Source of the DNA: a virus | Taxonomy: Duplodnaviria > Heunggongvirae > Uroviricota > Caudoviricetes | DNA: 19,841 nucleotides | Strand: one strand, 5' to 3' | Virus record (IMG/VR): IMGVR_UViG_2541047861_000012 | Span: 1 to 19,841 of that record | Shown here: positions 1-19,841 of the stretch, in pieces | How positions within the stretch are numbered: position 1 is the first letter of the stretch | Layout: each line of letters starts with the position of its first letter | Position numbers and translations under genes: made by a program | The notes under the pieces: generated by a model | Told to the model about the DNA's origin: nothing | The model's input: only the letters and a program-made list of their open reading frames with translations | The model's database searches: none

Positions 1-516
1 ATGAAATTTAAAAAATGTCTTCTGCCTGTGGCAATGTTAGCGTCATTCACTCTGGCAGGATGCCAGTCAAATGCTGATGATCATGCCGCCGATGTTTATC
101 AAACCGATCAACTGAATACCAAACAAGAAACTAAAACCGTTAATATTATTTCCATTCTTCCCGCAAAAGTTGCCGTAGACAACGCCCAAAATAAACGGAA
201 CGCACAAGCCTTCGGCGCGCTTATTGGCGCTGTCGCTGGCGGTGTTATCGGCCACAACGTCGGGTCTGGCAGCAATTCCGGAACGACGGCAGGTGCAGTT
301 GGCGGCGGAGCTGTAGGCGCGGCAGCGGGTTCTATGGTGAATGATAAAACCTTAGTGGAAGGTGTTTCTTTAACATATAAGGAAGGCACCAAAGTGTATA
401 CCTCCACCCAGGTGGGTAAAGAGTGCCAGTTTACGACAGGTTTAGCCGTTGTTATTACCACGACGTATAACGAAACGCGTATTCAGCCAAATACCAAATG
501 TCCTGAAAAGAGCTAA
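1..516 (+). CDS. outer-membrane lipoprotein with glycine-zipper domain (SlyB/YcfJ-like)
   Basis: ATG at window position 1; lipoprotein signal peptide MKFKKCLLPVAMLASFTLAGC with lipobox LAGC; Gly/Ala-rich stretch GALIGAVAGGVIGHNVGSG...GAVGGGAVGAAAG typical of glycine-zipper lipoproteins; stop 514-516. Family call from motif recall only. Confidence 0.7.
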   Translation: MKFKKCLLPVAMLASFTLAGCQSNADDHAADVYQTDQLNTKQETKTVNIISILPAKVAVDNAQNKRNAQAFGALIGAVAGGVIGHNVGSGSNSGTTAGAVGGGAVGAAAGSMVNDKTLVEGVSLTYKEGTKVYTSTQVGKECQFTTGLAVVITTTYNETRIQPNTKCPEKS

Positions 517-531
517 TAATCAGGAGGAGTC

Positions 532-1071
532 ATGAAGAAAGTTTTTCTTTGCGCCATCTTAGCCTCCTTAAGCTATCCGGCTATCGCCTCATCATTGCAG
601 GATCAACTCTCGGCTGTCGCAGAAGCGGAACAGCAAGGTAAAAATGAAGAGCAAAGGCAGCATGACGAATGGGTCGCGGAGCGCAACAGGGAAATCCAGC
701 AAGAGAAGCAACGTCGCGCAAACGCCCAGGCCGCGGCTAATAAAAGAGCGGCAACGGCAGCAGCGAATAAGAAAGCTCGTCAGGATAAACTGGACGCCGA
801 AGCCACTGCGGACAAAAAACGCGATCAAAGTTATGAAGATGAGCTACGTAGCTTAGAGATTCAGAAACAAAAACTGGCGCTGGCGAAAGAAGAAGCCCGC
901 GTCAAGCGCGAAAACGAATTTATCGATCAGGAACTGAAGCACAAAGCTGCGCAAACCGATGTGGTGCAATCTGAAGCTGACGCAAACAGAAATATGACTG
1001 AAGGCGGTCGCGATCTGATGAAAAGCGTGGGTAAAGCAGAAGAGAATAAATCAGATAGCTGGTTTAACTAA
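532..1071 (+). CDS. secreted/periplasmic coiled-coil protein of unknown function
   Basis: AGGAGG Shine-Dalgarno at 522-527 just upstream of ATG 532; signal peptide MKKVFLCAILASLSYPAIASS; remainder Lys/Glu/Ala/Gln-rich and coiled-coil-like; followed by terminator 1110-1144. Confidence 0.65.
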   Translation: MKKVFLCAILASLSYPAIASSLQDQLSAVAEAEQQGKNEEQRQHDEWVAERNREIQQEKQRRANAQAAANKRAATAAANKKARQDKLDAEATADKKRDQSYEDELRSLEIQKQKLALAKEEARVKRENEFIDQELKHKAAQTDVVQSEADANRNMTEGGRDLMKSVGKAEENKSDSWFN

Positions 1072-1109
1072 ACGATGTTAGTAACTTCAAACCTATAATT
1101 CTTTAGGAT

Positions 1110-1144
1110 AAAAAAACCCTCTGTAGTAACAGAGGGTTTTGTTC
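1110..1144. terminator. bidirectional rho-independent terminator
   Basis: 8-bp stem CCCTCTGT (1117-1124) / ACAGAGGG (1129-1136), 4-nt loop, flanked by A7 (1110-1116) and TTTTGTT (1137-1143). This gives a U-tract on both strands, between convergent gene 532-1071 (+) and the lysis operon ending at 1290 (-). Confidence 0.65.
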
Positions 1145-1289
1145 ATTCATAGTGCAGGGTCAAATCATTCCCACTCAATTATTTACGATAACCATAACCA
1201 ATTGAGTGATAACATTTTTCCAAAGATGAATTTTTCCCATACCGTTTTATATACCGTCACCGGAAATCAGTACCATGAAAAATGCCATG

Positions 1290-1772
1290 CTATCTGGTCA
1301 GGGTGTCGTACTGTTTTTCGCAGACTCTTCCGGCTTCGGCTGCCCGGTCAGCATACTCTGCCAGTTGTCTGTTTCTCTCGAGAGATTTGCTGAGCACGTC
1401 GGCAAGCAAAACTCCGGTGTCTGCGGCTGACGACCCAGCGCCGACAATGGCGTTATAGTGCCTGAGCTGCTCACGGATGGCAACGAGCTGTTGCTGCAAC
1501 CGGCCAGCGCGAGCGGCAGCATCAAGAGCATCATTGCGCGCCTGGTCGATCCTCTGCTGCGATTCACGTTCATTGATCGCTTTCTCCTGTTCGTAGTGCT
1601 GACGAACTCTCTCATCTTCAGTTTTGCGGTCTTCTTTCGCCTGAGCATACCCGGCGTCGTACTGACGACTGCCGTGCACATTCCAGGCAACAACTCCTGA
1701 TGTGGCAAGAACAGCAAGCATCGCCACGATAATCAAATGTTTCCAGTATGCTTTTACGAATGCCCAGATCAT
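1290..1772 (-). CDS. i-spanin (Rz-like inner-membrane spanin subunit)
   Basis: Start ATG overlaps endolysin stop (ATGA, 1769-1772); N-terminal TM helix [18 protein letters not shown] then charged coiled-coil periplasmic domain; contains an embedded +1-frame lipoprotein ORF; sits directly after the endolysin. Confidence 0.75.
1298..1534 (-). CDS. o-spanin (Rz1-like outer-membrane lipoprotein) embedded in +1 frame of the i-spanin gene
   Basis: Internal ATG-ATG (1534-1529) within ORF 1298-1717 gives about 78 aa [17 protein letters not shown]... with lipobox LALAGC; Pro/Ser/Thr-rich mature part with Cys residues; fully inside the Rz-like gene (stops at 1298-1300 versus 1290-1292). Exact start uncertain. 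Confidence 0.6.
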   Translation of the reverse strand: MMLLMLPLALAGCSNSSLPSVSSSGTITPLSALGRQPQTPEFCLPTCSANLSRETDNWQSMLTGQPKPEESAKNSTTP

Positions 1773-2398
1773 ACAGCCAGCACCTTACTGGCAATGATGT
1801 ATCGGGCGCGGCGGTCATCAATGCCGTTCCGGCCACCATTGATAATCAGAGTTACACGTGCAATATCGCCGGTATACTTCATGCAGCCTTTGCTGGAGAA
1901 GAACCAGGCCGCGCTACGGGCCGCGTATTCGTCCTGTGCCAGCAGTTCAGGATTCTCCAGCAGGTCAACTTTCAGACCGTTTCCGCAGTCACGATAGTTA
2001 TTCAAGCCGGTAATCTGGATAAGTCCGCGCCCACGGTAGTTCCAGCCATCACCAGGGGCATTGTTCCCCATGCGTTTGCTGTACACCAGATTGGCGATAG
2101 CGCGCTGTCGCTCAAGTGGTAATGCTGCTTCACCAGCACGGCGACCCAGTGCATTAGCCTGCCCCTGGGTGAGACGCCCAGCCCGAACGAAGTTAGCCAG
2201 TCCGGTGACACTGTAGTTGAAATTTTCCTGCAACCGGGTGAAGCCCCCAGACTCATGCCCGACCTGAGCAATAAACATTGCCTGATCTTCGGGTTTGCTG
2301 ATTCCAAACTCTTTCATCGCAGAAGTTATATGCAAGAACCAGCGTTCGGCCAGCGCCTCGCTAATACCAGCAGCACGCTGGAATTGTTTAATCTCCAT
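1769..2398 (-). CDS. endolysin, glycoside hydrolase family 19 (chitinase-like)
   Basis: Motifs [12 protein letters not shown] and [16 protein letters not shown] match the GH19 catalytic core; start overlaps the upstream holin-like gene by 11 nt; lysis-cassette context. Confidence 0.85.
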
Positions 2399-2696
2399 GT
2401 TTAGACCTCGTTATTTTGAAAATTTGAACGACGTTACCGCGAGTTTTAAGAACCGCAGCAAGCATGACAGCGTTAATAATGACCTCAGATAAATCCACAG
2501 CCATTGGCGTACGTAACCAGATTGCATAGGCGACTCGAACAGGAATACTGGCCGCAGCAACAATCAGGAAATAAGCAAGCCATCCTCCCCACCTTCGGTG
2601 TTGAGAGCCGTTACGCCGGAATGTGACAACGCGAATTGCTATGCCAGTGCAAATAACTGCATTGGTGATAAGCAAAAAAAACTCATGCGTTACCAT
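2388..2696 (-). CDS. holin-like small membrane protein (second holin or antiholin)
   Basis: 102 aa; hydrophobic segments [54 protein letters not shown]; basic C-terminal tail; overlaps 2683-3087 by 14 nt and the endolysin by 11 nt. Confidence 0.55.
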
Positions 2697-3087
2697 CGTC
2701 TTTTCTCCCCGGAATTAACTCGCGTGGATTATCGGAAAGGTGATAGAGCCATATACCAATACGCACAGCGACAATTGCTGACACGAATGCGCCTGCAGAG
2801 AAAACAATCCCTTTTTCAAAAGAGTCCTGCGTGATGGTAGGGATCAGGCTAGCTATGCCGATAAGAATTGATGCTGCTGGTTTGTAAAAGAGAAGGCCGC
2901 AAAGAAAGCTGAGCATCGACAGGAGCACCCGGCGACGGATGGGGTACTCTACTGCAGAGGTAACAAAAATTACCGCCCCAGCCAAAGCCCCTAAAGCAAC
3001 CTCCGGAGGGACACCTGCAATAACCGCAGCAAGAGAACCAAAACTAAGCAACTGATTTAATTGCTCACTTGTTACTTGAGCAGACAT
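2683..3087 (-). CDS. holin (class I-like, 3-4 TM segments)
   Basis: 134 aa; AGGAG about 5 nt upstream of ATG 3087 on the minus strand; several TM helices and charged C-terminus [13 protein letters not shown]; first gene of the lysis cassette. Confidence 0.65.
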   Translation of the reverse strand: MSAQVTSEQLNQLLSFGSLAAVIAGVPPEVALGALAGAVIFVTSAVEYPIRRRVLLSMLSFLCGLLFYKPAASILIGIASLIPTITQDSFEKGIVFSAGAFVSAIVAVRIGIWLYHLSDNPRELIPGRKDDGNA

Positions 3088-3368
3088 ACTTTCTCCTGTT
3101 TACTATCTATAAGCCAGTCAATTATTGATGACTAAACCCGCATAGTAAACCATATATGAATCATTATTGTTCCATATCATATATCTCAATAAAAGTACTA
3201 ATTATTTTACAGAACGAGCCAGCAGAGTGGGGGCAGTTGTACAGGAACCATAGACTTAATTTTGTATTTAATAATGCTATGGTGTAATAAACCTGAACAT
3301 GTATTTAAAATACGTACTGATTCATGATAGAATTCAAAGATAACTTTTCACCAACTCCGTTTTTGATA

Positions 3369-3395
3369 CCCGCAAAATATTGCGGGCTTTTTTTT
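3369..3395 (+). terminator. rho-independent terminator oriented for plus-strand transcription
   Basis: 7-bp stem CCCGCAA (3369-3375) / TTGCGGG (3380-3386), loop AATA, then C plus T8 (3388-3395). The minus-strand RNA would have no U-tract after the hairpin (reads UAUCAAAAACGG). Confidence 0.5.
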
Positions 3396-6300
3396 AACGT
3401 TCTTCCAGAGACTGAATCCGCTCTTTTATCTTATCCATTTCTCTGCGCTGCCATGCTGCCTCGATATAGAATAAGAGATCAGGTCTGACCCCCCATCTAG
3501 ATCCTGCTGGCGTTATTTCAACGCGCTCAATGATGTCTTCCATTACCATCACTGGATTATCATCCTCATCAACAATGATGCTCCCGTCATTATCAGTCAG
3601 CTGTATTTCCCTTTGGCCAGTAATGACGTCATCATATACTGCGGGATAATCGTCATAGCAAAGAAAGGCATAGCGGCATGTTGTGCTTTCTTCTTCCATG
3701 AGTCCGTGAGAAATAAGAACATCACGAAGTTGCTGCGCGATTACACCATGATGTATCCTCGCCCCTTCTTCTCCCTTTATAGCGACAGCGTTCAGCCATT
3801 TATAAGCGATATACCTGACGTCACCCCAGGCATCCAGCAATGCTTCGTCAGGAGAGACCGGCTCTGTCTTTAATGTTCCGTCACTGGTAACCACAGGATT
3901 GGAGCCAAGATAAACTGTCGAGAACCTGTTTCCCGGACCACCAAGAGCATTTACATTATCAAGATAAGGTTTAACATCTCCGTTCTCAAAAAGATGTTCG
4001 AGTGCGTTATATACCGCGCGACGTGGAGTACTGCTTCCGGAACCATGCAACGTTATCATTGCACCATCTGCTGAAGACGTTGTTTCACCGCCGCTAACGA
4101 TTAATCTCTGAGCGGTAACATCATCAGACGGTACTTTCTTCGCAATAATGGCGTAATTGCCCTCCAGTTTGACTTCCGCGCGAACTTGTCCTGATGTACC
4201 TGCATGGACAGTCAGTGACTGGACGGCAACATCATCTGTGAAATCAACGGGTACAGGAACCGTCCTCACGCCGGACGTCGACATAAAAGTAGGAAGCGTT
4301 CTGTTAGGAGTGGCTCCGTAGACAAAATCCCTTGAAACAAATTCTTCCTGTTTAATTTTCACCCTGAAACAATACAAATCAGCCGGGTGACCATCGTGAA
4401 CATAAGGATATTTTCTGTTGTTATCCCCTATGCTCCATGGGTTTAGAAAGTCTTCCCCACCGAAAATGTAGTACAGCCAGTTGTCTTTGATACAAACTGA
4501 ACCAACACCAACCGCAGAGTTAACTATTCCGCCCTGATAAATCTGATCAGTAACATTAACCCACTCTACATTATCCAGACTCCACTCATTGACGTTAACT
4601 CTGGTCATAAATGTTCTTGGATAATTTCCTGCATAACGGTTATCAGGTTCTCCTCCTTCCCACTCACCAAATGCGCGCTCACTGCCAAAAATAATCAGCT
4701 CATCGCCAACTTTGGCAAAAGGAAGGTTTGAGTGATGAACATTATTTGGGAAGCGAAGAGAATTCCATGATGCACCTAAATCAGAGCTTCTGTGCAATGA
4801 ACTACCGGGTTGAGTACTTAATGTCCCCCTGGTCGTCAGATACAGAATGCCATCATAATATTTTACACATGGCTCAGATGCATTCGCCTCATATTCTGCA
4901 GGTATGCGTCTGCGAACAAAGCTACCAGGAGAACCGAAAGCATCAGAGAAATAGAGTATCCCAAGCTCGCGTGGACCAATATCACCATTATGGTAGCCAA
5001 CAGCAAAACTGTTATCGCTAATCGTCGCAAAACTGTGAATCTCAGTAACAGGAGTGCTTCCGTCAACAAAAGAAGAAATAGTTCCAAGACTGGTTTTTCT
5101 CCATGGTGACGAGTGAAATGATGTACCAAAACTCCAGTATCTACCCTCGTTATTCTGATCCACATCCTGAGTATTTTGCGTCGTAACTGTAAAAGTATTT
5201 TTATCAATAACAGTAGTCACCGTCATATTCCCGGTAACACCTGTAACACCAGAGTTTGAGAAGTTGACAAAATCACCAGCAAATAATCCGTGATCAGTAA
5301 TGCGAATATAAGCGACTTGCTGATTTGCTGCTTTCGTTATACCACCATAAACGCGAAGGCTGCGACTCATTGGACGATCCCACAACTCTGCAACCTGCAG
5401 TTTATTTCCGCGCACGGTCCGCGTCTCAATTACAGCAAAAAGGCGATTTCTGACAACCCCCATACTCATGCAGTGATAGTTAACTGTGGGATAGTTTTCA
5501 TGTAAATCTGTAAGCCATTCCGGCGTTGTCCAGGTCTTCCCGTCATCTCCTGAGCGAACCCATGCAACATGGAGGTTATTTACACCATGGCGGTCTCCAG
5601 CCATAAAAGGCGCATAGATGACATTGTCATATACAAACGTTTTATCCTGCGTCCAGGCGTTGTACCACGGTGTATCTGTAATTTTAAATAACTCTCCCTG
5701 GATAAAATCTTCAGAAGCATAAAAAAGAGGCTGACCCGGTATTCTCTCAAATAAAAAACGAGCATTTTTAAATCGGCTGACATCCGGAAGAGTTGATACT
5801 TTAAAAGTAAGCCCTAATCCGTCAATTTTATAACCTGGAGATGAGGCTTCAAGGCACGCGCTTATTGCAGTGGAATCGTCATTTATACCATCACCAACAG
5901 CTCCAAAATCTTTGGGGCTAATAGCATCACGCATTTTATCCTGGAACGTTCGGTATACTGCCCCAGAACCATACTGAATAAACCAACCAAAACCACCAAC
6001 AACCCCGGCGATTGCAGCATCGACATAATTACGCATTGAGCGATTATTTACAGCGTCCTGTTCAAGTGATGGATCTGCAAGGTTAGAAATTCTGTTTTGC
6101 TTTGCATCGTAATATTTTGCAAGCAAAGATGGTTTCATCAATGCACGTCTGAACCATCCAAAACATTGCTGGATCAGCATCGTCAGGTAGTCAAAGGCAT
6201 CTTCATGCACTTCGGGGAAAAACTTTCCCTGATTGCGAAGGTCTGTCTCCTGCACTACATCAAGCACACGATCTATCGTAATTCTCCATCCAGTAGCAAG

Positions 6301-6513
6301 CGGCGACGGAAGAACCACAGAACCGCCACTATAAGTGCCCGCCCCAGTTACCGTATAACCGGTATCCAGAACCAATTCTGTTACGTTCCCGTTCAGGTCA
6401 GACACCTGAACAACCAGGTCGGATTTTCTGAAAATTCGAAAAGTATACGGAAACGATGTCGTAACGCCGTTACCGGTGTATTCGTTGTGGTCAACTTCGG
6501 TTGAGACCGTCAT
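3394..6513 (-). CDS. tailspike/tail fibre with depolymerase domain (T7 gp17-like N-terminal anchor, Asp-box sialidase-like region, C-terminal S74 intramolecular-chaperone domain)
   Basis: GGAG 7 nt upstream of ATG 6513; residues about 10-115 resemble the T7 tail-fibre N-terminal particle-binding domain; pectate-lyase-like motif DFGAVGDGINDDSTAISA (201-219); Asp boxes SGDDGKTW (321-328) and SSDLGASW (576-583); predicted autocleavage site VVTS/DG (877/878) followed by a chaperone-like C-terminus. Substrate not determinable by eye. Confidence 0.85.
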   Translation of the reverse strand: MTVSTEVDHNEYTGNGVTTSFPYTFRIFRKSDLVVQVSDLNGNVTELVLDTGYTVTGAGTYSGGSVVLPSPLATGWRITIDRVLDVVQETDLRNQGKFFPEVHEDAFDYLTMLIQQCFGWFRRALMKPSLLAKYYDAKQNRISNLADPSLEQDAVNNRSMRNYVDAAIAGVVGGFGWFIQYGSGAVYRTFQDKMRDAISPKDFGAVGDGINDDSTAISACLEASSPGYKIDGLGLTFKVSTLPDVSRFKNARFLFERIPGQPLFYASEDFIQGELFKITDTPWYNAWTQDKTFVYDNVIYAPFMAGDRHGVNNLHVAWVRSGDDGKTWTTPEWLTDLHENYPTVNYHCMSMGVVRNRLFAVIETRTVRGNKLQVAELWDRPMSRSLRVYGGITKAANQQVAYIRITDHGLFAGDFVNFSNSGVTGVTGNMTVTTVIDKNTFTVTTQNTQDVDQNNEGRYWSFGTSFHSSPWRKTSLGTISSFVDGSTPVTEIHSFATISDNSFAVGYHNGDIGPRELGILYFSDAFGSPGSFVRRRIPAEYEANASEPCVKYYDGILYLTTRGTLSTQPGSSLHRSSDLGASWNSLRFPNNVHHSNLPFAKVGDELIIFGSERAFGEWEGGEPDNRYAGNYPRTFMTRVNVNEWSLDNVEWVNVTDQIYQGGIVNSAVGVGSVCIKDNWLYYIFGGEDFLNPWSIGDNNRKYPYVHDGHPADLYCFRVKIKQEEFVSRDFVYGATPNRTLPTFMSTSGVRTVPVPVDFTDDVAVQSLTVHAGTSGQVRAEVKLEGNYAIIAKKVPSDDVTAQRLIVSGGETTSSADGAMITLHGSGSSTPRRAVYNALEHLFENGDVKPYLDNVNALGGPGNRFSTVYLGSNPVVTSDGTLKTEPVSPDEALLDAWGDVRYIAYKWLNAVAIKGEEGARIHHGVIAQQLRDVLISHGLMEEESTTCRYAFLCYDDYPAVYDDVITGQREIQLTDNDGSIIVDEDDNPVMVMEDIIERVEITPAGSRWGVRPDLLFYIEAAWQRREMDKIKERIQSLEER

Positions 6514-6650
6514 GTTAAATCTCCAGATAGTCGCAGCACCCGTTGCGCCGCATATCTGGTCATTCTATTACCTAAAAAACCACATATGGATAGAAAGACT
6601 GTGAATACGAATAGATATTACCTTTCGGGTAATTTGCAAAACGTGCTGGA

Positions 6651-6687
6651 TAGCAAACAAATTATTTGCTACTGTATAAATATACAG
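6651..6687. promoter_or_regulatory. operator-like tandem inverted repeats upstream of gene 6710-6967
   Basis: TAGCAAA-N7-TTTGCTA (6651-6671) immediately followed by CTGTATA-AA-TATACAG (6672-6687, contains TATAAAT), ending about 10 nt before the GGAG of gene 6710. Confidence 0.3.
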
Positions 6688-6709
6688 TTATTGCATGGAG
6701 AATATTAAG

Positions 6710-6967
6710 ATGCAGCAGTATCACTATCCACTGGAAGACGGATTTACCGAAAGGATTCACACGCCGGGAGGCGTCAGGTCACTGGTGGAGGGATCGCACT
6801 TGATGAAATTACTCCGGGATCTCGATAAGGATGGATTTAATGTCGATGGCCCACTTGCCGAACTGACTGCACTGATTAACTACGTCACCAGCTCACAGAT
6901 GTCTATGCAGGATCTGCAAACACATCTCGACTATTGTGCCGAACAATTACGAAAACAAACCAGATAA
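6710..6967 (+). CDS. small stand-alone homologue of the antirepressor C-terminal module
   Basis: GGAG at 6697-6700, 9 nt before ATG 6710 (the in-frame ATG at 6695 has no SD); 85 aa; SHLMKLLRDLDKDGFNVDGPLAELTALINYV...MQDLQTHLDY aligns with the shared C-terminus of 7283-7978 and 8987-9925 (SLLMNLLNQLQEDGHDVSGAAAELTTMFCYIV...LRDIQTHAEY). Confidence 0.55.
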   Translation: MQQYHYPLEDGFTERIHTPGGVRSLVEGSHLMKLLRDLDKDGFNVDGPLAELTALINYVTSSQMSMQDLQTHLDYCAEQLRKQTR

Positions 6968-6997
6968 GATTTGAAATTACCAATAGGAGTGCTTATA

Positions 6998-7014
6998 TTT
7001 ACCTTTGCGGTAAA
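6998..7014. promoter_or_regulatory. operator-like palindrome TTTACC-N5-GGTAAA (copy 1)
   Basis: TTTACC (6998-7003), TTTGC, GGTAAA (7009-7014), nested inside a longer inverted repeat GGAGTGC (6986-6992) / GCACTCC (7023-7029). Identical half-sites recur at 8151-8167. Confidence 0.3.
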
Positions 7015-7105
7015 TTTACATCGCACTCCTCTTGTGCCATAGTAATCGGGCACTGGCAAAATCCAGTGCCGGGATTGGCGTCCCGGATTACTAAAAGGCG
7101 CATTC

Positions 7106-7125
7106 ACCGCGCAAGCGGTTTTTTT
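7106..7125 (+). terminator. weak rho-independent terminator in the leader of the Bro-N antirepressor gene
   Basis: Short stem ACCGC (7106-7110) / GCGGT (7115-7119), loop GCAA, then a T-run to 7125; preceded by hairpins at 7049-7070 and 7069-7086 that share bases. Confidence 0.3.
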
Positions 7126-7282
7126 ATGCGTATAGCACGGCCACATTCGTATTATGGTGGGCTGTGTGGGGGCACCGAAAGGTGCGCCGGGTCCTTTTAG
7201 CCGGTTACGCCAACCCTGCACAGTTCACCACCAACCGATTGGCGTCGGTAGTGGTGATTAACCAGACTAAAAGGTAACCACT

Positions 7283-7978
7283 ATGACAGCTACAAAAAGC
7301 ACGTCCATTTTTTCTTTCGAATCCCAAGCCGATATACGGGTAATCGTCATTAATGGTGAGCCATGGTTTATCGCTTCAGATGTTTGTCGGGCTATAGGCA
7401 TAGCAAACCATCGAGATGCTGTTCGAAAACTTGATGATGATGAGAAGGGCGTCGCTTCAACCGACACCCCTGGCGGTGAGCAAGAATCGATCATCATCTC
7501 CGAGTCAGGCCTCTACACACTGATCCTCCGCTGCCGCGACGCAGTGACACCAGGCACTATCCCCTACCGCTTTCGTAAATGGGTTACAGGTGAGGTTCTT
7601 CCTCAGATCCGCCGCACCGGAAGTTACATTAAAAACTCGCTCCCGCAGGAAGAACGCATAAAGATGGTTGCCGACCAGGTAGCCAACGCCACAGCATCAG
7701 CAGTGATGCAGGCAATGAAGATAGAGAACAAAACCTACAGTGCCCCGCTGAAGCCCGGCTACCGCAGTTTGATTCACTCGCCGTCTGGTGTTCTCGGCCT
7801 GACGGAGAACTCACTGCTGATGAATTTGCTGAACCAGTTACAGGAAGACGGGCATGACGTATCGGGCGCGGCGGCGGAACTGACCACCATGTTCTGCTAC
7901 ATCGTCGGTGTGAGTAAATGCCTGCGTGATATCCAGACTCACGCGGAGTACATCAACGACAAAGCAGGATTCTTCTGA
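7283..7978 (+). CDS. antirepressor-like protein (Bro-N N-terminal domain plus shared antirepressor C-terminal module)
   Basis: AAGG about 8 nt upstream of ATG 7283; Bro-N signature FESQADIRVIVINGEPWFIASDVCRAIG...ESGLYTLILRCRDAVTPGTIPYRFRKWVTGEVLPQIRRTG; last 77 residues identical to those of 8987-9925. Confidence 0.8.
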   Translation: MTATKSTSIFSFESQADIRVIVINGEPWFIASDVCRAIGIANHRDAVRKLDDDEKGVASTDTPGGEQESIIISESGLYTLILRCRDAVTPGTIPYRFRKWVTGEVLPQIRRTGSYIKNSLPQEERIKMVADQVANATASAVMQAMKIENKTYSAPLKPGYRSLIHSPSGVLGLTENSLLMNLLNQLQEDGHDVSGAAAELTTMFCYIVGVSKCLRDIQTHAEYINDKAGFF

Positions 7979-8000
7979 CGGGCGGCGGCACAGGGATGTG
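7745..8000. repeat. inverted repeat copy A (3' end of gene 7283-7978 plus about 22 bp)
   Basis: Reverse complement matches 8964-9220 at about 93% identity (16 mismatches in the 231 coding nt plus one indel in the 3' flank). Similarity begins exactly at the first codon of the shared 77-aa module. Confidence 0.85.
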
Positions 8001-8150
8001 CCTTTAAATAATTCTGTACAGATTGCAGACTGGGGGTGAATAGCGTACTATTACCTCACGGGTGATCCATAGCGATTAGGCACCGATACAGGAGGAGCCC
8101 ACATGAGAAAATTTGACGAGTACGAAGGCGTTTAACATTCGGATAGTTCA

Positions 8151-8167
8151 TTTACCCTAATGGTAAA
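8151..8167. promoter_or_regulatory. operator-like palindrome TTTACC-N5-GGTAAA (copy 2), about 40 bp upstream of gene 8207-8842
   Basis: TTTACC (8151-8156), CTAAT, GGTAAA (8162-8167); TA-rich -10-like sequence TATATATTAT at 8187-8196; GAGG SD at 8197-8200. Confidence 0.35.
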
Positions 8168-8206
8168 TCCCGCTTAAAGAAGCATCTATATATTATGAGG
8201 TGATGT

Positions 8207-8842
8207 ATGCCACAACAACTGCTGAATCCGGCAAAGGTAACTGAGGTTTTCGCTCATCTGAACGAAACTCCAGACAACCGCGCCCTGTATTCAGAGTTAG
8301 TGAACGGCAACGATGTCACATCTGATGTCAAAGGCGTTTCTCTGGCTCCTGGATACCGCGTTGTCCGTGTAGACGATCGTAAGAAAGGCGAGATTCCACA
8401 GGCGCACTTTGAACTGTCATTGATAAATGACCTCACCGAAGAGGTAGTGTATTACAATCGTGTCATTATCCAGCCTGACAGCTATCTTAACTGCCGTCCT
8501 GTCACGCAGATATTGGTATGGAGAACCCAGAAGCCTAAGCATCGTGCTGTGCTTCATGATTTCGCTGGCATCATCTTCATGAACTACCTCTTGGAACGGT
8601 ACGATATCATCGTGTCTGATCGCAACCAGACTCATGAAGGCATGTCGTTCTGGCAGGCTCGCATGTATGACGCACTGGAACTTGGCCTCCATCTCTATGG
8701 TTACGACATGATGACATGCGAACTTATAGAGATGAATAACGAGGAAGAACTTGAGAAAGGTGAAACCTGGTTGTGGGGTGATGCGGAAAACTTCCAAAAC
8801 AGATTGGCCATAATTTCAAAGCATAAGCTGCCAATAAAATAG
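8207..8842 (+). CDS. hypothetical protein, 211 aa, no recognisable domain (orphan moron between the two antirepressor genes)
   Basis: ATG 8207 with GAGG SD 6 nt upstream; uninterrupted 211-codon ORF; no TM segment or signal peptide; own strong terminator at 8851-8871; lies inside the segment bracketed by the 256-bp inverted repeat. Confidence 0.7.
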   Translation: MPQQLLNPAKVTEVFAHLNETPDNRALYSELVNGNDVTSDVKGVSLAPGYRVVRVDDRKKGEIPQAHFELSLINDLTEEVVYYNRVIIQPDSYLNCRPVTQILVWRTQKPKHRAVLHDFAGIIFMNYLLERYDIIVSDRNQTHEGMSFWQARMYDALELGLHLYGYDMMTCELIEMNNEEELEKGETWLWGDAENFQNRLAIISKHKLPIK

Positions 8843-8850
8843 TTCTTTAA

Positions 8851-8871
8851 GCCCGCGCCGCGGGCTTTTTT
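8851..8871 (+). terminator. rho-independent terminator of gene 8207-8842
   Basis: GC-rich hairpin GCCCGCG...CGCGGGC (8851-8865) followed by T6 (8866-8871). Confidence 0.7.
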
Positions 8872-8910
8872 GTGTCTGCGGATTCCCGCCCGGGCGGCGG
8901 TGGCATTCGT

Positions 8911-8935
8911 TAAAAACAAGGCCGCGAAAGCGGCC
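8911..8935 (-). terminator. rho-independent terminator of the arc-ant operon
   Basis: Stem GGCCGC (8920-8925) / GCGGCC (8930-8935) with GAAA loop; on the minus strand the hairpin is followed by UUGUUUUUA (plus 8911-8919). A further palindrome CCGCCCGGGCGG (8886-8897) lies between the two convergent terminators. Confidence 0.6.
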
Positions 8936-8963
8936 TGTGACATGTCACGCTAGTTTCGTTTTG

Positions 8964-9220
8964 CACGTCCCTGTGCCGCCGTTCTGTCAGAAGAACCCTG
9001 CCTTGTCGTTGATGTATTCCGCGTGCGTCTGGATATCACGCAGGCATTTGCTCACACCAACGATGTAGCAGAACATGGTGGTCAGCTCCGCCGCCGCGCC
9101 CGATACATCGTGCCCGTCTTCCTGTAACTGGTTCAGCAGATTCATCAGCAGTGAGTTCTCCGTCAGGCCGAGAACACCCGACGGCGAATGAATCAGACTG
9201 CGGTAGCCTGGCTTCAATGG
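8964..9220. repeat. inverted repeat copy B (3' end of gene 8987-9925 plus about 23 bp)
   Basis: Partner of 7745-8000; see copy A. Confidence 0.85.
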
Positions 9221-9925
9221 ATAACCATAACATTTTGTCTGTGTTTTAATTGCCTCACGAAGCGCATCTAACATCTTGACTGCCACTTCATCATTCTCTG
9301 ATGCAGATCCAGCAGGGAGATACTCCCCTTCAAGCGGAACCCGAGCAACAAGAGACAACGCTTCGGCAAATTGATCTTCACCAATTTCTTTGTACGAACA
9401 GCCAAAATGAGATTTCAGTGACGACCACATGGTGATCATCGCCTTAGCCTGTTTTTCTTTTGGCAGAGACTGACCGCGACTCATGACGAGTTGTTTAATG
9501 GCTTCCTGCTGTTCAGTTGTTATTTTACCCGGCAACGCCTTTTTAGCTTTGCGTGGGTTAACCACATGGCCTTTAGTCCAGTACTCGTAGAGCACATCGT
9601 CACACTCTTCCTGATACTGGATTACCTTGTCGCGGATTTCAGGGCGGACTTTGTTAGGGCTGATGCTGTTCAACCAAGCTGCCAATTTTCGTAAAGCCAT
9701 ACAAATCATGGCTTGCACCCCACCGGCAGAAGGTATGGTGATTTCCACCATACCCTTCGAGAAGCGTTGAGAAATCTTCTTATGTTGAGATTTCCAGTCT
9801 AGCCCCATTCCCTCAACGATAGGTTTCATTGGGGTATACGGTTCGCCGTTGTGATTGACAACATAAAGCTCTGCGCCGTGGAATGGCACGTTGATAGTAG
9901 ATACTGCTGTTGCTATACTCGTCAT
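8987..9925 (-). CDS. ant: antirepressor (Ant-like; AntA/P22-Ant-type N-terminal domain plus shared C-terminal module)
   Basis: 312 aa; follows the arc-like gene on the same strand after a 72-bp spacer; N-terminal region INVPFHGAELYVVNHNGEPYTPMKPIVEGMGLDWKSQHKKI resembles phage antirepressor N-terminal domains; C-terminal 77 aa identical to 7283-7978. The symbol is given by position and domain analogy to P22 ant. Confidence 0.8.
   Translation of the reverse strand: MTSIATAVSTINVPFHGAELYVVNHNGEPYTPMKPIVEGMGLDWKSQHKKISQRFSKGMVEITIPSAGGVQAMICMALRKLAAWLNSISPNKVRPEIRDKVIQYQEECDDVLYEYWTKGHVVNPRKAKKALPGKITTEQQEAIKQLVMSRGQSLPKEKQAKAMITMWSSLKSHFGCSYKEIGEDQFAEALSLVARVPLEGEYLPAGSASENDEVAVKMLDALREAIKTQTKCYGYPLKPGYRSLIHSPSGVLGLTENSLLMNLLNQLQEDGHDVSGAAAELTTMFCYIVGVSKCLRDIQTHAEYINDKAGFF
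9891..9919 (+). promoter_or_regulatory. candidate sigma70 promoter for an antisense (sar-like) RNA
   Basis: -35 TTGATA (9891-9896), 17-bp spacer, -10 TATACT (9914-9919); predicted start near 9926, i.e. opposite the ant start codon (9923-9925). Confidence 0.4.
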
Positions 9926-9999
9926 GTCGTTAATTCCTATACGTAGTTTTACGATACTGAAGCCCTGACGGTCTGGCCACCGTGGGGCTTCGCTGTTTT
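9926..9999 (+). ncRNA. predicted sar-like antisense RNA covering the arc-ant intercistronic region and ant ribosome-binding site
   Basis: Transcript predicted from promoter 9891-9919; ends at stem GAAGCCC (9959-9965) / GGGCTTC (9985-9991) with inner stem ACGG/CCGT, followed by GCUGUUUUA (9992-10000). About 70 nt, same size and topology as P22 sar RNA. Confidence 0.35.
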
Positions 10000-10165
10000 A
10001 TGCCACGCTATTCTTCTCACCAGTGAGTCCATACACTTTCCTCAGCTGATAGATAATCTCTGTATTGAACTTTCGGCATTCTTTTTCGCCATTTCTTTCA
10101 ATAGCTAACTTCACATCGTCCGGAAAACGAACTCGTCGTTGACACATCTCTTTTGCTTTTTGCAT
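9998..10165 (-). CDS. arc: Arc-like ribbon-helix-helix repressor
   Basis: AAGGAG SD 7 nt upstream of ATG 10165 (the longer ORF from 10186 lacks an SD); 55 aa MQKAKEMCQRRVRFPDDVKLAIERNGEKECRKFNTEIIYQLRKVY... matches the Arc/MetJ RHH pattern (compare P22 Arc RWPREV...NGRSVNSEIYQRV); first gene of an arc-ant operon. Confidence 0.8.
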   Translation of the reverse strand: MQKAKEMCQRRVRFPDDVKLAIERNGEKECRKFNTEIIYQLRKVYGLTGEKNSVA

Positions 10166-10179
10166 TTCATATCTCCTTA

Positions 10180-10248
10180 GCCCCACCGTGGGGCAAAATA
10201 ATTGTCACACCGTGCGTCATTGATGTCAAGCACACGGTGAGGCATACT
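10180..10248. promoter_or_regulatory. immI-type control region: overlapping divergent promoters with repeated CACCGTG/CACGGTG operator heptads
   Basis: Near-palindrome GCCCCACCGTGGGGC (10180-10194); CACCGTG at 10208-10214; CACGGTG at 10233-10239; a fourth copy GCCACCGTGGGGC at 9976-9988. Minus-strand promoter: -35 TTGACA (complement of 10224-10229), -10 GACAAT (complement of 10201-10206). Plus-strand promoter: -35 TTGATG (10220-10225), -10 CATACT (10243-10248). The heptad core matches the CCACGGTGG core I recall for the P22 Mnt operator. Confidence 0.55.
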
Positions 10249-10285
10249 TCAATCATTGCAAGTAACTCAATATTTGGTGAAGAAC

Positions 10286-10717
10286 ATGAGCAGAGAAGAT
10301 CCACAACTAAGGATCAGACTTCCCGTCGAAGTAAAAGAAAAAATAGAAATTTCTGCAAAAGCCAATAAGCGATCAATGAACGCTGAAATAGTACAACGTC
10401 TTGACACCAGCTTTCTGAAAGATATTCATGAAGATGACGTAATTTCTGCTTATGAAGCAAAAATCATTGCAAACAATGCACGACATGAAATATCAAATAT
10501 TATTTTCAAAAGAACCTTTAATGAAATTAATAAGAAAATAACACTTGGACATACAAGTTTTTATATAAACCTTAATGACCTTGAACTGGAATCACTTGCA
10601 GATAATGATTACCAGATCATCTTTGAAAAAACATTTAATAGGCTCAATGAACTAGGTTACATCATCTGTGAAAACTCATGGGATGCAGATGGTTTTGGAA
10701 TTGAAATACCTGAATAG
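10286..10717 (+). CDS. mnt: Mnt-like ribbon-helix-helix repressor with a novel C-terminal extension (chimeric)
   Basis: ATG 10286 preceded by GGTGA (the ORF track begins at TTG 10256); N-terminus MSREDPQLRIRLPVEVKEKIEISAKANKRSMNAEIVQRL closely parallels P22 Mnt (ARDDPHFNFRMPMEVREKLKFRAEANGRSMNSELLQIV); 143 aa versus 83 aa for Mnt; the extra acidic C-terminal part lies in the AT-rich block. Confidence 0.75.
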   Translation: MSREDPQLRIRLPVEVKEKIEISAKANKRSMNAEIVQRLDTSFLKDIHEDDVISAYEAKIIANNARHEISNIIFKRTFNEINKKITLGHTSFYINLNDLELESLADNDYQIIFEKTFNRLNELGYIICENSWDADGFGIEIPE

Positions 10718-10807
10718 GAAGAACAAAAGGCGTGTACATATTACACGTCTTTAATACAATTGAAAAACGCCACATTACTGATGTATGTTACAACAAGGAG
10801 CGATATT

Positions 10808-11371
10808 TTGAAAACCATATCTATATTAAAGGTTGCATTAGGCGTCGCTATTATTTTGACTCTCTCAATATTGTTTTATTTTTACCACAAACAAACTGCT
10901 ATTGCTCTTGATAGTCACGCGGCAAACTCATTTTTCTCAGAGTACATAGTGCCGCTATCAGGAAGCGGTATAACAAATAAATATACTGACTATGACATCA
11001 AATATGGAATTGATGATGGGGAGACTATTGTATTACATGTAATCATTAAAAACCTAATGACAGTAAATAAAAATACAGACTTCAACGATAAAAATACAAT
11101 ACATCACAACAACAGCAAAACATTAATTTCTTATAGTAGCAACATCTATACGGATAAATACCTAAAATACATATCAGAAGATACAATAAAAGAAACCCGC
11201 GAAAAGTTAAAAAACATATATTGTGCATCCGGCAGTTTTCACAAATTATCGCCGCAAGAGCGTTTATTCTACGAAGCAAGAAAACAACGTAAGTCAATAA
11301 TATTACATTATTATGCTGATTCAGGGGAGACACTCATATTTAATATTGGGGTTTCCCCTGAATCATGCTAA
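10808..11371 (+). CDS. single-pass membrane protein of unknown function in the sieA position (candidate superinfection-exclusion/defence moron)
   Basis: AAGGAG (10795-10800) 7 nt before in-frame TTG 10808; alternative in-frame starts at ATG 10781 and TTG 10760 (ORF track). N-terminal TM helix ISILKVALGVAIILTLSILFYFY then an Asn/Lys/Tyr-rich soluble domain; very low G+C; stop 11 bp from the stop of the convergent 1004-aa gene. Confidence 0.65.
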   Translation: MKTISILKVALGVAIILTLSILFYFYHKQTAIALDSHAANSFFSEYIVPLSGSGITNKYTDYDIKYGIDDGETIVLHVIIKNLMTVNKNTDFNDKNTIHHNNSKTLISYSSNIYTDKYLKYISEDTIKETREKLKNIYCASGSFHKLSPQERLFYEARKQRKSIILHYYADSGETLIFNIGVSPESC

Positions 11372-11382
11372 AGGTGTTTAAC

Positions 11383-14300
11383 TCACCGCATCACCGGATC
11401 CACTTGGTTTATTAGTGGCGCAATCCAGAACAGGTTATTGCCGGGTATCAGGGTTCGGACATTATGCACAATACGATCACCGGCATCACCATTCAACACT
11501 CCTGAGGTCACATCAATGATGCTATCCGCAAGACCAAATGACGGTCCGAATAGAGATCCTACGAATCCACGACTGGCATACCTGGACTGTGTGCCAGTGC
11601 CAAATAAAGCCCCCAGCCCAACAGCACCACCAGTCGCCTTTTCAGCCATGTTGTTATATTCCATCAATGGCCCAAGAATACCGGATCTATCTATACCCTC
11701 AAGCACCAGCTTCTCTGGTGACCAGTCAACATTTTTCCCTTTCGATGCTTCTTTAAGCGCATAGACCAGTGAGCCAAGAGCAATCTGAAATGCAGTGCCA
11801 TAATAAAATTGCGCAGTTCCTTCCTGTAACCCACCAAGTAGCGCACGGTTGTATGAAGCCGTTGTGAATGATTTAAACTGAAATATCGTTCGCCCCATTG
11901 GAGTACTCGCCCATAAAGGTGTGTCACCAATACCGGGGGTGATGATAGTGTTATTAACGTCTTTCAGAACCGCTGACTGGAATACTCCGGCAACGTACTG
12001 ATCGTCCCATTTATCAAAGTTACCAATGTGCCATCCATCAATTACCTCACCATGTTTCTCGAACTCACTGCGAATACGCGCAGCCATATTGTCGTTGATA
12101 CCGAGTTTTGCCATGCGACGTGCAGAAAACGCACCAGACAAAATACCGTCTGACGTGAGCATTCCGTTCATGGATTTGTTTATGTCATTAAATCGATCCA
12201 TGAGTGTCAGCTTGCCGAAGGCATCAGTAATTCGCTCCATTCCTGCTTCGACTGCTGTTGTCCTGGAAGAACTGTCAACAAGATCACCAATTGCACGAGA
12301 ACGTGAATGTAGTACAGTTTCCAATCCAATCCCCATCTTCAACATCTCTTCTTTGCTGGCCTTAAATGCCGGTGATTGGGATATCTGAGAAGCATAGCCT
12401 TTCATGGAGTTACGGAAACCATTAACCATAACCCCTCTGGCCAGATCTGGAATAGCTGATACTGTCATTCCACCGAGTTTGGTCGTGAAGTTCACATCCC
12501 GCAGAAAAGCGCCAGCACGAACAAAAAACGAAGACGGGTCATCAGGCATACCATATGTACCAACAAGACGATCGCGTAATGCTGTTATGTCTCTGAGATC
12601 ATTTGCTCTTGATTTTGAAAGTCTGGACTGTTCTTTCCGTAATTCCTTTTCGTACTTTCGCATTAATGAATCGAGTTTACCCTGAGGAACAACTTCACCA
12701 TTGCTCTCATAACGTGCTTTCAGATTTGCCACACTTTCGTCATATTTCGCCTTTATTTTTTCAGGCACTTCCCGTAACAGACTGTCATATTCGTCCTCAA
12801 TTAATTGCAGACGCTCTGTCATAGTTCGTTTGCCAAATGTTCTCGTCAACTCAATTTCTGCTGCCGCTTCACGGATATGACGTTGTAGAACGTAATTCAC
12901 ATCACTTTCGAGATAATCCCTGATAAGACTATCAGGCACATTTAATGTTCTTTCTTTCGTACTACCTGCGGCTTTTACAGAAAATACGCTGACAAAATCC
13001 TGTGGAACCTTAGCACCAGTAATTTTATTAATTACGATATCCGCTGCAATTTCAGCATCCTCAGGATCCAGTGTTTTATTGCCTCTCGACCACCAGTCAA
13101 CCAAAATACGTCGAAATTTATCGCGTTCACTGATTATTTTTCCAACTTTATATATACGTGGGAAATAGCTTGCCTGGCCTAATGCTTTCAGTTCTTCATC
13201 TGGCGGCAATAAACCAAGCTTTTGCATTTCAACCTTCACCCGATTTAATACAGTTCGCATCGCCTGCGCCGTTTCCTGAACAACAGGATTAGCATGCACA
13301 TCACCGCTTCGCATAGCATTCCCAACCTGCTGACGAAATGAATCAAAACTCATGTCACCACCATCAGCTTTATACTTTGCGTATGCCTGTTTATTTCCGA
13401 CAACAACAGCAGCTTCTTCACGCTGCCATCCACGTGTACGGGTTTCTACAGCTACCGGTGTTTCAATCCCCCTTTCATTTCCTTTAAGGGTGAAATTATT
13501 TTCGGCTAACTCCAGCGTTGTTTTTCGCACTGTCTTGGACGGAGACTCCATTAACCTTGTCAAAGGAGTAAGATAGCTCCCTGCTTTCCATGCAGCCTTT
13601 CCAACCACCCCACCGGAAACAGGGGTTAAATCATCCAGAGTCGCTGTATCAATTTTCATAGCACCAACACTACCACCATCAGAAAGCGAAGCGGCAGCCC
13701 TGTCAGTCGCTGATGTAATGCTCATATTATCAAGAGCATCAGCAACCTCACGCGTGGCTGCAGCCCGGACGGATGGCGAAAGCGCAACACCAGCACTGGC
13801 AAACACGCCGCTCATCATCGCACCCGCTGCAATGTGAGCGGCACTTTCACCCCATGAGCGTGTTATTTGCTGATTATTCAGCACAACCTCGCTTAATGCT
13901 GTACCGGCTGCACCAATCGCAATCTGTGAGCCAATACGCGCCAGTGCCCCTCCTTGAGCACCGGGGATAAACATTGACGCAACAGTAACCGGATCCATTC
14001 CCGCAGCAATACTGGCAAGGGTTCCAACTACGCCAGCATCAGACAATAAACGTCTGTCTTCATTTTCATCATCTATCTGCTGCTTAATCCACGCCGTTTC
14101 CTCTGGCGATCGGGAATCTGCAAATTTCGCCCCCCAGTATTCATAACCGTGCAACTCATTTTTATCAGCATATGGGTTATAACCTTCGACCGGTTCAAAC
14201 TGTCTGGCTGGTCGGAAAAAACCAGCCAGAATATTGTTCTGTCGCATTGCAGCCCCCCATACGGAAGGCTCCGGTGGCAATGGCTCAGGATTAGCCCCTT

Positions 14301-14397
14301 CCGGAAGGGCAACATCAAACCCAGTTTGTTCCGGCAAAACATTACCTGACGGGATCAGTCCGTTATTAAGATCTTCAGCTTGTGCATAAACTGGCAT
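11383..14397 (-). CDS. internal virion/ejection protein (large, gp16-like position)
   Basis: 1004 aa; start ATG overlaps the stop of the upstream gene by 1 nt (TAATG at 14395-14399); Gly/Ala-rich hydrophobic segments typical of podovirus core/ejection proteins; last large gene before the immI-like island, as gene 16 is in P22. Confidence 0.75.
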   Translation of the reverse strand: MPVYAQAEDLNNGLIPSGNVLPEQTGFDVALPEGANPEPLPPEPSVWGAAMRQNNILAGFFRPARQFEPVEGYNPYADKNELHGYEYWGAKFADSRSPEETAWIKQQIDDENEDRRLLSDAGVVGTLASIAAGMDPVTVASMFIPGAQGGALARIGSQIAIGAAGTALSEVVLNNQQITRSWGESAAHIAAGAMMSGVFASAGVALSPSVRAAATREVADALDNMSITSATDRAAASLSDGGSVGAMKIDTATLDDLTPVSGGVVGKAAWKAGSYLTPLTRLMESPSKTVRKTTLELAENNFTLKGNERGIETPVAVETRTRGWQREEAAVVVGNKQAYAKYKADGGDMSFDSFRQQVGNAMRSGDVHANPVVQETAQAMRTVLNRVKVEMQKLGLLPPDEELKALGQASYFPRIYKVGKIISERDKFRRILVDWWSRGNKTLDPEDAEIAADIVINKITGAKVPQDFVSVFSVKAAGSTKERTLNVPDSLIRDYLESDVNYVLQRHIREAAAEIELTRTFGKRTMTERLQLIEDEYDSLLREVPEKIKAKYDESVANLKARYESNGEVVPQGKLDSLMRKYEKELRKEQSRLSKSRANDLRDITALRDRLVGTYGMPDDPSSFFVRAGAFLRDVNFTTKLGGMTVSAIPDLARGVMVNGFRNSMKGYASQISQSPAFKASKEEMLKMGIGLETVLHSRSRAIGDLVDSSSRTTAVEAGMERITDAFGKLTLMDRFNDINKSMNGMLTSDGILSGAFSARRMAKLGINDNMAARIRSEFEKHGEVIDGWHIGNFDKWDDQYVAGVFQSAVLKDVNNTIITPGIGDTPLWASTPMGRTIFQFKSFTTASYNRALLGGLQEGTAQFYYGTAFQIALGSLVYALKEASKGKNVDWSPEKLVLEGIDRSGILGPLMEYNNMAEKATGGAVGLGALFGTGTQSRYASRGFVGSLFGPSFGLADSIIDVTSGVLNGDAGDRIVHNVRTLIPGNNLFWIAPLINQVDPVMR

Positions 14398-17114
14398 TAT
14401 TTAGATCCCCACGAAAAGTAATCTTTAAATTTGTCCATACGTTCGTTATGCAGGCGCTGATACTGCTCATCCAGAGCGCGATGCTTGTCTTTGAAGTTTC
14501 GTATAGCCTGTCCACGCATAATTTCTTCCTGCTCGTACTGCTCCCGTTCCTGCTGCATTTTCTTATAAGGTTCCCAATCTTCTAGTGATGGTTCCCAACG
14601 CATAGGACGCCCATGTTTGTTATAAAACGGCTGGACCCGATCGATGCCATTTTCATCCTTAGTTCTTACCATAATGGCGTAATCACCATTACGAGGTGTT
14701 AACACGTCAGGGGTTATGAATAATTCTCCATTAATACGACTCTCAGGGGTTTTTGTCTCAACTACAGGAGCATTACCTGACGTGATCCCAAGCAACGTCG
14801 GACTGGTTGTTATAATCTCTTTGCGCTCACCGTACATCAGCCGTTCTTTTTCAGCTTTCCACTGCGCCGCCTGCCAGCCTGACGGCCCATATTGATAAAG
14901 CGCCTCCGGTGCATATTTCATAAACTGCGCTTCTCCGTTAACCTCGCTGATACTCCAGGTGCGGGCTATCTGCTGGTTGGTCATTTGCTTCGCTACGTCA
15001 GCGTTACCACCAGCAACGCGGTAGTTAATGTCATACAGCGTCTGATAGTCATTACGGAATCTAGCTGCTTCCGGCGTCTGGTCATCCGCAGACGGATCCC
15101 AACGGAACCACTGCGCCATATTGCTGACAGCAGAATTCATCGCCTTGCTGCGATTATTTTTGTACTCTTTTGAACTCTGCGTTGATGCCAATTGAGCTTT
15201 AAGAGCATCGGTCTGGTTGTACGTCAGGTTCTGCGCCTGCTCGATAGCCGCATCAGCAGACATGCCAGAATCTGTTAGTTGCTTAACAGTCAGATAAAAA
15301 CCCTGCATATCCTTCGGCATATTTCCAATAGATGCATTGTCTGTTTCATATAACCGACTAAACAAATTCGCTGCATTTTTAACCACTTCCTGATTGCTGG
15401 ATCTGGATACTGCTGAAAGCTGCGTGATGACCTGCGAAGGCATGATGCCAGTCTGAGCCACAAGCCGAACAACCCCATCATGAGTGGAGGCATCATTAAT
15501 ACGAAAGTTCTGCGCCATTTCTGTGTAATCAGCAGCTTTCTGCATTGATTTGTTGCTTGGGTCTAATTTTTCACCTATTGTCAGCGCCTCATTGAATCTG
15601 CGTGAATCACGTTGCGCCTGAATTGCTTCATTTGATCGCTGAAGCAATGCAGACAATTTTCCGTAAGCATCGAGTTTTAACGCATAGTGAGGATCGTTAA
15701 CCTCAGGCTTCACTTTCTGCATTTCTTCTTGCTGCTGAGAAGGAGGTAAATACTGAATTGCCTGGAATATTCTCGCGTTATCAATCGCTATATCCAGTTG
15801 ATTGATTATTTTATCTGCATTTTTTCCATACCCCCTGATGATAGTCTCCTGAGCCGGTATATAATCTGGAACCTCACCGTTATATAGCTGGGCCATGGTG
15901 TTATTAATAGCTGGCTCAAGCTGTTCTAATATTAACTTCCTTTGCTTTTCTATCTGACTATTAGCAAGGTTATCTATTTGATAAATAGTCAGCGGATCCA
16001 TTCCAGTTTTATTTTTTCTATATCGGGAAAGCCACCCTTGTGTTTCTGATGGAAGATTTCGGATAAATTCTTCTTCTGATATTTCACCTTTACGTGGATC
16101 ACCGACTTTGGCGATCAGTTTATCCACGTTACCCATCCCCCAGTTATATGCTGCTCCGGTCAATATTTCGGAGCCGTACTTACCATACAGTTGATTTACA
16201 TAGTCACTGGCGAGCATTTCATGCTGTTGTTCGTCCGTAGGGTTGTATTTAACGCCACGCTTGGCCGCCAGTTCTTTCCCTGTGCCCGGCATTAACTGGT
16301 ATTTCCCCTGGGCTCTCTCTCCAGAAGATGTTATCGGTCCTTCAAGAAGACTACCATCAGGATTAAAATGTCGATCACCTGATTCAACAAGGCGTATGGC
16401 ACGCATGTCCATGCCTCCAGAATCATTTTTCTGAAACAGACCATTTAGCCATCCTTCTGGATTGGCAGCGGCATAATTCTTCGCCCGCATTTCTGTGGCA
16501 CGGCGATCATCACTTTCTATTTCTTCCAGAATGCGTTCTTGTGACCATCCCCTGGCAGCTCCATATCTAGCAATGGCTACCATTCTGGAATTTCTGGCTA
16601 AAGTGGCAGTTTGCGGGTCATTCCAGGCATCCGCTTCATTTTGTATCCATAATTTTCTCGTTGCCTGATATTGCTCATCTTCATAGGCATTTGTCTGCCC
16701 TATCTCATGTCTGAGAACTCCAGTACTGAACTGAATTTTCTGTGTTCTGGCTTGTTGCAAAAACATATTTCTTGCTGCTTCATCAGTCAATGAAGCAGCT
16801 ATTTCTTCCACATCCTGATCAAATCCAGATATGTACTCTTGCCCCTTACCAATCGCATTTTTGCCTTGTTGTGCATAAAAACCGGTTTGAGGGTTATAAA
16901 GACGTTCATTGCTGCGCTGATTAAGCTGAAGGATGGCATCCTGAGACAATGCAACATTCGCTTTCTGCCTGGCTTCACCATATGCCACCGCATACTGATC
17001 TGCGACATTCGCCAGCACCTGACCTGCTTGAGGAACATCGAAGATCTGAAAACCACCGGTTTGCACACCACGACTTTGCACCTGGCGTCCGGATGTAGTA
17101 GGAACAACAGGCAT
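14397..17114 (-). CDS. internal virion protein with soluble lytic transglycosylase (SLT) domain
   Basis: 905 aa; SLT signature around residues 236-330 (RLVESGDRHF...GKYQLMPGTGKE...AAYNWGMGNV); 1-nt start/stop overlaps with both neighbours. Confidence 0.8.
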   Translation of the reverse strand: MPVVPTTSGRQVQSRGVQTGGFQIFDVPQAGQVLANVADQYAVAYGEARQKANVALSQDAILQLNQRSNERLYNPQTGFYAQQGKNAIGKGQEYISGFDQDVEEIAASLTDEAARNMFLQQARTQKIQFSTGVLRHEIGQTNAYEDEQYQATRKLWIQNEADAWNDPQTATLARNSRMVAIARYGAARGWSQERILEEIESDDRRATEMRAKNYAAANPEGWLNGLFQKNDSGGMDMRAIRLVESGDRHFNPDGSLLEGPITSSGERAQGKYQLMPGTGKELAAKRGVKYNPTDEQQHEMLASDYVNQLYGKYGSEILTGAAYNWGMGNVDKLIAKVGDPRKGEISEEEFIRNLPSETQGWLSRYRKNKTGMDPLTIYQIDNLANSQIEKQRKLILEQLEPAINNTMAQLYNGEVPDYIPAQETIIRGYGKNADKIINQLDIAIDNARIFQAIQYLPPSQQQEEMQKVKPEVNDPHYALKLDAYGKLSALLQRSNEAIQAQRDSRRFNEALTIGEKLDPSNKSMQKAADYTEMAQNFRINDASTHDGVVRLVAQTGIMPSQVITQLSAVSRSSNQEVVKNAANLFSRLYETDNASIGNMPKDMQGFYLTVKQLTDSGMSADAAIEQAQNLTYNQTDALKAQLASTQSSKEYKNNRSKAMNSAVSNMAQWFRWDPSADDQTPEAARFRNDYQTLYDINYRVAGGNADVAKQMTNQQIARTWSISEVNGEAQFMKYAPEALYQYGPSGWQAAQWKAEKERLMYGERKEIITTSPTLLGITSGNAPVVETKTPESRINGELFITPDVLTPRNGDYAIMVRTKDENGIDRVQPFYNKHGRPMRWEPSLEDWEPYKKMQQEREQYEQEEIMRGQAIRNFKDKHRALDEQYQRLHNERMDKFKDYFSWGSK

Positions 17115-17689
17115 CAGTAACCTCCTATTTTGAATCGGGAGTCAGAATTCATAAAACCTGAGTTAGATAACATTGGCGTCCCACCACTAGATGTACTTCC
17201 TTTAGAGAACGGACTCCACGTCCCACCAAACATCTGGTACGCACCGTATGCCTTCAGAGGCGCAGTGAGCAATGTTGTTGCTGCTCCCACATTCCCCTGT
17301 TTACGGGCTGAACTGGCTTCTGCTTTATAGTTGGCAGCCTGAACCTGATAACCGTAAGCCTCGCGTTGCGCGTTATTCACCGTCGTCAGAGAATCAAGAG
17401 CGCCAAACTGGGCAGTGTCGCCAAATATATCCAGCGCGTTACCTGTAGATAAATCAGCGCCGGTAGCCCCCATTGTCGCCGCCTGTGTACCAAGCCGCTG
17501 TCGGGTCTCTCTGCGCCGTTGCTCAGCTTCAGCGTTACCTCTGTTTATTGCATCATTTGCCTGAGCTGTGGCTATATCTGCGTTCGCTTCTGCAACCTTC
17601 GAGGCATACTTTCCCTGTTGGTACTGGGTGTATGCCTGAATGCCACTCATGGCGAGCATTGCGCCACCAGCAATAACCGGATCGCACAT
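17114..17689 (-). CDS. internal virion protein A-like (T7 gp14-like)
   Basis: 191 aa beginning MCDPVIAGGAMLAMSGIQA..., resembling the N-terminus of T7 gp14; Ala/Gln-rich; translationally coupled to neighbours. Confidence 0.65.
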   Translation of the reverse strand: MCDPVIAGGAMLAMSGIQAYTQYQQGKYASKVAEANADIATAQANDAINRGNAEAEQRRRETRQRLGTQAATMGATGADLSTGNALDIFGDTAQFGALDSLTTVNNAQREAYGYQVQAANYKAEASSARKQGNVGAATTLLTAPLKAYGAYQMFGGTWSPFSKGSTSSGGTPMLSNSGFMNSDSRFKIGGY

Positions 17690-18153
17690 TATTTTCTCTC
17701 CATGTGAAATCTGTGGAAATTAAGACCAAGAGCACCATAAGGCGCGGCTTCTTCAAGCCTGAATCCAAGCCAGTGCAGCCATGCTTTGGCAACATGGTTT
17801 CGCTCGTCGACATAGTTTTCCAGGCGCGGATAAACTGCCAGCATCTGCTGCAATACAGGGCGGCAGTGGCGAAGAAATGTCTTCTGATATTTTTCGATAC
17901 GACTGGTTCCGACCAGCCAGGGCGTACCATTGCCACCGATCATTGACGCCGGAGATACGCCAAACATGGTTACCAGTTCTCCGTTCGCAAATCCTGACCA
18001 GGCCATAGTCGCAGTACGCAGACCAACACGCAGCGCATCTTCGGTAGTCATCAGTGATACCGCATACAGTTCGTCAATATCAGCCTGACGAACATCCGGC
18101 AAAATCATCTGAAGATGCTCTTCGGTTGCGGGAATAATTTGAACGTCAATCAT
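17689..18153 (-). CDS. hypothetical virion-module protein (154 aa)
   Basis: Uninterrupted ORF with 1-nt overlaps to both flanking genes in the coupled structural operon; no motif recognised. Confidence 0.6.
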   Translation of the reverse strand: MIDVQIIPATEEHLQMILPDVRQADIDELYAVSLMTTEDALRVGLRTATMAWSGFANGELVTMFGVSPASMIGGNGTPWLVGTSRIEKYQKTFLRHCRPVLQQMLAVYPRLENYVDERNHVAKAWLHWLGFRLEEAAPYGALGLNFHRFHMERK

Positions 18154-19718
18154 CAGAATCCCCCAACAGTAAGGCGAGGAATAACGGCAAGAACAGACAG
18201 CGGCAACGGGTCAAGCTGACGGATTTTTACACGTCCGTTTTTGCCCCAGTTACTGTCCAGTTTCACTTCTACTTTTCCGGTAGCATCATCAACAGGATCA
18301 TCGTAGAACTCGAATTCACGCTGTGGATATTCGTACCATTTACCGCCGGGCGTAGTCGCCCAGATGCCGCGACTGGCATTCACAACCAGAGTAACGGACG
18401 GGATCACCTGTTTTTTGTCCAGCAGCGTTTCCTGTCCGTTAATGTTGATATCCAGTGTTTCGAATTCAGCAGTTATTGGCAGGCCGATGTGCACAACAGC
18501 CCCAGGTGATTCCAGCGTGACGGCACCTCCGGAAACCACTTTCTGTGGCTCAACATTCGCATCAGAAAGAATGTTTACGGTCTGTCCTTCAAGATGAGAC
18601 AGGCCTCCAAATGTCCGGCGCGCCATCTGCCAGTTCGTGGTGGCCGTATTCCTGAGGGATGGCGGGACGTTCCTGTTGGCACGAACCACTACAGCGGTAT
18701 TGCTGGTTACAGAAATAATGTCGCAACGTAATTCTTTTGACACTTCATCGCCAGTATCAGGATCAGTTCCGGTATAAGGGAACTGTAGTTGCGCACCGAC
18801 ATCACTACTGGTGAAGTACGCACCACCAGAAACACTGATTGTATATTCCGCGCGGTAATCCCATTCGCCAGAACCACCAGTGATTGTCATCGTTCTGTCA
18901 GACGTATTTCTTCCATCATAGCTAAGGCCAGAATCAACAAAGAAAGCATCTTCATCGCTGGTAAATAAACGGCTGGACAGTCGCTCGATGTATCTCACTG
19001 TTTGCCCGTTAACGGTTCGGTTAATGACGAAATACACCGCATCTTCATTGCCTTCGCTGATACTGCATGTGCTTTCATATTTTCCGGTACTGGACTGTGG
19101 TGCCCATGCAAAAACCTGTTGATCACGCAAATAGGTCATCACCAGTAATTTACCGTCATCACGAATGCAGAAGGCGCTGGAGTAAGGGACAATAGAGAAG
19201 CACCAGTCAACAATGCTGTGCTTCTGAAAAAGATGATTGGCAAGGATAGTAAGGTCGTTCCCCTGATAGCCGTCAACATCGAATGAGTAGGCCAGATCAC
19301 GGACAACACTGCCTTTCTCCTGGACGAACAGAGCAATATTCGCCACGGCAATTGGTGGGACATTGCTCGAGCCATTTGATCCCTGAGAGCTGAATGCAAA
19401 TGATGATGGGGTTAACACTTTGTTCTGGTCGCCGGTGATGACGTACTCACCTCCGGAAGTCAGTGCCACCAGCGAACCGACATCAATCAGGTGGCGGATC
19501 TCATTAACCTGACGCCCGGCATAGGTGTAGATAATTCTGTCGTCATCCTGCGTAGGATTGCTTTTGCCAAAATCCTTATAATCCCCGGTACGGCTGGCCC
19601 AGATAGTCTGAGGGAACGCAGTCGATGCGGCGAAGTAAAGACGTTGTTGATAATAAACAACAGTGCCAGGATAACCATTAACACTGTTCCAGGCATATTT
19701 AGCCCATTTATAGCTGGC
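18153..19718 (-). pseudogene. podovirus tail gene (gp12-like position), 5'-truncated by IS insertion
   Basis: Open frame of about 521 codons runs from the IS junction at 19718/19719 to stop 18153; the first 31 codons of the reported ORF 18153-19811 are read from IS sequence, so the native start and N-terminal part are missing from this side of the IS. Confidence 0.7.
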
Positions 19719-19841
19719 TGAACCGCCCCGGGAATCCTGGAGACTAAACTTCCTGAGAAAGAGGTAAACAGGATGACTAAAAATACTCGTTTTTCCCCCG
19801 AAGTCCGTCAACGGGCAGTCCGTATGGTTCTGGAAAGTCAG
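19719..19841 (+). mobile_element. IS3-family insertion sequence (IS629/IS1203-like), left end, continues beyond window
   Basis: Terminal sequence TGAACCGCCCCGGGAATCCTGGAGACTAAACTTCCTGAGAAAGAGGTAAACAGG begins with the IS3-family TG end and matches the IS629-type left inverted repeat as I recall it; followed by orfA. Confidence 0.8.
19773..19841 (+). CDS. IS3-family transposase OrfA, N-terminal 23 codons (partial)
   Basis: ATG 19773; translation MTKNTRFSPEVRQRAVRMVLESQ is the characteristic N-terminus of IS629-group OrfA (helix-turn-helix region); truncated by the window end. Confidence 0.8.
   Translation, partial: MTKNTRFSPEVRQRAVRMVLESQ

What the first reader, a model, noticed from the sequence alone, without database searches (positions are those of the whole stretch)
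1..1144. Two convergent secreted-protein genes in the bor position downstream of the lysis cassette
A glycine-zipper lipoprotein and a signal-peptide coiled-coil protein are transcribed toward the end of the Rz/Rz1 genes and share a bidirectional terminator with them. This is where lambda carries bor, a lipoprotein moron. They may be lysogenic-conversion genes affecting envelope properties, or the first host genes past the prophage end.
Basis: inference. Interest (0 to 1): 0.42.

Follow-up and report, generated by a model that had tools for sequence, protein, structure and literature searches.

The report
Host genes yfgH-yfgI beside prophage end
The two secreted-protein genes are the ordinary E. 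coli chromosomal operon yfgH-yfgI, which lies just outside an epsilon15-like prophage inserted into the end of the neighbouring guaA gene, so they are not phage cargo.

Summary
Window 1-516 encodes a glycine-zipper lipoprotein and 532-1071 a signal-peptide, all-helical protein. Both point toward the Rz/Rz1 genes, with a strong two-way terminator hairpin (1113-1140) in between.

They are not bor-like morons. They are yfgH and yfgI, 170/171 and 178/179 residues identical to E. coli K-12. They occur in 5422 of 5426 complete E. coli genomes. In 4567 of those, yfgI abuts guaA directly with no prophage.

The window matches K-12 up to base 1179. Bases 1163-1179 (AATCATTCCCACTCAAT) are the published 17-bp attachment core of epsilon15/phiV10-type phages (Uetakevirus), at the 3' end of guaA. 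The hairpin is the host's own yfgI/guaA terminator.

YfgH is a SlyB-like outer-membrane lipoprotein, and a 2025 preprint reports an outer-membrane-stabilising role. YfgI (DUF5384) has no established function; I infer it is a periplasmic partner of YfgH.

Side observations:
- yfgH directly precedes yfgI in 29 of 29 usable loci across genera.
- Diverged copies of the pair ride on P7-type phage-plasmids and small plasmids.
- One public phage record (TL-2011b) includes these host genes by mistake.

Interest is low; the finding is already known.

The parts
1..516 (+). yfgH (b2505 orthologue): SlyB-like glycine-zipper outer-membrane lipoprotein. The annotated start codon lies 3 nt upstream of the window.
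   Evidence: 170/171 aa identical to K-12 YfgH. Annotated yfgH in IHE3034 and K-12. PF05433 at 33.2 bits against a 24.2 cutoff. phmmer to SlyB 7OJF, E=4.5e-10 over residues 8-163. Lipobox LAGC read from the sequence.
522..527 (+). Shine-Dalgarno AGGAGG for yfgI, inside the 15-nt yfgH-yfgI spacer
   Evidence: Read from the sequence. A short yfgH-yfgI gap (about 10-35 nt; ORFs overlap in two loci) recurs in related loci.
532..1071 (+). yfgI (b2506 orthologue): DUF5384, Sec signal peptide followed by a long helical, highly charged mature protein
   Evidence: 178/179 aa identical to K-12 YfgI. PF17358 at 209 bits. AF2 model is a single helix over residues 2-178, pLDDT 85.5.
1110..1140 (.). Host bidirectional intrinsic terminator of yfgI (+) and, in non-lysogens, of guaBA (-). 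In this lysogen it faces the Rz/Rz1 transcript instead.
   Evidence: dG -19.6 and -19.3 kcal/mol, z -5.0 and -5.6. Found by the terminator scan on the - strand. Identical in K-12 between yfgI and guaA.
1163..1179 (.). 17-bp att core AATCATTCCCACTCAAT. Bases 1165-1179 are the displaced last 15 nt of guaA (IEWE-stop on the - strand). This is the host/prophage junction.
   Evidence: Identity with K-12 ends at 1179. The same 17-mer lies at the int-guaA end of the prophage in IHE3034. It is the reverse complement of the published attP/attB 'attgagtgggaatgatt' of vB_EcoP_ZX5, phiV10 and epsilon15 (PMC9782041). It occurs once in the window; 0.01 expected by chance.
1180..1289 (-). Phage arm of the att site, AT-rich, between the core and the Rz stop codon
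   Evidence: No similarity to K-12 beyond 1179. GC of 1072-1289 is 0.34.
1290..1772 (-). Rz-type i-spanin of the prophage. Context only; not part of the yfgHI unit.
   Evidence: PF10721 DUF2514 at 144.6 bits. Annotated 'Rz-like spanin' in TL-2011b.
1298..1534 (-). Embedded Rz1-type o-spanin lipoprotein (context only)
   Evidence: Translation [13 protein letters not shown].... phrog_11621 'Rz-like spanin', E=2.8e-36.

Best explanation
Window 1-1144 is E. coli core chromosome. It holds the two-gene operon yfgH-yfgI and its intrinsic terminator.

A roughly 39.7-kb epsilon15/phiV10-type (Uetakevirus) prophage with a K1-capsule endosialidase tailspike has integrated by site-specific recombination. 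The site is the 17-bp core at the 3' end of guaA, the gene that normally converges on yfgI. Integration moved guaA about 40 kb away and placed the phage's last block (holins, endolysin, Rz/Rz1) opposite yfgI. That produces a layout that looks like lambda's Rz-bor arrangement. The yfgHI unit is untouched: the first phage-specific base (1180) is 108 nt past the yfgI stop codon and 39 nt past the terminator's T-run.

How the genes work:
- YfgH. Shown by sequence here and by experiments in a preprint: it is a Lol-sorted outer-membrane lipoprotein of the SlyB type. Its glycine-zipper hairpin inserts in the outer membrane. It protects outer-membrane proteins and lipid order under envelope stress.
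- YfgI. Inferred: it is exported by Sec, forms a long periplasmic helix or coiled coil, and acts together with YfgH. The basis is that the two genes are translationally close and always adjacent.
- The hairpin. Inferred from its structure: it stops yfgHI transcripts in one direction. In the other direction it stops guaBA transcripts in non-lysogens, and any read-through from the phage late/lysis operon in this lysogen.
For: Identity of the genes:
- 170/171 and 178/179 aa identical to K-12 YfgH and YfgI.
- RefSeq annotates them as yfgH and yfgI in the matching genomes.

Core status:
- window:1-1300 matches 5422 of 5426 complete E. coli genomes; 5367 cover at least 80% of it.
- The empty-site junction (yfgI directly against guaA) is contiguous in 4567 genomes.
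- The yfgI-Rz junction seen in this window occurs in 363 genomes.
- Non-lysogen E25 carries the same protein accessions as lysogen IHE3034.
- The order pdeF-yfgH-yfgI-guaA-guaB-xseA is kept in Salmonella bongori and Citrobacter.

Boundary:
- Identity with K-12 ends at 1179.
- The 17-bp direct repeat sits at both prophage ends, with the integrase next to guaA at the far end.
- The core equals the experimentally verified attP/attB of Uetakevirus phages (PMC9782041).

Terminator: identical in K-12, with strong fold statistics.

Function:
- YfgH matches SlyB 7OJF at E=4.5e-10 and 1.3e-9 with a profile.
- yfgH lies directly upstream of yfgI in 29 of 29 usable loci, including genera where the flanking genes differ.
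- The YfgI model is a single long helix.
Against: Nothing argues against the host-gene assignment.

Caveats on the functional part:
- The YfgH monomer model failed (pLDDT 39.4), so the SlyB-like fold rests on sequence similarity and on the preprint's own modelling.
- The preprint is not peer reviewed and never mentions yfgI.
- No data here show a YfgH-YfgI contact.
- The only reported yfgI phenotype, DNA-damage (nalidixic acid) susceptibility as cited in PMC11619404, has no obvious link to the outer membrane.
- Diverged copies of the pair do occur on phage-plasmids and plasmids. The family is therefore not purely chromosomal, and the chromosomal copy may have been acquired long ago.
Confidence: 0.97

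Rival explanations
1. One reading: the two genes are morons or lysogenic-conversion genes carried by this prophage in the position where lambda carries bor.
For: They sit directly after Rz/Rz1 on the opposite strand, as bor does in lambda (lambda layout from established knowledge). The public record 'Escherichia phage TL-2011b' lists them as gp54 and gp55. Both proteins fall in PHROG families phrog_1277 and phrog_1094.
Against: The att core at 1163-1179 puts both genes outside the prophage. They are present with identical proteins in non-lysogens. In the TL-2011b record the att core lies at 41,251-41,267, before gp54, so that record simply runs about 3.5 kb into host DNA, taking in yfgI, yfgH, yfgG and a pdeF fragment. 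Pfam gives no Bor match.
Confidence: 0.01
2. yfgH-yfgI is an anciently acquired mobile cassette. It would have been delivered by a plasmid or phage-plasmid and fixed next to guaA in an ancestor of Escherichia, Citrobacter and Salmonella. On this view it is host DNA today but of accessory origin. This is compatible with the best explanation; it concerns origin only.
For: The intact pair occurs on P7-type phage-plasmids at 69% and 47.5% aa identity. It occurs on 3.9-7.5-kb ColE1/MOBP plasmids at 61-70%. It occurs at unrelated chromosomal sites in Xenorhabdus (between plsY and tsaD), Pantoea and Commensalibacter. It is reported absent from S. Typhimurium but present in S. Typhi (PMC11619404). GC is 0.47-0.49, slightly below the E. 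coli average of about 0.51 (my own knowledge).
Against: It is near-universal in E. coli, with conserved synteny out to S. bongori and Citrobacter. No mobility genes or repeats flank it in the window or in K-12. The GC deviation is small. Transfer could equally have run from chromosome to plasmid.
Confidence: 0.3
3. The two genes are unrelated neighbours: YfgH acts alone, as SlyB does, and YfgI has a separate role in DNA-damage or quinolone tolerance.
For: The YfgH preprint explains its phenotypes without yfgI, and YfgH expressed alone rescues them. K-12 annotates yfgI as a 'nalidixic acid resistance protein', and PMC11619404 cites a DNA-damage phenotype. SlyB has no such partner gene (my own knowledge; not tested here).
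Against: Adjacency holds in 29 of 29 loci, with a short spacer that persists across genera and on mobile elements where every other neighbour differs. The two families are similar in size and taxonomic spread: 315 and 260 hits. YfgI carries an export signal, so it cannot act directly on DNA.
Confidence: 0.25

Closest known systems
E. coli K-12 yfgH (b2505) and yfgI (b2506)
   Same: Orthologues at the same locus: 170/171 and 178/179 aa identical, with the same 15-nt spacer and the same terminator.
   Different: In K-12 the convergent neighbour is guaA. Here a prophage separates them.
SlyB (PDB 7OJF/7OJG), a PhoPQ-regulated outer-membrane lipoprotein that forms rings around lipid and OMP nanodomains
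   Same: YfgH aligns with it over nearly its full length (E=4.5e-10). Both have a lipobox, an N-terminal segment, a glycine-zipper hairpin and a C-terminal beta domain. The preprint reports similar outer-membrane-protective phenotypes.
   Different: Sequence identity is low. YfgH has two extra invariant Cys residues, C142 and C167. The preprint reports different suppressors: clsA for yfgH and the Mla pathway for slyB. YfgH always comes with a downstream yfgI.
Lambda bor (lipoprotein moron downstream of Rz, serum resistance)
   Same: Only the layout: a lipoprotein gene on the opposite strand just past Rz/Rz1.
   Different: bor lies inside the lambda genome, whereas yfgH lies outside the att core. 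There is no sequence relationship: no Lambda_Bor hit in Pfam.
TraT (plasmid surface-exclusion and complement-resistance lipoprotein; PDB 9FS5, 9E2V)
   Same: A weak similarity covers the glycine-rich and following beta region: Pfam PF05818 E=2.2e-6, and PDB hits at E=0.04-0.2. Both are outer-membrane lipoproteins. TraT appears as 10 chains per PDB entry.
   Different: The score of 28.1 bits is below Pfam's 31-bit cutoff, so YfgH is not a TraT family member. No exclusion or serum phenotype is known for it.
Phage P7 upf50.5 / upf50.0, and the same pair in SJ46, RCS47 and many P1-like phage-plasmids
   Same: The same two-gene module in the same order and spacing, at 69% and 47.5% aa identity.
   Different: These copies really are carried by a mobile element, between the c4-icd-ant immunity region and the late tail operon. 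Their function is unknown. The window's copy is the chromosomal one.
Uetakevirus integration at guaA (epsilon15, phiV10, vB_EcoP_ZX5)
   Same: An identical 17-bp core at the 3' end of guaA, with the integrase at the far end and the lysis genes at this end. ZX5's host is also a K1 strain.
   Different: None that bears on the finding. This prophage carries an endosialidase tailspike.

Membership tests
Prophage moron / lysogenic-conversion gene (bor-like) | Lies between the prophage's attL and attR | tested here: not met
   The att core is at 1163-1179. Both genes (1-1071) and their terminator lie on the host side.
Prophage moron / lysogenic-conversion gene (bor-like) | Absent from the locus in strains that lack the prophage | tested here: not met
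   Present next to guaA in K-12, in E25 and in 4567 of 5426 complete genomes with an uninterrupted site.
Prophage moron / lysogenic-conversion gene (bor-like) | Sequence membership of the Lambda Bor family | tested here: not met
   No Bor family among the Pfam hits at E<=0.01.
SlyB-like glycine-zipper outer-membrane lipoproteins (YfgH) | Lipoprotein signal peptide with a lipobox Cys and no Asp at position +2 | tested here: met
   ...FTLAGC|QS... read from the sequence. The Cys is invariant in 29 homologues. Outer-membrane fractionation is reported in the preprint.
SlyB-like glycine-zipper outer-membrane lipoproteins (YfgH) | Glycine zipper 2TM domain | tested here: met
   PF05433 at 33.2 bits against a 24.2 cutoff, residues 72-113.
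SlyB-like glycine-zipper outer-membrane lipoproteins (YfgH) | Full-length homology to SlyB of known structure | tested here: met
   7OJF_A at E=4.5e-10, query 8-163 against chain 6-154. With a profile, E=1.3e-9.
SlyB-like glycine-zipper outer-membrane lipoproteins (YfgH) | Ring-shaped oligomer enclosing lipid or OMP | not testable with these tools
   Only monomers can be modelled here, and the monomer model was poor (pLDDT 39.4). The preprint offers AF3 oligomer models only.
DUF5384 (YfgI) | Pfam PF17358 above the gathering score | tested here: met
   209 bits against a cutoff of 25, profile positions 1-145 of 145.
TraT family | Pfam PF05818 above the gathering score | tested here: not met
   28.1 bits against a cutoff of 31. 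This is a distant resemblance only.
Uetakevirus (epsilon15/phiV10-type) prophage integrated at guaA | 17-bp core attgagtgggaatgatt at the junction and duplicated at the other end next to the integrase | tested here: met
   Exact match at 1163-1179. The second copy at the int-guaA end was seen in the matching genome IHE3034, outside the window. The published core is in PMC9782041.
Intrinsic (Rho-independent) bidirectional terminator | GC-rich hairpin followed by a U-run on both strands | tested here: met
   An 8-bp GC-rich stem extended by A/U pairs. The - strand has 7 U; the + strand has UUUUGUU. dG about -19.5 kcal/mol, z about -5. Termination itself was not measured.
Two-component spanin Rz/Rz1 (context) | i-spanin with an embedded +1-frame lipoprotein o-spanin | tested here: met
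   DUF2514 at 144.6 bits. The embedded ORF at 1298-1534 has lipobox LAGC and matches phrog_11621 at E=2.8e-36.

The most novel reading that the evidence does not exclude
yfgH-yfgI is an obligate two-protein envelope module. A SlyB-like outer-membrane ring lipoprotein would work with a roughly 160-residue periplasmic helical partner. If that helix is fully extended it is about 23 nm long, comparable to the width of the periplasm. The module moves as a unit between chromosomes, small plasmids and P7-type phage-plasmids. Nothing of the kind applies to the copy in this window.
Probability: 0.3. Interest if true: 0.4.

Novelty: already known. Interest (0 to 1): 0.08.

Why it matters
For the scan, this is a clean negative. 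A layout that looks like a bor-type moron is simply the host side of a known attachment site.

There are three practical lessons.
1. In epsilon15-type prophages the lysis cassette is the terminal block, so whatever host gene lies beyond guaA's 3' end will mimic a moron.
2. The same mistake is already in public data. The TL-2011b phage record carries yfgI, yfgH, yfgG and a pdeF fragment. The PHROG family that contains YfgH-like proteins is labelled 'DNA methyltransferase', and four RefSeq phage records examined here (TL-2011b, P7, SJ46, RCS47) carry the same label on their YfgH-like gene.
3. The strict yfgH-yfgI pairing suggests that studies of YfgH should include YfgI, which the current preprint does not mention.

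Tried and rejected
- AlphaFold2 of YfgH with a 29-sequence alignment gave an unusable model (pLDDT 39.4). I therefore ran no fold search on it and relied on sequence similarity to SlyB.
- The YfgI model is a single helix. A fold search on a lone helix would be meaningless, so none was run.
- PDB sequence and profile searches for YfgI found nothing credible. The best hit was E=0.65, to a capsid protein.
- NCBIfam gave no family above its cutoff for either protein.
- No tRNA gene is present in the window, so a tRNA attachment site was excluded.
- Tandem Repeats Finder found nothing in 1-1300. The YfgI length variation among E. coli strains is therefore not explained by a detectable DNA tandem repeat in this allele.
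- The terminator scan reported the hairpin only on the - strand. This is because it absorbs the A/T runs into the stem; folding shows the structure on both strands.
- I considered whether the genes might be carried by specialised-transduction-like aberrant excision. I rejected this for lack of any evidence: the junction is the exact canonical core.

Full report
**What is in the sequence**

The window opens inside a + strand gene (1-516, 171 aa). A second + strand gene follows 15 nt later (532-1071, 179 aa), preceded by AGGAGG at 522-527.

The first protein has a lipoprotein signal ending in the lipobox LAGC, and a glycine-zipper 2TM domain (PF05433, 33.2 bits against a cutoff of 24.2).

The second protein has a Sec-type signal (…YPAIA|SS). 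Its mature part is 40% charged. It is a full-length DUF5384 (209 bits). AlphaFold2 models it as one uninterrupted helix (pLDDT 85.5).

On the - strand, the lysis block of a prophage converges on them:
- a holin-like gene, 2683-3087
- a holin, 2388-2696
- a GH19 endolysin, 1769-2398
- Rz, 1290-1772
- an embedded Rz1, 1298-1534

Between the two gene sets lies a hairpin at 1117-1136, flanked by A and T runs. It folds at about -19.5 kcal/mol on either strand, z about -5.

**What the genes are**

megablast of window:1-1300 against all complete E. coli genomes hit 5422 of 5426. RefSeq calls the genes yfgH and yfgI. They are 170/171 and 178/179 residues identical to K-12 b2505 and b2506. The annotated yfgH start is one codon upstream of window base 1, so the promoter is outside the window.

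**Where the prophage ends**

In K-12, yfgI is followed directly by convergent guaA.

Alignment shows the window identical to K-12 through the terminator and up to base 1179, then unrelated. The last shared 17 bases, AATCATTCCCACTCAAT (1163-1179), include the final 15 nt of guaA (…IEWE-stop).

In the matching lysogen IHE3034 the same 17-mer recurs about 39.7 kb away, between a tyrosine integrase and an intact guaA.

Its reverse complement, attgagtgggaatgatt, is the attP/attB core shown experimentally for vB_EcoP_ZX5 and reported for phiV10 and epsilon15 (PMC9782041).

The prophage is thus a Uetakevirus-type element integrated in the 3' end of guaA. Both genes and the hairpin are host DNA.

**Population test**

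- A 600-bp probe across the K-12 empty site is contiguous in 4567 of 5426 genomes.
- The yfgI-Rz junction seen here occurs in 363 genomes.
- Strain E25, with an empty site, encodes YfgH, YfgI and GuaA under the same protein accessions as lysogen IHE3034.
- The gene order pdeF-yfgH-yfgI-guaA-guaB-xseA is also kept in Salmonella bongori and Citrobacter.

The moron reading is refuted.

**The terminator**

The hairpin is identical in K-12. There it sits between the converging yfgI and guaA, so it is the host's bidirectional terminator. It faces Rz/Rz1 only because integration moved guaA away.

The phage arm that now abuts guaA carries a look-alike hairpin (CCCTCTG…CAGAGGG followed by a U-run on the guaA strand, -16.4 kcal/mol). 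From the geometry, I infer that integration swaps terminators. guaBA gets the phage copy, which also shields int, and the lysis operon gets the host copy.

**How the genes probably work**

YfgH aligns over almost its whole length with SlyB of known structure (7OJF, E=4.5e-10; profile E=1.3e-9). It resembles TraT only weakly, below Pfam's cutoff.

A December 2025 preprint (10.64898/2025.12.22.696046) reports that:
- YfgH fractionates with the outer membrane
- its deletion sensitises cells to SDS/EDTA and to depletion of BamA or LptD
- clsA mutations suppress the deletion phenotypes

My own monomer model of YfgH failed (pLDDT 39.4).

YfgI has no solved relative. It belongs to a small family: 278 cluster representatives at E<=1e-3 among 1.84 billion proteins. 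K-12 annotates it as a nalidixic-acid-resistance protein, and a DNA-damage phenotype is cited in PMC11619404.

I infer that YfgI is a periplasmic partner of YfgH. The basis is that a YfgH homologue lies immediately upstream on the same strand in 29 of 29 usable loci from a scan of species-representative genomes. That includes Xenorhabdus, Pantoea, Dryocola, Commensalibacter and an alphaproteobacterial MAG, where the flanking genes are different. No interaction was tested here. The preprint does not mention yfgI at all.

**A twist that does not rescue the finding**

Diverged copies of the intact pair are carried by mobile elements:
- P7 (upf50.5/upf50.0, 69% and 47.5% identity, between the c4-icd-ant region and the late tail operon), plus SJ46, RCS47 and other P1-like records
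- 186 plasmid records below 60% identity; the ones listed are about 74-99 kb
- 3.9-7.5-kb ColE1/MOBP plasmids, one of them beside a phosphoethanolamine transferase

So a phage-borne YfgH/YfgI pair does exist, but not in this phage and not at this locus.

**Data-quality observations**

The public record for phage TL-2011b (44,784 bp) contains the att core at 41,251-41,267. It then continues through yfgI, yfgH, yfgG and a pdeF fragment, about 3.5 kb of host DNA annotated as phage genes gp54-gp57.

phrog_1277, which YfgH matches end to end, is labelled 'DNA methyltransferase'. Four RefSeq phage records examined here (TL-2011b, P7, SJ46, RCS47) carry the same wrong product name on their YfgH-like gene.

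**Verdict**

The headline interpretation is refuted, and the stated alternative is confirmed. The genes are known core genes beside a published attachment site. Interest is low (0.08).

The only mildly new lead is the strict, mobile yfgH-yfgI pairing, which points to YfgI as an unstudied partner of a SlyB-like lipoprotein.

Noticed in passing
NC_019445.1 / JQ011317.1 (L010 11252-14785; record 41,251-44,784): The deposited genome of 'Escherichia phage TL-2011b' runs past the att core into about 3.5 kb of host chromosome. yfgI is annotated as gp54, yfgH as gp55 and yfgG as gp56, followed by a pdeF fragment. Host genes are therefore annotated as phage genes in a reference phage record.
   Followed up: yes
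phrog_1277; RefSeq NC_019445.1 gp55, NC_050152.1 upf50.5, NC_031129.1, NC_042128.1: The PHROG family that YfgH matches end to end (368 bits) is labelled 'DNA methyltransferase'. These four RefSeq phage records carry the same product name on a 171-aa SlyB-like lipoprotein. It looks like a mis-annotation.
   Followed up: partly
L011 5476-6540 (phage P7 upf50.5/upf50.0); plasmid hits H55-H75; L008, L009, L012: Diverged but intact yfgH-yfgI pairs are carried by P7-type phage-plasmids and by small ColE1/MOBP plasmids. On the 7.5-kb plasmid CP056397.1 the pair sits next to a phosphoethanolamine transferase gene.
   Followed up: partly
L013-L043 (29 usable loci): A YfgH homologue lies immediately upstream of every YfgI homologue, 29 of 29, even in Xenorhabdus (between plsY and tsaD), Pantoea, Commensalibacter and an alphaproteobacterial MAG. 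The two genes travel as a unit. The YfgH preprint never mentions yfgI.
   Followed up: yes
L003 about 21650-21700 (phage arm between int and guaA in IHE3034) versus window 1110-1140: The phage attP arm carries a hairpin closely resembling the host yfgI/guaA terminator (CCCTCTG..CAGAGGG plus a U-run, -16.4 kcal/mol). Integration therefore appears to swap terminators between guaBA and the phage lysis operon, and to shield int from guaBA read-through.
   Followed up: partly
window 3394-6513 (-): The tailspike is a complete endosialidase: End_N_terminal, beta-propeller at 770 bits, beta-barrel, tail-spike domain and a Peptidase_S74 chaperone. This epsilon15-type prophage therefore targets the K1 polysialic-acid capsule. 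The best-matching genomes include K1 and ExPEC/APEC strains.
   Followed up: partly
window 6700-11400: The accessory region between the tailspike and the injection and core proteins differs from IHE3034. The window has Bro-N (7283-7978), a P22 antirepressor-like protein (8987-9925) and an Arc-like repressor (10256-10717). IHE3034 has a YafO-family toxin there.
   Followed up: no
window 532-1071; homologues P0002-P0055: YfgI length varies among E. coli strains, from 165 to 180 aa (for example 179, 177, 175, 173, 170 and 169). The cause was not located, and no DNA tandem repeat was detected in this allele.
   Followed up: partly
window 1-516 (YfgH residues C142 and C167): Besides the lipobox Cys, two further cysteines are invariant in 29 YfgH homologues. 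This suggests a conserved disulfide in the periplasmic C-terminal domain.
   Followed up: no
L031, L040 (274-bp and 336-bp contigs of a Fredinandcohnia and a Brevibacterium assembly); P0100 (a protein labelled Staphylococcus aureus): Near-identical E. coli yfgI fragments appear in assemblies of Gram-positive organisms. This is almost certainly contamination.
   Followed up: no

What the first reader, a model, noticed from the sequence alone, without database searches (positions are those of the whole stretch)
3088..3395. AT-rich 300-bp spacer ending in an orphan plus-strand terminator between tailspike and lysis genes
The spacer 3088-3368 is about 30% G+C and has no credible ORF. It ends in a strong hairpin plus T8 that is oriented to terminate plus-strand RNA, although both flanking operons are on the minus strand. 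This could mark a small plus-strand RNA antisense to the 5' end of the lysis operon, or a module-junction scar from recombination.
Basis: inference. Interest (0 to 1): 0.38.

Follow-up and report, generated by a model that had tools for sequence, protein, structure and literature searches.

The report
Gene-less conversion slot with antisense terminator
The AT-rich gap between the tailspike and lysis genes of this E. coli K1 prophage is that phage family's swappable slot for host-surface-modifying genes, here without a gene but with a textbook transcription terminator, so it is largely ordinary, though a tiny regulatory RNA is not excluded.

Summary
Positions 3088-3393 are 31-32% G+C and have no credible ORF. 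They end in a canonical plus-strand intrinsic terminator: a 7-bp stem at 3369-3386, then C and T8 at 3388-3395. By strict criteria it is the only such site in the window.

The window is a Uetakevirus (epsilon15/phiV10-like) prophage of K1 E. coli, about 99.5% identical to phage vB_EcoP_ZX5.

In about 45 related lineages the tailspike-to-lysis gap ranges from 99 to 2458 bp and co-varies with tailspike type. In at least 11 lineages it holds one plus-strand gene convergent with the tailspike, such as oac in phiV10.

The spacer has two parts:
- **3088-3168:** the family-wide conserved upstream region and leader of the lysis operon.
- **3169-3393:** K1-lineage-specific DNA found only next to this endosialidase tailspike.

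I read the terminator as the 3' end of a cargo-less or vestigial moron cassette. It would stop antisense transcription at the tailspike stop codon.

An extended -10 promoter at 3304-3333 could produce a roughly 55-nt RNA. That promoter arises by chance in 6-16% of shuffles, and there is no Rfam match, no constrained seed and no target within the window.

Interest is low to moderate.

The parts
2683..3087 (-). First gene of the lysis cassette: a gp23-like membrane protein or putative holin of 134 aa.
   Evidence: ORF. Annotated as a membrane protein or putative holin in ZX5, phiV10 and RefSeq.
3088..3168 (-). Family-wide conserved upstream region and leader of the lysis operon. It includes the Shine-Dalgarno AGGAG at 3093-3097, a promoter-like site TTTACT-17-AATAAT at 3149-3121, and the motif AAACCATATATG at 3147-3158.
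   Evidence: Found at the same distance from the start codon in every lineage. Promoter scan.
3096..3152 (-). Conserved hairpin of the lysis-gene leader. The outer arms are GTTTACTAT and ATAGTAAAC.
   Evidence: Inverted repeat I3. Across 25 lineages, 94.8% of cells are paired against 32-56% in the slid controls, and the covariation score is 0.355 against 0.13 or less.
3169..3393 (.). K1-lineage-specific AT-rich DNA. It occupies the variable conversion-gene slot and has no ORF.
   Evidence: No similarity to any other slot DNA or slot protein. Found only next to this tailspike in phages, 72 E. coli genomes, IMG/VR and metagenomes.
3304..3333 (+). Candidate sigma-70 promoter: TTTAAA, an 18-nt spacer, then TGaTAGAAT (extended -10).
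   Evidence: Invariant in all K1 loci. Expected by chance in 16% of shuffles anywhere in the spacer and in 6% at this distance from the hairpin.
3340..3395 (+). Hypothetical RNA of about 55 nt: 29 unpaired nt, then UUUUUGAUA, the terminator hairpin and U8.
   Evidence: Inferred from the promoter and terminator. Fold. No Rfam family. No trans target in the window beyond shuffles. Position 3352 is polymorphic, C or A.
3369..3395 (+). Intrinsic terminator: a 7-bp stem with 5 G-C pairs, a 4-nt loop, then C and T8.
   Evidence: The stem is invariant, the loop is inverted (AATA to TATT) in 5 of about 19 loci, and the T-run is 7-9.
3394..6513 (-). Endosialidase tailspike of 1039 aa. Its stop codon overlaps the T-run, and similarity to CUS-3 siaK1 starts at 3423.

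Best explanation
The spacer is this lineage's version of the variable slot between tailspike and lysis genes, which epsilon15/phiV10-like (Uetakevirus) phages use for lysogenic-conversion genes. Its left 80 nt (3088-3168) are the conserved promoter and leader region of the lysis operon. The remaining roughly 225 bp (3169-3393) travel with the endosialidase tailspike as the 3' flank of the exchangeable tailspike cassette. In many relatives this slot holds one plus-strand gene convergent with the tailspike. Here there is no protein cargo, only an AT-rich stretch with promoter-like sites and a strong plus-strand intrinsic terminator abutting the tailspike stop codon. Inferred mechanism: RNA polymerase that starts on the plus strand within the AT-rich DNA, most plausibly at 3304-3333, is released at 3388-3395. 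Antisense transcription therefore does not enter the tailspike and late genes. The unit amounts to a minimal or vestigial moron cassette, a promoter and terminator without a gene. On the minus strand the hairpin has no U-tract, so tailspike transcripts probably read through towards the lysis genes. Shown: the anatomy, the polarity, the variability of the slot, the cargo orientation in relatives, and the lineage restriction. Inferred: that termination actually occurs, and that the cassette lacks a dedicated function.
For: The terminator is canonical and unique in the window. The window is about 99.5% identical to the Uetakevirus vB_EcoP_ZX5. The slot measures 99-2458 bp and co-varies with tailspike type across 80 IMG/VR loci. 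At least 11 lineages carry a single gene on the window-plus strand, convergent with the tailspike, such as phiV10 oac and other 321-646-aa acyltransferase-like proteins. A G+C-rich hairpin directly after the tailspike stop is found in nearly all lineages. Backbone homology ends at about 3168. The K1-specific piece is found only with this tailspike: 3 phages, 72 of 5426 E. coli genomes, 20 IMG/VR loci and 6 metagenome contigs. There is no coding potential and no RNA family match. SNP density in the spacer (about 2.6%) is similar to that of the flanking genes (about 2.2-2.3%), so there is no sign of special constraint.
Against: No remnant of a conversion gene is detectable. The conserved conversion-gene promoter module of relatives (AAATTACCC-N4-GGTGATAT) is absent. 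'Vestigial' is therefore not demonstrated, and the DNA may never have carried a gene. In relatives the T-tract polarity of the hairpin after the tailspike does not track the presence of a convergent gene cleanly. A strong U8 terminator kept intact in all copies could point to a selected product. Divergence within the lineage (2% or less) is too low to test constraint.
Confidence: 0.55

Rival explanations
1. The spacer encodes a genuine small regulatory RNA of about 55 nt (3340-3395, + strand). It would be transcribed from the extended -10 promoter at 3304-3333 and end at the U8 terminator. This would be a non-coding moron expressed in lysogens. It could act in trans through Hfq on host or phage mRNAs, or in cis against the 3' end of tailspike and read-through transcripts.
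For: The promoter-like site sits at the right distance and is invariant. The terminator has a long U-tail preceded by the U/A-rich sequence UUUUUGAUA, the architecture typical of Hfq-binding sRNAs (plus established knowledge). The slot is one where relatives express lysogeny-phase genes on this same strand. Prophage antisense or small RNAs near tailspike genes have precedent, for example STnc6030 of BTP1 (PMC7067206) and svsR (PMC12803456).
Against: The promoter match arises by chance in 6-16% of shuffles of this AT-rich DNA. There is no Rfam hit, and the best E-values are 0.75 or worse and driven by the terminator. The would-be seed is polymorphic at 3352, C in 6 and A in 10 loci. No complementary target in the window exceeds shuffled seeds, with a best non-self energy of -21.2 against a shuffled mean of -21.2. 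There are no expression data.
Confidence: 0.2
2. The hairpin works mainly on the minus strand, as a 3' stem-loop of the tailspike message that acts as a stabiliser, pause site or weak terminator. On this view the plus-strand T8 is incidental, being simply the A-run that follows the TAA stop codon.
For: Nearly every lineage has a G+C-rich hairpin within 5-40 nt after the tailspike stop, and several of these are clear sense-strand terminators. On the minus strand the stem is 8 bp including a G-U pair.
Against: The minus-strand tail UAUCAAAAAC lacks a U-tract, so efficient intrinsic termination in E. coli is unlikely. An 8-nt homopolymer placed exactly 1 nt from the stem is the defining terminator feature, and it occurs only on the plus strand.
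Confidence: 0.15
3. The roughly 225 bp are what remains of a plus-strand conversion gene that was deleted, for example an acyltransferase like oac or neuO. Only its terminator would be left.
For: Relatives carry such genes here, ending next to the tailspike stop. The other temperate K1 phage, CUS-3, carries neuO next to its endosialidase gene. One lineage (L076) shows a truncated 69-aa acyltransferase-like N-terminal fragment in its slot.
Against: tblastn of all slot proteins and blastn of all slot DNAs against the spacer found nothing beyond the conserved motif at 3141-3168. The conserved promoter module is absent. There is no similarity to the CUS-3 neuO region.
Confidence: 0.1

Closest known systems
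Moron cassettes (promoter, gene, terminator) of temperate phages. The closest case is the oac O-acetyltransferase locus of phage phiV10 and the serotype-conversion genes 21 and 22 of epsilon15, which sit between the tailspike and lysis genes.
   Same: The genomic slot is the same. The strand is the same as oac, convergent with the tailspike. The G+C content is lower than in the neighbours. A plus-strand terminator sits at the tailspike end and a promoter-like site lies upstream.
   Different: There is no ORF. The conserved Uetakevirus conversion-gene promoter module is missing. There is no sequence similarity to any known cargo.
Canonical Rho-independent (intrinsic) terminators of E. coli.
   Same: A G+C-rich 7-bp stem, a 4-nt loop and a U8 tract 1 nt after the stem, with an energy of -11.2 kcal/mol.
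   Different: There is no annotated upstream gene on its strand. It is not bidirectional, because the minus strand has no U-tract.
Prophage-encoded antisense or small RNAs in late regions, for example STnc6030 of Salmonella prophage BTP1 (PMC7067206), and Hfq-dependent prophage sRNAs such as DicF, IsrK and svsR (PMC5069750, PMC12803456).
   Same: The location is in a late region next to the tailspike and on the antisense strand. The terminator with a long U-tail resembles the Hfq-binding module.
   Different: No expression evidence, no homology and no Rfam family. The RNA would be far shorter than STnc6030, which is 786 nt.
Boundary sequences that flank exchangeable tailspike modules, such as bsq1 annotated in CUS-3.
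   Same: Conserved backbone sequence (3088-3168) delimits a cassette that is swapped together with the receptor-binding part of the tailspike.
   Different: Here the conserved boundary is also a functional promoter and leader for the lysis genes. The terminator lies inside the variable part, not at the boundary.

Membership tests
Rho-independent terminator | G+C-rich stem-loop with a 3-8-nt loop, immediately followed by a U-tract | tested here: met
   7 bp with 5 G-C pairs, loop of 4 nt, then C and T8 on the + strand. It is the only strict site in the window, with 0 in 60 simulations.
Rho-independent terminator | Lies at the end of a transcription unit on the same strand | tested here: inconclusive
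   There is no plus-strand gene. There is only a promoter-like site at 3304-3333, which has a 6-16% chance expectation.
Rho-independent terminator | Releases RNA polymerase in vivo or in vitro | not testable with these tools
   This needs Term-seq or a read-through reporter.
Bidirectional terminator | A-tract upstream and T-tract downstream, so that both strands see a U-tract | tested here: not met
   The minus-strand tail is UAUCAAAAAC. The scan finds the site on the + strand only.
Moron cassette | Inserted between two backbone genes that are adjacent or nearly adjacent in relatives | tested here: met
   The slot is as short as 99-153 bp in relatives and 306 bp here.
Moron cassette | Base composition differs from the neighbouring genes | tested here: met
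   31-33% G+C against 45-48%.
Moron cassette | Own promoter and own terminator | tested here: inconclusive
   The terminator is present. The promoter is only a consensus match.
Moron cassette | Carries a gene (protein cargo) | tested here: not met
   There is no credible ORF, and the 43-aa ORF has no Shine-Dalgarno sequence, no homologues and a lost start codon in one variant.
Uetakevirus conversion-gene unit (phiV10 oac type) | Conserved palindrome plus extended -10 module AAATTACCC-N4-GGTGATATnAT, about 104-125 nt from the lysis-gene start | tested here: not met
   A profile built from 11 lineages finds nothing in the K1 spacer.
Hfq-dependent sRNA | Intrinsic terminator with at least 7 U, preceded by a U/A-rich single-stranded stretch | tested here: met
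   UUUUUGAUA, then the hairpin, then U8. The criterion comes from established knowledge of Hfq-binding modules.
Hfq-dependent sRNA | Discrete transcript, Hfq binding, and a conserved seed with targets | not testable with these tools
   No expression data. The seed is polymorphic at 3352 and no target within the window stands out. There is no Rfam family.

The most novel reading that the evidence does not exclude
In K1-specific Uetakevirus prophages, which are common in ST95-type ExPEC, APEC and NMEC strains, the lysogenic-conversion slot may be occupied by a tiny sRNA gene rather than a surface-modifying enzyme. The gene would consist of a promoter at 3304-3333, a 29-nt seed region and a U8 terminator. 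Its RNA could modulate host functions such as capsule, surface or phage susceptibility, or could silence leaky read-through from the tailspike into the lysis genes in lysogens.
Probability: 0.17. Interest if true: 0.55.

Novelty: new member of a known kind. Interest (0 to 1): 0.22.

Why it matters
The main value is for annotation and for understanding mosaicism. The analysis shows that the region from the tailspike receptor-binding part through the downstream slot is exchanged as one cassette, bounded by the conserved lysis-operon leader. It also shows that the K1 lineage carries a gene-less version ending in a strong antisense terminator. If the roughly 55-nt RNA proves real, it would be a non-coding occupant of a classical serotype-conversion locus in a prophage carried by about 1.3% of complete E. 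coli genomes (72 of 5426). These include strains such as APEC O1, IHE3034 and IAI39.

Tried and rejected
- **Rfam:** searches at gathering and at E <= 10 thresholds gave only weak, terminator-driven matches.
- **tRNA or tmRNA:** none found.
- **Coding potential:** the small ORFs were rejected because they lack a Shine-Dalgarno sequence and homologues, and one variant loses the start codon.
- **Homology of the spacer:** searches of INPHARED phages, PLSDB plasmids, 5426 E. coli genomes, IMG/VR and metagenomes returned only the same prophage.
- **Exact terminator 25-mer in GTDB genomes:** the only hits were unrelated convergent terminators in a Prevotella MAG and in Herbaspirillum.
- **Remnant of a conversion gene or of the conserved conversion-gene promoter:** none found.
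- **Similarity to the CUS-3 neuO or siaK1 flank:** none.
- **Global RNA structure of the spacer:** not significant on either strand, with z = -1.0 and -1.5.
- **Trans targets of the putative seed within the window:** none above shuffled controls.
- **Conservation analysis within the K1 lineage:** uninformative, because identity is 98-100% and SNP density matches the flanking genes.
- **Literature:** no paper mentions this sequence or an RNA at this locus. The svsR sRNA belongs to an unrelated lambdoid prophage.

Full report
**What is there**

- Positions 3088-3393 are 31-32% G+C, between genes of 45-48%.
- The only ORFs are 21-54 aa and lack ribosome-binding sites.
- The stretch ends in CCCGCAA-AATA-TTGCGGG (3369-3386), followed by C and T8 (3388-3395) on the plus strand.
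- The hairpin folds at -11.2 kcal/mol, z = -2.6.
- Under strict criteria (at least 7 Watson-Crick pairs, at least 5 G-C pairs, at least 7 T in 8) it is the only such site on either strand of the 19.8-kb window. None arose in 60 Markov simulations.
- On the minus strand the same hairpin is preceded by A8 and followed by UAUCAAAAAC. It is therefore unidirectional and plus-polar.
- The tailspike stop codon is the complement of 3394-3396 and overlaps the T-run.

**Context**

The window is a prophage about 99.5% identical to the temperate phage vB_EcoP_ZX5, genus Uetakevirus, the epsilon15/phiV10 group (PMC9782041).

Positions 1-1071 are the host genes yfgH and yfgI. On the minus strand the order is:
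- Rz-like spanin, 1290-1772
- endolysin, 1769-2398
- holin, 2388-2696
- a gp23-like membrane protein or putative holin, 2683-3087
- the spacer
- a 1039-aa endosialidase tailspike, 3394-6513

The spacer occurs at 98-100% identity in 3 phage records and in 72 of 5426 complete E. coli genomes. These include APEC O1, IHE3034 and IAI39, and the spacer always sits beside this tailspike. It also occurs in about 20 IMG/VR contigs and 6 metagenome contigs in the same context.

**The slot in relatives**

I fetched 80 IMG/VR loci through the gp23-like protein and measured the distance from the tailspike stop to the gp23-like start. It ranges from 99 to 2458 bp and co-varies with tailspike type.

In at least 11 lineages with long slots, the cargo is a single gene on the window-plus strand, convergent with the tailspike. 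These genes start 146-200 nt from the lysis gene and end next to the tailspike stop. They include acyltransferase-like proteins of 321-646 aa and other membrane proteins. phiV10 oac, a documented O-antigen acetylase, is the annotated example.

Other lineages carry small sense-strand genes or nothing. This is therefore the family's lysogenic-conversion (moron) slot. It is exchanged together with the receptor-binding part of the tailspike.

**The spacer has two parts**

*Part 1, 3088-3168.* This part is homologous in all lineages.
- The motif AAACCATATATG(G) lies at the same distance from the start codon everywhere.
- It carries the Shine-Dalgarno sequence at 3093-3097 and a minus-strand promoter-like site, TTTACT-17-AATAAT, at 3149-3121.
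- It carries a hairpin at 3096-3152 on the minus strand that is conserved with covariation across 25 lineages. Paired cells are 94.8% against 32-56% in slid controls, and the covariation score is 0.355 against 0.13 or less.
- Many of its G-U pairs are valid only on the lysis-sense strand.
- This part is the promoter and leader region of the lysis operon, not junk spacer.

*Part 2, 3169-3393.* This part has no detectable similarity to any other slot, any slot protein, any phage, any plasmid or any other E. coli locus.

On the other side, the 98.5% similarity to the CUS-3 endosialidase begins at 3423, inside the last 10 codons. CUS-3 has a different C-terminus and a different 3' flank, which carries neuO. 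The junction idea is therefore right, but the junctions lie at about 3168 and about 3423, not at the hairpin.

**Is it a decayed conversion-gene unit?**

Relatives share a plus-strand module, AAATTACCC-N4-GGTGATATnAT, a palindrome overlapping an extended -10. It lies about 104-125 nt from the lysis start and precedes their conversion genes.

A profile built from this module finds nothing in the K1 spacer. No protein remnant is detectable either. Gene loss is therefore possible but not demonstrated.

**Is there a plus-strand transcript?**

- The best plus-strand promoter match is TTTAAA-18-TGaTAGAAT at 3304-3333.
- With a start near 3340 it would give a roughly 55-nt RNA. That RNA would have 29 unpaired nt, UUUUUGAUA, the hairpin and U8, a layout like that of Hfq-type sRNAs.
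- An extended -10 of this quality appears in 16% of dinucleotide shuffles of the AT-rich piece, and in 6% at a suitable distance from the hairpin.
- Rfam gives nothing.
- The putative seed is polymorphic at 3352, C or A.
- No target in the window beats shuffled seeds.
- Divergence within the lineage is too low to detect constraint. SNP density is about 2.6% in the spacer and 2.2-2.3% in the flanks.
- The hairpin stem is invariant, but its loop is inverted (AATA to TATT) in 5 of about 19 loci, and the T-run varies from 7 to 9. This is typical hairpin mutational behaviour and says nothing about function.

**Most likely mechanism**

I put confidence in this reading at about 0.55. The terminator is the plus-strand end of a cargo-less (minimal or vestigial) moron cassette that belongs to the 3' flank of the tailspike cassette. 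It releases polymerases that start in the AT-rich DNA before they run antisense into the tailspike and late genes. Minus-strand tailspike transcripts meet no U-tract and probably read through to the lysis genes.

The rivals are:
- a genuine roughly 55-nt sRNA, about 0.2, with precedents such as STnc6030 in BTP1 (PMC7067206)
- a minus-strand role as a 3' stem-loop of the tailspike message, about 0.15
- the remnant of a deleted conversion gene, about 0.1

These readings are not mutually exclusive. Only strand-specific transcript mapping and reporters can separate them.

**Verdict**

The feature is real and the terminator is canonical. The context explains most of the apparent oddity: plus-strand units are the norm in this slot. 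No new kind of element is indicated. Interest is 0.22. The residual novelty lies in the untested possibility of a small RNA occupying a serotype-conversion slot.

Noticed in passing
window 3096-3152 (minus strand); alignment A1 of 25 Uetakevirus lineages: There is a conserved hairpin in the leader of the first lysis gene. 94.8% of cells are paired and it shows compensatory changes (for example G-C in 14 sequences and A-U in 8). Many of its G-U pairs are valid only on the lysis-sense strand. In most lineages its 5' arm contains the -10-like TATGAT. Transcripts from that promoter would then lack the arm and only read-through transcripts would fold, which could guard against premature lysis-gene translation.
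   Followed up: partly
loci L002, L040, L052, L076, L077, L081, L088, L090, L098, L099, L100, about 90-130 nt from the gp23-like start (window-plus orientation): A conserved palindrome plus extended -10 module, AAATTACCC-N4-GGTGATATnAT, precedes the plus-strand conversion genes in many Uetakevirus lineages. It looks like a shared, possibly regulated, moron promoter. It is absent from the K1 lineage.
   Followed up: partly
window 3376-3379 and 3388-3395, compared with L114 and the L115 group: The 4-nt loop of the terminator hairpin is inverted (AATA to TATT, two simultaneous changes) in 5 of about 19 K1 prophage copies, while the stem is unchanged. The T-run varies from 7 to 9. This is the signature of template switching at a hairpin.
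   Followed up: yes
window 7050-7125 (+), 7150-7235 (+): Rfam gathering-level hits to isrK (77.9 bits) and C4 antisense RNA (77.7 bits) lie just upstream of the ash-family and anti-repressor genes. This resembles a P1/P7 immI-type antisense control of the antirepressor.
   Followed up: no
window 9927-9994 (+): An Rfam hit to sar RNA (the P22 immI antisense RNA) scores 44.8 bits, just above the gathering score of 43. A promoter-like site, TTGATA-17-TATACT, lies at 9891-9919.
   Followed up: no
window 1-1140: Positions 1-1071 are the host genes yfgH and yfgI. A 12-bp hairpin with A4 upstream and T-rich sequence downstream (1113-1140) sits at the prophage end. It probably terminates the lysis operon and insulates it from host transcription.
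   Followed up: partly
upstream of the gp23-like start in most non-K1 lineages (e.g. L002 6489-6510); equivalent to window 3088-3110: Most lineages have a short upstream ORF (ATG CAC AGT AAA CGG TGG ..., MHSKRW) preceded by AAGGGGG, inside the 3' arm of the leader hairpin. The K1 lineage has lost its ATG (ATAGATAGTAAAC) and instead has AGGAG directly before the gene.
   Followed up: no
L161 5065-6278 (E. coli 23CRST038): An IS3-family element is inserted into the endosialidase tailspike gene of one otherwise identical prophage, leaving the spacer intact.
   Followed up: yes
L019 2242-2266 (Prevotella MAG), L020 2394-2418 (Herbaspirillum lusitanum): An identical 25-nt terminator core (GCCCGCAAAATATTGCGGGCTTTTTT) occurs in unrelated genomes with unrelated flanks. 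This looks like convergence of simple terminators, not homology.
   Followed up: yes

What the first reader, a model, noticed from the sequence alone, without database searches (positions are those of the whole stretch)
3394..6513. Mosaic depolymerase tailspike with T7-type anchor, Asp-box motifs and S74 chaperone domain
The 1039-aa protein combines an N-terminal domain resembling the T7 tail-fibre particle-binding region, a pectate-lyase-like GDG motif (201-219), two sialidase-type Asp boxes (321-328, 576-583) and a C-terminal intramolecular chaperone with a likely Ser/Asp autocleavage site at 877/878. This domain combination is the one known for capsule-degrading endosialidase tailspikes, so the prophage probably targets a capsule or O-antigen. 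That would be informative about the host serotype range.
Basis: partly seen in the sequence, partly recalled or inferred. Interest (0 to 1): 0.5.

Follow-up and report, generated by a model that had tools for sequence, protein, structure and literature searches.

The report
K1-capsule endosialidase tailspike of an epsilon15-like prophage

Summary
The 1039-aa ORF is real, but it lies on the minus strand (3394..6513).

It is a bona fide GH58-type endosialidase tailspike:
- Four endosialidase Pfam domains plus Peptidase_S74 all score above threshold.
- It is 62% identical to the crystallised K1F endosialidase over residues 196-1039.
- All catalytic residues and the Ser/Lys autocleavage dyad are conserved.

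The N-terminal about 195 aa form the epsilon15/phiV10-type (Uetakevirus) anchor, about 70% identical to epsilon15 gp20. Its link to T7 gp17 is sub-threshold by sequence. A predicted beta-sandwich does match T7 gp17 N-terminal structures.

The same protein occurs elsewhere:
- It is 100% identical at DNA level in E. coli genomes named K1, where RefSeq annotates it as an endosialidase.
- It is 99.4% identical in the isolated temperate phage vB_EcoP_ZX5, which was grown on a K1 host. Its 2022 paper describes the same three-part architecture.

The one added observation concerns the experimentally characterised CUS-3 endosialidase gene. Codons 233-1025 are about 99% nucleotide-identical to it, while the flanks are only about 56% identical. 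Both genes co-reside in some chromosomes. This suggests recent exchange between two unrelated K1 prophages.

Verdict: observation confirmed, interpretation supported and sharpened (K1 capsule, not O-antigen), already known, low interest.

The parts
3394..6513 (-). Complete tailspike CDS, 1039 aa plus TAA stop
   Evidence: ORF list and translation. It is 100% nucleotide-identical to RefSeq genes annotated 'endosialidase catalytic beta-propeller domain-containing protein'.
6521..6524 (-). GGAG ribosome-binding site, 9 nt upstream of the ATG
   Evidence: Upstream sequence read.
5929..6513 (-). N-terminal particle-binding anchor, aa 1-195, epsilon15/phiV10 (Uetakevirus) type. It contains a beta-sandwich (aa 8-88) followed by helices.
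   Evidence: About 70% identical to epsilon15 and phiV10 tailspikes over aa 1-165. It matches the PDB Carin-1 tail-fibre protein Dpo31 (8ck1) at E 1.8e-35. In the AF2 model, aa 8-88 have pLDDT of about 90. Foldseek hits are Carin-1 8ck1_B at 6.7e-11 and T7 gp17 N-terminus 7boz_a at 2.6e-4, with 7ey9_a at rmsd 2.1 A over 83 columns. The 5' flank plus codons 1-199 are 96.9% nucleotide-identical to Uetakevirus phiv142-3.
5857..5913 (-). KDFGAVGDGINDDSTAISA motif (aa 201-219), lying in the linker between the two modules
   Evidence: The G-D-G..D-D residues are invariant in the alignment with CUS-3, K1F and phiv142-3. The Pect-lyase match is sub-threshold and covers only this motif.
5701..5901 (-). 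Endosialidase N-terminal extension (aa 205-271)
   Evidence: PF12218, E 5.9e-32.
4351..5700 (-). Six-bladed beta-propeller catalytic domain (aa 272-721). Predicted catalytic residues are H309, R515, E547, R562 and R613.
   Evidence: PF12217, E 3.6e-232. It is 70% identical to endoNF. Residue mapping is; residue roles come from PMC12632334.
5530..5553 (-). Asp box 1, SGDDGKTW (aa 321-328)
   Evidence: It aligns with SGDDGQTW of endoNF.
5119..5367 (-). Beta-barrel domain inserted in the propeller (aa 383-465)
   Evidence: PF12195, E 3.2e-46.
4765..4788 (-). Asp box 2, SSDLGASW (aa 576-583)
   Evidence: It aligns with SRDIGQTW of endoNF.
3886..4350 (-). Stalk / tail-spike domain (aa 722-876)
   Evidence: PF12219, E 8.5e-78. 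It is 56% identical to endoNF.
3880..3885 (-). Predicted autocleavage site, S877 | D878
   Evidence: Aligns to endoNF S911/N912, and K882 aligns to K916. The processed crystal chains end at the residue aligned to T876. The Ser/Lys dyad role is described in PMC3742443.
3397..3885 (-). C-terminal intramolecular chaperone / autoprocessing domain (aa 877-1039)
   Evidence: Peptidase_S74 covers 877-937, E 1.7e-10. PDB 3gw6 (endoNF chaperone construct) aligns to 757-1038, E 2.9e-94.
3439..5817 (-). Tract of codons 233-1025 that is 97.5-99.7% nucleotide-identical to CUS-3 siaK1. The homologous flanks are only 56-57% identical.
   Evidence: blastn and codon-block identities.
1163..1179 (-). att core ATTGAGTGGGAATGATT of the phiV10/epsilon15/ZX5 integrase system. 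It marks the prophage end next to host yfgI.
   Evidence: Exact match; 0.02 expected by chance. The att sequence is taken from PMC9782041. Host genes yfgH and yfgI are annotated in the matching genome.
18153..19811 (-). C-terminal part of the tail nozzle protein, the likely docking partner of the anchor. The gene runs off the window end.
   Evidence: PDB 8ck1_A, the Carin-1 tail nozzle, matches at E 8.8e-133. The same PDB entry holds the tail-fibre N-terminus homologous to the anchor.

Best explanation
The gene encodes the single tailspike of an epsilon15-like (Uetakevirus) temperate podovirus, integrated beside yfgI in an E. coli chromosome.

Inferred mechanism, by homology to K1F endoNF and CUS-3:
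1. The polypeptide trimerises under the guidance of its C-terminal chaperone domain (aa 877-1039).
2. Once folded, the chaperone cuts itself off after S877, using a Ser877/Lys882 dyad.
3. The mature trimer (aa 1-877) docks on the tail nozzle/adaptor through its N-terminal beta-sandwich anchor (aa 8-88) and helical shaft.
4. The beta-propeller (catalytic H309, R515, E547, R562, R613), the inserted beta-barrel and the stalk bind and processively cleave alpha-2,8-polysialic acid. This lets the virion tunnel through the K1 capsule.

What is shown here: the domain architecture, residue conservation, the fold-level relation of the anchor, prophage context and distribution. What is inferred: enzyme activity, autoprocessing and docking geometry.
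For: - Pfam endosialidase domains and S74 are all above threshold.
- PDB endoNF chains match at E=0 over 205-876, and the chaperone structure 3gw6 matches at E 2.9e-94.
- The protein is 62% identical to K1F gp17 over 196-1039.
- Catalytic residues and cleavage-dyad residues are all conserved. Their roles come from PMC12632334 and PMC3742443.
- Codons 233-1025 are about 99% nucleotide-identical to CUS-3 siaK1, whose record cites experimental endo-alpha-sialidase activity.
- The protein is 99.4% identical to ORF7 of the viable phage vB_EcoP_ZX5, a Uetakevirus with a K1 host.
- The gene is 100% identical in genomes named K1.
- The anchor is about 70% identical to epsilon15 and phiV10 tailspikes. 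Its modelled beta-sandwich matches the Carin-1 and T7 gp17 N-termini.
- The neighbouring nozzle gene is homologous to the Carin-1 nozzle from the same solved assembly.
- The window also holds a T7 gp14-family core protein, an SLT-domain internal protein, a lysis cassette and the phiV10-type att core.
Against: - No biochemical test was possible.
- The capsule genes of the window's own host are not visible in 19.8 kb.
- Only part of the prophage is seen, so its inducibility is unknown.
- Two endoNF residues that I recall as substrate-contacting differ: K410->G369 and Q853->M819. The same substitutions occur in the active CUS-3 enzyme.
- The anchor model is confident only for aa 8-128. The rest is below pLDDT 50 as a monomer.
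Confidence: 0.93

Rival explanations
1. It is the tailspike of a CUS-3/P22-like (Lederbergvirus) K1 prophage, not of an epsilon15-like one.
For: Residues 193-1039 are 95% identical to the CUS-3 endosialidase.
Against: - The CUS-3 N-terminal head-binding region does not align with aa 1-190.
- The 5' flank and codons 1-199 match Uetakevirus phiv142-3 at 96.9%.
- The att core is the phiV10/epsilon15 one.
- The surrounding lysis and virion genes match ZX5 and the Carin-1 type nozzle.
Confidence: 0.02
2. The gene is an inactive remnant in a decaying prophage: a domesticated or silent copy that no longer builds virions.
For: Only part of the prophage is visible. Related genomes carry IS elements in this region.
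Against: - The ORF is intact, with an RBS.
- All catalytic and processing residues are kept.
- It differs by only 6 aa from the tailspike of the plaque-forming phage ZX5.
- It is identical across many genomes.
- The contiguous virion and lysis genes are intact.
Confidence: 0.07
3. The enzyme is an endosialidase homologue with altered specificity. For example, it might prefer O-acetylated K1 polysialic acid or the K92 alternating alpha-2,8/2,9 polymer, rather than plain K1.
For: Stalk and propeller residues that I recall as substrate-contacting in endoNF differ (Q853->M819, K410->G369). There is also a 7-aa insertion at aa 481-487 relative to endoNF. The near-identical CUS-3 enzyme comes from a phage that also carries the capsule O-acetyltransferase neuO.
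Against: The core catalytic set is intact. ZX5 grows on a K1 strain. CUS-3 siaK1 is annotated with direct evidence of endo-alpha-sialidase activity.
Confidence: 0.1

Closest known systems
ORF7 tail protein of Escherichia phage vB_EcoP_ZX5 (MW722083; Uetakevirus; Li et al. 2022, PMC9782041)
   Same: It is 1039 aa and 99.4% identical, with 6 substitutions. The gene neighbourhood is the same: an upstream hypothetical gene and a downstream holin/endolysin/spanin cassette. The DNA is 99.2% identical over 3.9 kb. The paper describes the same three parts: a T7-like N-terminus, an endosialidase middle and a chaperone C-terminus.
   Different: The six substitutions are R141K, L150F, S480P, A581T, I970M and Q971P. 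The accessory region upstream of the tailspike differs between the window and ZX5.
CUS-3 endosialidase tailspike SiaK1 (CP000711; P22-like prophage of E. coli K1 RS218)
   Same: The catalytic propeller, barrel, stalk and chaperone domains match. Codons 233-1025 are 97.5-99.7% nucleotide-identical. The same residues differ from endoNF in both proteins.
   Different: CUS-3 has a P22-type head-binding N-terminus in place of the epsilon15-type anchor. The linker (codons 200-232) and the last 14 codons are only about 56% nucleotide-identical. CUS-3 has neuO, with heptanucleotide repeats, directly downstream. The window has a lysis cassette there and no such repeats.
Endosialidase endoNF, gp17 of coliphage K1F (PDB 1v0e, 3gvl, 3gw6; GH58)
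   Same: It is 62% identical over residues 196-1039. Domain order, both Asp boxes, catalytic residues and the Ser/Lys cleavage dyad are the same.
   Different: K1F carries a true T7 gp17-type N-terminus of about 240 aa; the anchor regions are 25% identical in a forced global alignment. Other differences are a 7-aa insertion at aa 481-487, D instead of N after the cleavage serine, and K410->G and Q853->M.
Tailspike gp20 of Salmonella phage epsilon15 and the tailspike of phiV10 (Uetakevirus)
   Same: The N-terminal phage-binding domain is 68-71% identical over aa 1-165. The att core and integrase system are the same.
   Different: Their receptor-binding parts are O-antigen-specific beta-helix enzymes (an endorhamnosidase/esterase in epsilon15; bioRxiv 10.64898/2026.07.31.742079). 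They are not endosialidases.
Tail fibre Dpo31 and nozzle of marine podovirus Carin-1 (PDB 8ck1)
   Same: This is the solved homologue of the anchor (E 1.8e-35 over aa 1-210; Foldseek 6.7e-11) and of the neighbouring nozzle protein (E 8.8e-133). In Dpo31, the D1 beta-sandwich attaches the spike to the tail (PMC13317679).
   Different: The receptor-degrading domain and the host are unrelated.

Membership tests
Bacteriophage endosialidase (endo-N-acetylneuraminidase, GH58) | Six-bladed beta-propeller catalytic domain of the endosialidase type | tested here: met
   PF12217 covers the full length of the profile (1-367), E 3.6e-232. It is 70% identical to endoNF in this domain.
Bacteriophage endosialidase (endo-N-acetylneuraminidase, GH58) | Catalytic residues equivalent to endoNF H350, R549, E581, R596 and R647 | tested here: met
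   H309, R515, E547, R562 and R613 are all conserved. Residue list from PMC12632334.
Bacteriophage endosialidase (endo-N-acetylneuraminidase, GH58) | Beta-barrel insert and stalk (tail-spike) domain | tested here: met
   PF12195, E 3.2e-46, and PF12219, E 8.5e-78. PDB chains align continuously over 205-876.
Bacteriophage endosialidase (endo-N-acetylneuraminidase, GH58) | Two sialidase Asp boxes (S-x-D-x-G-x-T-W) | tested here: met
   SGDDGKTW at 321 and SSDLGASW at 576, both aligned to the endoNF boxes.
Bacteriophage endosialidase (endo-N-acetylneuraminidase, GH58) | [quoted passage not shown] | not testable with these tools
   Inferred only. The catalytic part is about 99% nucleotide-identical to CUS-3 siaK1, whose record cites direct assay evidence.
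Peptidase S74 / C-terminal intramolecular chaperone autoprocessing domain | Domain homology at the C-terminus, directly after a triple-beta-helix stalk | tested here: met
   PF13884 covers 877-937, E 1.7e-10. PDB 3gw6 aligns to 757-1038, E 2.9e-94.
Peptidase S74 / C-terminal intramolecular chaperone autoprocessing domain | Catalytic Ser and a Lys five residues downstream, plus the essential Gly equivalent to endoNF G956 | tested here: met
   S877, K882 and G923. Roles from PMC3742443. The residue after the Ser is D, as in MYRF, rather than the N of endoNF.
Peptidase S74 / C-terminal intramolecular chaperone autoprocessing domain | Actual self-cleavage and release of the C-terminal fragment | not testable with these tools
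   Needs SDS-PAGE or mass spectrometry of the expressed protein.
T7 gp17-type tail-fibre N-terminal domain (Pfam PF03906) | Sequence match above the Pfam gathering threshold | tested here: not met
   18.2 bits against a cut-off of 25.2, E 0.002, residues 135-161 only. BLASTP against T7 gp17 aligns 22 residues. A 25-sequence profile finds no T7 chain in the PDB at E<=10. None of the listed homologues carries PF03906.
T7 gp17-type tail-fibre N-terminal domain (Pfam PF03906) | Same fold as the gp17 N-terminal beta-sandwich that docks on the adaptor/nozzle | tested here: met
   In the AF2 model, aa 8-88 have pLDDT of about 90. Foldseek hits: 7boz_a at E 2.6e-4 (prob 1.00), 7ey9_a at rmsd 2.1 A over 83 columns, and 9jz0_b at rmsd 2.0 A. 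Tail-bound fibre N-termini of the LME-1, PhiM1, Kp7, Kp9 and P-SCSP1u phages also match. This rests on a model, at 16-19% identity.
Uetakevirus (epsilon15/phiV10) tailspike anchor | High sequence identity of aa 1-165 to epsilon15 gp20 and the phiV10 tailspike, within a Uetakevirus gene context | tested here: met
   68-71% identity. The att core and the ZX5 and phiv142-3 flanks agree.
Pectate-lyase-like beta-helix depolymerase (PF12708) | Right-handed beta-helix domain following the GDG motif | tested here: not met
   Only profile positions 5-25 of 213 match, at 14.9 bits against a cut-off of 27. The sequence that follows is the endosialidase N-terminal extension and propeller.

The most novel reading that the evidence does not exclude
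The sharply bounded 2.4-kb tract (codons 233-1025) is about 99% identical to CUS-3 siaK1, while its endosialidase-homologous flanks are only about 56% identical. This may be the footprint of recent gene conversion between two unrelated prophages, a P22-like Lederbergvirus and an epsilon15-like Uetakevirus, sitting in the same K1 chromosome. On this reading, polylysogeny would homogenise receptor-degrading modules in situ rather than only swapping whole cassettes. The conserved G-x-GDG-x-x-DD linker would lie next to the upstream boundary.
Probability: 0.4. Interest if true: 0.3.

Novelty: already known. Interest (0 to 1): 0.12.

Why it matters
The gene is a dependable marker that this prophage recognises K1-encapsulated E. 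coli, the capsule type carried here by avian-pathogenic and cerebrospinal-fluid isolates. It adds nothing new to endosialidase biology: the protein, its architecture and a viable phage carrying it are already published and annotated. The only modest extra is the recombination footprint shared with CUS-3. That footprint illustrates how capsule-specific modules move between unrelated prophages of the same host.

Tried and rejected
- Plus-strand reading of 3394-6513: full of stops. The gene is on the minus strand.
- Direct sequence tests for a T7 gp17 anchor were all sub-threshold or negative. These were Pfam on aa 1-204, BLASTP against T7 gp17, and a 25-sequence profile against PDB sequences. 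Only the fold comparison linked them.
- The search for homologous proteins with the anchor returned mostly fragments at 52-99% identity, none carrying PF03906. It gave an alignment for modelling but no bridge to T7.
- The Kluyvera protein P0010 has the same anchor and linker and carries a PF12218 label. I examined it as a possible 'unconverted' ancestor. It diverges right after the linker and is only 277 aa, so it was uninformative.
- A simple two-parent recombinant (phiv142-3 5' part plus CUS-3 3' part) was rejected. Codons about 195-232 and 1026-1039 match neither parent closely.
- A search for a neuO-like heptanucleotide repeat or other capsule-modifying gene next to the tailspike found none.
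- NCBIfam gave no relevant model.
- PADLOC on the accessory ORFs gave only one weak TIR-like hit.
- PMC2666599 (the endoNF processing paper) is not held in the library. Residue roles were taken from PMC12632334 and PMC3742443 instead.
- A genome-wide cross-tabulation of this gene against the K1 biosynthesis genes (neuS) was not feasible, because output is limited to 60 rows.
Full report
**Observation**

The window has an uninterrupted 1039-codon ORF at 3394..6513, but on the minus strand. The plus-strand translation of these coordinates is full of stops. The ORF starts with ATG, ends with TAA and has a GGAG 9 nt upstream.

- KDFGAVGDGINDDSTAISA at 201-219.
- SGDDGKTW at 321-328 and SSDLGASW at 576-583. 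These are the only two Asp-box-like matches; 0.05 are expected per shuffled protein.
- S877/D878 within NPVVTS|DGTLK.

**What it is**

Pfam places five domains above their gathering thresholds:

| Domain | Residues | E-value |
|---|---|---|
| End_N_terminal | 205-271 | 5.9e-32 |
| End_beta_propel | 272-721 | 3.6e-232 |
| End_beta_barrel (inserted) | 383-465 | 3.2e-46 |
| End_tail_spike | 722-876 | 8.5e-78 |
| Peptidase_S74 | 877-937 | 1.7e-10 |

Against PDB sequences, the K1F endosialidase chains (1v0e, 3gvl) match at E=0 over residues 205-876. The endoNF C-terminal chaperone construct 3gw6 matches at E 2.9e-94 over 757-1038. The full pairwise alignment with K1F gp17 is 62% identical over residues 196-1039. 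By domain, identity is 70% in the propeller, 56% in the stalk and 54% in the chaperone domain.

The residues that the K1F deep-mutational-scanning paper lists as catalytic are H350, R549, E581, R596 and R647 (PMC12632334). They map to H309, R515, E547, R562 and R613, all conserved.

The Ser/Lys dyad that performs autocleavage in endosialidase chaperone domains (PMC3742443) maps to S877/K882. The essential G956 maps to G923. The processed crystal chains end at the residue aligned to T876.

The central domain is thus an endosialidase propeller, not a non-enzymatic fibre.

**The N-terminus**

Residues 1-165 are 68-71% identical to the tailspikes of epsilon15, phiV10 and other Uetakevirus phages. 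More distant relatives occur in Pseudomonas, Xanthomonas, Pelagibacter and Bordetella podoviruses.

The link to T7 gp17 is weak by sequence:
- Pfam Phage_T7_tail scores 18.2 bits against a cut-off of 25.2 (E 0.002), over residues 135-161 only.
- BLASTP against T7 gp17 aligns 22 residues.
- A 25-sequence profile finds no T7 chain in the PDB.

An AlphaFold2 model built with that alignment is confident for a beta-sandwich at residues 8-88 (pLDDT about 90) and a following helix. The remainder is low-confidence as a monomer.

Foldseek against the PDB returns almost only tail-bound N-termini of podovirus fibres:
- Carin-1 8ck1_B, E 6.7e-11.
- LME-1 and PhiM1.
- T7 gp17 N-terminus: 7boz_a at E 2.6e-4, 7ey9_a at rmsd 2.1 A over 83 columns, and 9jz0_b.
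- Kp7, Kp9 and P-SCSP1u.

So 'T7-type anchor' holds at fold level. The domain does not pass the sequence test for membership of PF03906. Its proper name is the epsilon15/phiV10-type anchor.

The partial gene at 18153..19811 is homologous to the Carin-1 tail nozzle (8ck1_A, E 8.8e-133). That is the same solved assembly that contains the anchor's homologue. The Dpo31 paper states that the D1 beta-sandwich attaches the spike to the tail (PMC13317679). The window also encodes a T7 gp14-family core protein and an SLT-domain internal protein. These are consistent with a T7-like tail and ejection apparatus.

**The 'pectate-lyase-like GDG motif'**

The motif is real. However, the PF12708 match is sub-threshold (14.9 bits against 27) and covers only profile positions 5-25 of 213. 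The stretch belongs to the endosialidase N-terminal extension.

G-x-GDG-x-x-DD is invariant among this protein, CUS-3, K1F and the unrelated tail fibre of phiv142-3. It sits in the linker where the anchor and catalytic modules meet.

**Context**

The att core of phiV10/epsilon15/ZX5, ATTGAGTGGGAATGATT (PMC9782041), occurs once at 1163-1179. It lies just after host genes yfgH and yfgI. The tailspike is therefore about 2.2 kb inside one prophage end.

Downstream of it, on the minus strand, lie two holin-like genes, a GH19 endolysin and a DUF2514 spanin-like gene. Upstream lie a variable accessory region and then the internal-core and nozzle genes.

**Distribution and prior knowledge**

The gene is 100% identical in several complete E. 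coli genomes, where RefSeq calls it an 'endosialidase catalytic beta-propeller domain-containing protein'. In all, 72 of 5,426 genomes hold at least 80% of it. Carriers include strains named O2:K1:H5 and O2:K1:H7, APEC O1 and a cerebrospinal-fluid isolate.

The isolated temperate phage vB_EcoP_ZX5 (Uetakevirus) encodes a 99.4% identical protein, with 6 substitutions. Its paper describes ORF7 as a T7-like N-terminus, an endosialidase middle and an endosialidase chaperone C-terminus. It reports the host as O87:H52:K1. The finding is therefore already known.

**Added observation**

At DNA level, the 5' flank and codons 1-199 are 96.9% identical to Uetakevirus phiv142-3, whose tail fibre continues differently.

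| Codons | Nucleotide identity to CUS-3 siaK1 |
|---|---|
| 200-232 | 56% |
| 233-1025 | 97.5-99.7% |
| 1026-1039 | 57% |

The two flanks are still endosialidase-homologous. The allele is therefore not a simple phiv142-3 plus CUS-3 recombinant. It looks like an older Uetakevirus-endosialidase fusion whose core was recently exchanged with a CUS-3-type gene, in either direction.

Both tailspike genes co-reside in single chromosomes: FDAARGOS_1303, EC69 and MS20659. That gives the opportunity for exchange. This reading is an inference and was not tested phylogenetically.

**Verdict**

Enzyme activity, autoprocessing and docking are inferred from close homology, not shown here. Novelty: already known. 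Interest: low.

Noticed in passing
window 7710-7979 and 8986-9255: A 270-nt inverted repeat, 89% complementary, with arms 1006 nt apart. The arms encode the shared C-terminal ~75-90 aa of two otherwise different antirepressor genes: a Bro-N protein at 7283..7978 (+) and a P22_AR_N protein at 8987..9925 (-). They flank an ORF of unknown function at 8207..8842 (phrog_1349). This could be a recombination or inversion substrate.
   Followed up: partly
window 10000-11400: A low-GC island (0.33-0.37, against about 0.47 elsewhere) between the accessory region and the virion genes. It holds an Arc-like DNA-binding protein with a C-terminal extension (10256..10717). It also holds a 203-aa ORF with a hydrophobic N-terminus (10760..11371, phrog_8033), which has only a weak TIR-like/ThsB PADLOC hit (E 0.006). 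It may be a moron or defence cargo.
   Followed up: partly
window 1163-1179: An exact copy of the phiV10/epsilon15/ZX5 att core ATTGAGTGGGAATGATT. It marks the prophage boundary about 90 nt after the host gene yfgI.
   Followed up: yes
NZ_CP070045.1 (2661024-2661712 and 2827904-2831023); also NZ_CM128670.1 and NZ_CP082073.1: Some chromosomes carry two endosialidase-tailspike prophages at once. One is a CUS-3-type prophage with a P22-like head-binding N-terminus. The other is this Uetakevirus-type one. In FDAARGOS_1303 the two genes lie about 167 kb apart.
   Followed up: partly
window 3088-3393 and 6514-7282: Unlike CUS-3, which has the phase-variable capsule O-acetyltransferase neuO directly after its endosialidase gene, this prophage has no such gene beside the tailspike. 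It also has no heptanucleotide repeat array there. A GC-rich hairpin (3369-3386) sits just past the stop codon. It has a T-run only on the plus strand.
   Followed up: partly
proteins P0001-P0009 (fragments of this same protein in public databases): Truncated copies of this tailspike carry inconsistent source names. Examples are 'glycosyl hydrolase family 28-related protein', 'head-binding protein' and 'peptidase S74'. The names depend on which fragment was called.
   Followed up: no
window 18153-19811 and 17114-17689: The ORF at the window end is the C-terminal part of a tail nozzle protein (Carin-1 8ck1_A, E 8.8e-133) and runs off the window. The listed TTG start is therefore not the real start. 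Next to it are a T7 gp14-family core protein and large internal virion proteins, one with an SLT domain.
   Followed up: partly
protein P0010 (Kluyvera cryocrescens, 277 aa): This protein carries the same anchor and linker, 80% identical over aa 1-204. It is labelled 'N terminal extension of bacteriophage endosialidase', but it diverges immediately after the KDF motif. The anchor-linker unit therefore also occurs outside E. coli, with a different distal part.
   Followed up: partly

Follow-up and report, generated by a model that had tools for sequence, protein, structure and literature searches.

What a free-standing copy of an antirepressor module is doing beside two larger antirepressors that end in the same module is the question raised by the small gene at 6710–6967 of the 19,841-nt stretch of phage DNA analysed here (hereafter, the window). 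A first-pass annotation of the sequence alone had proposed that the free module could titrate or mimic the interaction of the large antirepressors with the prophage repressor. We find that the gene is very probably the known SOS-inducible antirepressor of an epsilon15/phiV10/SPC32H-type Uetakevirus prophage, its large neighbours being Ant-domain fusions. The gene, its LexA control and the structure of the complex with the repressor Rep have already been published for the ortholog (2013–2016), so that the system itself is already known. The gene and its ribosome-binding site are as follows.

6710–6967, plus strand: ant, encoding an 85-aa stand-alone antirepressor, ortholog of SPC32H Ant, epsilon15 gp19 and phiV10 gp24
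6697–6701, plus strand: Shine-Dalgarno element GGAGA (GGAG at 6697–6700), 9 nt upstream of the ATG, read from the sequence

The ORF is intact over its 85 aa, and the GGAG of its Shine-Dalgarno element is invariant across the eight phages aligned. A start at 6710 is in line with the crystallised SPC32H Ant, which begins MQRQY; an in-frame ATG at 6695 was rejected as the start, the equivalent ATG being out of frame in SPC32H and epsilon15. A phmmer search of the PDB sequences returned one strong match only, chain E of 5D50 ("Anti-repressor protein", 86 aa; E = 4e-47, residues 2–84), which is SPC32H Ant crystallised with its repressor Rep (chain A). Homology to this small protein of about 86 aa is full length, with 86% identity to SPC32H Ant, 82% to epsilon15 gp19 and 100% to an unnamed ZX5 protein. 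The SPC32H ortholog is recorded in GenBank as "ant: anti-repressor protein", at the matching position and divergent from the tailspike gene. The small protein gave no Pfam match to DinI, ANT (KilAC) or AntA at E ≤ 0.1 and no NCBIfam or PADLOC match, and a Pfam DUF724 match of 17.6 bits was set aside as noise against a cut-off of 38.4. The Ant family is covered by neither a Pfam nor an NCBIfam model, and the gene is labelled "hypothetical protein" in the 529 of 5,426 complete E. coli genomes (roughly 10%) that carry ant. The ORF, the Shine-Dalgarno element and the LexA box described below are intact in 523 of the 5,426, at 95–99% identity; carriers include K1 ExPEC/APEC strains and the Stx-converting phage TL-2011b.

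The product is indeed a divergent copy of the shared module, at close to the 40% identity estimated by eye in the first-pass annotation. Aligned by BLASTP with the C-terminus of the 231-aa Bro-N protein, it has 31 identical residues of 74 (42%) without gaps, and the significance of the similarity, on which the original proposal had been staked beforehand, survives (E = 8e-16). Compared by profile, the module copies agree, both the small protein and the fused module matching phrog_450 (9e-48 and 6e-37, respectively). The complete conservation claimed between the two large antirepressors is also confirmed, their last 77 residues being identical. The "short unique N-terminus" attributed to the small protein, on the other hand, does not exist as such: homology begins within the first four residues (BLASTP aligns from residue 2, and the first invariant column is Y4), and the sole change in character between the small protein and the module concerns the last ~10 residues.

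The E. coli chromosomal genes yfgH and yfgI account for bases 1–1071 of the window and the att core ATTGAGTGGGAATGATT, as published, is found at 1163–1179. These markers, within positions 1–1290, identify the window as the right end of an integrated, K1-specific Uetakevirus prophage, the other end of which lies at guaA in related genomes. By megablast, 6400–7300 is 98% identical to Escherichia phage vB_EcoP_ZX5 and 94% identical to phiV10, both Uetakevirus of the epsilon15 group. The 1039-aa tailspike (3394–6513, minus strand) carries the complete set of K1 endosialidase domains according to Pfam. It joins an epsilon15-type N-terminal adaptor to all of these domains and to an S74 chaperone, and Uetakevirus prophages with K1-capsule specificity are present in K1 ExPEC/APEC chromosomes. 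The small ant and the region of the large antirepressors lie between the tailspike gene and the ejection/structural genes (from 11383). This is the synteny of SPC32H-type Ant, with ant divergent from the tailspike gene, between it and the ejection/structural genes, in a Uetakevirus. The immI region of P22 occupies the equivalent place, between the ejection-protein and tailspike genes.

Two adjoining palindromes at 6651–6687, directly upstream of the gene, had been taken as a sign of tight regulation. Both are real (6651–6671 and 6672–6687), and the view that dyads at this position signal tight transcriptional control stands, but the two are not equivalent, one belonging to a LexA box and the other being clade-specific. 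A third palindrome, further upstream, had been overlooked. None of the three is assigned a strand.

6670–6689: predicted LexA (SOS) box TACTGTATAAATATACAGTT, 18/20 against the consensus, overlapping the ant core promoter and containing the second palindrome (6672–6687)
6651–6671: first palindrome, TAGCAAA-N7-TTTGCTA, with perfect 7-nt arms; a dyad confined to one clade, its right arm being a conserved TTGnTA element
6617–6633: ATTACC-N5-GGTAAT palindrome, putative Rep operator upstream of ant, kept in 8/8 phages

The second palindrome reads CTGTATA-AA-TATACAG. The surrounding TACTGTATAAATATACAGTT matches the E. coli LexA consensus TACTGTATATATATACAGTA at 18 of 20 positions and lies 20 nt upstream of the ant ATG; the pattern CTGT-N8-ACAG has a single occurrence in the 19.8-kb window, which is this box. 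We aligned the tailspike–ant spacer of eight Uetakeviruses from Escherichia, Salmonella, Enterobacter and Klebsiella. In all eight, both half-sites (CTGT and ACAG) are unchanged, in flanks that have drifted to about 75% identity. Over 213 aligned nt, SPC32H and SPC32N show a single difference, a C>A change in the ACAG half of the box. Kim & Ryu (abstract, 2013) are said to have described a LexA-site mutation in the clear-plaque sibling SPC32N that makes Ant constitutive, and the C>A difference matches this mutant. The predicted box at 6670–6689, which aligns with the SPC32H box mutated in SPC32N, would sit over the ant promoter. A consensus scan called no strong plus-strand sigma-70 promoter at the LexA box; placed by eye, the ant promoter is TGGATA-17-TACTGT or TAGCAA-18-TATAAA.

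The first palindrome has a different history. In the 196-nt intergenic region, three perfect inverted repeats have arms of 7 nt or longer where 0.17 would be expected, and 1.2% of shuffles reach 3. Among the 8 phages, however, this palindrome is a perfect dyad solely in the E. coli clade (the window, phiV10 and ZX5). Its left arm is unconserved in SPC32H, epsilon15, Tyrion, BUCT554 and a Klebsiella phage, in all of which the right arm persists as TTGnTA abutting the box. Neither the window nor the 39.6-kb ZX5 genome contains a further copy beyond chance, so nothing points to an operator family. We read the first palindrome as probable promoter sequence that is symmetric by chance in one clade.

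The ATTACC-N5-GGTAAT site is annotated in the epsilon15 record as "protein_bind: repressor, lysogeny". Its core, TTACC-N5-GGTAA, occurs four times in the window (6618–6632, 6999–7013, 8051–8065 and 8152–8166) against 0.38 expected, and 14–15 times per related whole genome against 0.5–0.9 expected, a roughly 25-fold enrichment. Two copies lie between rep and a divergent cro-like gene in the related genomes. On this distribution the motif is probably the Rep operator, which suggests that numerous promoters, including those of the ant genes, are under direct Rep control. The sites occupy intergenic or promoter positions.

The rep gene lies outside the window, and the Rep partner is taken from the relatives ZX5, FDAARGOS_1300 and ExPEC XM. 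In ZX5, whose small Ant is identical, Rep matches 5D50 chain A over its full length (E = 4e-42). In FDAARGOS_1300, which carries a near-identical prophage, the Rep shares 98% identity with that of ZX5, and its only domains are HTH (HTH_3), with no S24 peptidase. Such an HTH-only architecture fits a repressor that would need to be removed by an antirepressor and not by cleavage. The ZX5-type and epsilon15 repressors have been reported to share 42% "homology" (PMC9782041). Whereas Ant keeps 86% identity to its SPC32H counterpart, the E. coli-clade Rep has moved much further from SPC32H Rep; conservation of the Ant–Rep interface is possibly incomplete, which slightly weakens the transfer of the mechanism.

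The two large antirepressors are fusions that end in the module.

7283–7978, plus strand: Bro-N plus Ant-domain fusion, 231 aa, shared block at 7745–7978 (Pfam Bro-N, 2e-21)
8987–9925, minus strand: P22_AR_N plus Ant-domain fusion, 312 aa, shared block at 8987–9220 (Pfam P22_AR_N, 6e-45)

Besides its phrog_450 match, the fused C-terminal block matches 5D50 chain E (1e-14), and it is 36–42% identical to all stand-alone Ants; by these matches the C-terminus of both fusions is assigned as a diverged Ant domain. The 312-aa protein has no Pfam match to P22_AR_C and lacks the two-domain architecture of P22 Ant. The DNA of the shared 77-residue blocks differs at 16 of 234 positions, all synonymous (dN = 0). 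Identical residues combined with 16 silent differences mean that the copies are old enough to have diverged and that both are under strong purifying selection; the pattern thus indicates selection on both modules, and not a recent duplication. Nucleotide similarity between the two extends ~20 nt beyond the stop codon.

Searched exhaustively by profile, 1.84 billion representative proteins yielded the Ant domain in just 63 clusters, all of Ant type. In fusions it invariably forms the C-terminus, preceded by AntA, Bro-N, Rha or ORF6N, plus P22_AR_N in the window. The fused-type module is present in 34 of 50,697 phage records, all Uetakevirus-like, and all 34 are among the 35 records with a stand-alone ant. 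Finding the fused module exclusively alongside the stand-alone Ant speaks for a shared type of Rep as its target. The Stx2 phage TL-2011b and HEMP4 have three Ant-domain copies, like the window. Three "stand-alone" fused-type modules of 95–97 aa (P0182, P0185 and P0188) are probably not genuine stand-alone versions. P0185 is a 5'-truncated fusion, its ORF on a Raoultella contig running upstream into a Bro-N linker remnant with no LexA box; P0182 and P0188 are presumed remnants, since they begin in linker sequence common to P0185. In phiV10, the gene for the Bro-N protein phiV10p23 (phiV10 5876–6555) is frameshifted inside the Ant-type module; its C-terminal remainder probably survives as phiV10p22.

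The Bro-N fusion is 100% identical to ZX5 ORF4, overexpression of which lowered lysogens from 1e9 to 1e6 PFU/mL equivalents, about 1000-fold fewer (PMC9782041). The same 2022 paper makes no mention of the small gene, LexA or SPC32H.

How the fusions are controlled differs from the small gene. A search of the window for CTGT-N8-ACAG found no LexA box at either fusion, only that of the small gene, and therefore neither fusion senses SOS directly. Their own regulatory elements are listed below.

6971–7013, plus strand: promoter-like TTGAAA-17-TATATT with TTACC-N5-GGTAA (6999–7013) at −10/+1, start of the c4/Bro-N ant operon
7037–7125, plus strand: isrK-like RNA and a1-b1 target of C4 RNA, with an intrinsic terminator at 7106–7125 (Rfam isrK, 77.9 bits; gathering score 50)
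7150–7246, plus strand: C4-type antisense RNA (7150–7235) and second target copy (7237–7246) (Rfam C4, 77.7 bits; gathering score 45)
9927–9994, plus strand: sar-type antisense RNA opposite the leader of the P22_AR_N ant (Rfam sar, 44.8 bits; gathering score 43)
9998–10165, minus strand: Arc-like 55-aa ORF upstream of the P22_AR_N ant, assigned by inspection (...RVRFPDDVKLAIE...EIIYQLRKVY)
10286–10717, plus strand: Arc-family ribbon-helix-helix protein of 143 aa at the Mnt position, divergent from arc-ant (Pfam Arc, 1e-14)

The Bro-N fusion has the P1-type arrangement of a C4 RNA with duplicated a/b target sites upstream of ant. The decamer GATTGGCGTC occurs at 7073 and 7237, the second copy (7237–7246) lying 37 nt upstream of the Bro-N ant ATG, and the complementary ACGCCAACCC is at 7207 inside the C4 RNA. 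The segment 7037–7125 also scores 45.1 bits with Rfam c4-a1b1, just under the gathering score of 46.7. A 12-nt inverted repeat, CAATAGGAGTGC / GCACTCCTCTTG (6981–7034), brackets the palindrome at 6999–7013. No clear terminator was found between the small ant and the isrK terminator at 7106–7125, and transcription from ant may therefore continue into the c4 leader. The c4/isrK leader is ~80% identical in Stx-converting phages, where it precedes unrelated Ant genes; the "Ant" proteins behind it there lack the Ant module.

At the P22_AR_N fusion, the Arc-like ORF is annotated as a 168-nt CDS in FDAARGOS_1300. It has no Pfam or NCBIfam match and is "Arc-like" by inspection only, whereas the product of 10286–10717 is named "Arc family DNA-binding protein" by RefSeq. 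A perfect palindrome, GCCCCACCGTGGGGC, at 10181–10195 resembles the core of the P22 Mnt operator. From its gene content, 8987–10717 is recognisable as a P22-type immI cassette in which the Ant C-terminus has been swapped for an Ant-type module.

A low-GC island (31–35%) at 10200–11400 covers the Arc-family gene and a 203-aa ORF (10760–11371) that belongs to phrog_8033 (function unknown), with one N-terminal hydrophobic segment and a faint TIR-like PADLOC match (E = 0.006). The P22 gene at the matching position is sieA. A role in superinfection exclusion or defence is possible for this ORF, which may have entered the phage independently of its other genes. A 211-aa ORF at 8207–8842 (phrog_1349, function unknown) lies downstream of two of the TTACC-N5-GGTAA sites; its equivalent in related prophages is annotated as three short ORFs.

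With the three copies of the domain placed, the proposal that the small protein is a decoy can be weighed. It would have the free module titrate or mimic the large Ant–repressor interaction, as a modulator and not an inducer. The module's homology to the C-termini of both large proteins agrees with this, and SPC32H Ant is described as oligomeric in a passage of PMC9638917, making mixed oligomers or competition for the Rep surface conceivable. However, the stand-alone gene is the sole Ant-type gene in SPC32H and epsilon15, where it is present and functional although both phages are devoid of a large antirepressor; the function of the small Ant therefore cannot depend on the large ones, and the gene is not a secondary copy. 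Its ortholog in SPC32H was crystallised bound to Rep itself and both binds and disassembles it (5D50; PMC9638917). LexA control suits an inducer, not a damper, and co-assembly with fused copies is uncertain at 37–42% identity. We regard a decoy role as highly improbable. The relation is in fact the reverse of the one first proposed, the stand-alone protein being the minimal effector and the large proteins fusions that bear a diverged copy of it. No more credible is a small gene that has become a dispensable remnant, with the Bro-N fusion as the working antirepressor of this E. coli lineage. The effect of ZX5 ORF4, which shifts the lysis–lysogeny balance when overexpressed alone, and the RefSeq label of "hypothetical" given to the small gene everywhere would be accounted for, but not the intact ORF, Shine-Dalgarno element and LexA box of 523 among 5,426 complete E. 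coli genomes, nor the fact that in phiV10 the frameshifted gene is the Bro-N fusion and not the small gene. The fusions, being free of LexA boxes, would also provide no direct sensing of SOS.

A more elaborate control of the small gene is unlikely, if less strained. Here 6651–6671 would bind a second phage-encoded regulator, and in the E. coli clade ant expression would require that regulator to be lost as well as LexA to be cleaved. The dyad is a perfect 7+7 repeat that abuts the LexA box, perfect intergenic dyads exceed chance (3 versus 0.17 expected), and this one is kept in phiV10, ZX5 and the window. Its retention there is uninformative, since the E. coli clade is 95–98% identical overall, and the dyad is missing from the five other Uetakeviruses, including the experimentally studied SPC32H. 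It has no second copy in the window or the 39.6-kb ZX5 genome, and its conserved right arm is better explained as the TTGnTA promoter element. We retain the reading of the small gene as an SOS-inducible antirepressor under LexA.

The closest known system is that of SPC32H (Kim & Ryu 2013, J Virol 87:11775; Kim et al. 2016, PNAS 113:E2480; PDB 5D50), with which the locus shares an Ant of 86% identity and nearly equal length (85 versus 86 aa), a position divergent from the tailspike gene, a LexA box with an upstream TTACC-N5-GGTAA site and, in related genomes, a Rep of the two-HTH, non-cleavable type. It differs in its host (E. coli K1 here, Salmonella for SPC32H), in a cognate Rep far more diverged than Ant, in the two fused paralogs, which SPC32H lacks, and in the extra dyad abutting the LexA box, a feature of the E. 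coli clade. Tum of phage 186, GfoA/GfhA of the Gifsy phages (Lemire et al. 2011, PMC3121763) and AntC of N15 are alike in pairing a non-cleavable repressor with a LexA-repressed antirepressor whose gene lies outside the immunity region, but have no detectable sequence relationship to the small Ant. The immI region of P22 (mnt-arc-sar-ant) resembles the 8987–9925 locus in its P22_AR_N domain, sar RNA, Arc-like ORF and divergent Arc-family regulator, and also in its position between the ejection-protein genes and the tailspike gene. In contrast to P22, the C-terminal half of the 312-aa protein is of SPC32H-Ant type and not P22_AR_C, and the small gene lies outside the cassette under the control of LexA, not Mnt/Arc. 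Finally, the leader of the Bro-N fusion has the C4, isrK and duplicated-target layout of P1/P7 immI (c4-icd-ant) and Gifsy-1 isrK; here, however, this module regulates the Bro-N fusion and not the small gene, and the effector domain is unrelated to P1 Ant.

Based on the above, we propose the following working of the locus. In the lysogen, host LexA bound at 6670–6689, overlapping the ant core promoter, would silence ant. DNA damage would activate RecA and trigger LexA self-cleavage, allowing ant to be transcribed. The 85-aa Ant (a tetramer in SPC32H) would bind the prophage repressor Rep, presumably a two-HTH protein devoid of a self-cleavage domain, and split the DNA-binding Rep tetramer into dimers. 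Rep would then leave its TTACC-N5-GGTAA operators and the lytic genes would be turned on. The Bro-N and P22_AR_N fusions would operate on SOS-independent circuits, governed by the c4 antisense RNA and by mnt/arc/sar, respectively, and their most likely role is anti-immunity, directed at a Rep of the same kind. The homology, the LexA box with its conservation, the genomic context and the distribution of the operator motif were computed here; LexA control, Rep binding and tetramer disassembly come from published work on the ortholog. One passage (PMC7380047) has Ant made after LexA self-cleavage and inhibiting the repressor by protein–protein contact, and another (PMC9638917) has the oligomeric SPC32H Ant binding and disassembling the phage repressor. 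That the same mechanism operates in the E. coli prophage of the window, and that its fused Ant copies bind Rep, is inferred.

What is new here is modest: one effector domain is present in three copies under three control circuits, it has been shuffled as a C-terminal module into several "antirepressor-like" architectures, and its family is still without a Pfam or NCBIfam model. We suggest tentatively, as a reading somewhat short of probable, that the Ant fold is a portable repressor-disassembly domain and that the three paralogs converge on one Rep to form a three-input switch for lysis and anti-immunity. With the same reserve, the inputs may be the LexA box for the small gene, the Rep-operator promoter with the c4 antisense RNA for the Bro-N fusion, and mnt/arc/sar for the P22_AR_N fusion. 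Mixed oligomers of free and fused Ant are formally possible.

The identification carries little weight as a discovery; its practical value is to correct the annotation of a gene called "hypothetical". It predicts that the carrier prophages, some of which have K1-specific endosialidase tailspikes or stx, are induced via LexA and Ant and not by repressor cleavage, and that the ZX5 "anti-repressor" (ORF4) works through its C-terminal Ant-type domain. If the domain is indeed portable, this would give a concrete function to the C-terminal halves of some Bro/Rha/AntA "antirepressor-like" proteins.

What the first reader, a model, noticed from the sequence alone, without database searches (positions are those of the whole stretch)
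6968..7282. Highly structured 315-bp non-coding leader upstream of the Bro-N antirepressor gene
The spacer between the small module gene and the Bro-N gene contains at least five hairpins: 6986-7029 (nested, with a perfect 10-bp palindrome GTAAATTTAC at 7010-7019), 7049-7070, an alternative 7069-7086 that shares bases with the previous stem, a short terminator 7106-7125, and a GNRA-looped stem 7172-7185. Mutually exclusive stems placed before a terminator fit an attenuator or antitermination switch, or a small RNA, controlling the second antirepressor.
Basis: seen in the sequence. Interest (0 to 1): 0.45.

Follow-up and report, generated by a model that had tools for sequence, protein, structure and literature searches.

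The report
Known IsrK–C4 antirepressor control cassette
The structured 315-bp spacer is real, but it is an already described phage control cassette: a promoter/operator, the small RNA IsrK and the C4 antisense RNA, which together keep the downstream antirepressor gene silent in a prophage.

Summary
All five hairpins exist at the stated coordinates, and the 315 nt fold far better than shuffles (z = -7.1). They are parts of known elements, not one attenuator. Rfam matches, full length and above gathering score: isrK (RF01394) at 7050-7125 and C4 antisense RNA (RF01695) at 7150-7235. Hairpin 5 is the GNRA hairpin inside C4. Hairpin 1 lies upstream of the predicted start and contains TTACC-N5-GGTAA, a palindrome found 14 times in intergenic regions of the closest phage (ZX5), so it is probably a repressor operator. 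C4 segments a' (7207-7213) and b' (7193-7200) are exactly complementary to a1/b1 in IsrK and to a2/b2 before the Bro-N gene. b2 covers its Shine-Dalgarno. This three-way complementarity co-varies across 16 phage loci and reproduces the annotated P1 immI layout. The two "mutually exclusive" stems are adjacent hairpins that form together. Verdict: P1-type immI cassette, as in Gifsy-1 IsrK-AnrP and APSE, in a phiV10/ZX5-like E. coli prophage. Already known, low interest.

The parts
6971..6999 (+). Upstream sigma-70-like promoter (TTGAAA-17-TATATT); predicted start near 7006, inside the operator
   Evidence: Consensus scan, 10 of 12 matches. By eye, a promoter-like pair sits at the same position in the other Uetakevirus-type loci in the sequence dump. 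Function inferred.
6986..7029 (.).
   Evidence: z = -6.4. The outer arms occur only in close relatives: a perfect 18-bp-arm palindrome in phiV10 (L001), absent in Tyrion, KpST512 and Kp4865.
6999..7013 (.). Palindrome TTACCTTTGCGGTAA (TTACC-N5-GGTAA), putative prophage-repressor operator. It abuts the -10 of the upstream promoter and lies immediately upstream of the -35 of the isrK promoter (centre about -44).
   Evidence: 4 sites in the window against 0.38 expected. 14 sites in the ZX5 genome against 0.65 expected, all intergenic by my comparison of the positions with the gene table, including two on each side of the repressor gene. Present upstream of isrK only in Uetakevirus-type loci. The binding protein is inferred.
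7015..7043 (+). isrK promoter: TTTACA-17-CATAGT with an upstream TG; predicted +1 at about 7050
   Evidence: In all 16 other loci a -35/-10 pair ends about 7 nt before the first base of the isrK match.
7050..7125 (+). IsrK sRNA gene (equivalent to the P1 a1/b1 leader): hairpin 1 7050-7069, hairpin 2 7070-7085, single-stranded linker, terminator stem 7106-7119 plus U-run
   Evidence: Rfam RF01394, 77.9 bits (gathering score 50), model positions 1-77. c4-a1b1 RF03163 scores 45.1 bits at 7037-7089 (gathering score 46.7). 93.4% of cells paired and 8 pairs with changes on both sides across 16 loci.
7075..7081 (+). a1 site UUGGCGU in the loop and 3' arm of IsrK hairpin 2; complementary to a'
   Evidence: G7077 and G7080 correspond to Gifsy-1 G28 and G31, whose pairing with C162 and C159 was shown by compensatory mutations (PMC4825925).
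7091..7098 (+). b1 site CUAAAAGG in the IsrK linker; complementary to b'
7098..7131 (+). Helix that brackets the terminator (GCGCAU 7098-7103 with AUGCGU 7126-7131). It can form only in read-through transcripts.
   Evidence: Present in the MFE of 16 of 18 loci, including P1 and Gifsy-1, in several different sequence versions. In one search (10 distinct 3' strands) cognate duplexes have median -7.45 against -3.40 kcal/mol for non-cognate. Function unknown.
7150..7235 (+). C4 antisense RNA. Predicted mature form 7156-7232 (77 nt) by homology to annotated P1 c4. Closing stem 7155-7171 / 7214-7230; GNRA hairpin 7172-7185; hairpin 2 7186-7205.
   Evidence: Rfam RF01695, 77.7 bits (gathering score 45), model positions 1-87. 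98.3% of cells paired and 10 pairs with changes on both sides across the loci. Fold z = -4.7. P1 c4 coordinates.
7193..7200 (+). b' (CCUUUUAG) in the loop of C4 hairpin 2
   Evidence: There are 13 different b' loops in 16 loci. b'-b2 match length averages 8.1 nt for cognate pairs and 4.1 nt for non-cognate pairs.
7207..7213 (+). a' (ACGCCAA) in the single-stranded stretch between hairpin 2 and the closing stem
   Evidence: Six different 7-mer cores occur among the 17 sequences compared (window plus 16 loci), and each is matched exactly by that locus's own a1 and a2.
7239..7245 (+). a2 target (UUGGCGU) in the ant 5' UTR
   Evidence: Same position relative to C4 as annotated a2 in P1.
7251..7257 (+). 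Conserved GUGGUGA, complementary to the 3' strand of the C4 closing stem (7225-7231)
   Evidence: Seen in the sequences. It co-varies in L007, L014 and P1. Not quantified; role unknown.
7267..7274 (+). b2 target (CUAAAAGG) covering the Shine-Dalgarno AAAGG, 8 nt before ATG 7283
   Evidence: In all 16 loci b2 ends 7-16 nt before the ant start codon. The a2-b2 gap is 21 nt here and 22 nt in P1.
7154..7261 (+). 35-codon ORF positionally homologous to Gifsy-1 orf45 (it starts at the conserved AUG at the 5' end of C4). Probably not a conserved gene.
   Evidence: From the same AUG the ORF is 14-64 codons long, or stays open, in the other loci. No Pfam hit. In Gifsy-1 its stop overlaps the anrP ATG; here it stops 21 nt short.
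7283..7978 (+). Bro-N antirepressor gene, the regulated target
   Evidence: Pfam Bro-N, 2.3e-21. PHROG anti-repressor Ant. 100% identical to ZX5 ORF4, whose overexpression lowered lysogeny (PMC9782041).

Best explanation
The spacer is a compact P1-type immI cassette that controls the Bro-N antirepressor post-transcriptionally. Transcription starts at about 7050 from a sigma-70 promoter that adjoins a TTACC-N5-GGTAA operator. Most transcripts stop at the intrinsic terminator (7106-7125), giving the ~76-nt IsrK RNA. Read-through transcripts carry C4, which is excised as a ~77-nt RNA (7156-7232; the 5' end is made by RNase P in P1). C4 segment a' and loop b' pair with a2 and b2 in the ant leader. 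b2 covers the Shine-Dalgarno, so ribosomes cannot load and no antirepressor is made while the prophage is quiescent. IsrK carries the same two target sequences (a1, b1), so it competes for C4. In cis it locks the read-through RNA; in excess in trans it frees the ant ribosome-binding site. The antirepressor then inactivates the prophage repressor. Shown here: the identity of both RNAs, their structures, and the complementarities with their covariation. Taken from homologues: processing, translational repression, activation by IsrK and antirepressor activity. Inferred: that the operator binds the repressor, and that two promoters are used.
For: Both Rfam families match full length above gathering score. 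Both structures are supported by compensatory changes in 16 loci. The composite motif TTGGCGT-N(5-35)-CTAAAAGG occurs three times in the 19.8-kb window and nowhere else: a1b1, the reverse complement that is a'b', and a2b2; 0 are expected. The a and b specificities differ among phages, but each C4 matches its own IsrK and its own ant leader. b2 ends 7-16 nt before the ant ATG in every locus. The isrK-C4-ant order is conserved in 16 of 16 fetched loci and in Gifsy-1. The segment is found in about 306 phage records. The annotated P1 immI has the same order: operator, promoters, a1, b1, c4, a2, b2. P1's leader aligns end to end with the isrK model, 35 bits, E = 6e-6. In Gifsy-1, IsrK in trans raises anrP translation more than 100-fold, and G28:C162 and G31:C159, which are a1:a' at 7077:7211 and 7080:7208 here, were confirmed by compensatory mutants (PMC4825925). 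In P1, C4 is needed for full repression of ant (PMC8198154, citing Citron and Schuster 1990). The identical protein in ZX5 promotes lysis.
Against: There are no transcript or translation data for this phage. Here the MFE of the read-through RNA keeps the IsrK hairpins and C4 folded separately, rather than forming the a1:a' 'structure A' reported for Gifsy-1. In Gifsy-1, activation needs translation of orf45, whose stop overlaps the anrP start; in the window that ORF stops 21 nt upstream and is not conserved in the family, so the coupling step may differ. Co-expressing the C4-like RNA with IsrK in Gifsy-1 increased toxicity rather than reducing it, which a pure decoy model does not predict. The c4-a1b1 model scores 45.1 bits, just under its gathering score of 46.7.
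Confidence: 0.8

Rival explanations
1. P4-like termination control, an addition to the main model or an alternative to it. C4 pairs with a1/b1 on the nascent leader and enforces termination at the IsrK terminator, and possibly Rho-dependent termination after a2/b2. Regulation would then be mainly transcriptional. This is the closest real counterpart of the reader's attenuator idea.
For: a1/b1 lie just upstream of an intrinsic terminator. A conserved helix brackets that terminator in read-through RNA. The Gifsy-1 authors raise this possibility by analogy with P4 CI/seqA/seqC, and IsrK in trans raised anrP transcription 8-fold. C4 and c4-a1b1 share Rfam clan CL00128.
Against: In Gifsy-1 the translational effect (about 139-fold) far exceeds the transcriptional one (8-fold). 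b2 sits exactly on the Shine-Dalgarno in all loci, which points to translational occlusion. No alternative stem competing with the terminator hairpin was found.
Confidence: 0.25
2. One reading: a cis-acting attenuator or antitermination switch built from mutually exclusive stems 7049-7070 and 7069-7086 ahead of the terminator.
For: A terminator is present, and read-through is needed to express ant.
Against: The two stems overlap only at their terminal C residues. They coexist in the MFE and in the Rfam consensus, and both are kept across 16 loci, with 96% and 95% of cells paired. Neither competes with the terminator stem.
Confidence: 0.05
3. Gifsy-1-type coupling: Ant is translated only when ribosomes translate the small ORF that starts at the conserved AUG in C4 (7154-7261) and then re-initiate at 7283.
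For: The AUG is invariant in 16 loci. The ORF is open for 35 codons here. In Gifsy-1, orf45 translation is required for IsrK-dependent anrP expression.
Against: From the same AUG the ORF is 14-64 codons long, or stays open, in the other loci, and it often stops inside the b' loop. Here it ends 21 nt before the ATG instead of overlapping it. The invariant AUG bases lie at the 5' end of the C4 consensus, the U and G inside the covarying closing stem and next to the inferred RNase P site. No Pfam family matches.
Confidence: 0.2
4. Hairpin 1 (6986-7029) acts as an RNA terminator for the upstream 90-aa gene rather than, or as well as, a DNA operator.
For: It is a stable stem (-20.6 kcal/mol, z = -6.4) that starts 19 nt after the stop codon of gene 6695-6967. 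In phiV10 it is a perfect 18-bp-arm palindrome.
Against: No U-run follows it (TCTTGTG), and the terminator scan did not pick it up. The outer arms are not conserved in Tyrion or the Klebsiella phages, whereas the TTACC-N5-GGTAA core is. The same core recurs at 13 other intergenic sites in ZX5.
Confidence: 0.2
5. The region encodes protein: the 'Ash family protein' annotated in ZX5 (window 7164-7277), the 88-aa ORF 6934-7200, or the 96-aa ORF 6931-7221 on the minus strand.
For: These ORFs exist. One is annotated in GenBank record MW722083. The 35-aa ORF 7154-7261, in a different frame, hits phrog_20442.
Against: There are no Pfam or PHROG hits for these three ORFs. The substitutions are compensatory within stems. 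Frames are not conserved across the loci.
Confidence: 0.03

Closest known systems
Bacteriophage P1/P7 immI operon (Oc4 operator, P2c4/P1c4 promoters, a1 b1, c4, a2 b2, icd, ant1/2)
   Same: Same order of parts, as annotated in NC_005856. Same C4 family (68.8 bits in P1). A 7-nt a site and an 8-nt b site are each present twice, with an a2-b2 gap of 22 nt in P1 and 21 nt here. The predicted mature C4 is 77 nt in both. A repressor operator adjoins tandem promoters. The target is an antirepressor.
   Different: P1 has icd between b2 and ant, and b2 covers the icd ribosome-binding site; here b2 covers the SD of ant itself. P1's leader scores only 35 bits on the isrK model. The antirepressor here is a Bro-N protein, not Ant1/2. 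The operator is a TTACC-N5-GGTAA palindrome, whereas P1's is the annotated 17-bp monovalent C1 operator Oc4. The host phage is an integrated epsilon15-like podovirus, not a plasmid prophage.
Salmonella Gifsy-1 isrK-orf45(STnc1160)-anrP locus (Hershko-Shalev et al. 2016, PMC4825925)
   Same: Co-linear almost base for base: isrK scores 79.3 bits and C4 69 bits in Gifsy-1. The a specificity is the same (UUGGCGU). G28:C162 and G31:C159 map to 7077:7211 and 7080:7208. The promoter, the terminator and the downstream antirepressor all correspond.
   Different: The b specificity differs (CGGUGAU against CCUUUUAG). In Gifsy-1 the orf45 stop overlaps the anrP ATG, while here the homologous ORF stops 21 nt earlier. 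There is no isrJ or antQ context here. The Gifsy-1 paper does not describe the element as a P1-type C4 with a/b sites.
APSE phages of Hamiltonella (isrK + C4 + BRO-N gene; PMC7313666)
   Same: The same tandem of isrK and C4 lies directly upstream of a Bro-N gene, and a'/b' match that gene's upstream region.
   Different: Both the a and the b specificities differ (AUGCGAA, CCUGUUUAG). The host and the phage backbone differ. The APSE authors did not note that IsrK carries a1/b1.
Satellite phage P4 CI RNA with seqA/seqC
   Same: A processed small RNA is flanked by upstream and downstream complementary sites. The Gifsy-1 authors call the P4 seqA RNA a structural homologue of IsrK.
   Different: P4 CI acts by premature transcription termination of replication genes, not by occluding an antirepressor ribosome-binding site. 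Not tested here.
P22 immI sar RNA
   Same: A small antisense RNA controls an antirepressor. A copy is present in this same window at 9927-9994, beside a P22-type ant.
   Different: sar is a true cis-antisense transcript of the arc-ant junction, with an unrelated sequence and structure and no a/b target pairs.

Membership tests
IsrK sRNA (Rfam RF01394) | Covariance-model score at or above the gathering score, over the full model length | tested here: met
   77.9 bits against gathering score 50, model positions 1-77, at 7050-7125.
IsrK sRNA (Rfam RF01394) | Two 5' hairpins, a single-stranded linker and a Rho-independent terminator | tested here: met
   The MFE reproduces it. 93.4% of cells paired and 8 pairs with changes on both sides; slid controls give 33-46%. 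The terminator scan hits 7106-7119 plus T7.
IsrK sRNA (Rfam RF01394) | Own promoter, and a position upstream of a C4-like/orf45 segment and an antirepressor gene | tested here: met
   The promoter-like site 7015-7043 puts +1 at about 7050. The order isrK-C4-ant holds in 16 of 16 loci and in Gifsy-1.
IsrK sRNA (Rfam RF01394) | Partial terminator read-through; the short RNA activates antirepressor translation in trans; Hfq binding | not testable with these tools
   Known only from Gifsy-1 experiments.
C4 antisense RNA (Rfam RF01695; P1/P7 c4) | Covariance-model score at or above the gathering score, over the full model length | tested here: met
   77.7 bits against gathering score 45, model positions 1-87, at 7150-7235.
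C4 antisense RNA (Rfam RF01695; P1/P7 c4) | Long closing stem that encloses two hairpins | tested here: met
   98.3% of cells paired and 10 pairs with changes on both sides; slid controls give 36-50%. z = -4.7.
C4 antisense RNA (Rfam RF01695; P1/P7 c4) | a' and b' complementary to a2/b2 in the leader of the antirepressor operon, with b2 at a ribosome-binding site | tested here: met
   Exact 7-nt and 8-nt matches. b2 at 7267-7274 covers the SD 8 nt before ATG 7283. The pairing co-varies across loci.
C4 antisense RNA (Rfam RF01695; P1/P7 c4) | A second target pair, a1/b1, upstream of c4 | tested here: met
   a1 at 7075-7081 and b1 at 7091-7098.
C4 antisense RNA (Rfam RF01695; P1/P7 c4) | Excision from a precursor (5' end by RNase P) and repression of ant expression | not testable with these tools
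   A CCA follows the closing stem (7231-7233), and the predicted mature length is 77 nt, as in P1. This is sequence analogy only. The RNase P step is from my own knowledge of the P1 literature.
c4-a1b1 motif (Rfam RF03163) | Covariance-model score at or above the gathering score | tested here: not met
   45.1 bits against gathering score 46.7, full length 1-53 at 7037-7089, E = 1.9e-10. It falls marginally short, although the a1/b1 sites themselves are present.
Transcription attenuator (terminator/antiterminator switch) | Two mutually exclusive stems, one of which competes with the terminator hairpin | tested here: not met
   The proposed stems are adjacent and coexist. No competitor of 7106-7119 appears in the MFE or centroid structures.

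The most novel reading that the evidence does not exclude
In epsilon15/phiV10-like prophages the cassette may be wired directly to the main repressor. One TTACC-N5-GGTAA operator sits between two tandem promoters. Bound repressor would block the upstream promoter (start near 7006) while sitting at about -44 of the isrK promoter. It would therefore set the IsrK:C4 ratio and make Ant release depend on repressor occupancy. The same operator recurs at about 14 transcription units genome-wide, a P1-C1-like dispersed-operator immunity network that I did not find described for this genus. The conserved terminator-bracketing helix and the downstream GUGGUGA element may be processing or refolding signals that neither Rfam model includes.
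Probability: 0.25. Interest if true: 0.4.

Novelty: already known. Interest (0 to 1): 0.15.

Why it matters
It mainly corrects annotation. This cassette is present in 941 of 5,426 complete E. coli genomes and in hundreds of phage records, including most Stx-converting phages listed. Yet the annotations I inspected for this leader leave it blank, label only its terminator plus a protein-similarity note, or call it a protein such as "Ash family protein". Recognising it tells us that the Bro-N antirepressor of phiV10/ZX5-like prophages is under antisense-RNA control, with a phage-specific a/b "address". That bears on heteroimmunity and on cross-induction between co-resident prophages. It does not reveal a new kind of element.

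Tried and rejected
- tRNA/tmRNA scan of the window: no genes found.
- Coding readings of the spacer: the 88-aa, 96-aa and 37-aa ORFs have no Pfam or PHROG hits, and the 35-aa ORF has no Pfam hit and only phrog_20442. The orf45-like ORF is not conserved in length or frame.
- Rfam search at a permissive E-value over 6960-7300: nothing beyond isrK, C4 and c4-a1b1. In particular nothing matches 6960-7036 or 7236-7300.
- Other C4 targets in the 19.8-kb window: none. Only a1b1 and a2b2 match the a-N-b pattern.
- A separate promoter for C4 in the 24-nt gap 7126-7149: none predicted, and the gap has no structure of its own (z = +0.44).
- Whole-molecule duplexfold of C4 against IsrK or the UTR: uninformative, because it unfolds both partners. 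I used the segment duplexes and exact complement lengths instead.
- My automatic extraction of the 5' strand of the bracket helix failed in 4-5 loci. The MFE structures are the better evidence for that helix.
- Riedel et al. 1993 on P1 icd (PMC204598): not held in the library. The original Citron and Schuster paper was reached only through citing papers.
- The large protein-database, structure-prediction and metagenome tools were not needed and were not used.
Full report
**Observation**

- 6986-7029 is a nested inverted repeat containing GTAAATTTAC at 7010-7019.
- 7050-7069 and 7070-7085 are two hairpins.
- 7106-7119 followed by seven T is picked up by the terminator scan.
- 7172-7185 is GCACC-GAAA-GGTGC.

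Folded as RNA, the 315 nt give -132.3 kcal/mol against -96.6 +/- 5 for dinucleotide shuffles, z = -7.13. The separate pieces give z = -6.4 (inverted repeat), -2.4 (7050-7125) and -4.7 (7150-7235). The observation therefore stands. It is incomplete, because it misses a 17-bp stem (7155-7171 with 7214-7230) and a further hairpin (7186-7205). The claim that 7049-7070 and 7069-7086 are mutually exclusive is wrong: they share only their terminal C residues and form side by side.

**What it is**

A scan of the window against Rfam at gathering thresholds gives two full-length matches inside the spacer (repeated):
- isrK (RF01394) at 7050-7125, 77.9 bits against a threshold of 50.
- C4 antisense RNA (RF01695) at 7150-7235, 77.7 bits against 45.

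The c4-a1b1 motif (RF03163, "a1, b1 targets of C4") also aligns full length at 7037-7089, but at 45.1 bits it falls just below its threshold of 46.7. Hairpin 5 is the inner GNRA hairpin of C4.

A sigma-70-like promoter (TTTACA-17-CATAGT, preceded by TG) at 7015-7043 places the start at about 7050, the first base of the isrK match. In all 16 related loci a -35/-10 pair of different sequence ends about 7 nt before the isrK match.

**Context**

The window is one end of a prophage in E. coli.
- Bases 1-1071 encode the host proteins YfgH and YfgI.
- The rest is an epsilon15/phiV10-like podovirus (Uetakevirus). Region 6650-7330 is 98.7% identical to phage vB_EcoP_ZX5 and 96% identical to phiV10.
- The downstream gene (7283-7978) has a Bro-N domain. 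It is 100% identical to ZX5 ORF4, an antirepressor whose overexpression lowered the prophage titre from 10^9 to 10^6 (PMC9782041).

In GenBank the spacer is annotated only as "terminator" and "similar to hypothetical protein SF0880" in phiV10. In ZX5 it carries a 37-aa "ash family protein". In a RefSeq E. coli chromosome that holds an identical copy it has no annotation at all.

**Related sequences**

The isrK-C4 segment is found in about 306 phage records, including Stx-converting phages, APSE, Klebsiella, Enterobacter, Hafnia and Actinobacillus phages. It is also in 941 of 5,426 complete E. coli genomes. I fetched 16 loci. All have isrK and C4 in tandem, 20-27 nt apart, upstream of an antirepressor-type gene. 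Gifsy-1 has the same arrangement.

On alignments of these loci:
- The IsrK structure has 93.4% of cells paired, against 33-46% when partners are slid, and 8 pairs with changes on both sides.
- The C4 structure has 98.3% of cells paired, against 36-50%, and 10 such pairs, including all five pairs of the GNRA hairpin.

Both structures are therefore conserved by selection on pairing.

**The regulatory logic**

C4 has a single-stranded heptamer a' (ACGCCAA, 7207-7213) and a loop octamer b' (CCUUUUAG, 7193-7200).
- Their exact complements occur together in IsrK: a1 at 7075-7081 in the loop of hairpin 2, and b1 at 7091-7098 in the linker.
- They occur together again downstream of C4: a2 at 7239-7245 and b2 at 7267-7274.
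- They occur nowhere else in the 19.8 kb. The pattern search finds exactly these sites and expects 0.
- b2 contains the Shine-Dalgarno AAAGG, 8 nt before ATG 7283.

Across the window and 16 loci (17 sequences) there are six different a cores, and across 16 loci thirteen different b' loops. Each C4 matches its own a1 and a2 exactly over 7 nt. b' matches its own b2 over 6-9 nt (mean 8.1, against 4.1 for non-cognate pairs) and its own b1 over 4-9 nt (mean 7.0, against 3.8). b2 always ends 7-16 nt before the start codon.

This is the arrangement annotated in phage P1: C1 operator Oc4, promoters P2c4 and P1c4, a1, b1, c4 (77 nt), a2, then 22 nt, b2, icd, ant1. The gap is 21 nt here. By homology the mature C4 here is 7156-7232, also 77 nt. 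P1's own a1/b1 leader aligns end to end with the isrK model (35 bits, E = 6e-6, below threshold), including a terminator-like hairpin. So IsrK is the counterpart of the P1 immI leader.

**Mechanism**

From homologues:
- In P1, C4 is required for full repression of ant (PMC8198154, citing Citron and Schuster 1990).
- In Gifsy-1 most isrK transcripts terminate. Read-through gives a translationally silent isrK-orf45-anrP RNA, and a stable processed RNA (STnc1160) that depends on the isrK promoter.
- IsrK supplied in trans raises anrP translation about 139-fold.
- G28:C162 and G31:C159 were proven by compensatory mutations (PMC4825925). In window coordinates these are 7077:7211 and 7080:7208, which is a1:a'.

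I therefore propose the following. C4 excised from read-through transcripts occludes the ant ribosome-binding site through a'/a2 and b'/b2. IsrK, carrying the same two sites, competes for C4 in cis and in trans. When IsrK is in excess, Ant is made and inactivates the prophage repressor.

Shown here: the identities, structures, complementarity and covariation. Inferred from homologues: processing, repression, activation and antirepressor activity.

Points against a simple transfer of the Gifsy-1 model:
- The orf45 homologue (ATG 7154) stops 21 nt before the ant ATG instead of overlapping it. From the same AUG the ORF is 14-64 codons long, or stays open, in the other loci.
- The MFE of the read-through RNA here keeps IsrK and C4 folded separately.

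A P4-CI-like effect of C4 on termination at the IsrK terminator cannot be excluded.

**Hairpin 1**

It lies upstream of the predicted start.
- This motif occurs 4 times in the window, at 6618, 6999, 8051 (one mismatch) and 8152, with 0.38 expected.
- It occurs 14 times in the ZX5 genome, with 0.65 expected. Comparing the positions with the gene table, all are intergenic, with two on each side of the repressor gene and others before the integrase, the small terminase and other units.
- It is present upstream of isrK only in the Uetakevirus-type loci. The outer arms of hairpin 1 are not conserved beyond close relatives.

I read it as the operator of the prophage repressor. It lies between a second promoter-like site (6971-6999) and the isrK promoter, which parallels Oc4 with P2c4/P1c4 in P1. 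This is inference. A role as terminator of the upstream gene is not excluded, but there is no U-run.

The mosaic boundaries fit this reading. TL-2011b shares 6991-7330 at 99.1% identity but not the upstream gene. PAS61, EC.W1-9 and YDC107_2 share 6650 to about 6970 but not the cassette.

**Comparison and novelty**

The element passes the tested membership criteria for both IsrK and C4, and it works like the P1/P7 immI system.
- It differs from P1 in lacking icd, so b2 sits on the ant SD itself, and in the type of antirepressor and operator.
- It differs from Gifsy-1 in b specificity and in the orf45 stop position.
- The same isrK + C4 + Bro-N arrangement, with a'/b' matched to the Bro-N leader, has been described in APSE phages (PMC7313666; annotated in LR794149).
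- The C4 and c4-a1b1 motifs were catalogued in 2010 (PMC2864571).

The finding is therefore an already known kind of element in a lineage where the annotations I inspected do not label it as RNA. Interest is low.

Details I did not see described, all minor:
- a conserved helix bracketing the IsrK terminator in read-through RNA;
- a conserved GUGGUGA after a2, complementary to the 3' strand of the C4 stem;
- the dispersed TTACC-N5-GGTAA sites.

Noticed in passing
window 6618-6632, 6999-7013, 8051-8065, 8152-8166; L017 (ZX5), 14 sites: The palindrome TTACC-N5-GGTAA is strongly over-represented (4 against 0.38 expected in the window; 14 against 0.65 in ZX5). By comparison with the ZX5 gene table it lies only in intergenic regions, with two copies on each side of the ZX5 repressor gene. 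It is probably a genome-wide operator set, reminiscent of the dispersed C1 operators of P1. I found no description of it in the paper library.
   Followed up: partly
window 6695-6967 compared with 7283-7978: The small gene upstream of the leader (90 aa, phrog_450) is a free-standing paralogue of the C-terminal domain of the Bro-N antirepressor: 42% identity over 77 aa, E = 3e-16. It could modulate Ant or compete with it. Function unknown.
   Followed up: partly
window 8987-10717: There is a second, P22-type immI module: an ant gene with a P22_AR_N domain (8987-9925, minus strand), sar antisense RNA (9927-9994, Rfam 44.8 bits against gathering score 43), a small ORF in the arc position (9998-10186, minus strand; no Pfam hit) and an Arc-domain, Mnt-like gene (10256-10717). 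This prophage therefore carries two antirepressors, each with its own small-RNA control of a different family.
   Followed up: partly
window 7098-7103 with 7126-7131; the equivalent positions in L001-L016, L018 and L019: A 5-9 bp helix encloses the IsrK terminator. It can form only in read-through transcripts, and it is kept with different sequences in 16 of 18 loci, including P1 and Gifsy-1. It is not part of the Rfam isrK model. It may be a processing or refolding element.
   Followed up: partly
window 7251-7257 with 7225-7231: A conserved GGUGGUGA-like element after a2 is complementary to the 3' strand of the C4 closing stem. It co-varies in L007 and L014 (GGUGGCGA with UCGCCACC) and in P1. 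In the window it can alternatively pair with ACCACUA just before the AUG, which would place b2 in a hairpin loop.
   Followed up: partly
window 3394-6513 (minus strand): The tailspike is an endosialidase (End_beta_propel, E = 3.6e-232, and related domains). This suggests the prophage is specific for K1 (polysialic acid) capsule, unlike phiV10, which targets O157.
   Followed up: no
window 1-1290: The left end is host DNA: yfgH (glycine-zipper 2TM) and yfgI (DUF5384). The prophage junction therefore lies between about 1072 and 1290, next to the lysis genes. This fits the reported integration of ZX5 and phiV10 at the 3' end of guaA.
   Followed up: partly
L002 3514-3627; L011 788-1471; L008 625-1773; L005 1032-1199: Several GenBank records annotate protein-coding genes ('ash family protein', 'transcriptional regulator', 'hypothetical protein') that run straight across the isrK and/or C4 RNA genes. 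These are probably spurious calls.
   Followed up: partly
L006 1708-1791 (phage phi330): An sRNA-Xcc1 match (RF02221, 73.5 bits against gathering score 53) lies between two antirepressor genes, downstream of the isrK-C4 cassette. The APSE paper reports this sRNA in some APSE genomes as well.
   Followed up: no

Follow-up and report, generated by a model that had tools for sequence, protein, structure and literature searches.

The lysogeny systems closest to the locus described here are those of phages epsilon15 (NC_004775) and SPC32H (PDB 5D50, 5D4Z), in which one dyad, ATTACC-N5-GGTAAT, is dispersed at promoters; the rep/cro region has copies, and so does the interval that separates the tailspike gene from a small ant gene. 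Seven such sites are annotated in the epsilon15 record as protein_bind, 'repressor / lysogeny'. In SPC32H, on which the experimental work on Rep and Ant was reportedly done, the interval from rep to the cro-like gene contains a tandem array of three copies, and PL has another three. Rep is described as a tetramer that recognizes palindromic sites and that Ant can dissociate (work of Kim et al. 2016, summarized in PMC9638917 and PMC9986798).

Other immunity regions are also relevant for comparison. In immI of phages P1 and P7 (Op51-c4-icd-ant), a C4-type antisense RNA precedes the antirepressor gene, and an operator of the primary repressor overlaps the operon promoter. Operators of the P1 primary repressor are numerous and lie throughout the P1 genome. 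In immI of P22 (mnt-arc-sar-ant), silencing of the antirepressor depends on an operator of its own and on an antisense RNA. In the isrK-orf45-anrP locus of Gifsy-1 (Salmonella), transcription that reads through the terminator of the IsrK sRNA can continue into a C4/STnc1160-like RNA or short ORF and on to the antirepressor; no repressor operator at PisrK is mentioned in the available portion of the source (PMC4825925).

The DNA analyzed here, referred to as the window, is the whole 19,841-nucleotide stretch of the Caudoviricetes record IMGVR_UViG_2541047861_000012. Its antirepressor island opens with a small antirepressor gene (6695..6967, + strand), the product of which is 88% identical to SPC32H Ant (SPC32H_020). 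Directly upstream lies the LexA (SOS) box CTGTATAAATATACAG (6672..6687), and SPC32H has a LexA box at the same place before its ant; since this is the only CTGT-N8-ACAG match in the window and falls at neither dyad, a LexA box was rejected as the identity of the dyads. The repressor family is also shared with epsilon15 and SPC32H. These two phages, however, lack both the isrK-C4-Bro-N ant operon and the cargo slot, and operators are not annotated there at those promoters; moreover, the window dyads carry the minority flank T...A (TTTACC...GGTAAA) rather than A...T, and the operon that is predicted to be under Rep control in the window itself encodes an anti-Rep domain.

The differences from the other regions are of a similar kind. 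The window operator is a symmetric dyad of 15-19 bp whereas the C1 site of P1/P7 is an asymmetric one of 17 bp, the repressor belongs to another family, no homolog of icd was identified, the operon has an additional IsrK sRNA upstream, and its antirepressor fuses a Bro-N domain to an SPC32H-Ant-like domain. An identity with the P1 C1 operator was rejected, as ATTGCTCTAATAAATTT, which we take to be the consensus of the asymmetric C1-type operator, had no matches in the window with up to 3 mismatches. In contrast to Gifsy-1, the window module is placed under a predicted Rep operator. A copy of the P22-type module adjoins at 8987-10717, but this module relies on RHH repressors and CCACCGTGG-type palindromes, to which the dyads are unrelated. 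Judged by sequence, both dyads are further members of the known dispersed operator family of Uetakevirus (epsilon15/phiV10/SPC32H-like) prophages and not a new kind of element; the family itself is known, as annotated in epsilon15, and what is new is its predicted members at the isrK-C4-ant and cargo-gene promoters.

The two dyads and their motif family

An earlier note on this DNA had reported identical TTTACC-N5-GGTAAA half-sites at two positions, and reading of the sequence together with a pattern search of the window indeed located TTTACCTTTGCGGTAAA at 6998-7014 and TTTACCCTAATGGTAAA at 8151-8167 as the only exact matches; none of 200 dinucleotide shuffles contained any match. The arms are in fact 7 bp, one base longer on each side, making dyad 1 ATTTACC-TTTGC-GGTAAAT at 6997..7015 and dyad 2 ATTTACC-CTAAT-GGTAAAT at 8150..8168. 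Both are intergenic, and the ATG at 8207 starts 39 bp past the end of dyad 2, in agreement with the distance of about 40 bp given earlier. The view that there were no further copies held for the strict 6+6 pattern, but not for the 5+5 core TTACC-N5-GGTAA, of which the window has four copies, starting at 6618, 6999, 8051 and 8152. Three of these cores are exact and one has a single mismatch; the additional two are the exact copy TTACCTTTCGGGTAA at 6618-6632, where the tailspike gene and the small ant diverge, and the mismatched copy TTACCTCACGGGTGA at 8051-8065. The exhaustive search that had been proposed in the same note, when performed over the window, thus returned two strict matches and four core sites. 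All four lie within 1.6 kb (6618 to 8166), against 0.38 expected in the window with one mismatch allowed, and none of the 200 shuffles reached four.

To obtain an independent score, a position weight matrix (PWM) was trained on 40 sites from four relatives, with the homologous regions left out. In the window, it gave 22.5 bits to dyad 1, 21.1 to dyad 2, 20.7 to the 6618 site and 16.7 to the 8051 site, the next best scoring 11.9. The window has four sites of at least 16 bits, whereas 59.5 kb of E. coli chromosome had none, and a single one at 15.5 bits. The shuffles and this independent matrix with its host-DNA control rule out a chance origin of the dyads. The central spacer base is T or A in both dyads, as it is in 78 of the 80 training half-orientations. 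Among five aligned phages, the arms of dyad 1 are invariant and the spacer variable; a Klebsiella phage has TTACCAAAATGGTAA at the equivalent place. The spacers TTTGC, GCAAA, TTTTC, TCACA and AAAAT occur with unchanged arms across phages the Reps of which are 45-100% identical. Since the TTACC half-site is common to all Reps, from 42% to 100% identity, covariation with divergent Reps was uninformative.

The motif is not confined to the window. The best genome matches cover 93-94% of the window length, and each complete relative has 8-19 copies of the core, nearly all of them intergenic and including the rep/cro intergenic region. Phage phiV10 has the exact core 8 times, versus 0.04 expected, and a complete E. 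coli prophage with the same ant and cargo genes has it 19 times, versus 0.93 expected, one mismatch being allowed in the latter. Intergenic DNA makes up only 8.9% of the prophage in the closest complete relative (98.7% identity at 93% coverage) but holds 13 of its 16 sites (binomial P = 9e-12). Their positions in the relatives include the gap between rep and cro, a PL-like promoter on the downstream side of rep, and the upstream regions of int, terS, ant, the cargo genes, and the portal and DUF1064 operons. The epsilon15 site at 19895-19911, homologous to the 6618 site of the window, is annotated as protein_bind 'repressor'. Text searches of the literature for the motif or for Uetakevirus operators returned nothing useful. 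Matches of at least partial length to the 2.5-kb region were obtained by megablast in 1015 of 5426 complete E. coli genomes, i.e., about a fifth.

Candidate binders of the dyads

The notion of operator-like sites with one shared regulator is supported by this near-identical dyad family at promoters throughout related prophages. Because the dyads belong to the dispersed operator motif of Uetakevirus prophages, the likely binder is the phage Rep, and we consider it very probable that both dyads are operators of this master repressor, placed to silence the antirepressor operon and the cargo gene in lysogeny. The Rep family (epsilon15 gp38, phiV10 p40 and SPC32H Rep) combines an N-terminal HTH with a C-terminal tetramerization domain, and is inactivated by antirepressors, not by RecA. 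The full length of the phiV10 p40 protein matches SPC32H Rep (PDB 5D50_A; E 4e-42), with conservation of the helix segment NLVNRW. The rep gene is absent from the window, the candidate gene lying outside; in both complete E. coli relatives, the annotated Rep protein is WP_000836290.1, encoded alongside rep/cro operators. Homologs of Rep were found only in records of epsilon15-like phages, and all the complete ones that were scanned carry the dyads. That Rep recognizes exactly the TTACC dyad is suggested by the annotation of the epsilon15 record, the distribution of the sites, and analogy. Nearly every operon in this phage group carries one or two (A/T)TTACC-N5-GGTAA(A/T) sites over its promoter, through which a single repressor would silence the whole phage genome directly.

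The earlier note had instead offered an RHH protein or a host factor as the shared regulator, a proposal that found no support, the evidence favoring the phage master repressor. It is true that two RHH genes of the island, Arc/Mnt-like, are situated 2-3 kb or less from the dyads (9998-10186, - strand; 10256-10717, + strand), but they form a module with its own, unrelated CCACCGTGGGG palindromes at its promoters (at 9977 and 10181-10193) and with no TTACC dyad there. TTACC dyads are also equally frequent in phiV10, epsilon15 and SPC32H, the annotations of which contain no Arc/Mnt genes. As for a host factor, the background in host DNA argues against it, and so does the isrK-C4-ant module of Stx phage PA28, which lives in the same host species with a different repressor and has no TTACC dyad. 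An Arc- or Mnt-like RHH protein or a host factor acting on both dyads is therefore given almost no credence. Identity with the P22 Arc/Mnt operator was likewise rejected, since the CCACCGTGGGG palindromes belong to that module and the dyads are unlike them. No tRNA-like element was found in the window.

Another phage regulator could also be the main binder, either the Cro-like lytic repressor (phiV10 p41, epsilon15 gp39) or a protein of the epsilon15 gp49 type, a small 'transcriptional regulator' whose gene immediately precedes terS. The operators common to CI and Cro in lambdoid phages lend this alternative some plausibility, as do the sites upstream of the late operons (terS, portal operon), at which a late regulator might operate; neither of the two small proteins gave a Pfam match from which its fold could be settled. 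Nonetheless, a lysogenic repressor classically has tandem sites of the kind seen between rep and the cro-like gene, and the depositors of epsilon15 assigned the sites to the repressor. Furthermore, overexpression of the phiV10-type repressor reduced lysis-gene transcripts by 99.97-99.99% (PMC9782041), a drop that fits direct genome-wide repression. A main binder other than Rep thus appears unlikely. The Cro-like protein could share the dyad sites, but such sharing would add to Rep binding and not replace it.

Dyad 1 and the antirepressor operon

Two tandem promoter-like sequences flank dyad 1. The promoter scan revealed P(a), TTGAAA-17-TATATT (6971..6999, + strand), with 10 of 12 consensus positions; its -10 element and the operator core share one base, the T that ends the former and starts the latter, and all five aligned phages keep a -10 (TATATT, TATCAT or TATTAT) in this register. 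The same scan revealed P(b), the probable PisrK, as TTTACA-17-CATAGT with an upstream TG (7015..7043, + strand), in a region where GGTAAATTTACA and TGTGCCATAGT are conserved. Its predicted start is around 7050, placing the operator center near -44 and abutting the -35 hexamer, which the right arm of dyad 1 overlaps by one base. A common register, with the last T of the -10 coinciding with the first T of the core, is seen at phiV10 PL (TTGACA-17-AATTAT), dyad 1 (TATATT) and the 8051 site (TACTAT); at phiV10 PR, the operator lies over the -35 and the spacer.

Downstream of these promoters, an IsrK-like sRNA (7050..7125, + strand) was identified by Rfam model RF01394 (77.9 bits; gathering threshold 50; full model), with an intrinsic terminator at 7106-7119 plus a T run. 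It is followed by a C4-type antisense RNA of the P1/P7 immI type (7150..7235, + strand; RF01695, 77.7 bits; gathering threshold 45; full model) and by an antirepressor gene (7283..7978, + strand), the product of which has an N-terminal Bro-N domain (Pfam, E 2e-21) and a C-terminal SPC32H Ant-like domain. Residues 150-226 of the latter protein match chain E of PDB 5D50 (E 1e-13), and the protein is 42% identical to the small Ant of the window and matches phrog_450. The DNA of phage ZX5 is 98% identical over window positions 6500-8003, which include this gene, and overexpression of ZX5 ORF4, a Bro-family antirepressor by annotation, promoted the lytic cycle (PMC9782041).

With dyad 1 covering the -10 and start of P(a) and abutting the -35 of P(b), a bound Rep would be expected to keep the operon of isrK sRNA, C4 RNA and antirepressor off. 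Since the C-terminal domain of the Bro-N protein is homologous to the SPC32H anti-Rep, a positive-feedback latch is implied: loss of Rep, for which the LexA-controlled small Ant may provide one route after DNA damage, would derepress more anti-Rep, and the resulting loop at the antirepressor operon would be further gated by the IsrK and C4 RNAs.

Rep could conversely act at dyad 1 as an activator of PisrK, such that the lysogen makes IsrK and C4 RNAs that curb antirepressor translation, while P(a) is repressed. Lambda CI activates at PRM, and class II activators use a position near -44; the operator center here precedes the predicted isrK start (7050) by about 44 bp and is near that position, and the operator sits between two tandem promoters. 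In phage P1, C4 RNA must be present in lysogens, which also speaks for activation. However, the one-base overlap with the -35 means that a bulky tetramer should occlude it. It is also to be noted that Gifsy-1 IsrK supplied in trans does not inhibit but activates antirepressor translation (PMC4825925), so that activating PisrK in a lysogen would be hazardous, and that the summaries PMC9638917 and PMC9986798 mention no activating function of Rep. Overall, we regard activation as very unlikely and repression as the probable outcome of Rep binding.

Dyad 1 also lies in DNA with hairpin potential. An extended hairpin at 6985-7030 has a predicted energy of -20.6 kcal/mol (z -6.0), the phiV10 stem is perfect over 18 bp (-32.5 kcal/mol, z -9.2), the Klebsiella phage keeps outer arms of another sequence (GGGTT/AACCC), and outer arms occur only where the small ant lies directly upstream. 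On this basis, dyad 1 might chiefly cap a hairpin, of RNA or DNA, that forms at the 3' terminus of the small-ant transcript and works as terminator, stabilizer or RNase III site, its likeness to dyad 2 being secondary. But TL-2011b and L003 lack the outer arms and yet retain the dyad, there is no U-tract 3' of the stem, and dyad 2 and the 6618 and 8051 sites have no significant extended structure (z -0.1 to -2.3); moreover, some 40 sites elsewhere match the dyad core outside any hairpin context. A primarily structural role is consequently judged highly improbable. The larger hairpin that surrounds dyad 1 in some relatives nevertheless points to a further role, as RNA or as DNA.

Dyad 2, the cargo slot and the wider island

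No sigma-70 promoter was found at dyad 2 by scan or by eye, and dyad 2 was therefore treated as a second, auxiliary Rep-type operator. A weak promoter-like sequence, TTGCAG-17-TACTAT (8023..8051, + strand; 8 of 12 consensus positions), was recognized by eye below the scan threshold further upstream; its -10 runs into the 8051 operator in the register already seen at dyad 1, and it may well be the cargo promoter. The two operators are 101 bp apart, center to center, which is not an integral number of helical turns. The 8051 site is conserved in place in L003, L006, L007 and TL-2011b, and L003 and L007 also have dyad 2, whereas L006 lacks it and in L008 it and the upstream site are fused. The cargo gene itself (8207..8842, + strand) encodes 211 amino acids and matches phrog_1349, of unknown function (E 3e-78), with no Pfam or PADLOC match; in relatives, its place is taken by a YafO toxin pair or a DUF4760 gene. 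The promoter-operator at 8023-8065 together with dyad 2 would probably bind one Rep tetramer, by looping between the two sites, or form a roadblock; either way, the pair would keep the cargo gene off in the lysogen.

A broader joint reading is that the dyads wire a three-input induction relay, of a kind not described before in this phage group, and that Rep operators double as recombination junctions; we put it forward tentatively, as possible though somewhat doubtful. In the relay, three antirepressors would share one anti-Rep domain and respond to separate inputs, namely, the small Ant to LexA, the Bro-N fusion to Rep and the IsrK/C4 RNAs, and a P22_AR_N fusion to Arc/Mnt and sar, with the Rep-controlled member acting as the latch. 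As for the junctions, homology breakpoints against the relatives fall within a few bases of operators (6991/6993, 8063, 8148, 8152), and one relative has a hybrid operator where the 101-bp segment is missing; cassettes of promoter, operator and cargo may be swapped between prophages at these sites.

The finding extends an annotated operator family to new promoters, and leaves current concepts unchanged. If Rep does bind these sites, the whole prophage would be silenced by one repressor directly at every operon, including two antirepressor-related promoters and any cargo gene that lies behind an operator. The slot cargo, be it the unknown gene, the YafO toxin pair or DUF4760, would then be expressed upon induction or infection and not in the lysogen, and induction would be self-reinforcing, since Rep would repress a protein with an anti-Rep domain. 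In that case, a simple motif scan would suffice to map the regulon of any epsilon15-like prophage.

The two dyads and their operator family

Two copies of TTTACC-N5-GGTAAA in intergenic DNA had been claimed in the earlier note, and they read as TTTACCTTTGCGGTAAA at 6998-7014 and TTTACCCTAATGGTAAA at 8151-8167. A pattern search of the window indeed returned exactly these two matches, against none in 200 dinucleotide shuffles; both are intergenic, and in both the arm symmetry reaches one base further on each side (ATTTACC-N5-GGTAAAT; dyad 1, 6997-7015; dyad 2, 8150-8168). The statement that no further copies exist held for the strict 6+6 pattern, but not for the 5+5 core TTACC-N5-GGTAA, which recurs perfectly at 6618-6632 and with a single mismatch at 8051-8065, giving four sites in the window versus 0.38 expected at up to one mismatch.

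The core is also abundant in related phages. There are eight exact cores in phiV10 (0.04 expected) and 19 sites with at most one mismatch (0.93 expected) in a complete E. coli O166:H15 prophage that has the same ant and cargo genes, and the counts in TL-2011b, Tyrion, epsilon15 and SPC32H are similar. Members of the family are located in the gap separating the repressor gene from the cro-like gene and at the leftward early promoter; others precede int, terS, the portal operon, the DUF1064 operon, ant and the cargo genes. In the APEC E18055 prophage, the closest complete relative (93% coverage, 98.7% identity), 13 of the 16 sites are intergenic, versus 8.9% of the prophage (P = 9e-12). Seven ATTACC-N5-GGTAAT sites are annotated as repressor-binding in the epsilon15 record, one of them the homolog of the 6618 site. 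A weight matrix, derived from 40 sites taken only from other regions of phiV10, epsilon15, Tyrion and SPC32H, scored dyad 1 at 22.5 bits, dyad 2 at 21.1, the 6618 site at 20.7 and the 8051 site at 16.7, with the next position in the window at 11.9; on 59.5 kb of E. coli chromosome, the host control, the same matrix found a lone site at 15.5 bits. By their sequence, the two dyads join the operator family already annotated for epsilon15, as new members at a pair of promoters for which epsilon15 and SPC32H have no counterpart.

Rep as the candidate binder

We strongly infer that the TTACC-N5-GGTAA motif is exactly what is recognised by Rep, the master repressor of the epsilon15/phiV10/SPC32H-like prophages. 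Aligned with SPC32H Rep (5D50_A), the phiV10 repressor p40 (194 aa) matches along its whole length (E 4e-42), and the N-terminal HTH segment NLVNRW is kept between them. The annotations of both complete E. coli relatives examined include WP_000836290.1, which is identical to the phiV10-type repressor, and complete relatives place the immunity region and repressor gene about 25 kb past the right end of the window. Rep homologs were found in 37 phage records only, all epsilon15-like except for one weak partial match. According to two secondary sources, tetrameric Rep occupies palindromic sites and is removed from DNA by the antirepressor Ant, itself a tetramer (PMC9638917, PMC9986798). In phage ZX5, the DNA of which is 98% identical to the window across 6500-8003, including the Bro-N gene, overexpression of the phiV10-type repressor abolished lysis-gene transcription, while that of the antirepressor ORF4, annotated as Bro-family, favoured the lytic cycle (PMC9782041).

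The ribbon-helix-helix (RHH) proteins or a host factor had previously been proposed as possible regulators. The RHH proteins, however, have palindromes of their own (CCACCGTGGGG), and are not in the annotations of phiV10, epsilon15 and SPC32H, all of which carry the motif. A host factor is backed neither by the host DNA background nor by comparison with the Stx phage PA28. In that phage, where the repressor is a different one, the same isrK-C4-ant module has a plain TTGACG-17-TATATT promoter and lacks the dyad. A Klebsiella phage with a Rep only 45% identical retains TTACCAAAATGGTAA ahead of isrK. A Cro-like protein may share the sites, which would add to recognition by Rep and not replace it.

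Promoter-like sites, RNAs and cargo at the dyads

The promoter scan placed dyad 1 between two tandem promoter-like sites. In P(a), TTGAAA-17-TATATT at 6971-6999, the last T of the -10 is the first T of the dyad 1 core, the same register as in the phiV10 PL promoter (TTGACA-17-AATTAT). P(b), TTTACA-17-CATAGT at 7015-7043, has a predicted start near 7050, which is position 1 of the IsrK model. In a five-phage alignment, both arms of dyad 1 were invariant around differing spacers (TTTGC, GCAAA, TTTGC, TTTTC, TCACA), and a -10 was kept at the P(a) position even in phages with an unrelated left flank. With this layout, Rep at 6997-7015 would cover the P(a) start and the edge of the P(b) -35, and would be expected to repress both promoters, although Rep might, less probably, activate P(b) from about -44.

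In the window, dyad 1 also caps a longer hairpin (6985-7030; -20.6 kcal/mol, z -6), with outer arms AGGAGTGC/GCACTCCT; corresponding hairpins lie at 20485-20523 of locus L001 and 1632-1672 of L009. The phiV10 stem pairs perfectly over 18 bp, with the 5-nt spacer in inverted orientation with respect to ant, and the outer arms of the Klebsiella phage are different yet complementary. TL-2011b and L003, in which another gene has been inserted upstream, lack the hairpin. Possibly the hairpin structures the 3' end of the small-ant mRNA, but this cannot account for the dyad family as a whole.

In the stretch from dyad 1 to the Bro-N antirepressor gene (7283-7978), Rfam placed a full-length IsrK sRNA (7050-7125) and a full-length C4 antisense RNA (7150-7235). 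A 35-codon ORF at 7154-7261, overlapping the C4-like RNA, is the positional equivalent of orf45/STnc1160 in the Gifsy-1 isrK operon. Gifsy-1 has the same module of IsrK, C4-type RNA and antirepressor; there, transcription from the isrK promoter gives the sRNA as well as an mRNA that reads through into the antirepressor gene, whose translation is turned on by IsrK in trans (PMC4825925). The C4-ant arrangement is shared with P1/P7 immI, and P1 immI is also functionally alike in its order of primary-repressor operator, C4 RNA and ant; however, the P1 operator test was negative in the window, and the proteins are unrelated.

Downstream of dyad 2 lies the cargo gene (8207-8842, plus strand; 211 aa), assigned to phrog_1349 without a function, the product of which had no match in Pfam or PADLOC. 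The scan found no sigma-70-like promoter overlapping dyad 2. The 8051 site, 101 bp upstream, has its left arm overlapped by TACTAT, in the register seen at dyad 1, with TTGCAG 17 bp further upstream (8/12 consensus positions, read by eye). Between the two operators, a ten-codon mini-ORF (8104-8136, MRKFDEYEGV) follows a strong AGGAGG. In TL-2011b the slot holds only the upstream site and then a YafO toxin cassette; in L006, the upstream site and the next segment are followed by a DUF4760 cassette, with no dyad 2; and in L008 (E. coli SCU-125), a single hybrid site, its left part like the 8051 site and its right flank like dyad 2, directly precedes the same cargo gene. The 101-bp segment with the mini-ORF, kept in several relatives and missing in L008, is thus bounded by two operators, and dyad 2 moves with the cargo gene. 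We interpret the 8051 site and dyad 2 as the primary and downstream auxiliary operators of one promoter, an arrangement that agrees with the site pairs, spaced by 48-62 bp, seen at other promoters in related phages, and that fits a tetramer containing two DNA-binding units.

The prophage and its antirepressor island

Parts of the Escherichia phages TL-2011b, phiV10, vB_EcoP_ZX5 and other epsilon15-like members of the genus Uetakevirus share 95-98% identity with the region, and 1015 of 5426 complete E. coli genomes gave a megablast match to at least part of it. Since the host genes yfgH and yfgI occupy 1-1071 and the published att core sequence ATTGAGTGGGAATGATT lies at 1163-1179, the window opens at one boundary of a prophage inserted at the guaA 3' end, the site also used by phiV10, epsilon15 and ZX5. 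Lysis genes, the tailspike, a 4-kb regulatory island and virion genes follow. The 1039-aa tailspike (3394-6513, minus strand) matches proteins annotated in close relatives with an endosialidase catalytic beta-propeller domain, which suggests a K1-capsule-specific phage. A 203-aa product at 10760-11371 (plus strand; phrog_8033, no assigned function) had a faint TIR-like (ThsB) PADLOC match (E 0.006), too weak to interpret.

In the island, a 90-aa ORF (6695-6967) is 88% identical to SPC32H Ant, a small antirepressor studied experimentally and crystallised with its repressor (PDB 5D50). Because a perfect SOS (LexA) box, CTGTATAAATATACAG at 6672-6687, lies directly upstream, as one likewise does ahead of SPC32H ant, the prophage is probably SOS-induced through the antirepressor and not by repressor cleavage. 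Over residues 150-226, the Bro-N protein matches SPC32H Ant (5D50_E, E 1e-13) and is 42% identical to the small Ant. A P22-type antirepressor with a P22_AR_N domain (8987-9925, minus strand), convergent to the Bro-N gene, has the C-terminal 100 residues in common with the Bro-N protein (84% identity). This shared anti-Rep domain explains a 270-nt inverted repeat (7710-7979 versus 8986-9255, 89% complementary), which has further arms at 7983-8001 and 8963-8981. The repeat brackets the cargo cassette with dyad 2, and through it this cassette might be inverted or exchanged.

The P22-type gene belongs with a P22-like immI module containing Arc-like and Mnt-like RHH genes (9998-10186, minus; 10256-10717, plus). 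Three CCACCGTGGGG palindromic elements in the module, at 9977-9987 and 10181-10193, are probably operators of these proteins, and a borderline Rfam match (44.8 bits, gathering score 43) marks a sar-like RNA at 9927-9994, running antisense across the beginning of the P22-type ant gene. The shared domain makes this an island of three antirepressors with one effector domain and three predicted controls: the small Ant would answer to LexA, the Bro-N fusion to Rep together with the IsrK and C4 RNAs, and the P22-type fusion to Arc/Mnt together with the sar-like RNA. Repression by Rep of an anti-Rep protein would create positive feedback.

Homology breakpoints against TL-2011b, L003, L006 and L008 fall at 6991/6993, 8063, 8148 and 8152, a few bases from the operators, which suggests that the conserved dyads may serve as junctions for the exchange of promoter-operator-gene cassettes. 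We tentatively propose, as a model somewhat under even odds, a three-input antirepressor relay with a feedback latch, in which the operators double as cassette junctions. Overall, the dyads are a real finding of modest importance, explained by a known mechanism.

What the first reader, a model, noticed from the sequence alone, without database searches (positions are those of the whole stretch)
7745..9220. Two antirepressor genes share a 77-codon C-terminal module with 16 synonymous and 0 non-synonymous differences
Aligning codons 155-231 of gene 7283-7978 with codons 236-312 of gene 8987-9925 gives 16 nucleotide differences (for example ccg/cca, ctg/ttg, cac/cat, tct/tcg), and every one is synonymous. 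The N-terminal domains are unrelated (Bro-N versus AntA/P22-Ant-like), and similarity starts abruptly at the first codon of the module. This indicates strong purifying selection on the module and domain shuffling at a sharp junction. The two copies form inverted repeats about 960 bp apart.
Basis: seen in the sequence. Interest (0 to 1): 0.62.

Follow-up and report, generated by a model that had tools for sequence, protein, structure and literature searches.

The report
Shared repressor-binding module on two antirepressors
Two convergent prophage genes end in the same 77-residue domain, a relative of the structurally solved phage SPC32H antirepressor, and this protein sequence is almost invariant across E. 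coli prophages although the DNA varies; it is a tidy case of known phage biology, not a new kind of system.

Summary
Codons 155-231 of gene 7283-7978 (+) and codons 236-312 of gene 8987-9925 (-) differ at 16 nucleotides, all synonymous (dS 0.37, dN 0; P about 1e-10 under neutrality). The module is neither KilA-C/ANT nor P22_AR_C, and no Pfam model hits it. It is homologous to the 86-aa antirepressor Ant of Salmonella phage SPC32H (PDB 5D50, E 1.5e-13), which binds the epsilon15-type repressor Rep. The locus therefore has three control circuits feeding one effector fold: LexA controls the stand-alone Ant, an IsrK/C4 RNA leader precedes Bro-N::Ant, and mnt-arc-sar (P22 immI type) precedes P22_AR_N::Ant. 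In the last gene the module replaces P22_AR_C. In 109 related copies I found 92 DNA haplotypes but only 6 protein sequences, with no differentiation between the two positions. The same module is fused to Bro-N, AntA, ORF6N or P22_AR_N. The Bro-N::Ant protein is identical to phage ZX5 ORF4, which reduces lysogeny when overexpressed. No inversion isomers occur for this architecture. Verdict: real, largely explained, a new variant of a known kind.

The parts
6672..6687 (.). LexA box CTGTATAAATATACAG (within TACTGTATAAATATACAGTT), overlapping the promoter of the stand-alone ant gene
   Evidence: The only perfect CTGT-N8-ACAG match in the window; sequence read. The equivalent SPC32H ant is LexA-controlled (own knowledge of Kim & Ryu 2013; summarised in PMC7380047).
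6710..6967 (+). Stand-alone antirepressor Ant (85 aa), orthologue of SPC32H Ant and third copy of the module fold
   Evidence: PDB 5D50_E, E 4.4e-47; 88% identical to SPC32H ant by tblastn; 42% identical to the fused module; phrog_450. GGAG ribosome-binding site 8 nt upstream of ATG 6710.
7050..7125 (+). IsrK-like small RNA / leader with intrinsic terminator (7106-7119); overlaps the c4-a1b1 target match at 7037-7089
   Evidence: Rfam RF01394, 77.9 bits (gathering score 50); RF03163, 45.1 bits; terminator scan.
7150..7235 (+). C4-type antisense RNA (P1/P7 immI type) in the leader of the Bro-N::Ant gene
   Evidence: Rfam RF01695, 77.7 bits (gathering score 45). The same isrK + C4 pair precedes every Bro-N/AntA/ORF6N::module gene checked in other loci.
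7283..7978 (+). Bro-N::Ant antirepressor gene (231 aa): Bro-N domain at aa 17-107 (7331-7603), linker helix at about aa 131-154, Ant module at aa 155-231
   Evidence: Pfam Bro-N, 2.3e-21. Product is 231/231 identical to vB_EcoP_ZX5 ORF4 anti-repressor, whose overexpression lowered lysogeny (PMC9782041).
7745..7978 (+). Module copy 1 (77 codons plus stop); the DNA repeat arm extends from 7710 to about 8001
   Evidence: PDB 5D50_E, E 1.5e-13; AF2 model matches 5D50_G/H.
8207..8842 (+). Cargo gene (211 aa, phrog_1349, function unknown) in the variable slot between the two module arms, followed by terminator 8849-8867
   Evidence: Other genomes carry different cargo here, such as YafO toxin and DUF4760.
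8919..8936 (-). Intrinsic terminator of the arc-ant operon
8987..9220 (-). Module copy 2 (77 codons plus stop); the repeat arm extends from about 8964 to 9255
8987..9925 (-). P22_AR_N::Ant antirepressor gene (312 aa). Residues 1 to about 203 are P22/CUS-3-type Ant (P22_AR_N at aa 12-121, nt 9563-9892). From about aa 205 an epsilon15-type linker and Ant module replace P22_AR_C.
   Evidence: Pfam. BLASTP against CUS-3 Ant loses similarity at about aa 203. CUS-3 Ant has P22_AR_C at 207-279. The megablast match to CUS-3 ends at window 9322.
9927..9994 (+). sar antisense RNA (P22 immI), antisense to the arc-ant intercistronic region
   Evidence: Rfam RF00262, 44.8 bits (gathering score 43).
9998..10186 (-). 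arc-like small repressor gene, preceded by a Pant-like promoter at 10229-10201
   Evidence: phrog_228 Arc-like repressor; annotated as Arc-like repressor in TL-2011b; promoter scan TTGACA-17-GACAAT.
10256..10717 (+). mnt-like repressor (153 aa, Arc/ribbon-helix-helix domain at aa 12-56), divergent from arc-ant
   Evidence: Pfam Arc, 1.2e-14.

Best explanation
The window is part of an epsilon15/phiV10-like (Uetakevirus) prophage of a K1 E. coli. The 77-residue module is a fused version of the small antirepressor Ant solved from Salmonella phage SPC32H, which assembles as a tetramer and pulls the phage repressor Rep apart. I infer that the module is the repressor-binding effector domain and that the N-terminal domains (Bro-N, P22_AR_N) are exchangeable accessory parts. 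The prophage carries three effectors of this fold under three inputs. A stand-alone Ant sits behind a LexA box (SOS input). Bro-N::Ant sits behind an IsrK/C4 RNA leader (P1/Gifsy-type RNA switch). P22_AR_N::Ant sits in a P22-type immI cassette (mnt, arc, sar), whose original P22_AR_C domain was replaced by the local module, retargeting that cassette to the epsilon15-type Rep. The protein sequence is held nearly fixed by purifying selection, matching an equally invariant Rep. Synonymous variants circulate in a single recombining allele pool shared by both gene positions and by all N-domain types. The 16 silent differences in this genome are therefore two draws from that pool, not divergence since a local duplication. 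Shown here: homology, architecture, regulatory elements, population pattern, and identity to an experimentally tested antirepressor. Inferred: direct binding of the fused module to Rep, tetramer formation, and the roles of the N-terminal domains.
For: Module identity: the module matches PDB 5D50_E 'Anti-repressor protein' at E 1.5e-13 over 72 residues. The AF2 model's best PDB matches are 5D50_G/H, probability 1.00, TM 0.64-0.71. It also matches phrog_450.
Stand-alone copy: it matches 5D50_E at E 4e-47 and has a perfect LexA box upstream.
Cognate repressor: relatives carry a Rep homologue; TL-2011b gp10 matches 5D50_A at E 3e-41.
Mechanism in the literature: the SPC32H Ant tetramer binds two Rep dimers (PMC9638917).
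Experimental support: gene 7283-7978 is 100% identical to ZX5 ORF4. Its overexpression cut lysogens from 1e9 to 1e6 and repressor mRNA by 75%.
Regulatory RNAs: Rfam finds isrK, C4 and sar above their gathering scores. The IsrK locus is known to control an antirepressor-like gene (PMC4825925).
Domain replacement: CUS-3 Ant shares aa 1 to about 203 and then carries P22_AR_C, which is absent here.
Population pattern: 109 copies give 92 haplotypes and 6 protein sequences; of 54 segregating sites, 49 lie in codons with only synonymous variation and 5 in codons with amino-acid variation; piS 0.147, piN 0.0016. Alleles chosen for high DNA divergence still have only 0-2 aa changes.
One allele pool: within-locus prox-dist distance is 9.2 nt, against 8.8, 9.0 and 9.5 for the other comparisons. 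Rmin is 16 in 231 nt.
Rep shows the same pattern: 59 haplotypes and 5 proteins.
Co-variation: module identity across phages tracks Rep identity, 78/78 for Tyrion and 55/45 for Kp4865.
N-domain diversity: Bro-N A-D, AntA, ORF6N and P22_AR_N all carry the same module.
Against: No binding data exist for the fused module. The ZX5 experiment used the whole protein under strong overexpression, so it does not assign the activity to the C-terminal domain. The stand-alone Ant is 88% identical to SPC32H Ant although Rep is only 42% identical, so Ant and Rep sequences are not simply coupled, and it is unclear which of the paralogues is the cognate partner of the E. coli-type Rep. The Rep gene itself is not inside this window. 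The IMG/VR samples were the best 80 by protein identity, which lowers piN (mitigated). phiV10 and two typing phages carry a frameshifted Bro-N::Ant gene, so that copy is dispensable. The AF2 model has only moderate confidence (pLDDT 74.8).
Confidence: 0.7

Rival explanations
1. Division of labour by target. The fused module and the stand-alone Ant recognise different repressors: the stand-alone Ant (SPC32H type) acts on Salmonella-type Rep of heteroimmune relatives, or has lost its partner, while the fused module is the true partner of the E. coli-type Rep. The three copies would then mediate cross-talk between prophages rather than redundancy.
For: The module and the stand-alone Ant are only 42% identical. 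The stand-alone Ant stays 88% identical between phages whose Reps are 42% identical, whereas the fused module tracks Rep. The stand-alone Ant shows a more relaxed piN/piS of 0.24, against 0.011 for the module. Trans-acting antirepressor cross-talk is documented in Salmonella (PMC3121763, listed; summarised in PMC7380047).
Against: The stand-alone gene and its perfect LexA box are retained in essentially every locus. phiV10-type phages with a broken fused gene keep only the stand-alone copy. Chimeras between the two types exist (P0022 and the Cronobacter proteins), which suggests interchangeable parts. The co-variation argument rests on only 3-4 phages.
Confidence: 0.3
2. Identity is maintained by selection for co-assembly. 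Because Ant works as a tetramer, the two fused paralogues must keep identical interfaces to form mixed tetramers that bring together different N-terminal domains. Selection would then be for compatibility between paralogues rather than, or in addition to, Rep binding.
For: SPC32H Ant is tetrameric (PMC9638917). The two copies are 100% identical in protein in about half of the 26 two-copy loci and differ by one residue in the rest.
Against: The same invariance is seen in the many prophages that carry only one fused copy: 51 of 77 loci with a copy next to the stand-alone ant, and a median of one place per genome. Compatibility between paralogues therefore cannot be the main constraint. The three genes have different regulatory circuits, which argues against obligatory co-expression.
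Confidence: 0.12
3. The inverted module copies are the arms of a functional invertible segment that flips the cargo gene (8207-8842) to switch its expression.
For: The arms are 231-270 nt inverted repeats with identical runs of up to 39 nt. One related locus (L017) carries the inter-arm region inverted relative to all others.
Against: No invertase or recombinase is present in the window. Cargo orientation relative to the stand-alone ant is the same in 76 of 77 loci, including every locus with the P22_AR_N distal gene. The L017/L019 inversion spans both whole genes and uses the outer inverted isrK-C4 leaders, not the module arms. The cargo has its own terminator and also occurs downstream of single-copy loci (L032, L047, L051).
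Confidence: 0.04
4. Chance, very recent duplication or gene conversion, or an assembly artefact accounts for the absence of amino-acid differences.
For: Gene conversion or recombination between copies does occur (mosaic alleles; Rmin 16).
Against: Sixteen silent differences and no replacements have P about 1e-10 under neutrality. dS of 0.37 is not recent. The pattern repeats across 92 haplotypes. The architecture recurs in independent complete genomes.
Confidence: 0.01

Closest known systems
SPC32H Ant, the LexA-controlled antirepressor of epsilon15-like Salmonella phages (PDB 5D50; Kim & Ryu 2013; Kim et al. 2016)
   Same: The module and the stand-alone copy are sequence homologues (E 1.5e-13 and 4e-47). 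The predicted fold matches chains G/H. The genomic position is the same, between the tailspike and virion genes. A Rep homologue is present in relatives, and the stand-alone copy has a LexA box.
   Different: In SPC32H, Ant is a free 86-aa protein present once. Here the fold is also the C-terminal domain of two larger proteins with Bro-N or P22_AR_N heads, under RNA-based (IsrK/C4) or Mnt/Arc/sar control rather than LexA. The fused clade is only about 40% identical to SPC32H Ant, and the E. coli Rep is only 42% identical to SPC32H Rep.
P22 immI region (mnt-arc-sar-ant) and P22/CUS-3 Ant (P22_AR_N + P22_AR_C)
   Same: The gene order mnt / arc-ant, the sar antisense RNA, the Pant-like promoter and the first 200 or so residues of Ant (89-96% identical to CUS-3 Ant) are all shared.
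   Different: The P22_AR_C domain is absent and is replaced by the epsilon15-type linker and Ant module. The host phage is an epsilon15-like podovirus whose repressor is unrelated to P22 C2. The mnt-like gene encodes 153 aa rather than about 83.
P1/P7 immI (c4 RNA-icd-ant) and the Gifsy-1 isrK-orf45-anrP locus
   Same: An IsrK-like RNA with a terminator, followed by a C4-type antisense RNA, lies in the leader of an antirepressor gene with a Bro-N-type head. In Gifsy-1 this arrangement gates translation of the antirepressor-like AnrP (PMC4825925).
   Different: The C-terminal effector domain is the SPC32H-type module, not KilA-C/ANT. The RNA mechanism has not been tested here.
Domain-shuffled Bro-N / KilA-N / AntA / ORF6N phage regulators (Iyer, Koonin & Aravind 2002; own knowledge)
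   Same: Modular proteins in which interchangeable N-terminal domains are joined to variable C-terminal domains by recombination.
   Different: Here the constant part is the C-terminal domain. It has a solved, functionally defined stand-alone homologue, which assigns the antirepressor activity to that part of the protein.

Membership tests
SPC32H-type Ant (PDB 5D50 chains E-H; phrog_450) | Significant sequence homology to SPC32H Ant across the whole domain | tested here: met
   Module E 1.5e-13, residues 1-72 against chain residues 8-79. Stand-alone copy E 4.4e-47. phrog_450 E 4e-36 and 1.6e-35.
SPC32H-type Ant (PDB 5D50 chains E-H; phrog_450) | Same helical fold | tested here: met
   AF2 model pLDDT 74.8. 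The Foldseek top hits are 5d50_G/H, probability 1.00, TM (target-normalised) 0.64-0.71. The model has moderate confidence and is a monomer only.
SPC32H-type Ant (PDB 5D50 chains E-H; phrog_450) | Encoded by an epsilon15-like phage that has a Rep-type repressor | tested here: met
   The closest phages are Uetakevirus. TL-2011b gp10 matches 5D50_A at E 3e-41. Rep lies outside this window, so this was tested on relatives with the same locus.
SPC32H-type Ant (PDB 5D50 chains E-H; phrog_450) | Tetramer that binds Rep and releases it from DNA | not testable with these tools
   The only indirect support is that the identical protein, ZX5 ORF4, lowers lysogeny when overexpressed.
SPC32H-type Ant (PDB 5D50 chains E-H; phrog_450) | LexA-repressed promoter | tested here: inconclusive
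   Met for the stand-alone copy (LexA box 6672-6687). Not met for the two fused genes, which have IsrK/C4 and Mnt/Arc/sar contexts.
P22 Ant (P22_AR_N + P22_AR_C in immI) | P22_AR_N domain | tested here: met
   PF10547, E 5.9e-45, aa 12-121 of gene 8987-9925.
P22 Ant (P22_AR_N + P22_AR_C in immI) | P22_AR_C domain | tested here: not met
   No PF10548 hit at E<0.1. CUS-3 Ant has it at 207-279, and similarity to CUS-3 ends at about aa 203.
P22 Ant (P22_AR_N + P22_AR_C in immI) | immI context: mnt, arc, sar RNA | tested here: met
   Arc-domain protein at 10256-10717. The small arc-like ORF at 9998-10186 matches phrog_228 Arc-like repressor and is annotated Arc-like repressor in TL-2011b. sar RF00262 at 9927-9994.
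P1-type / KilAC antirepressors (Bro-N or KilA-N head + ANT PF03374 tail, c4 RNA control) | Bro-N head and C4 antisense RNA leader | tested here: met
   PF02498, E 2.3e-21. RF01695, 77.7 bits.
P1-type / KilAC antirepressors (Bro-N or KilA-N head + ANT PF03374 tail, c4 RNA control) | ANT/KilA-C C-terminal domain | tested here: not met
   No PF03374 hit at E<0.1 in either protein.
Programmed invertible DNA segments (Hin/Gin/shufflon type) | Site-specific invertase next to short inverted sites, with both orientations present in populations | tested here: not met
   No recombinase in the window. Orientation is constant in 76 of 77 loci. The single inverted locus uses long homologous outer repeats.

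The most novel reading that the evidence does not exclude
The locus may be a recombination-driven antirepressor shuffling site. A fixed Rep-binding and tetramerising module, present in convergent copies, would act as a portable homology anchor. It would let prophages swap N-terminal sensor heads, their RNA switches (two C4 variants) and the cargo gene lying between the arms. Co-expressed paralogues with identical modules could then form mixed tetramers that integrate the SOS, RNA-switch and superinfection (Mnt/Arc) signals into one induction decision.
Probability: 0.15. Interest if true: 0.6.

Novelty: new variant of a known kind. Interest (0 to 1): 0.42.

Why it matters
Many phage proteins are labelled 'antirepressor' only because they carry a Bro-N, KilA-N, AntA, ORF6N or P22_AR_N head, and for most of them it is unknown which part touches the repressor. 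Here the constant C-terminal part is homologous to a stand-alone antirepressor with a solved complex structure, and the heads are freely exchanged. This points to the tail as the effector and the heads as accessory parts, and the idea is directly testable with the ZX5 system. The locus also shows how a P22-type immunity cassette can be retargeted to an unrelated repressor by swapping one domain. It further shows that a single prophage can wire three classic control circuits (LexA, C4/IsrK RNA, Mnt/Arc/sar) to the same effector fold. The module occurs in about 9% of complete E. coli genomes, is not covered by Pfam or NCBIfam, and is listed as 'unknown function' in PHROGs, so an annotation gap could be closed.

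Tried and rejected
- Pfam, NCBIfam and PADLOC gave no model for the module, and NCBIfam and PADLOC gave nothing useful for the fused proteins or the 211-aa cargo.
- I first suspected that the 81% coverage of the best E. coli hits reflected an inverted middle segment. It is simply a different cargo in the same orientation.
- The word-indexed protein search returned only 36 proteins, mostly fragments.
- The primary SPC32H papers (J Virol 2013, PNAS 2016) are not held. Interface residues therefore could not be mapped, and the mechanism is cited from secondary sources and from memory.
- Two literature calls failed because a search term was too short.
- Simple inversion between the module arms was rejected as the explanation for L017, because the N-terminal heads and C4 variants also change sides.
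- Nucleotide-level constraint from an overlapping ORF or RNA was rejected, because the variable sites are exactly the synonymous ones.
Full report
**1. Check of the observation**

Gene 7283-7978 (+, 231 aa) and gene 8987-9925 (-, 312 aa) end in the same 77 residues, PLKPGYRSLIHSPSGV...INDKAGFF. A codon-by-codon comparison from the stop codons gives 16 nucleotide differences in codons 155-231 versus 236-312. Thirteen are at third positions and three are CTG/TTG first positions; every one is synonymous.

Nei-Gojobori counts are S=54.7, N=176.3, pS=0.293, dS=0.37 and dN=0. The chance that 16 random substitutions are all silent is about 1e-10. The repeat finder reports inverted arms 7710-7979 and 8986-9255 (270 nt, 89%) with 1006 nt between them.

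Three refinements apply.
- DNA similarity continues about 23 nt beyond both stop codons (GGCGGCACAGGGAYGTGC).
- The 24 codons upstream of the 'sharp' start still share 9 of 24 residues.
- The second N-terminal domain is P22_AR_N, not AntA.

An assembly artefact is excluded. The arms differ at 16 sites, and the same layout recurs in phage TL-2011b, several complete E. coli chromosomes and many IMG/VR contigs.

**2. What the module is**

Pfam recognises only Bro-N (aa 17-107) in the first protein and P22_AR_N (aa 12-121) in the second. Nothing hits the shared tail, neither ANT/KilA-C nor P22_AR_C.

A search of PDB sequences identifies the tail as a homologue of chain E of 5D50, the 'Anti-repressor protein' of Salmonella phage SPC32H (E 1.5e-13, about 40% identity over 72 residues). 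An AlphaFold model of linker plus module (pLDDT 74.8) has 5D50 chains G/H as its only confident PDB matches (probability 1.00, TM 0.64-0.71). PHROGs places the tail in phrog_450, labelled 'unknown function'.

[quoted passage not shown] 2016, which is not held).

**3. A third copy and the context**

It matches SPC32H Ant at E 4e-47, is 88% identical to it, and is 42% identical to the fused module. It is preceded by the only perfect CTGT-N8-ACAG LexA box in the window (6672-6687, within TACTGTATAAATATACAGTT). This matches the LexA-controlled ant of SPC32H.

The surrounding genes are those of an epsilon15/phiV10-like (Uetakevirus) prophage: virion genes, a K1 endosialidase tailspike at 3394-6513 and a lysis cassette. 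The closest phage, TL-2011b, has the same three Ant-fold genes. phiV10 has the stand-alone gene plus a frameshifted Bro-N::module gene and no third gene. SPC32H and epsilon15 have only the stand-alone gene.

**4. Three control circuits**

Rfam finds the following, above or close to the gathering scores.
- An IsrK-like RNA at 7050-7125, containing the terminator 7106-7119.
- A C4-type antisense RNA at 7150-7235, immediately upstream of the Bro-N::Ant gene.
- A sar RNA at 9927-9994, between arc (9998-10186) and the P22_AR_N::Ant gene.

An Arc-domain, mnt-like gene (10256-10717) is divergent from a Pant-like promoter. The IsrK arrangement is known to gate translation of an antirepressor-like gene in Gifsy-1 (PMC4825925).

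In other loci every Bro-N, AntA or ORF6N::module gene checked has its own isrK + C4 leader, including both genes where two are present. So one effector fold receives three inputs: LexA (SOS), a P1/Gifsy-type RNA switch and a P22-type immI circuit.

**5. Where the real chimera joint is**

The distal protein is 89-96% identical to the Ant of the P22-like phage CUS-3 through about residue 203, and then similarity stops. CUS-3 Ant carries P22_AR_C at residues 207-279. The window protein instead carries a linker helix and the epsilon15-type module.

The nucleotide match to CUS-3 ends at window 9322. What begins at Pro155/Pro236 is the invariant part of a longer (about 100 aa) homologous unit.

Three linker types exist (Bro type, AntA/ORF6N type, P22_AR_N type). 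All end exactly before PLKPGY, and they tolerate amino-acid changes. That point corresponds to residue 8 of the free SPC32H Ant.

**6. Population pattern**

I took 79 IMG/VR loci (the best 80 of 304 hits, so biased towards identical proteins) together with the window and the other loci fetched earlier from the phage, E. coli and genome collections. These gave 109 full-length module copies:
- 92 distinct DNA haplotypes but only 6 protein sequences;
- 54 segregating sites, of which 49 are in codons with synonymous variation only;
- piS 0.147, piN 0.0016, ratio 0.011.

Neighbouring segments have piS near 0.03.

Two checks are free of that bias. All E. coli phages in GenBank have 97-100% identical modules, while Enterobacter (78%) and Klebsiella (55%) relatives diverge. 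Three E. coli alleles chosen for high DNA divergence (13-18 differences) have only 0-2 residue changes.

The two positions are not differentiated. Mean differences are 9.2 nt within a locus, 8.8 between proximal copies, 9.0 between distal copies and 9.5 between positions across loci. Of 595 site pairs, 241 fail the four-gamete test, giving Rmin=16 in 231 nt. Alleles are visibly mosaic between the window and TL-2011b.

The window's 16 differences are the largest of the 26 pairs, but they are simply two draws from one recombining pool. Rep from the same phage group shows the same signature: 80 copies, 59 haplotypes, 5 proteins, piN/piS 0.02. That is what one expects of an interacting pair with fixed specificity.

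**7. Shuffled heads and cargo**

The invariant module is joined to four Bro-N subtypes, AntA (PF08346), ORF6N (PF10543) and P22_AR_N, in many proximal/distal combinations. Stand-alone proteins of about 95 aa, consisting of linker plus module, exist in Klebsiella and Raoultella. Chimeras between the stand-alone type and the fused type also exist.

The segment between the arms is a variable cargo slot. Here it holds a 211-aa phrog_1349 protein. Elsewhere it holds a YafO-family toxin gene next to a small ORF, DUF4760, DUF2335 or small ORFs. The same cargo is also found downstream of single-copy loci.

**8. Inversion**

Cargo orientation relative to the stand-alone ant is constant in 76 of 77 loci. 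The exception is L017, which is inverted relative to L019, L028 and L058. However, the inversion includes both whole genes and their C4 variants, and its ends lie in the inverted isrK-C4 leaders, not in the module arms.

No invertase is present in the window. For the window's own architecture (Bro-N proximal, P22_AR_N distal) no isomer was seen.

**9. Function**

The window's Bro-N::Ant protein is 231/231 identical to ORF4 of phage vB_EcoP_ZX5. When ORF4 was overexpressed, lysogens fell from 1e9 to 1e6 PFU/mL equivalents and repressor transcripts fell by 75%. ZX5's repressor is the phiV10 type, 42% identical to that of epsilon15 (PMC9782041). TL-2011b's Rep matches 5D50_A at E 3e-41.

Across phages, identities to TL-2011b are as follows.

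| Phage | Rep | Fused module | Stand-alone Ant |
|---|---|---|---|
| Tyrion | 78% | 78% | 86% |
| Kp4865-1 | 45% | 55% | 58% |
| SPC32H | 42% | absent | 88% |

The fused module follows Rep identity. The stand-alone Ant is 88% identical between phages whose Reps are 42% identical. The sample is small, but it hints that the fused module is matched to the E. coli-type Rep. Whether the stand-alone copy binds the same Rep remains open.

**10. Verdict**

It reflects strong purifying selection on a repressor-binding effector domain that is homologous to a solved antirepressor. That domain has been recombined onto several heads and into a P22-type immI cassette.

All the ingredients are known kinds: antirepressors, mosaic phage genomes, domain shuffling and the LexA, C4 and sar controls. 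What is new is the recognition of the fused form of the SPC32H-type Ant, the replacement of P22_AR_C by it, and the convergence of three circuits on one fold. I rate it a new variant of a known kind, with moderate interest (0.42). The most useful consequence is a testable assignment of the antirepressor activity to the C-terminal module.

Noticed in passing
window 6710-6967 and 6672-6687: A stand-alone SPC32H-type ant gene with a perfect LexA box lies just upstream of the finding.
   Followed up: yes
window 7037-7235: An IsrK-like sRNA and a C4-type antisense RNA (both above the Rfam gathering scores) lie in the leader of the Bro-N::Ant gene. Related loci carry two sequence variants of C4 (78.6 and 66 bits), possibly with different antisense specificities.
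   Followed up: partly
window 8207-8842: A 211-aa protein of phrog_1349 with no Pfam, NCBIfam or PADLOC match sits in a hypervariable cargo slot. In other genomes the slot holds a YafO-family toxin gene next to a small ORF, DUF4760, DUF2335 or small ORFs. It may be a defence or moron hotspot.
   Followed up: partly
window 10760-11371: A 203-aa ORF (phrog_8033, unknown function) has a weak TIR-like ThsB match in PADLOC (E 0.006). It occupies the position next to mnt where P22 carries sieA.
   Followed up: no
window 10256-10717: The mnt-like repressor is 153 aa long: an Arc/ribbon-helix-helix domain at residues 12-56 plus a C-terminal extension of about 95 aa that has no family match.
   Followed up: no
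window 3394-6513: A K1-specific endosialidase tailspike (End_beta_propel and related domains, plus the Peptidase_S74 chaperone) is carried by an epsilon15-like prophage. Its N-terminal adaptor differs from that of the P22-like K1 phage CUS-3.
   Followed up: no
L017 5254-8508 versus L019 5232-8293: The whole cassette [isrK-C4-Bro::module - cargo - module::Bro-C4-isrK] is inverted between two related prophages, through the roughly 270-nt inverted leaders.
   Followed up: yes
L002 (phiV10) 3780-4459: In phiV10 and in O157 typing phages 9 and 10, the Bro-N::module gene is broken within the module region (annotated as a 194-aa and a 29-aa ORF). The fused copy is therefore dispensable for a viable phage.
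   Followed up: partly
L001 (TL-2011b) 2989-4077: In TL-2011b, an extra segment of about 1.1 kb, annotated 'similar to hypothetical protein', lies between the stand-alone ant and the Bro-N::Ant gene.
   Followed up: no
proteins P0022 and P0027-P0032 (alignment A1): Natural chimeras exist between the stand-alone-type and fused-type Ant sequences: the N-terminal half resembles one type and the core or C-terminal half resembles the other (Cronobacter and an unnamed contig). This suggests that sub-domain parts are interchangeable.
   Followed up: no
window 7979-8001 and 8964-8986: A conserved hairpin (GGCACA-GGGA-TGTGCC) lies just 3' of both module copies, inside the repeated DNA. Recombinant 3' flanks occur among related loci.
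   Followed up: no

What the first reader, a model, noticed from the sequence alone, without database searches (positions are those of the whole stretch)
9891..10000. Predicted sar-like antisense RNA across the ant ribosome-binding site
A near-consensus plus-strand promoter (TTGATA, 17 bp, TATACT) sits inside the 5' end of ant and points away from it. Its predicted transcript of about 70 nt is complementary to the ant start and the arc-ant spacer, and ends at a stem-loop plus U-run at the arc stop codon. This is the arrangement of P22 sar RNA, which post-transcriptionally represses ant. The hairpin loop also contains the fourth CACCGTG operator heptad (9976-9988).
Basis: partly seen in the sequence, partly recalled or inferred. 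Interest (0 to 1): 0.5.

Follow-up and report, generated by a model that had tools for sequence, protein, structure and literature searches.

The report
P22-type sar antisense RNA gene
This is an unannotated copy of the well-known phage P22 "sar" antisense RNA in an E. coli prophage, most likely blocking translation of the antirepressor Ant; the call is correct but ordinary, and the extra "operator" in its hairpin looks coincidental.

Summary
TTGATA (9891-9896), a 17-nt spacer and TG-extended TATACT (9914-9919) lie on the + strand inside codons 3-12 of ant (8987-9925, -). They point at the arc-ant spacer.

The predicted ~74-nt transcript (G9926 to the U-run at 9996-9999, overlapping the arc stop codon) matches Rfam sar (RF00262) over its full length, at 44.8 bits against a gathering score of 43. 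It also aligns with the annotated P22 Psar/sar: the same TTGCTATACT -10 region, the same CATG junction and the same terminator arms.

About 45 distinct sar-like sequences next to ant homologues in Enterobacterales share a two-hairpin fold. Compensatory changes occur in 15 of 21 pairs. G·U pairs outnumber A·C pairs 202 to 16, so the fold is selected on the sar strand. An extended -10 sits in fixed register in these loci and is absent from ant genes without sar.

The window is a TL-2011b-like (phiV10-related) prophage carrying a diverged immI module. Neither GenBank nor RefSeq annotates the RNA.

The "fourth operator heptad" is present in the sequence. However, it is a single-base polymorphism on a hairpin variant that also occurs with unrelated operators, so it is probably coincidental.

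Verdict: a new member of a known kind, of low interest. Transcription and repression are inferred, not shown.

The parts
9891..9896 (+). Psar-like -35 hexamer TTGATA, inside ant codons 10-12
   Evidence: TTGATA or TTGATT is found at the same distance in most sar-positive loci. It is closer to consensus than the P22 hexamer GTGTTA at the aligned position.
9911..9919 (+). Extended -10, TGC TATACT, encoded by ant codons 3-5 (Ser-Ile-Ala)
   Evidence: The block TTGCTATACT is identical in the window, P22, TL-2011b and CUS-3. TGnTAnAnT ends 6 nt (3 nt in a few loci) before the end of CAT in nearly all sar-positive loci, and is absent from ant genes without sar.
9926..9999 (+). Predicted sar-like antisense RNA, about 74 nt. 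The 5' end at G9926 is placed by homology with P22 sar; the 3' end falls in the U-run.
   Evidence: Rfam RF00262 matches 9927-9994 at 44.8 bits (gathering score 43), model positions 1-68 of 68. My own covariance model R1 matches 9926-10000 at 61.1 bits, E 1e-10, the only match in the window. It is identical to P22 sar in 50 of 77 aligned columns and to the CUS-3 copy in 61 of 76.
9926..9955 (+). 5' hairpin: stem GUCGU/ACGAU with a large loop that carries UUCCU (9934-9938), the complement of the ant Shine-Dalgarno sequence
   Evidence: Fold. For helix 1, 6 of 7 pairs show changes on both sides across 51 distinct sequences. UUCC or UCUC sits in the loop of essentially all relatives.
9958..9992 (+). 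Terminator hairpin: 14 pairs with one bulged G, loop CUGGCC, about -21 kcal/mol
   Evidence: For helix 2, 9 of 14 pairs show changes on both sides and 96.8% of cells are paired. RNAalifold on an independent MAFFT alignment gives 8 of 12 pairs with compensatory changes.
9993..10000 (+). Terminator tail CUGUUUUA. The U-run 9996-9999 overlaps the arc stop codon on the other strand.
   Evidence: Relatives have comparable tails, such as GCTGTTTTT, AACGTTTTT and AACTTT.
9978..9984 (.). CACCGTG heptad, part of the 12-mer 9977-9988 that is identical to 10183-10194. It lies in the 3' arm of the terminator hairpin and is probably coincidental.
   Evidence: Searches confirm presence. Searches show it is polymorphic (G in 11 and T in 6 of 17 contigs with the window-type module). 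The T form of the hairpin occurs with many unrelated arc-side contexts.
8987..9925 (-). ant (antirepressor, 312 aa), the target gene. ATG is the complement of 9923-9925 and the Shine-Dalgarno AGGAA is the complement of 9934-9938.
   Evidence: Pfam P22_AR_N, E 5.9e-45. PHROG anti-repressor Ant. 39% identical to P22 Ant.
9998..10165 (-). arc-like ribbon-helix-helix gene (55 aa), upstream of ant in the same operon
   Evidence: PHROG Arc-like repressor, E 3.4e-5. 33% identical to P22 Arc over 40 aa. The Pfam Arc match is only E 0.11, below threshold.
10201..10229 (-). Pant-like promoter (TTGACA, 17 nt, GACAAT, with TG) that would make the arc-ant mRNA. It is convergent with Psar.
   Evidence: It has the same position relative to arc and the palindrome as the annotated P22 Pant and O-mnt.
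10180..10194 (.). Palindrome GCCCCACCGTGGGGC at about +1 of Pant. This is the Mnt-operator position, and it shares the core CCACSGTGG with the P22 O-mnt.
   Evidence: P22 has GGTCCACGGTGGACC at the annotated mnt operator.
10286..10717 (+). mnt-like ribbon-helix-helix repressor gene (143 aa), divergent from arc-ant
   Evidence: Pfam Arc domain, E 1.1e-14. 32% identical to P22 Mnt. phrog_1388 matches over the full length.

Best explanation
This is a homologue of the phage P22 sar gene inside a diverged immI (mnt / arc-ant) module. The module is carried by a TL-2011b-like E. coli prophage.

Proposed mechanism:
1. A sigma-70 promoter with an extended -10 lies within codons 3-12 of ant and fires away from ant.
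2. It makes an RNA of about 74 nt. The RNA starts at G9926, the base next to the ant ATG, and stops at the hairpin and U-run that overlap the arc stop codon.
3. The RNA folds into two hairpins. The loop of the first displays UUCCU, the complement of the ant Shine-Dalgarno sequence.
4. Because it is encoded opposite the arc-ant spacer, it is perfectly complementary to the ant leader of the arc-ant mRNA made from the convergent Pant-like promoter.
5. Pairing hides the ant ribosome-binding site and keeps Ant synthesis low, while leaving arc translation alone.

Shown here: the sequence elements, their homology to the characterised P22 element, the covarying fold on this strand, and the conserved promoter.

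Inferred, not shown: that the RNA is made, its exact ends, and that it represses Ant translation.
For: - Rfam sar (RF00262) matches 9927-9994 on the + strand over its full length, at 44.8 bits against a gathering score of 43, E 2.3e-6.
- The P22 record annotates sar, its promoter and its terminator in the same relative positions. The alignment shows the identical TTGCTATACT -10 block, the CATG junction and the terminator arms GAAGCCCTGAC / TGGGGCTTC.
- The promoter matches 10 of 12 positions and has an upstream TG.
- The predicted fold has two hairpins, z-score -2.35.
- A covariance model built from 25 relatives finds 53 matches in 98 sources and exactly one in the window.
- On that alignment 91.8% of cells pair, against about 40% in slid controls, and 15 of 21 pairs change on both sides.
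- RNAalifold on a MAFFT alignment that was not fitted to any structure supports the terminator, with 8 of 12 pairs compensatory.
- G·U cells number 202 against 16 A·C cells, so the fold is kept on the sar strand and not on the mRNA strand.
- The extended -10 sits in fixed register in sar-positive loci even though the Ant N-terminal peptides differ. It is absent from ant genes without sar, which also lack this N-terminal extension.
- The flanking genes are ant, arc-like and mnt-like.
- The upstream + strand gene has its own terminator at 8849-8867, so read-through is not the source of a + strand RNA here.
[quoted passage not shown] It was detected by small-RNA sequencing during P22 infection (PMC13397905).
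Against: - No expression data exist for this locus or for TL-2011b.
- The Rfam score is only 1.8 bits above the gathering threshold.
- The terminator stem has a bulged G and only four consecutive U, and the simple terminator scan did not list it.
- The 5' hairpin is weak on its own, about -2.3 kcal/mol.
- The proteins of the module are only 32-39% identical to those of P22, so regulatory details may differ.
- The covariation counts were made on an alignment fitted to the model, which leans towards the structure.
- RefSeq starts ant at GTG 9889. If that were the true start, the RNA would not cover the ribosome-binding site. The conserved Shine-Dalgarno sequence and ATG, and the P22 ant start, argue for ATG 9925.
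Confidence: 0.85

Rival explanations
1. The hairpin DNA is, in addition or instead, a fourth binding site for the Mnt-like or Arc-like repressor. A repressor bound between arc and ant could block or loop Pant transcription.
For: The 12-mer CCACCGTGGGGC at 9977-9988 is identical to the right part of the palindrome at Pant +1 (10183-10194). Four of the five CACSGTG heptads in the 19.8-kb window lie within 262 bp, where 1.8 are expected in the whole window. The core CCACSGTGG is also the core of the annotated P22 mnt operator. Two further lineages (L011, L179) combine this hairpin variant with a CCCCACCGTGGGG operator.
Against: Of 17 IMG/VR contigs with the same arc/mnt module and the same three promoter heptads, 6 have CACCGTT in the hairpin. 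The hairpin variant GACGGTCTRGCCACCGTTGGGCTTC occurs with at least 9 other arc-side contexts that have no CCACSGTGG site within the next 420 nt, or the shorter stretch held for a few loci. Two lineages with the CCCCACGGTGGGG operator (L005 and the L130 group) have quite different hairpins. P22 has no such site in its sar hairpin. The left half of the site (GGCCAC) departs from the palindrome. The match is therefore one base change on a pre-existing, widespread hairpin whose TGGGGC is fixed by the terminator.
Confidence: 0.12
2. The promoter-like sequence is a by-product of the Ant N-terminal codons. The hairpin then acts only on the arc-ant mRNA, as a stabiliser, processing site or attenuator, and no antisense RNA is made.
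For: The promoter match is not above chance by itself. The hexamers lie in coding sequence. The complementary hairpin would also form in the mRNA.
Against: G·U pairs, which exist only on the + strand, outnumber A·C pairs 202 to 16. The U-run follows the hairpin only on the + strand. The extended -10 keeps its exact register across divergent N-terminal peptides and is absent, along with the extra codons, from ant genes that lack the hairpins. The homologous P22 element is a demonstrated transcript (PMC13397905).
Confidence: 0.05
3. The hairpin is the terminator of a longer + strand transcript that comes from the upstream gene (8207-8842), not of a short RNA with its own promoter.
For: The upstream gene is on the + strand and converges on ant.
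Against: That gene has its own strong terminator-like hairpin with a T-run at 8849-8867, and ant has one at 8936-8919 on the other strand. A read-through transcript would need to run about 1 kb antisense through ant.
Confidence: 0.03

Closest known systems
sar RNA of Salmonella phage P22 (Rfam RF00262; immI region)
   Same: It occupies the same place: antisense to the arc-ant spacer, with its 5' end next to the ant ATG and its 3' end at the arc stop codon. It has the same TTGCTATACT extended -10 inside the first ant codons, the same two-hairpin fold and the same outer terminator arms. It has the same neighbours, mnt, arc and ant, with an Mnt-type palindrome at Pant +1.
   Different: Only 50 of 77 aligned positions are identical. 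The -35 is closer to consensus (TTGATA against GTGTTA). The inner terminator stem and loop differ, with a compensatory U-A to G-C change, a bulged G and a 6-nt loop. The tail is GCUGUUUU instead of AACUUU. The proteins are 32-39% identical, and Mnt is 143 aa rather than 83 aa. The host phage is TL-2011b-like (related to phiV10), not a P22-like Lederbergvirus.
Unannotated sar-like sequence of E. coli phage CUS-3 (inside its 'bsq2 boundary sequence')
   Same: The ant 5' end, promoter and 5' hairpin are nearly identical (96% over 9700-9972; 61 of 76 positions for the RNA). It passes the Rfam gathering score at 84.6 bits.
   Different: Similarity ends inside the terminator hairpin at about 9972. 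The CUS-3 inner stem and tail are of the P22 type. No arc gene is annotated there (PMC2629481 notes the apparent lack of arc).
c4 antisense RNA of phages P1/P7, and IsrK of Gifsy-type prophages
   Same: These are also small phage RNAs that keep an antirepressor gene silent. Copies of both families lie 2.7 kb away in this window, at 7050-7235, in front of a second antirepressor gene.
   Different: The sequences and folds are unrelated. From general knowledge of P1, c4 is encoded upstream on the same strand as its target and is not a true cis-antisense RNA.
OOP RNA of phage lambda
   Same: It is a short cis-antisense RNA of a temperate phage, with its own promoter and an intrinsic terminator, acting on a lysis-lysogeny regulator (PMC3134472).
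   Different: It overlaps the 3' end of cII rather than a ribosome-binding site. There is no sequence relationship.

Membership tests
sar RNA (Rfam RF00262; P22 immI antisense RNA) | Sequence and structure match to the family covariance model at or above the gathering score | tested here: met
   44.8 bits against a gathering score of 43, E 2.3e-6, model positions 1-68 of 68, + strand 9927-9994. This is only a narrow pass. P22 scores 97.8 and CUS-3 scores 84.6.
sar RNA (Rfam RF00262; P22 immI antisense RNA) | Encoded antisense to the arc-ant intercistronic region and covering the ant ribosome-binding site | tested here: met
   ant ATG is the complement of 9923-9925, the Shine-Dalgarno sequence is the complement of 9934-9938, and the arc stop codon is the complement of 9998-10000. 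The predicted RNA spans 9926-9999.
sar RNA (Rfam RF00262; P22 immI antisense RNA) | Own promoter inside the 5' end of ant, reading away from ant | tested here: met
   TTGATA, 17 nt, TATACT with an upstream TG. The -10 block is identical to the annotated P22 Psar and is conserved in register in sar-positive loci only. Promoter activity itself was not tested.
sar RNA (Rfam RF00262; P22 immI antisense RNA) | Two stem-loops, the second being an intrinsic terminator followed by U residues | tested here: met
   Fold. Covariation in both helices and strand asymmetry of G·U pairs. Caveat: the stem has a bulge, only four U run consecutively, and the simple terminator scan did not list it.
sar RNA (Rfam RF00262; P22 immI antisense RNA) | Part of an immI-type module with mnt divergent from arc-ant | tested here: met
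   Pfam P22_AR_N for ant and the Arc domain for the mnt-like gene. The arc-like gene matches by PHROG and BLASTP to P22 Arc. The Pant-like promoter and the Mnt-type palindrome are in the P22 positions.
sar RNA (Rfam RF00262; P22 immI antisense RNA) | A transcript of about 68-69 nt is made and represses Ant synthesis after transcription | not testable with these tools
   There are no expression data. This needs a northern blot, RNA-seq and reporter fusions.
Mnt/Arc-type operator (the 'fourth heptad' in the hairpin) | Sequence match to the operator at the Pant promoter | tested here: met
   The 12-mer CCACCGTGGGGC is identical at 9977-9988 and 10183-10194.
Mnt/Arc-type operator (the 'fourth heptad' in the hairpin) | Conserved in the closest relatives that keep the same repressors and promoter operators | tested here: not met
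   6 of 17 IMG/VR contigs with the window-type module have CACCGTT in the hairpin while keeping all three promoter heptads.
Mnt/Arc-type operator (the 'fourth heptad' in the hairpin) | The hairpin sequence changes together with the operator type across lineages | tested here: not met
   The same hairpin variant occurs with at least 9 arc-side contexts that lack the operator. Lineages with the operator (L005, the L130 group) have other hairpins.
Mnt/Arc-type operator (the 'fourth heptad' in the hairpin) | Specific binding by the repressor protein | not testable with these tools
   This needs a gel-shift or footprint experiment.

The most novel reading that the evidence does not exclude
In the subset of TL-2011b-type prophages that carry G at 9984, the sar terminator hairpin may have become a real second binding site for the Mnt-like repressor. 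One 35-bp stretch would then work both as an RNA terminator and as a DNA operator between arc and ant. Because the site is palindromic, the same 12 nt would also let sar pair with the first 12 nt of the arc-ant mRNA.
Probability: 0.1. Interest if true: 0.5.

Novelty: new member of a known kind. Interest (0 to 1): 0.2.

Why it matters
The practical value is mainly for annotation. This regulatory RNA is missing from both the GenBank record of phage TL-2011b and the RefSeq annotation of E. coli genomes with the identical sequence. RefSeq also starts ant 36 nt too far downstream, which hides the arrangement.

The analysis also shows three smaller things:
- The P22-type immI module, with its antisense RNA, has moved into a TL-2011b-like (phiV10-related) prophage. 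That prophage already carries a c4/IsrK-type RNA in front of a second antirepressor gene.
- sar-like RNAs are much more widespread in Enterobacterales than the narrow Rfam model detects.
- The first dozen codons of Ant exist largely to hold the sar promoter.

None of this changes how antirepressor control is understood.

Tried and rejected
- Fourth operator in the hairpin: I tested it against relatives and rejected it as probably coincidental.
- Gene conversion between the operator and the hairpin: in L078-L081 both the central base of the operator and the hairpin base differ from the window, which suggested this. I dropped the idea because the representative L164 of the T-form, window-type group combines the window's central C in the operator with the T form of the hairpin.
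- A second target of sar elsewhere in the window, for example the leader of the second antirepressor gene at 7283: short-word BLAST found nothing beyond the 12-mer at 10183-10194.
- The hairpin as terminator of the upstream + strand gene: rejected, because that gene has its own terminator at 8849-8867.
- Pfam on the arc-like ORF gave only a sub-threshold Arc match (E 0.11). Its identity rests on PHROG and a pairwise match to P22 Arc.
- The simple terminator scan did not list the sar hairpin, probably because of its bulge.
- Schaefer and McClure 1997 (PMC1369469), on the structure of sar, is not held in the library. A full-text search for TL-2011b listed no title or abstract that concerns this region; I did not open those papers.
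- MAFFT alone did not align the variable 5' hairpin. A covariance model with a structure I supplied was needed.

Full report
**What is in the sequence**

On the + strand, TTGATA (9891-9896), a 17-nt spacer and TATACT (9914-9919, with TG just upstream) form a promoter-like site matching 10 of 12 positions. It lies inside the first codons of a 312-aa ORF on the - strand (8987-9925), which Pfam assigns to P22_AR_N at E 5.9e-45.

- The ant start codon is the complement of 9923-9925.
- Its Shine-Dalgarno sequence AGGAA is the complement of 9934-9938.
- Downstream of the promoter the + strand folds into two hairpins, 9926-9955 and 9958-9992, followed by GCUGUUUUA.
- The T-run 9996-9999 overlaps the stop codon (complement of 9998-10000) of a 55-aa arc-like ORF (9998-10165, -).

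The promoter match alone is not above chance: 2 sites were found per kb against 2.1 expected.

**Identity**

A scan of the whole window against Rfam gives a full-length match to sar (RF00262) at 9927-9994 on the + strand. The score is 44.8 bits against a gathering score of 43, E 2.3e-6.

The P22 GenBank record annotates sar, its promoter and its terminator in exactly the corresponding places. There the RNA's 5' end is the base before the ant ATG and its 3' end lies at the arc stop codon.

Aligning the two regions shows an identical TTGCTATACT block, an identical CATG junction and identical outer terminator arms (GAAGCCCTGAC / TGGGGCTTC).

- By this homology the window's RNA starts at G9926. 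It would cover the Shine-Dalgarno sequence and spacer but probably not the AUG itself.
- Overall identity to P22 sar is 50 of 77 aligned columns. Identity to the unannotated copy in E. coli phage CUS-3 is 61 of 76.
- The flanking proteins are diverged immI proteins: Ant is 39% identical, the arc-like protein 33% and the mnt-like protein 32% identical to their P22 counterparts.
- A Pant-like promoter (10229-10201, -) and a palindrome GCCCCACCGTGGGGC (10180-10194) occupy the positions of P22 Pant and O-mnt. The P22 operator has the same core, CCACGGTGG.

**Conservation and covariation**

Loci encoding relatives of the Ant N-terminal domain were fetched from species-representative genomes and from IMG/VR. 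About 45 distinct sequences upstream of ant in Escherichia, Salmonella, Klebsiella, Erwinia, Yersinia, Proteus, Providencia, Xenorhabdus, Photorhabdus and others have the same layout.

- RNAalifold on a plain MAFFT alignment supports the terminator, with 8 of 12 pairs showing compensatory changes.
- A covariance model built with both hairpins finds 53 matches in 98 sources and exactly one in the window, at 9926-10000 with 61.1 bits.
- On the resulting alignment 91.8% of cells pair, against about 40% when partners are slid. Fifteen of 21 pairs change on both sides. This alignment was fitted to the model, so it leans towards the structure.
- G·U cells, which pair only on the sar strand, number 202. 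A·C cells, which would pair only on the mRNA strand, number 16. The fold is therefore maintained on the antisense strand.

The promoter is conserved too. Nearly all sar-positive loci have TGnTAnAnT ending 6 nt (3 nt in a few) before the end of CAT, although the Ant N-terminal peptides differ. Ant genes without the hairpins lack both the element and the extra N-terminal codons. The Pfam domain begins at residue 12 of Ant, so the promoter sits in an N-terminal extension that precedes the conserved domain.

**Alternatives for a + strand RNA**

The upstream + strand gene (8207-8842) has its own hairpin and T-run at 8849-8867, and ant has one at 8936-8919 on the - strand. Read-through is therefore an unlikely source. 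On the - strand the hairpin is not followed by a U-run.

**Most likely mechanism**

As in P22, the RNA would pair with the ant leader of the arc-ant mRNA and hide the ribosome-binding site. [quoted passage not shown] It was detected again by small-RNA sequencing during infection (PMC13397905).

The UUCCU in the loop of the first hairpin is the anti-Shine-Dalgarno sequence. Psar and Pant are convergent, with predicted start sites about 270 nt apart, so transcriptional interference may add to the effect; that is inference. Transcription, the RNA ends and repression were not and cannot be tested here.

**The 'fourth operator heptad'**

CACCGTG is at 9978-9984, mostly in the 3' arm of the hairpin rather than in the loop. 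The 12-mer CCACCGTGGGGC is identical at 9977-9988 and 10183-10194. Four of the five heptads in the window cluster within 262 bp.

The comparative data argue against a function:

- Of 17 IMG/VR contigs with the same arc/mnt module and the same three promoter heptads, 11 have G and 6 have T at the position of 9984.
- The hairpin variant GACGGTCTRGCCACCGTTGGGCTTC occurs in 34 contigs. These include at least 9 other arc-side contexts with no CCACSGTGG site within the next 420 nt, or the shorter stretch held for a few loci.
- Two lineages that do have a CCCCACGGTGGGG operator carry different hairpins.
- Only L011 and L179 combine both features.

The exact match is thus one base change on a widespread hairpin whose TGGGGC is fixed by the terminator. 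I give a real second operator about 10-12%.

**Genomic setting**

The window is about 97% identical, over 78% of its length, to Escherichia phage TL-2011b, and shares further parts with phiV10-type phages. The sar region is 100% identical to the chromosome of E. coli 2015C-4498.

- Among 50,697 phage records, only TL-2011b holds most of 9700-10400.
- 38 of 5,426 complete E. coli genomes hold most of 9850-10300. 190 genomes hold at least part of it, in many of the sampled hits the ant 5' end together with sar.
- Neither the TL-2011b record nor RefSeq annotates the RNA.
- RefSeq starts ant at GTG 9889.
- Similarity to CUS-3 ends at about 9972, inside the terminator hairpin. The sar region therefore behaves as a mosaic joint.

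**Verdict**

This is an ordinary, unannotated member of the known sar family, in an unusual host phage and with a narrow Rfam pass. The operator remark is true as sequence but is probably a coincidence. Interest is low.

Noticed in passing
window 7050-7125 and 7150-7235 (+), with ORF 7283-7978 (+): Rfam isrK (77.9 bits) and C4 antisense RNA (77.7 bits) lie in tandem. Promoter-like sites precede them at 6971-6999 and 7015-7043, and a second antirepressor gene follows (PHROG anti-repressor Ant). This prophage therefore carries two antirepressor genes, each paired with a different known small-RNA family.
   Followed up: partly
window 6695-6967 (+): A 90-aa ORF consists only of the domain (phrog_450 / phrog_15539) that also ends both Ant proteins. 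It is in effect a stand-alone antirepressor C-terminal domain.
   Followed up: no
loci L004-L148 (for example L121 1428-1500, L007 1426-1498, L148 1428-1500): The Rfam sar model is narrow. Of 20 loci with a clear sar-like element, only P22 and CUS-3 pass the gathering score. A model built here finds 53 matches with covariation in both hairpins. The family extends to Erwinia, Yersinia, Proteus, Providencia, Xenorhabdus and Photorhabdus prophages.
   Followed up: partly
L030 656-728 (Morganella morganii). Also L026 659-721, L022 345-416, L032 302-371: Second sar-like matches lie about 0.8-1.1 kb from the ant-linked position in these loci. In L030 the element sits directly in front of a different 251-aa ORF whose first codons (MSNLAV...) again hold a TGCTAAATT -10. 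This suggests the promoter-plus-RNA cassette can be attached to other genes.
   Followed up: partly
window 9887-9925 (-): RefSeq (PGAP) starts ant at GTG 9889, 36 nt downstream of the ATG at 9925, which has the Shine-Dalgarno sequence and matches the P22 start. The TL-2011b record uses a still longer ORF. The RefSeq start removes the codons that contain Psar.
   Followed up: partly
window 9791 and about 9972: These are mosaic breakpoints. Similarity to TL-2011b begins at 9791, inside ant. Similarity to CUS-3 ends at about 9972, inside the sar terminator hairpin, within what the CUS-3 record calls a 'boundary sequence'.
   Followed up: partly
window 10286-10717 (+): The Mnt-like repressor is 143 aa, against 83 aa in P22. 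Its C-terminal part is longer and is not annotated in Pfam (full-length match to phrog_1388, function unknown). Its N-terminal DNA-reading residues differ from those of P22 Mnt, in line with the different outer bases of the operator.
   Followed up: no
L058 1424-1471 and 1200-1260: A contig binned as an Armatimonadia MAG carries an enterobacterial-type ant with a sar-like hairpin and three CCACSGTGG sites. This may reflect mis-binning or a broad host range for the module.
   Followed up: no

What the first reader, a model, noticed from the sequence alone, without database searches (positions are those of the whole stretch)
9976..10248. Four copies of the CACCGTG/CACGGTG heptad in a back-to-back promoter region
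A 7-mer and its reverse complement occur four times within about 270 bp: GCCACCGTGGGGC at 9976-9988, GCCCCACCGTGGGGC at 10180-10194, CACCGTG at 10208-10214 and CACGGTG at 10233-10239. The minus-strand promoter for arc-ant has a perfect TTGACA -35 whose sequence overlaps the -35 of the plus-strand promoter for the mnt-like gene. The heptad resembles the core of the P22 Mnt operator as I recall it, so the chimeric Mnt-like protein probably still recognises a P22-type operator despite its replaced C-terminus.
Basis: partly seen in the sequence, partly recalled or inferred. Interest (0 to 1): 0.5.

Follow-up and report, generated by a model that had tools for sequence, protein, structure and literature searches.

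The report
Three-operator array for Mnt-like repressor
Three of the four repeated 7-mers are the conserved cores of three repressor-binding sites that sit on a pair of back-to-back promoters controlling a prophage antirepressor, a variant of the classic phage P22 immI switch; the fourth copy is just part of an RNA terminator hairpin.

Summary
In detail: CACCGTG/CACGGTG occurs at 9978, 10184, 10208 and 10233, against 1.8 copies expected in the whole window. The window is an E. coli prophage about 99% identical to phage TL-2011b. It carries a P22-type immI module: ant, sar antisense RNA, an arc-like gene, divergent promoters and an mnt-like gene.

Copies 2-4 are the cores of three 17-bp palindrome-like sites:
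- O1, 10179-10195, lies at the predicted start of the arc/ant promoter. It has the position, orientation and CCACCGTGG core of the annotated P22 Mnt operator.
- O2, 10203-10219, overlaps that promoter's -10.
- O3, 10228-10244, lies in the spacer and -10 of the mnt-like promoter.

The same three CACnGTG sites, 24-26 bp apart, recur upstream of every relative with the invariant N-terminus MSREDPQLRIRLP. This holds in about 60 distinct loci from many genera, including loci where the arc-like gene is replaced. The motif is 159-fold denser there than in flanking DNA.

Copy 1 lies in the stem of the sar terminator. It is absent in other genera and lost by a G-to-T change in 7 of 17 near-identical prophages, so it is probably not an operator.

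Binding is inferred, not shown. This is a new variant of a known kind, of modest interest.

The parts
8987..9925 (-). ant, antirepressor gene (312 aa)
   Evidence: Pfam P22_AR_N at 5.9e-45; PHROG anti-repressor Ant; annotated Ant in TL-2011b.
9891..9919 (+). Psar-like promoter inside the 5' end of ant (TTGATA, 17 bp, TATACT, with TG)
   Evidence: Promoter scan, 10 of 12 matches. It ends 7 nt before the start of the Rfam sar match. Same arrangement as annotated P22 Psar.
9927..9994 (+). sar antisense RNA, complementary to the ant ribosome-binding region and the arc-ant spacer
   Evidence: Rfam RF00262, 44.8 bits against a gathering score of 43, full length 1-68. Folds at -23.2 kcal/mol, z -2.3.
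9959..9991 (.). sar terminator / arc-ant intercistronic hairpin, GAAGCCC..ACGGT..loop..ACCGT..GGGGCTTC
   Evidence: Folds on both strands. An equivalent hairpin with a different inner stem follows arc in 16 other loci.
9978..9984 (+). Heptad copy 1: inner 3' stem of the sar terminator, probably not an operator
   Evidence: Paired in the hairpin. No heptad at this place in other genera. 9984 G>T removes it in 7 of 17 near-identical prophages. The Rfam consensus has GUUGGGGCUUC here.
9998..10165 (-). arc-like gene (55 aa), probable ribbon-helix-helix protein
   Evidence: BLASTP to P22 Arc, 4e-5; phrog_228 Arc-like repressor, 3.4e-5; no Pfam hit at 0.01; annotated Arc family in RefSeq.
10179..10195 (.). 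O1: aGCCCCACCGTGGGGCa, a 15-bp perfect palindrome (heptad copy 2) at about +1 to +16 of the arc/ant promoter, abutting the arc-like Shine-Dalgarno
   Evidence: I5. Same position and core as the annotated P22 mnt operator. Conserved as TGCCCCACnGTGAGGCA in 16 genera. The only variation among close relatives is the central base, 10187 C>G.
10201..10229 (-). Pant-like promoter: -35 TTGACA 10229-10224, 17-bp spacer, -10 GACAAT 10206-10201
   Evidence: Promoter scan, 10 of 12 matches with TG; hexamers conserved in relatives.
10203..10219 (.). O2: TGTCACACCGTGCGTCA (heptad copy 3), overlapping the -10 and spacer of the arc/ant promoter
   Evidence: Nearly invariant in 16 genera and in 44 further viral loci. 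Occupies the place where P22 has the Arc operator.
10220..10248 (+). Pmnt-like promoter: -35 TTGATG 10220-10225, 17-bp spacer, -10 CATACT 10243-10248
   Evidence: My reading of the sequence. The -10 is CATAAT in 14 of 15 other genera and the block is conserved. Below the scan threshold in the window.
10228..10244 (.). O3: aagcaCACGGTGaggca (heptad copy 4), in the spacer and -10 of the mnt-like promoter and just upstream of the arc/ant -35
   Evidence: In all 15 other genera this site reads AACCCCACnGTGGGGCA. The window's left half is degenerate.
10286..10717 (+). mnt-like repressor gene (143 aa): ribbon-helix-helix domain, long helix, extra alpha/beta domain
   Evidence: Pfam Arc PF03869 at 1.1e-14, residues 2-46. 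phrog_1388 full length; phrog_795 (P22 Mnt family) over residues 1-84. BLASTP to P22 and L Mnt over their whole length. AF2 model pLDDT 79.6.

Best explanation
The region is the control switch of a P22-type immI (antirepressor) module in a TL-2011b-like E. coli prophage. Heptad copies 2-4 are the cores of three roughly 17-bp two-fold symmetric operators, O1, O2 and O3, with consensus TGnCnCACnGTGnGnCA and centres 24 and 25 bp apart.

The most likely binding protein is the Mnt-like ribbon-helix-helix repressor encoded to the right. Bound at O1 (transcription start) and O2 (-10 and spacer), it would shut off the leftward promoter for arc-like and ant, keeping antirepressor off in the lysogen. 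Bound at O3 (spacer and -10 of its own promoter), it would limit its own synthesis. O1 is the positional and sequence counterpart of the single P22 Mnt operator. O2 and O3 are extra sites that P22 lacks.

Heptad copy 1 is a by-product of the stem of the sar antisense-RNA terminator and is probably not an operator.

Shown here: the sequences, their positions relative to consensus promoter elements, their conservation and their co-occurrence with the Mnt-like N-terminal domain. Inferred: which protein binds, the stoichiometry and the regulatory outcome.
For: 1. Module identity: ant (P22_AR_N), sar (Rfam RF00262), arc-like and mnt-like (Pfam Arc), in the P22 order and orientation.
2. O1 compared with P22 Omnt: same CCACCGTGG core, same strand for the asymmetric central base, and a 5-bp against 6-bp gap to the -10 of the arc/ant promoter.
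3. Phylogenetic footprint: in 16 genera with 70% mean identity in the intergenic region, the CAC and GTG triplets of all three sites are invariant or nearly so. The central base is free (C, G or A), as expected for a dyad axis.
4. 44 further distinct viral loci all show the same sites; 43 have all three and one (L080) has two in the window searched. The motif is 159-fold denser upstream of the gene than in flanking DNA.
5. The sites follow the Mnt-like N-domain, not the partner gene. Three CACnGTG sites persist where the leftward small gene is an unrelated 58-aa protein (L040, L043, L044, L047, L049) or a different RHH (L039, L041, L045, L048), and in a Pf inovirus facing an excisionase.
6. 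The N-terminus MSREDPQLRIRLP is invariant over proteins that are 60-70% identical overall.
7. Phages with other Mnt types also carry a CACnGTG-centred 17-bp palindrome: P22 and epsilon34 aGGTCCACCGTGGACCt, L and SE1 AAGACCACGGTGGTCTT. The G of GTG is the most specific position of the P22 half-site (PMC2726951).
8. O2 and O3 lie between the two predicted start points, so their symmetry cannot be explained by a hairpin in a locally initiated RNA.
Against: - No binding experiment or structural model of the complex exists.
- The Arc-like protein carries the same predicted contact triad (Q, R, R) as the Mnt-like protein. In this data set it is never found without the Mnt-like N-domain, so it could share or own some of the sites. 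O2 occupies the P22 Arc-operator position.
- Much of the O2-O3 block overlaps promoter hexamers, which also constrain sequence.
- Spacings of 24-25 bp are not integral helical turns, so simple same-face cooperativity is not obvious.
- The plus-strand promoter in the window is weak by consensus (8 of 12).
- On the window alone the cluster is only p about 0.04.
Confidence: 0.75

Rival explanations
1. The heptad sites, or some of them and especially O2, are operators of the Arc-like protein. Alternatively both paralogous RHH repressors share the same three sites, with Arc-like acting early after infection and Mnt-like in the lysogen.
For: Arc-like and Mnt-like have the same residues (Q, R, R) at the three predicted DNA-facing beta-strand positions. 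O2 lies in the spacer of the arc/ant promoter, where P22 has its Arc operator. No P22-type Arc operator exists in the window. Little other conserved sequence in the 120-bp control region could serve as a separate Arc-like operator. O2 flanks are nearly invariant while O1 flanks vary.
Against: The three sites persist unchanged in architecture where the Arc-like gene is absent or replaced by unrelated proteins, so Arc-like is not required for their maintenance. Arc-like position -4 varies (R or K) while the sites do not. In P22, Arc and Mnt differ at one of these three positions yet bind unrelated operators, so a shared triad is weak evidence (established P22 knowledge, from memory). The invariance of O2 flanks can be explained by the overlapping -10 and -35 hexamers.
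Confidence: 0.25
2. The palindromes act at the RNA level: O1 as a 5' stem-loop of the arc/ant mRNA, affecting stability or translation next to the Shine-Dalgarno, and copy 1 as a terminator. They would not be protein-binding sites.
For: O1 would be transcribed as about +1 to +16 and folds into a 6-bp stem of -10.7 kcal/mol directly before the Shine-Dalgarno. Copy 1 is clearly within a hairpin that matches the sar terminator.
Against: The O1 fold is not unusual (z -1.47; 21 of 200 shuffles fold as well). O2 and O3 have the same core and lie between the two predicted start points, so they are not in either local transcript. The same core is an experimentally defined protein operator in P22. The RNA reading holds for copy 1 only.
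Confidence: 0.1
3. All four copies, including 9978-9984, are operators. The site in the sar terminator lets the repressor act a second time between arc and ant, by roadblock or looping with O1 206 bp away.
For: The 12-mer CCACCGTGGGGC is identical at 9977-9988 and 10183-10194. The right half-site GTGGGGC is perfect.
Against: The left half is poor (ctggcCAC). GGGGCTTC is inherited from the conserved terminator stem. Other genera have the hairpin but no heptad. 7 of 17 near-identical prophages carry T at 9984, which destroys the heptad and matches the Rfam sar consensus. P22 has no such site.
Confidence: 0.12

Closest known systems
Phage P22 immI region: mnt, Pmnt/Pant with Omnt and Oarc, arc, sar, ant
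   Same: Gene order and orientation. An Ant with the P22_AR_N domain. A sar antisense RNA with its promoter inside ant. Overlapping divergent promoters. A 17-bp palindromic operator with the CCACCGTGG core just downstream of the -10 of the arc/ant promoter.
   Different: Three operators with the same core instead of one Omnt plus a distinct 21-bp Oarc. The promoters are back to back with overlapping -35s, not fully superimposed. The Mnt-like contact residues are Q/R/R rather than H/N/R, and the outer half-site is GTGGGGC rather than GTGGACC. The repressor is 143 aa with an extra C-terminal domain. The host phage is an epsilon15/TL-2011b-type podovirus, not a P22-like phage.
Mnt of phages L, ST64T and SE1 (Q/N/R type)
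   Same: An RHH followed by a C-terminal helix, 40% identical to the window protein over 88 residues. A single 17-bp perfect palindrome AAGACCACGGTGGTCTT with the same CACnGTG core upstream of mnt.
   Different: One site only; no arc or ant in those phages; an 82-aa protein.
Arc/Mnt-domain proteins of Pseudomonas Pf filamentous prophages (e.g. PfAC03 ORF7)
   Same: 40% identity over 125 residues including part of the C-terminal region. Three CACnGTG sites 26-28 bp apart in front of the gene, facing a divergent gene.
   Different: The divergent gene is an excisionase, not arc-ant. The flanks are gggatCACnGTGgtccc. The paper that describes these proteins never uses the word 'operator' (PMC7549136).
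Other ribbon-helix-helix repressors with solved DNA complexes (Arc 1par, AmrZ 3qoq)
   Same: The N-terminal 45 residues match by sequence and predicted fold.
   Different: Different operators and oligomerisation modules. The C-terminal domain of the window protein has no significant structural match (best Foldseek E 0.08).

Membership tests
P22-type immI antirepressor control module | Divergent mnt-type repressor gene and arc-ant operon | tested here: met
   ORFs and homology; same layout as annotated P22.
P22-type immI antirepressor control module | Antirepressor homologous to P22 Ant | tested here: met
   Pfam P22_AR_N at 5.9e-45; phrog_524 and phrog_245.
P22-type immI antirepressor control module | sar antisense RNA across the ant start, with a promoter inside ant | tested here: met
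   Rfam RF00262, 44.8 bits against a gathering score of 43 (a narrow pass), full length. Promoter-like site ends 7 nt upstream.
P22-type immI antirepressor control module | 17-bp symmetric Mnt operator overlapping the start of the arc/ant promoter | tested here: met
   By sequence and position only: O1 at 10179-10195 against P22 at 1927-1943 of L002. Binding was not tested.
P22-type immI antirepressor control module | Separate 21-bp Arc operator (TAGA-type half-sites) between -10 and -35 of the arc/ant promoter | tested here: not met
   No match to the P22 Oarc core with up to 3 mismatches. The position is occupied by O2, which has the Mnt-type core.
P22-type immI antirepressor control module | Repressor binds the operator and represses Pant | not testable with these tools
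   Needs EMSA, footprinting or reporter assays.
Mnt repressor family (RHH plus C-terminal tetramerisation helix; phrog_795) | N-terminal Arc/Mnt ribbon-helix-helix domain | tested here: met
   Pfam PF03869 at 1.1e-14; PDB 1mnt at 1.9e-7 with the family profile.
Mnt repressor family (RHH plus C-terminal tetramerisation helix; phrog_795) | C-terminal helix homologous to the Mnt coiled coil | tested here: inconclusive
   phrog_795 profile matched over residues 1-84. BLASTP alignments run to the end of Mnt. AF2 predicts a helix at 55-86. Identity in this stretch is low and the oligomeric state is unknown.
Mnt repressor family (RHH plus C-terminal tetramerisation helix; phrog_795) | P22 Mnt DNA-contact residues (His6, Asn8, Arg10) | tested here: not met
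   The window protein has Gln7, Arg9, Arg11. Only the Arg is shared.
Rfam sar RNA (RF00262) | Score at or above the gathering threshold with both hairpins | tested here: met
   44.8 against 43 bits, model positions 1-68.

The most novel reading that the evidence does not exclude
The two paralogous ribbon-helix-helix repressors of this module, Arc-like and Mnt-like, both carry Q/R/R on the DNA-reading strand. They may read one shared array of three CACnGTG operators. The early and maintenance repressors would then compete or cooperate at identical sites and differ only through their C-terminal oligomerisation modules, which vary from 86 to 152 aa in this family. That would be a different logic from P22, where Arc and Mnt have separate operators.
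Probability: 0.2. Interest if true: 0.55.

Novelty: new variant of a known kind. Interest (0 to 1): 0.38.

Why it matters
P22 Mnt and Arc are textbook models for beta-sheet DNA recognition and for quantitative models of protein-DNA specificity.

This locus shows that the CACnGTG core of the Mnt operator is shared by a much larger, uncharacterised repressor family. That family is phrog_1388, labelled 'unknown function', with hundreds of prophage copies in Enterobacterales plus relatives in Acinetobacter, Rhizobium, beta-proteobacteria and Pf inoviruses. The family uses three sites rather than one.

This yields:
- a ready-made motif for annotating antirepressor switches in prophages;
- natural series of half-site variants paired with contact-residue variants (H/N/R, Q/N/R, Q/R/R);
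- a testable question about how C-terminal modules set cooperativity over sites 24-26 bp apart.

It is an extension of known biology, not a new principle.

Tried and rejected
1. Chance. A window-only test over all heptads gives p about 0.04, and a raw count of 4 or more of any heptad occurs in 20% of simulations. Chance was rejected for copies 2-4 only because of conservation. It was retained as the likely origin of copy 1.
2. Copy 1 as a fourth operator: rejected as the main reading.
3. A P22-type Arc operator: none found.
4. LexA control of this promoter: no LexA box near 9900-10300. The only perfect box is at 6672-6687, in front of the other antirepressor module.
5. A known fold for the C-terminal domain. 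Foldseek against the PDB gave nothing significant; the best hit was the Stn1 winged helix at E 0.08. The PDB sequence-profile search hit only the RHH part.
6. Arc-like genes without an Mnt-like neighbour, to separate the two proteins. All 44 distinct viral loci had both, so the test was uninformative in that direction.
7. Literature. Searches for CACCGTG with ribbon-helix-helix, for Arc-family antirepressor operators, and for TL-2011b/phiV10/epsilon15 found no description of this operator array. Man and Stormo 2001 (PMC55749) is not held.

Full report
**What is there.** The four strings are at the stated coordinates. The window is an E. coli prophage. The finding's region, 9900-10750, is 99.4% identical to phage TL-2011b and 95-100% identical to 36 complete E. 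coli chromosomes.

The finding lies in a P22-type immunity-I module read on the opposite strand:
- ant, 8987-9925 (-), Pfam P22_AR_N at 5.9e-45.
- A sar antisense RNA, 9927-9994 (+), Rfam RF00262, 44.8 bits against a gathering score of 43. A promoter-like site, TTGATA-17-TATACT at 9891-9919, lies inside ant.
- An arc-like gene, 9998-10165 (-), 55 aa. BLASTP to P22 Arc gives 4e-5 and phrog_228 gives 3.4e-5.
- An mnt-like gene, 10286-10717 (+), 143 aa, Pfam Arc at 1.1e-14 over residues 2-46.

The annotated P22 record shows the same order.

**Chance.** The heptad is expected 1.83 times in the window and occurs 5 times, four of them within 264 bp. When every heptad is allowed, 11 of 300 simulated windows give an equally unusual cluster. 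A bare count of four or more of some heptad occurs in 61 of 300. The window alone therefore gives only modest significance. The case rests on comparison.

**Copies 2-4 are three operators.** Read with five flanking bases on each side, they are:
- O1, aGCCCCACCGTGGGGCa, 10179-10195
- O2, TGTCACACCGTGCGTCA, 10203-10219
- O3, aagcaCACGGTGaggca, 10228-10244

The leftward promoter is TTGACA (10229-10224), 17 bp, GACAAT (10206-10201). O1 then begins 5 bp downstream of the -10, at about +1 to +16, and abuts the arc-like Shine-Dalgarno. O2 overlaps the -10 and spacer.

The rightward promoter is my reading: TTGATG (10220-10225), 17 bp, CATACT (10243-10248). O3 fills its spacer and touches its -10.

In P22 the annotated mnt operator reads aGGTCCACCGTGGACCt. 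It lies 6 bp downstream of the annotated arc/ant promoter, with the same central base on the same strand. O1 is therefore the counterpart of P22 Omnt. The published P22 half-site is GTGGACC, and its third base, the last G of GTG, is the most specific position (PMC2726951).

**Conservation.** The 143-aa protein is not a singular chimera. It has 261 homologues, 60-70% identical over the full length, across Enterobacterales, and it matches phrog_1388 end to end. The N-terminus MSREDPQLRIRLP is invariant in 27 diverse members.

- In 16 loci from different genera, including the window, the intergenic region is 70% identical on average. The CAC and GTG triplets of all three sites and the promoter hexamers are invariant or nearly so. 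The central base varies among C, G and A, as expected for a dyad axis.
- 44 further distinct viral loci show the same sites at the same spacing; 43 have all three and one (L080) has two in the window searched.
- Over 25 genome loci, CACnGTG occurs 72 times in 3,150 bp of upstream zone against 15 times in 104,229 bp elsewhere, a 159-fold density ratio.
- Flanks are palindromic within a site but differ between sites and clades: gcccCACnGTGgggc, gtcaCACnGTGtgac, tactCACnGTGagta, aaacCACnGTGgttc. Rhizobium has tgccCACCGTGgacc, close to P22.

**Which protein.** Two or three CACnGTG sites remain, with the same promoter geometry in the Xenorhabdus and Serratia loci, in the following cases:
- where the leftward small gene is an unrelated 58-aa protein (five Xenorhabdus and Serratia loci);
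- where it is a different RHH (Acinetobacter, Giesbergeria, Pseudorhodoferax, Rhizobium);
- in a Pf inovirus, where the neighbour is an excisionase.

The sites therefore track the Mnt-like N-terminal domain. This is the main reason to assign them to that protein.

The reverse dissociation could not be obtained. Every Arc-like gene found is paired with an MSREDPQLRIRLP gene. The Arc-like protein also has Gln, Arg, Arg at the three predicted DNA-facing strand positions, the same as the Mnt-like protein (P22 Mnt has His, Asn, Arg; P22 Arc has Gln, Asn, Arg). No P22-type Arc operator is present, and O2 sits where P22 has Oarc. Arc-like binding to the same array therefore remains a live rival or complement.

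**The protein.** BLASTP alignments to P22 Mnt and phage L Mnt run over the whole of those proteins, to window residues 84-86. The P22-Mnt PHROG profile matches residues 1-84. The AF2 model (pLDDT 79.6) has the RHH, a long helix at 55-86 and a small alpha/beta domain at 91-140. That domain has no significant structural neighbour. 'Extended' describes it better than 'replaced C-terminus'. However, relatives with the same N-terminus range from 86 to 152 aa, so the C-terminal part is modular in the family.

**Copy 1.** Positions 9978-9984 form the inner 3' stem of the sar terminator, GAAGCCC-TG-ACGGT-loop-ACCGT-G-GGGCTTC. It folds on both strands at -23.2 and -22.5 kcal/mol.

All 16 other loci examined (L020, L025-L038, L042) have an equivalent hairpin after arc, with a different inner stem and no heptad. 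Among 17 near-identical prophages, 7 carry 9984 G>T. That change destroys the heptad and restores the GUUGGGGCUUC of the Rfam sar consensus. In contrast, O1 varies only at its central base, 10187 C>G. The shared 12-mer with O1 therefore owes GGGGC to the conserved terminator stem. I treat copy 1 as structural, with about 0.12 probability of operator function.

**RNA-level alternative.** O1 would form a 6-bp 5' stem-loop of -10.7 kcal/mol, but this is not unusual (z -1.47). O2 and O3 lie between the two predicted start points, so a DNA-level reading covers all three.

**Mechanism proposed.** In the lysogen the Mnt-like repressor occupies O1 and O2 and blocks the strong leftward promoter, so that arc-like and ant stay off. 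Occupation of O3 limits its own promoter. sar adds antisense control of ant translation, as in P22. The steps shown are sequence, position, conservation and co-occurrence. Binding, stoichiometry and regulatory sign are inferred.

**Novelty.** I found no description of this three-site array or of phrog_1388 function in the held literature. It is a new variant of a well-known system, useful for annotation and as natural variation for Mnt-type DNA recognition, but not surprising in principle.

Noticed in passing
window 6672-7978: A second antirepressor module lies next to the P22-type one. It comprises a perfect LexA-box-like CTGTATAAATATACAG (6672-6687), isrK RNA (7050-7125, 77.9 bits), C4 antisense RNA (7150-7235, 77.7 bits) and a Bro-N antirepressor ORF (7283-7978). 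Both antirepressors share a C-terminal region (phrog_450, phrog_15539), which may mean they target the same repressor.
   Followed up: partly
window about 10311; L001 (TL-2011b NC_019445) about 4411: The isolated phage TL-2011b has a 1-bp G insertion after about codon 8 of the mnt-like gene (ctaagggatc against ctaaggatc). It frameshifts the DNA-binding strand, and the record annotates a shorter ORF starting later. This is either a real inactivation of the repressor or a homopolymer sequencing error.
   Followed up: partly
window 9900-9972: Nucleotide similarity to the ant 5' end of phage CUS-3 and a Salmonella phage (91.8%) stops at 9972, inside the loop of the sar hairpin. This suggests a mosaic recombination joint within the terminator.
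   Followed up: no
window 10228-10235: The left half of O3 in this prophage lineage (aagcaCAC) differs at two positions from the aacccCAC found in all 15 other genera. That probably weakens the autoregulatory site.
   Followed up: no
window about 16319-16590: TCCAGAA or its complement occurs 5 times within 270 bp (8 in the window) inside the 905-aa ORF. This cluster is statistically stronger than the one in the finding. It is not a tandem repeat.
   Followed up: no
L053 (Pseudomonas phage PfAC03) 525-585: Three CACnGTG sites (gggatCACGGTGgtccc twice, aagacCACCGTGgtcca) lie inside the annotated 5' end of the Arc-like ORF7. This suggests the true start is at L053:601 and that the sites control the divergent excisionase/repressor promoters.
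   Followed up: partly
L072-L134 (IMG/VR loci): Genes with the identical N-terminus MSREDPQLRIRLP encode proteins of 86-91, 117-125 and 143-152 aa. The DNA-binding domain is combined with several alternative C-terminal modules while the operator array stays the same.
   Followed up: no
window 10760-11371: A 203-aa ORF with an N-terminal hydrophobic segment lies downstream of mnt-like, in the position where P22 has sieA. It matches phrog_8033 (unknown function) and has no Pfam hit.
   Followed up: no
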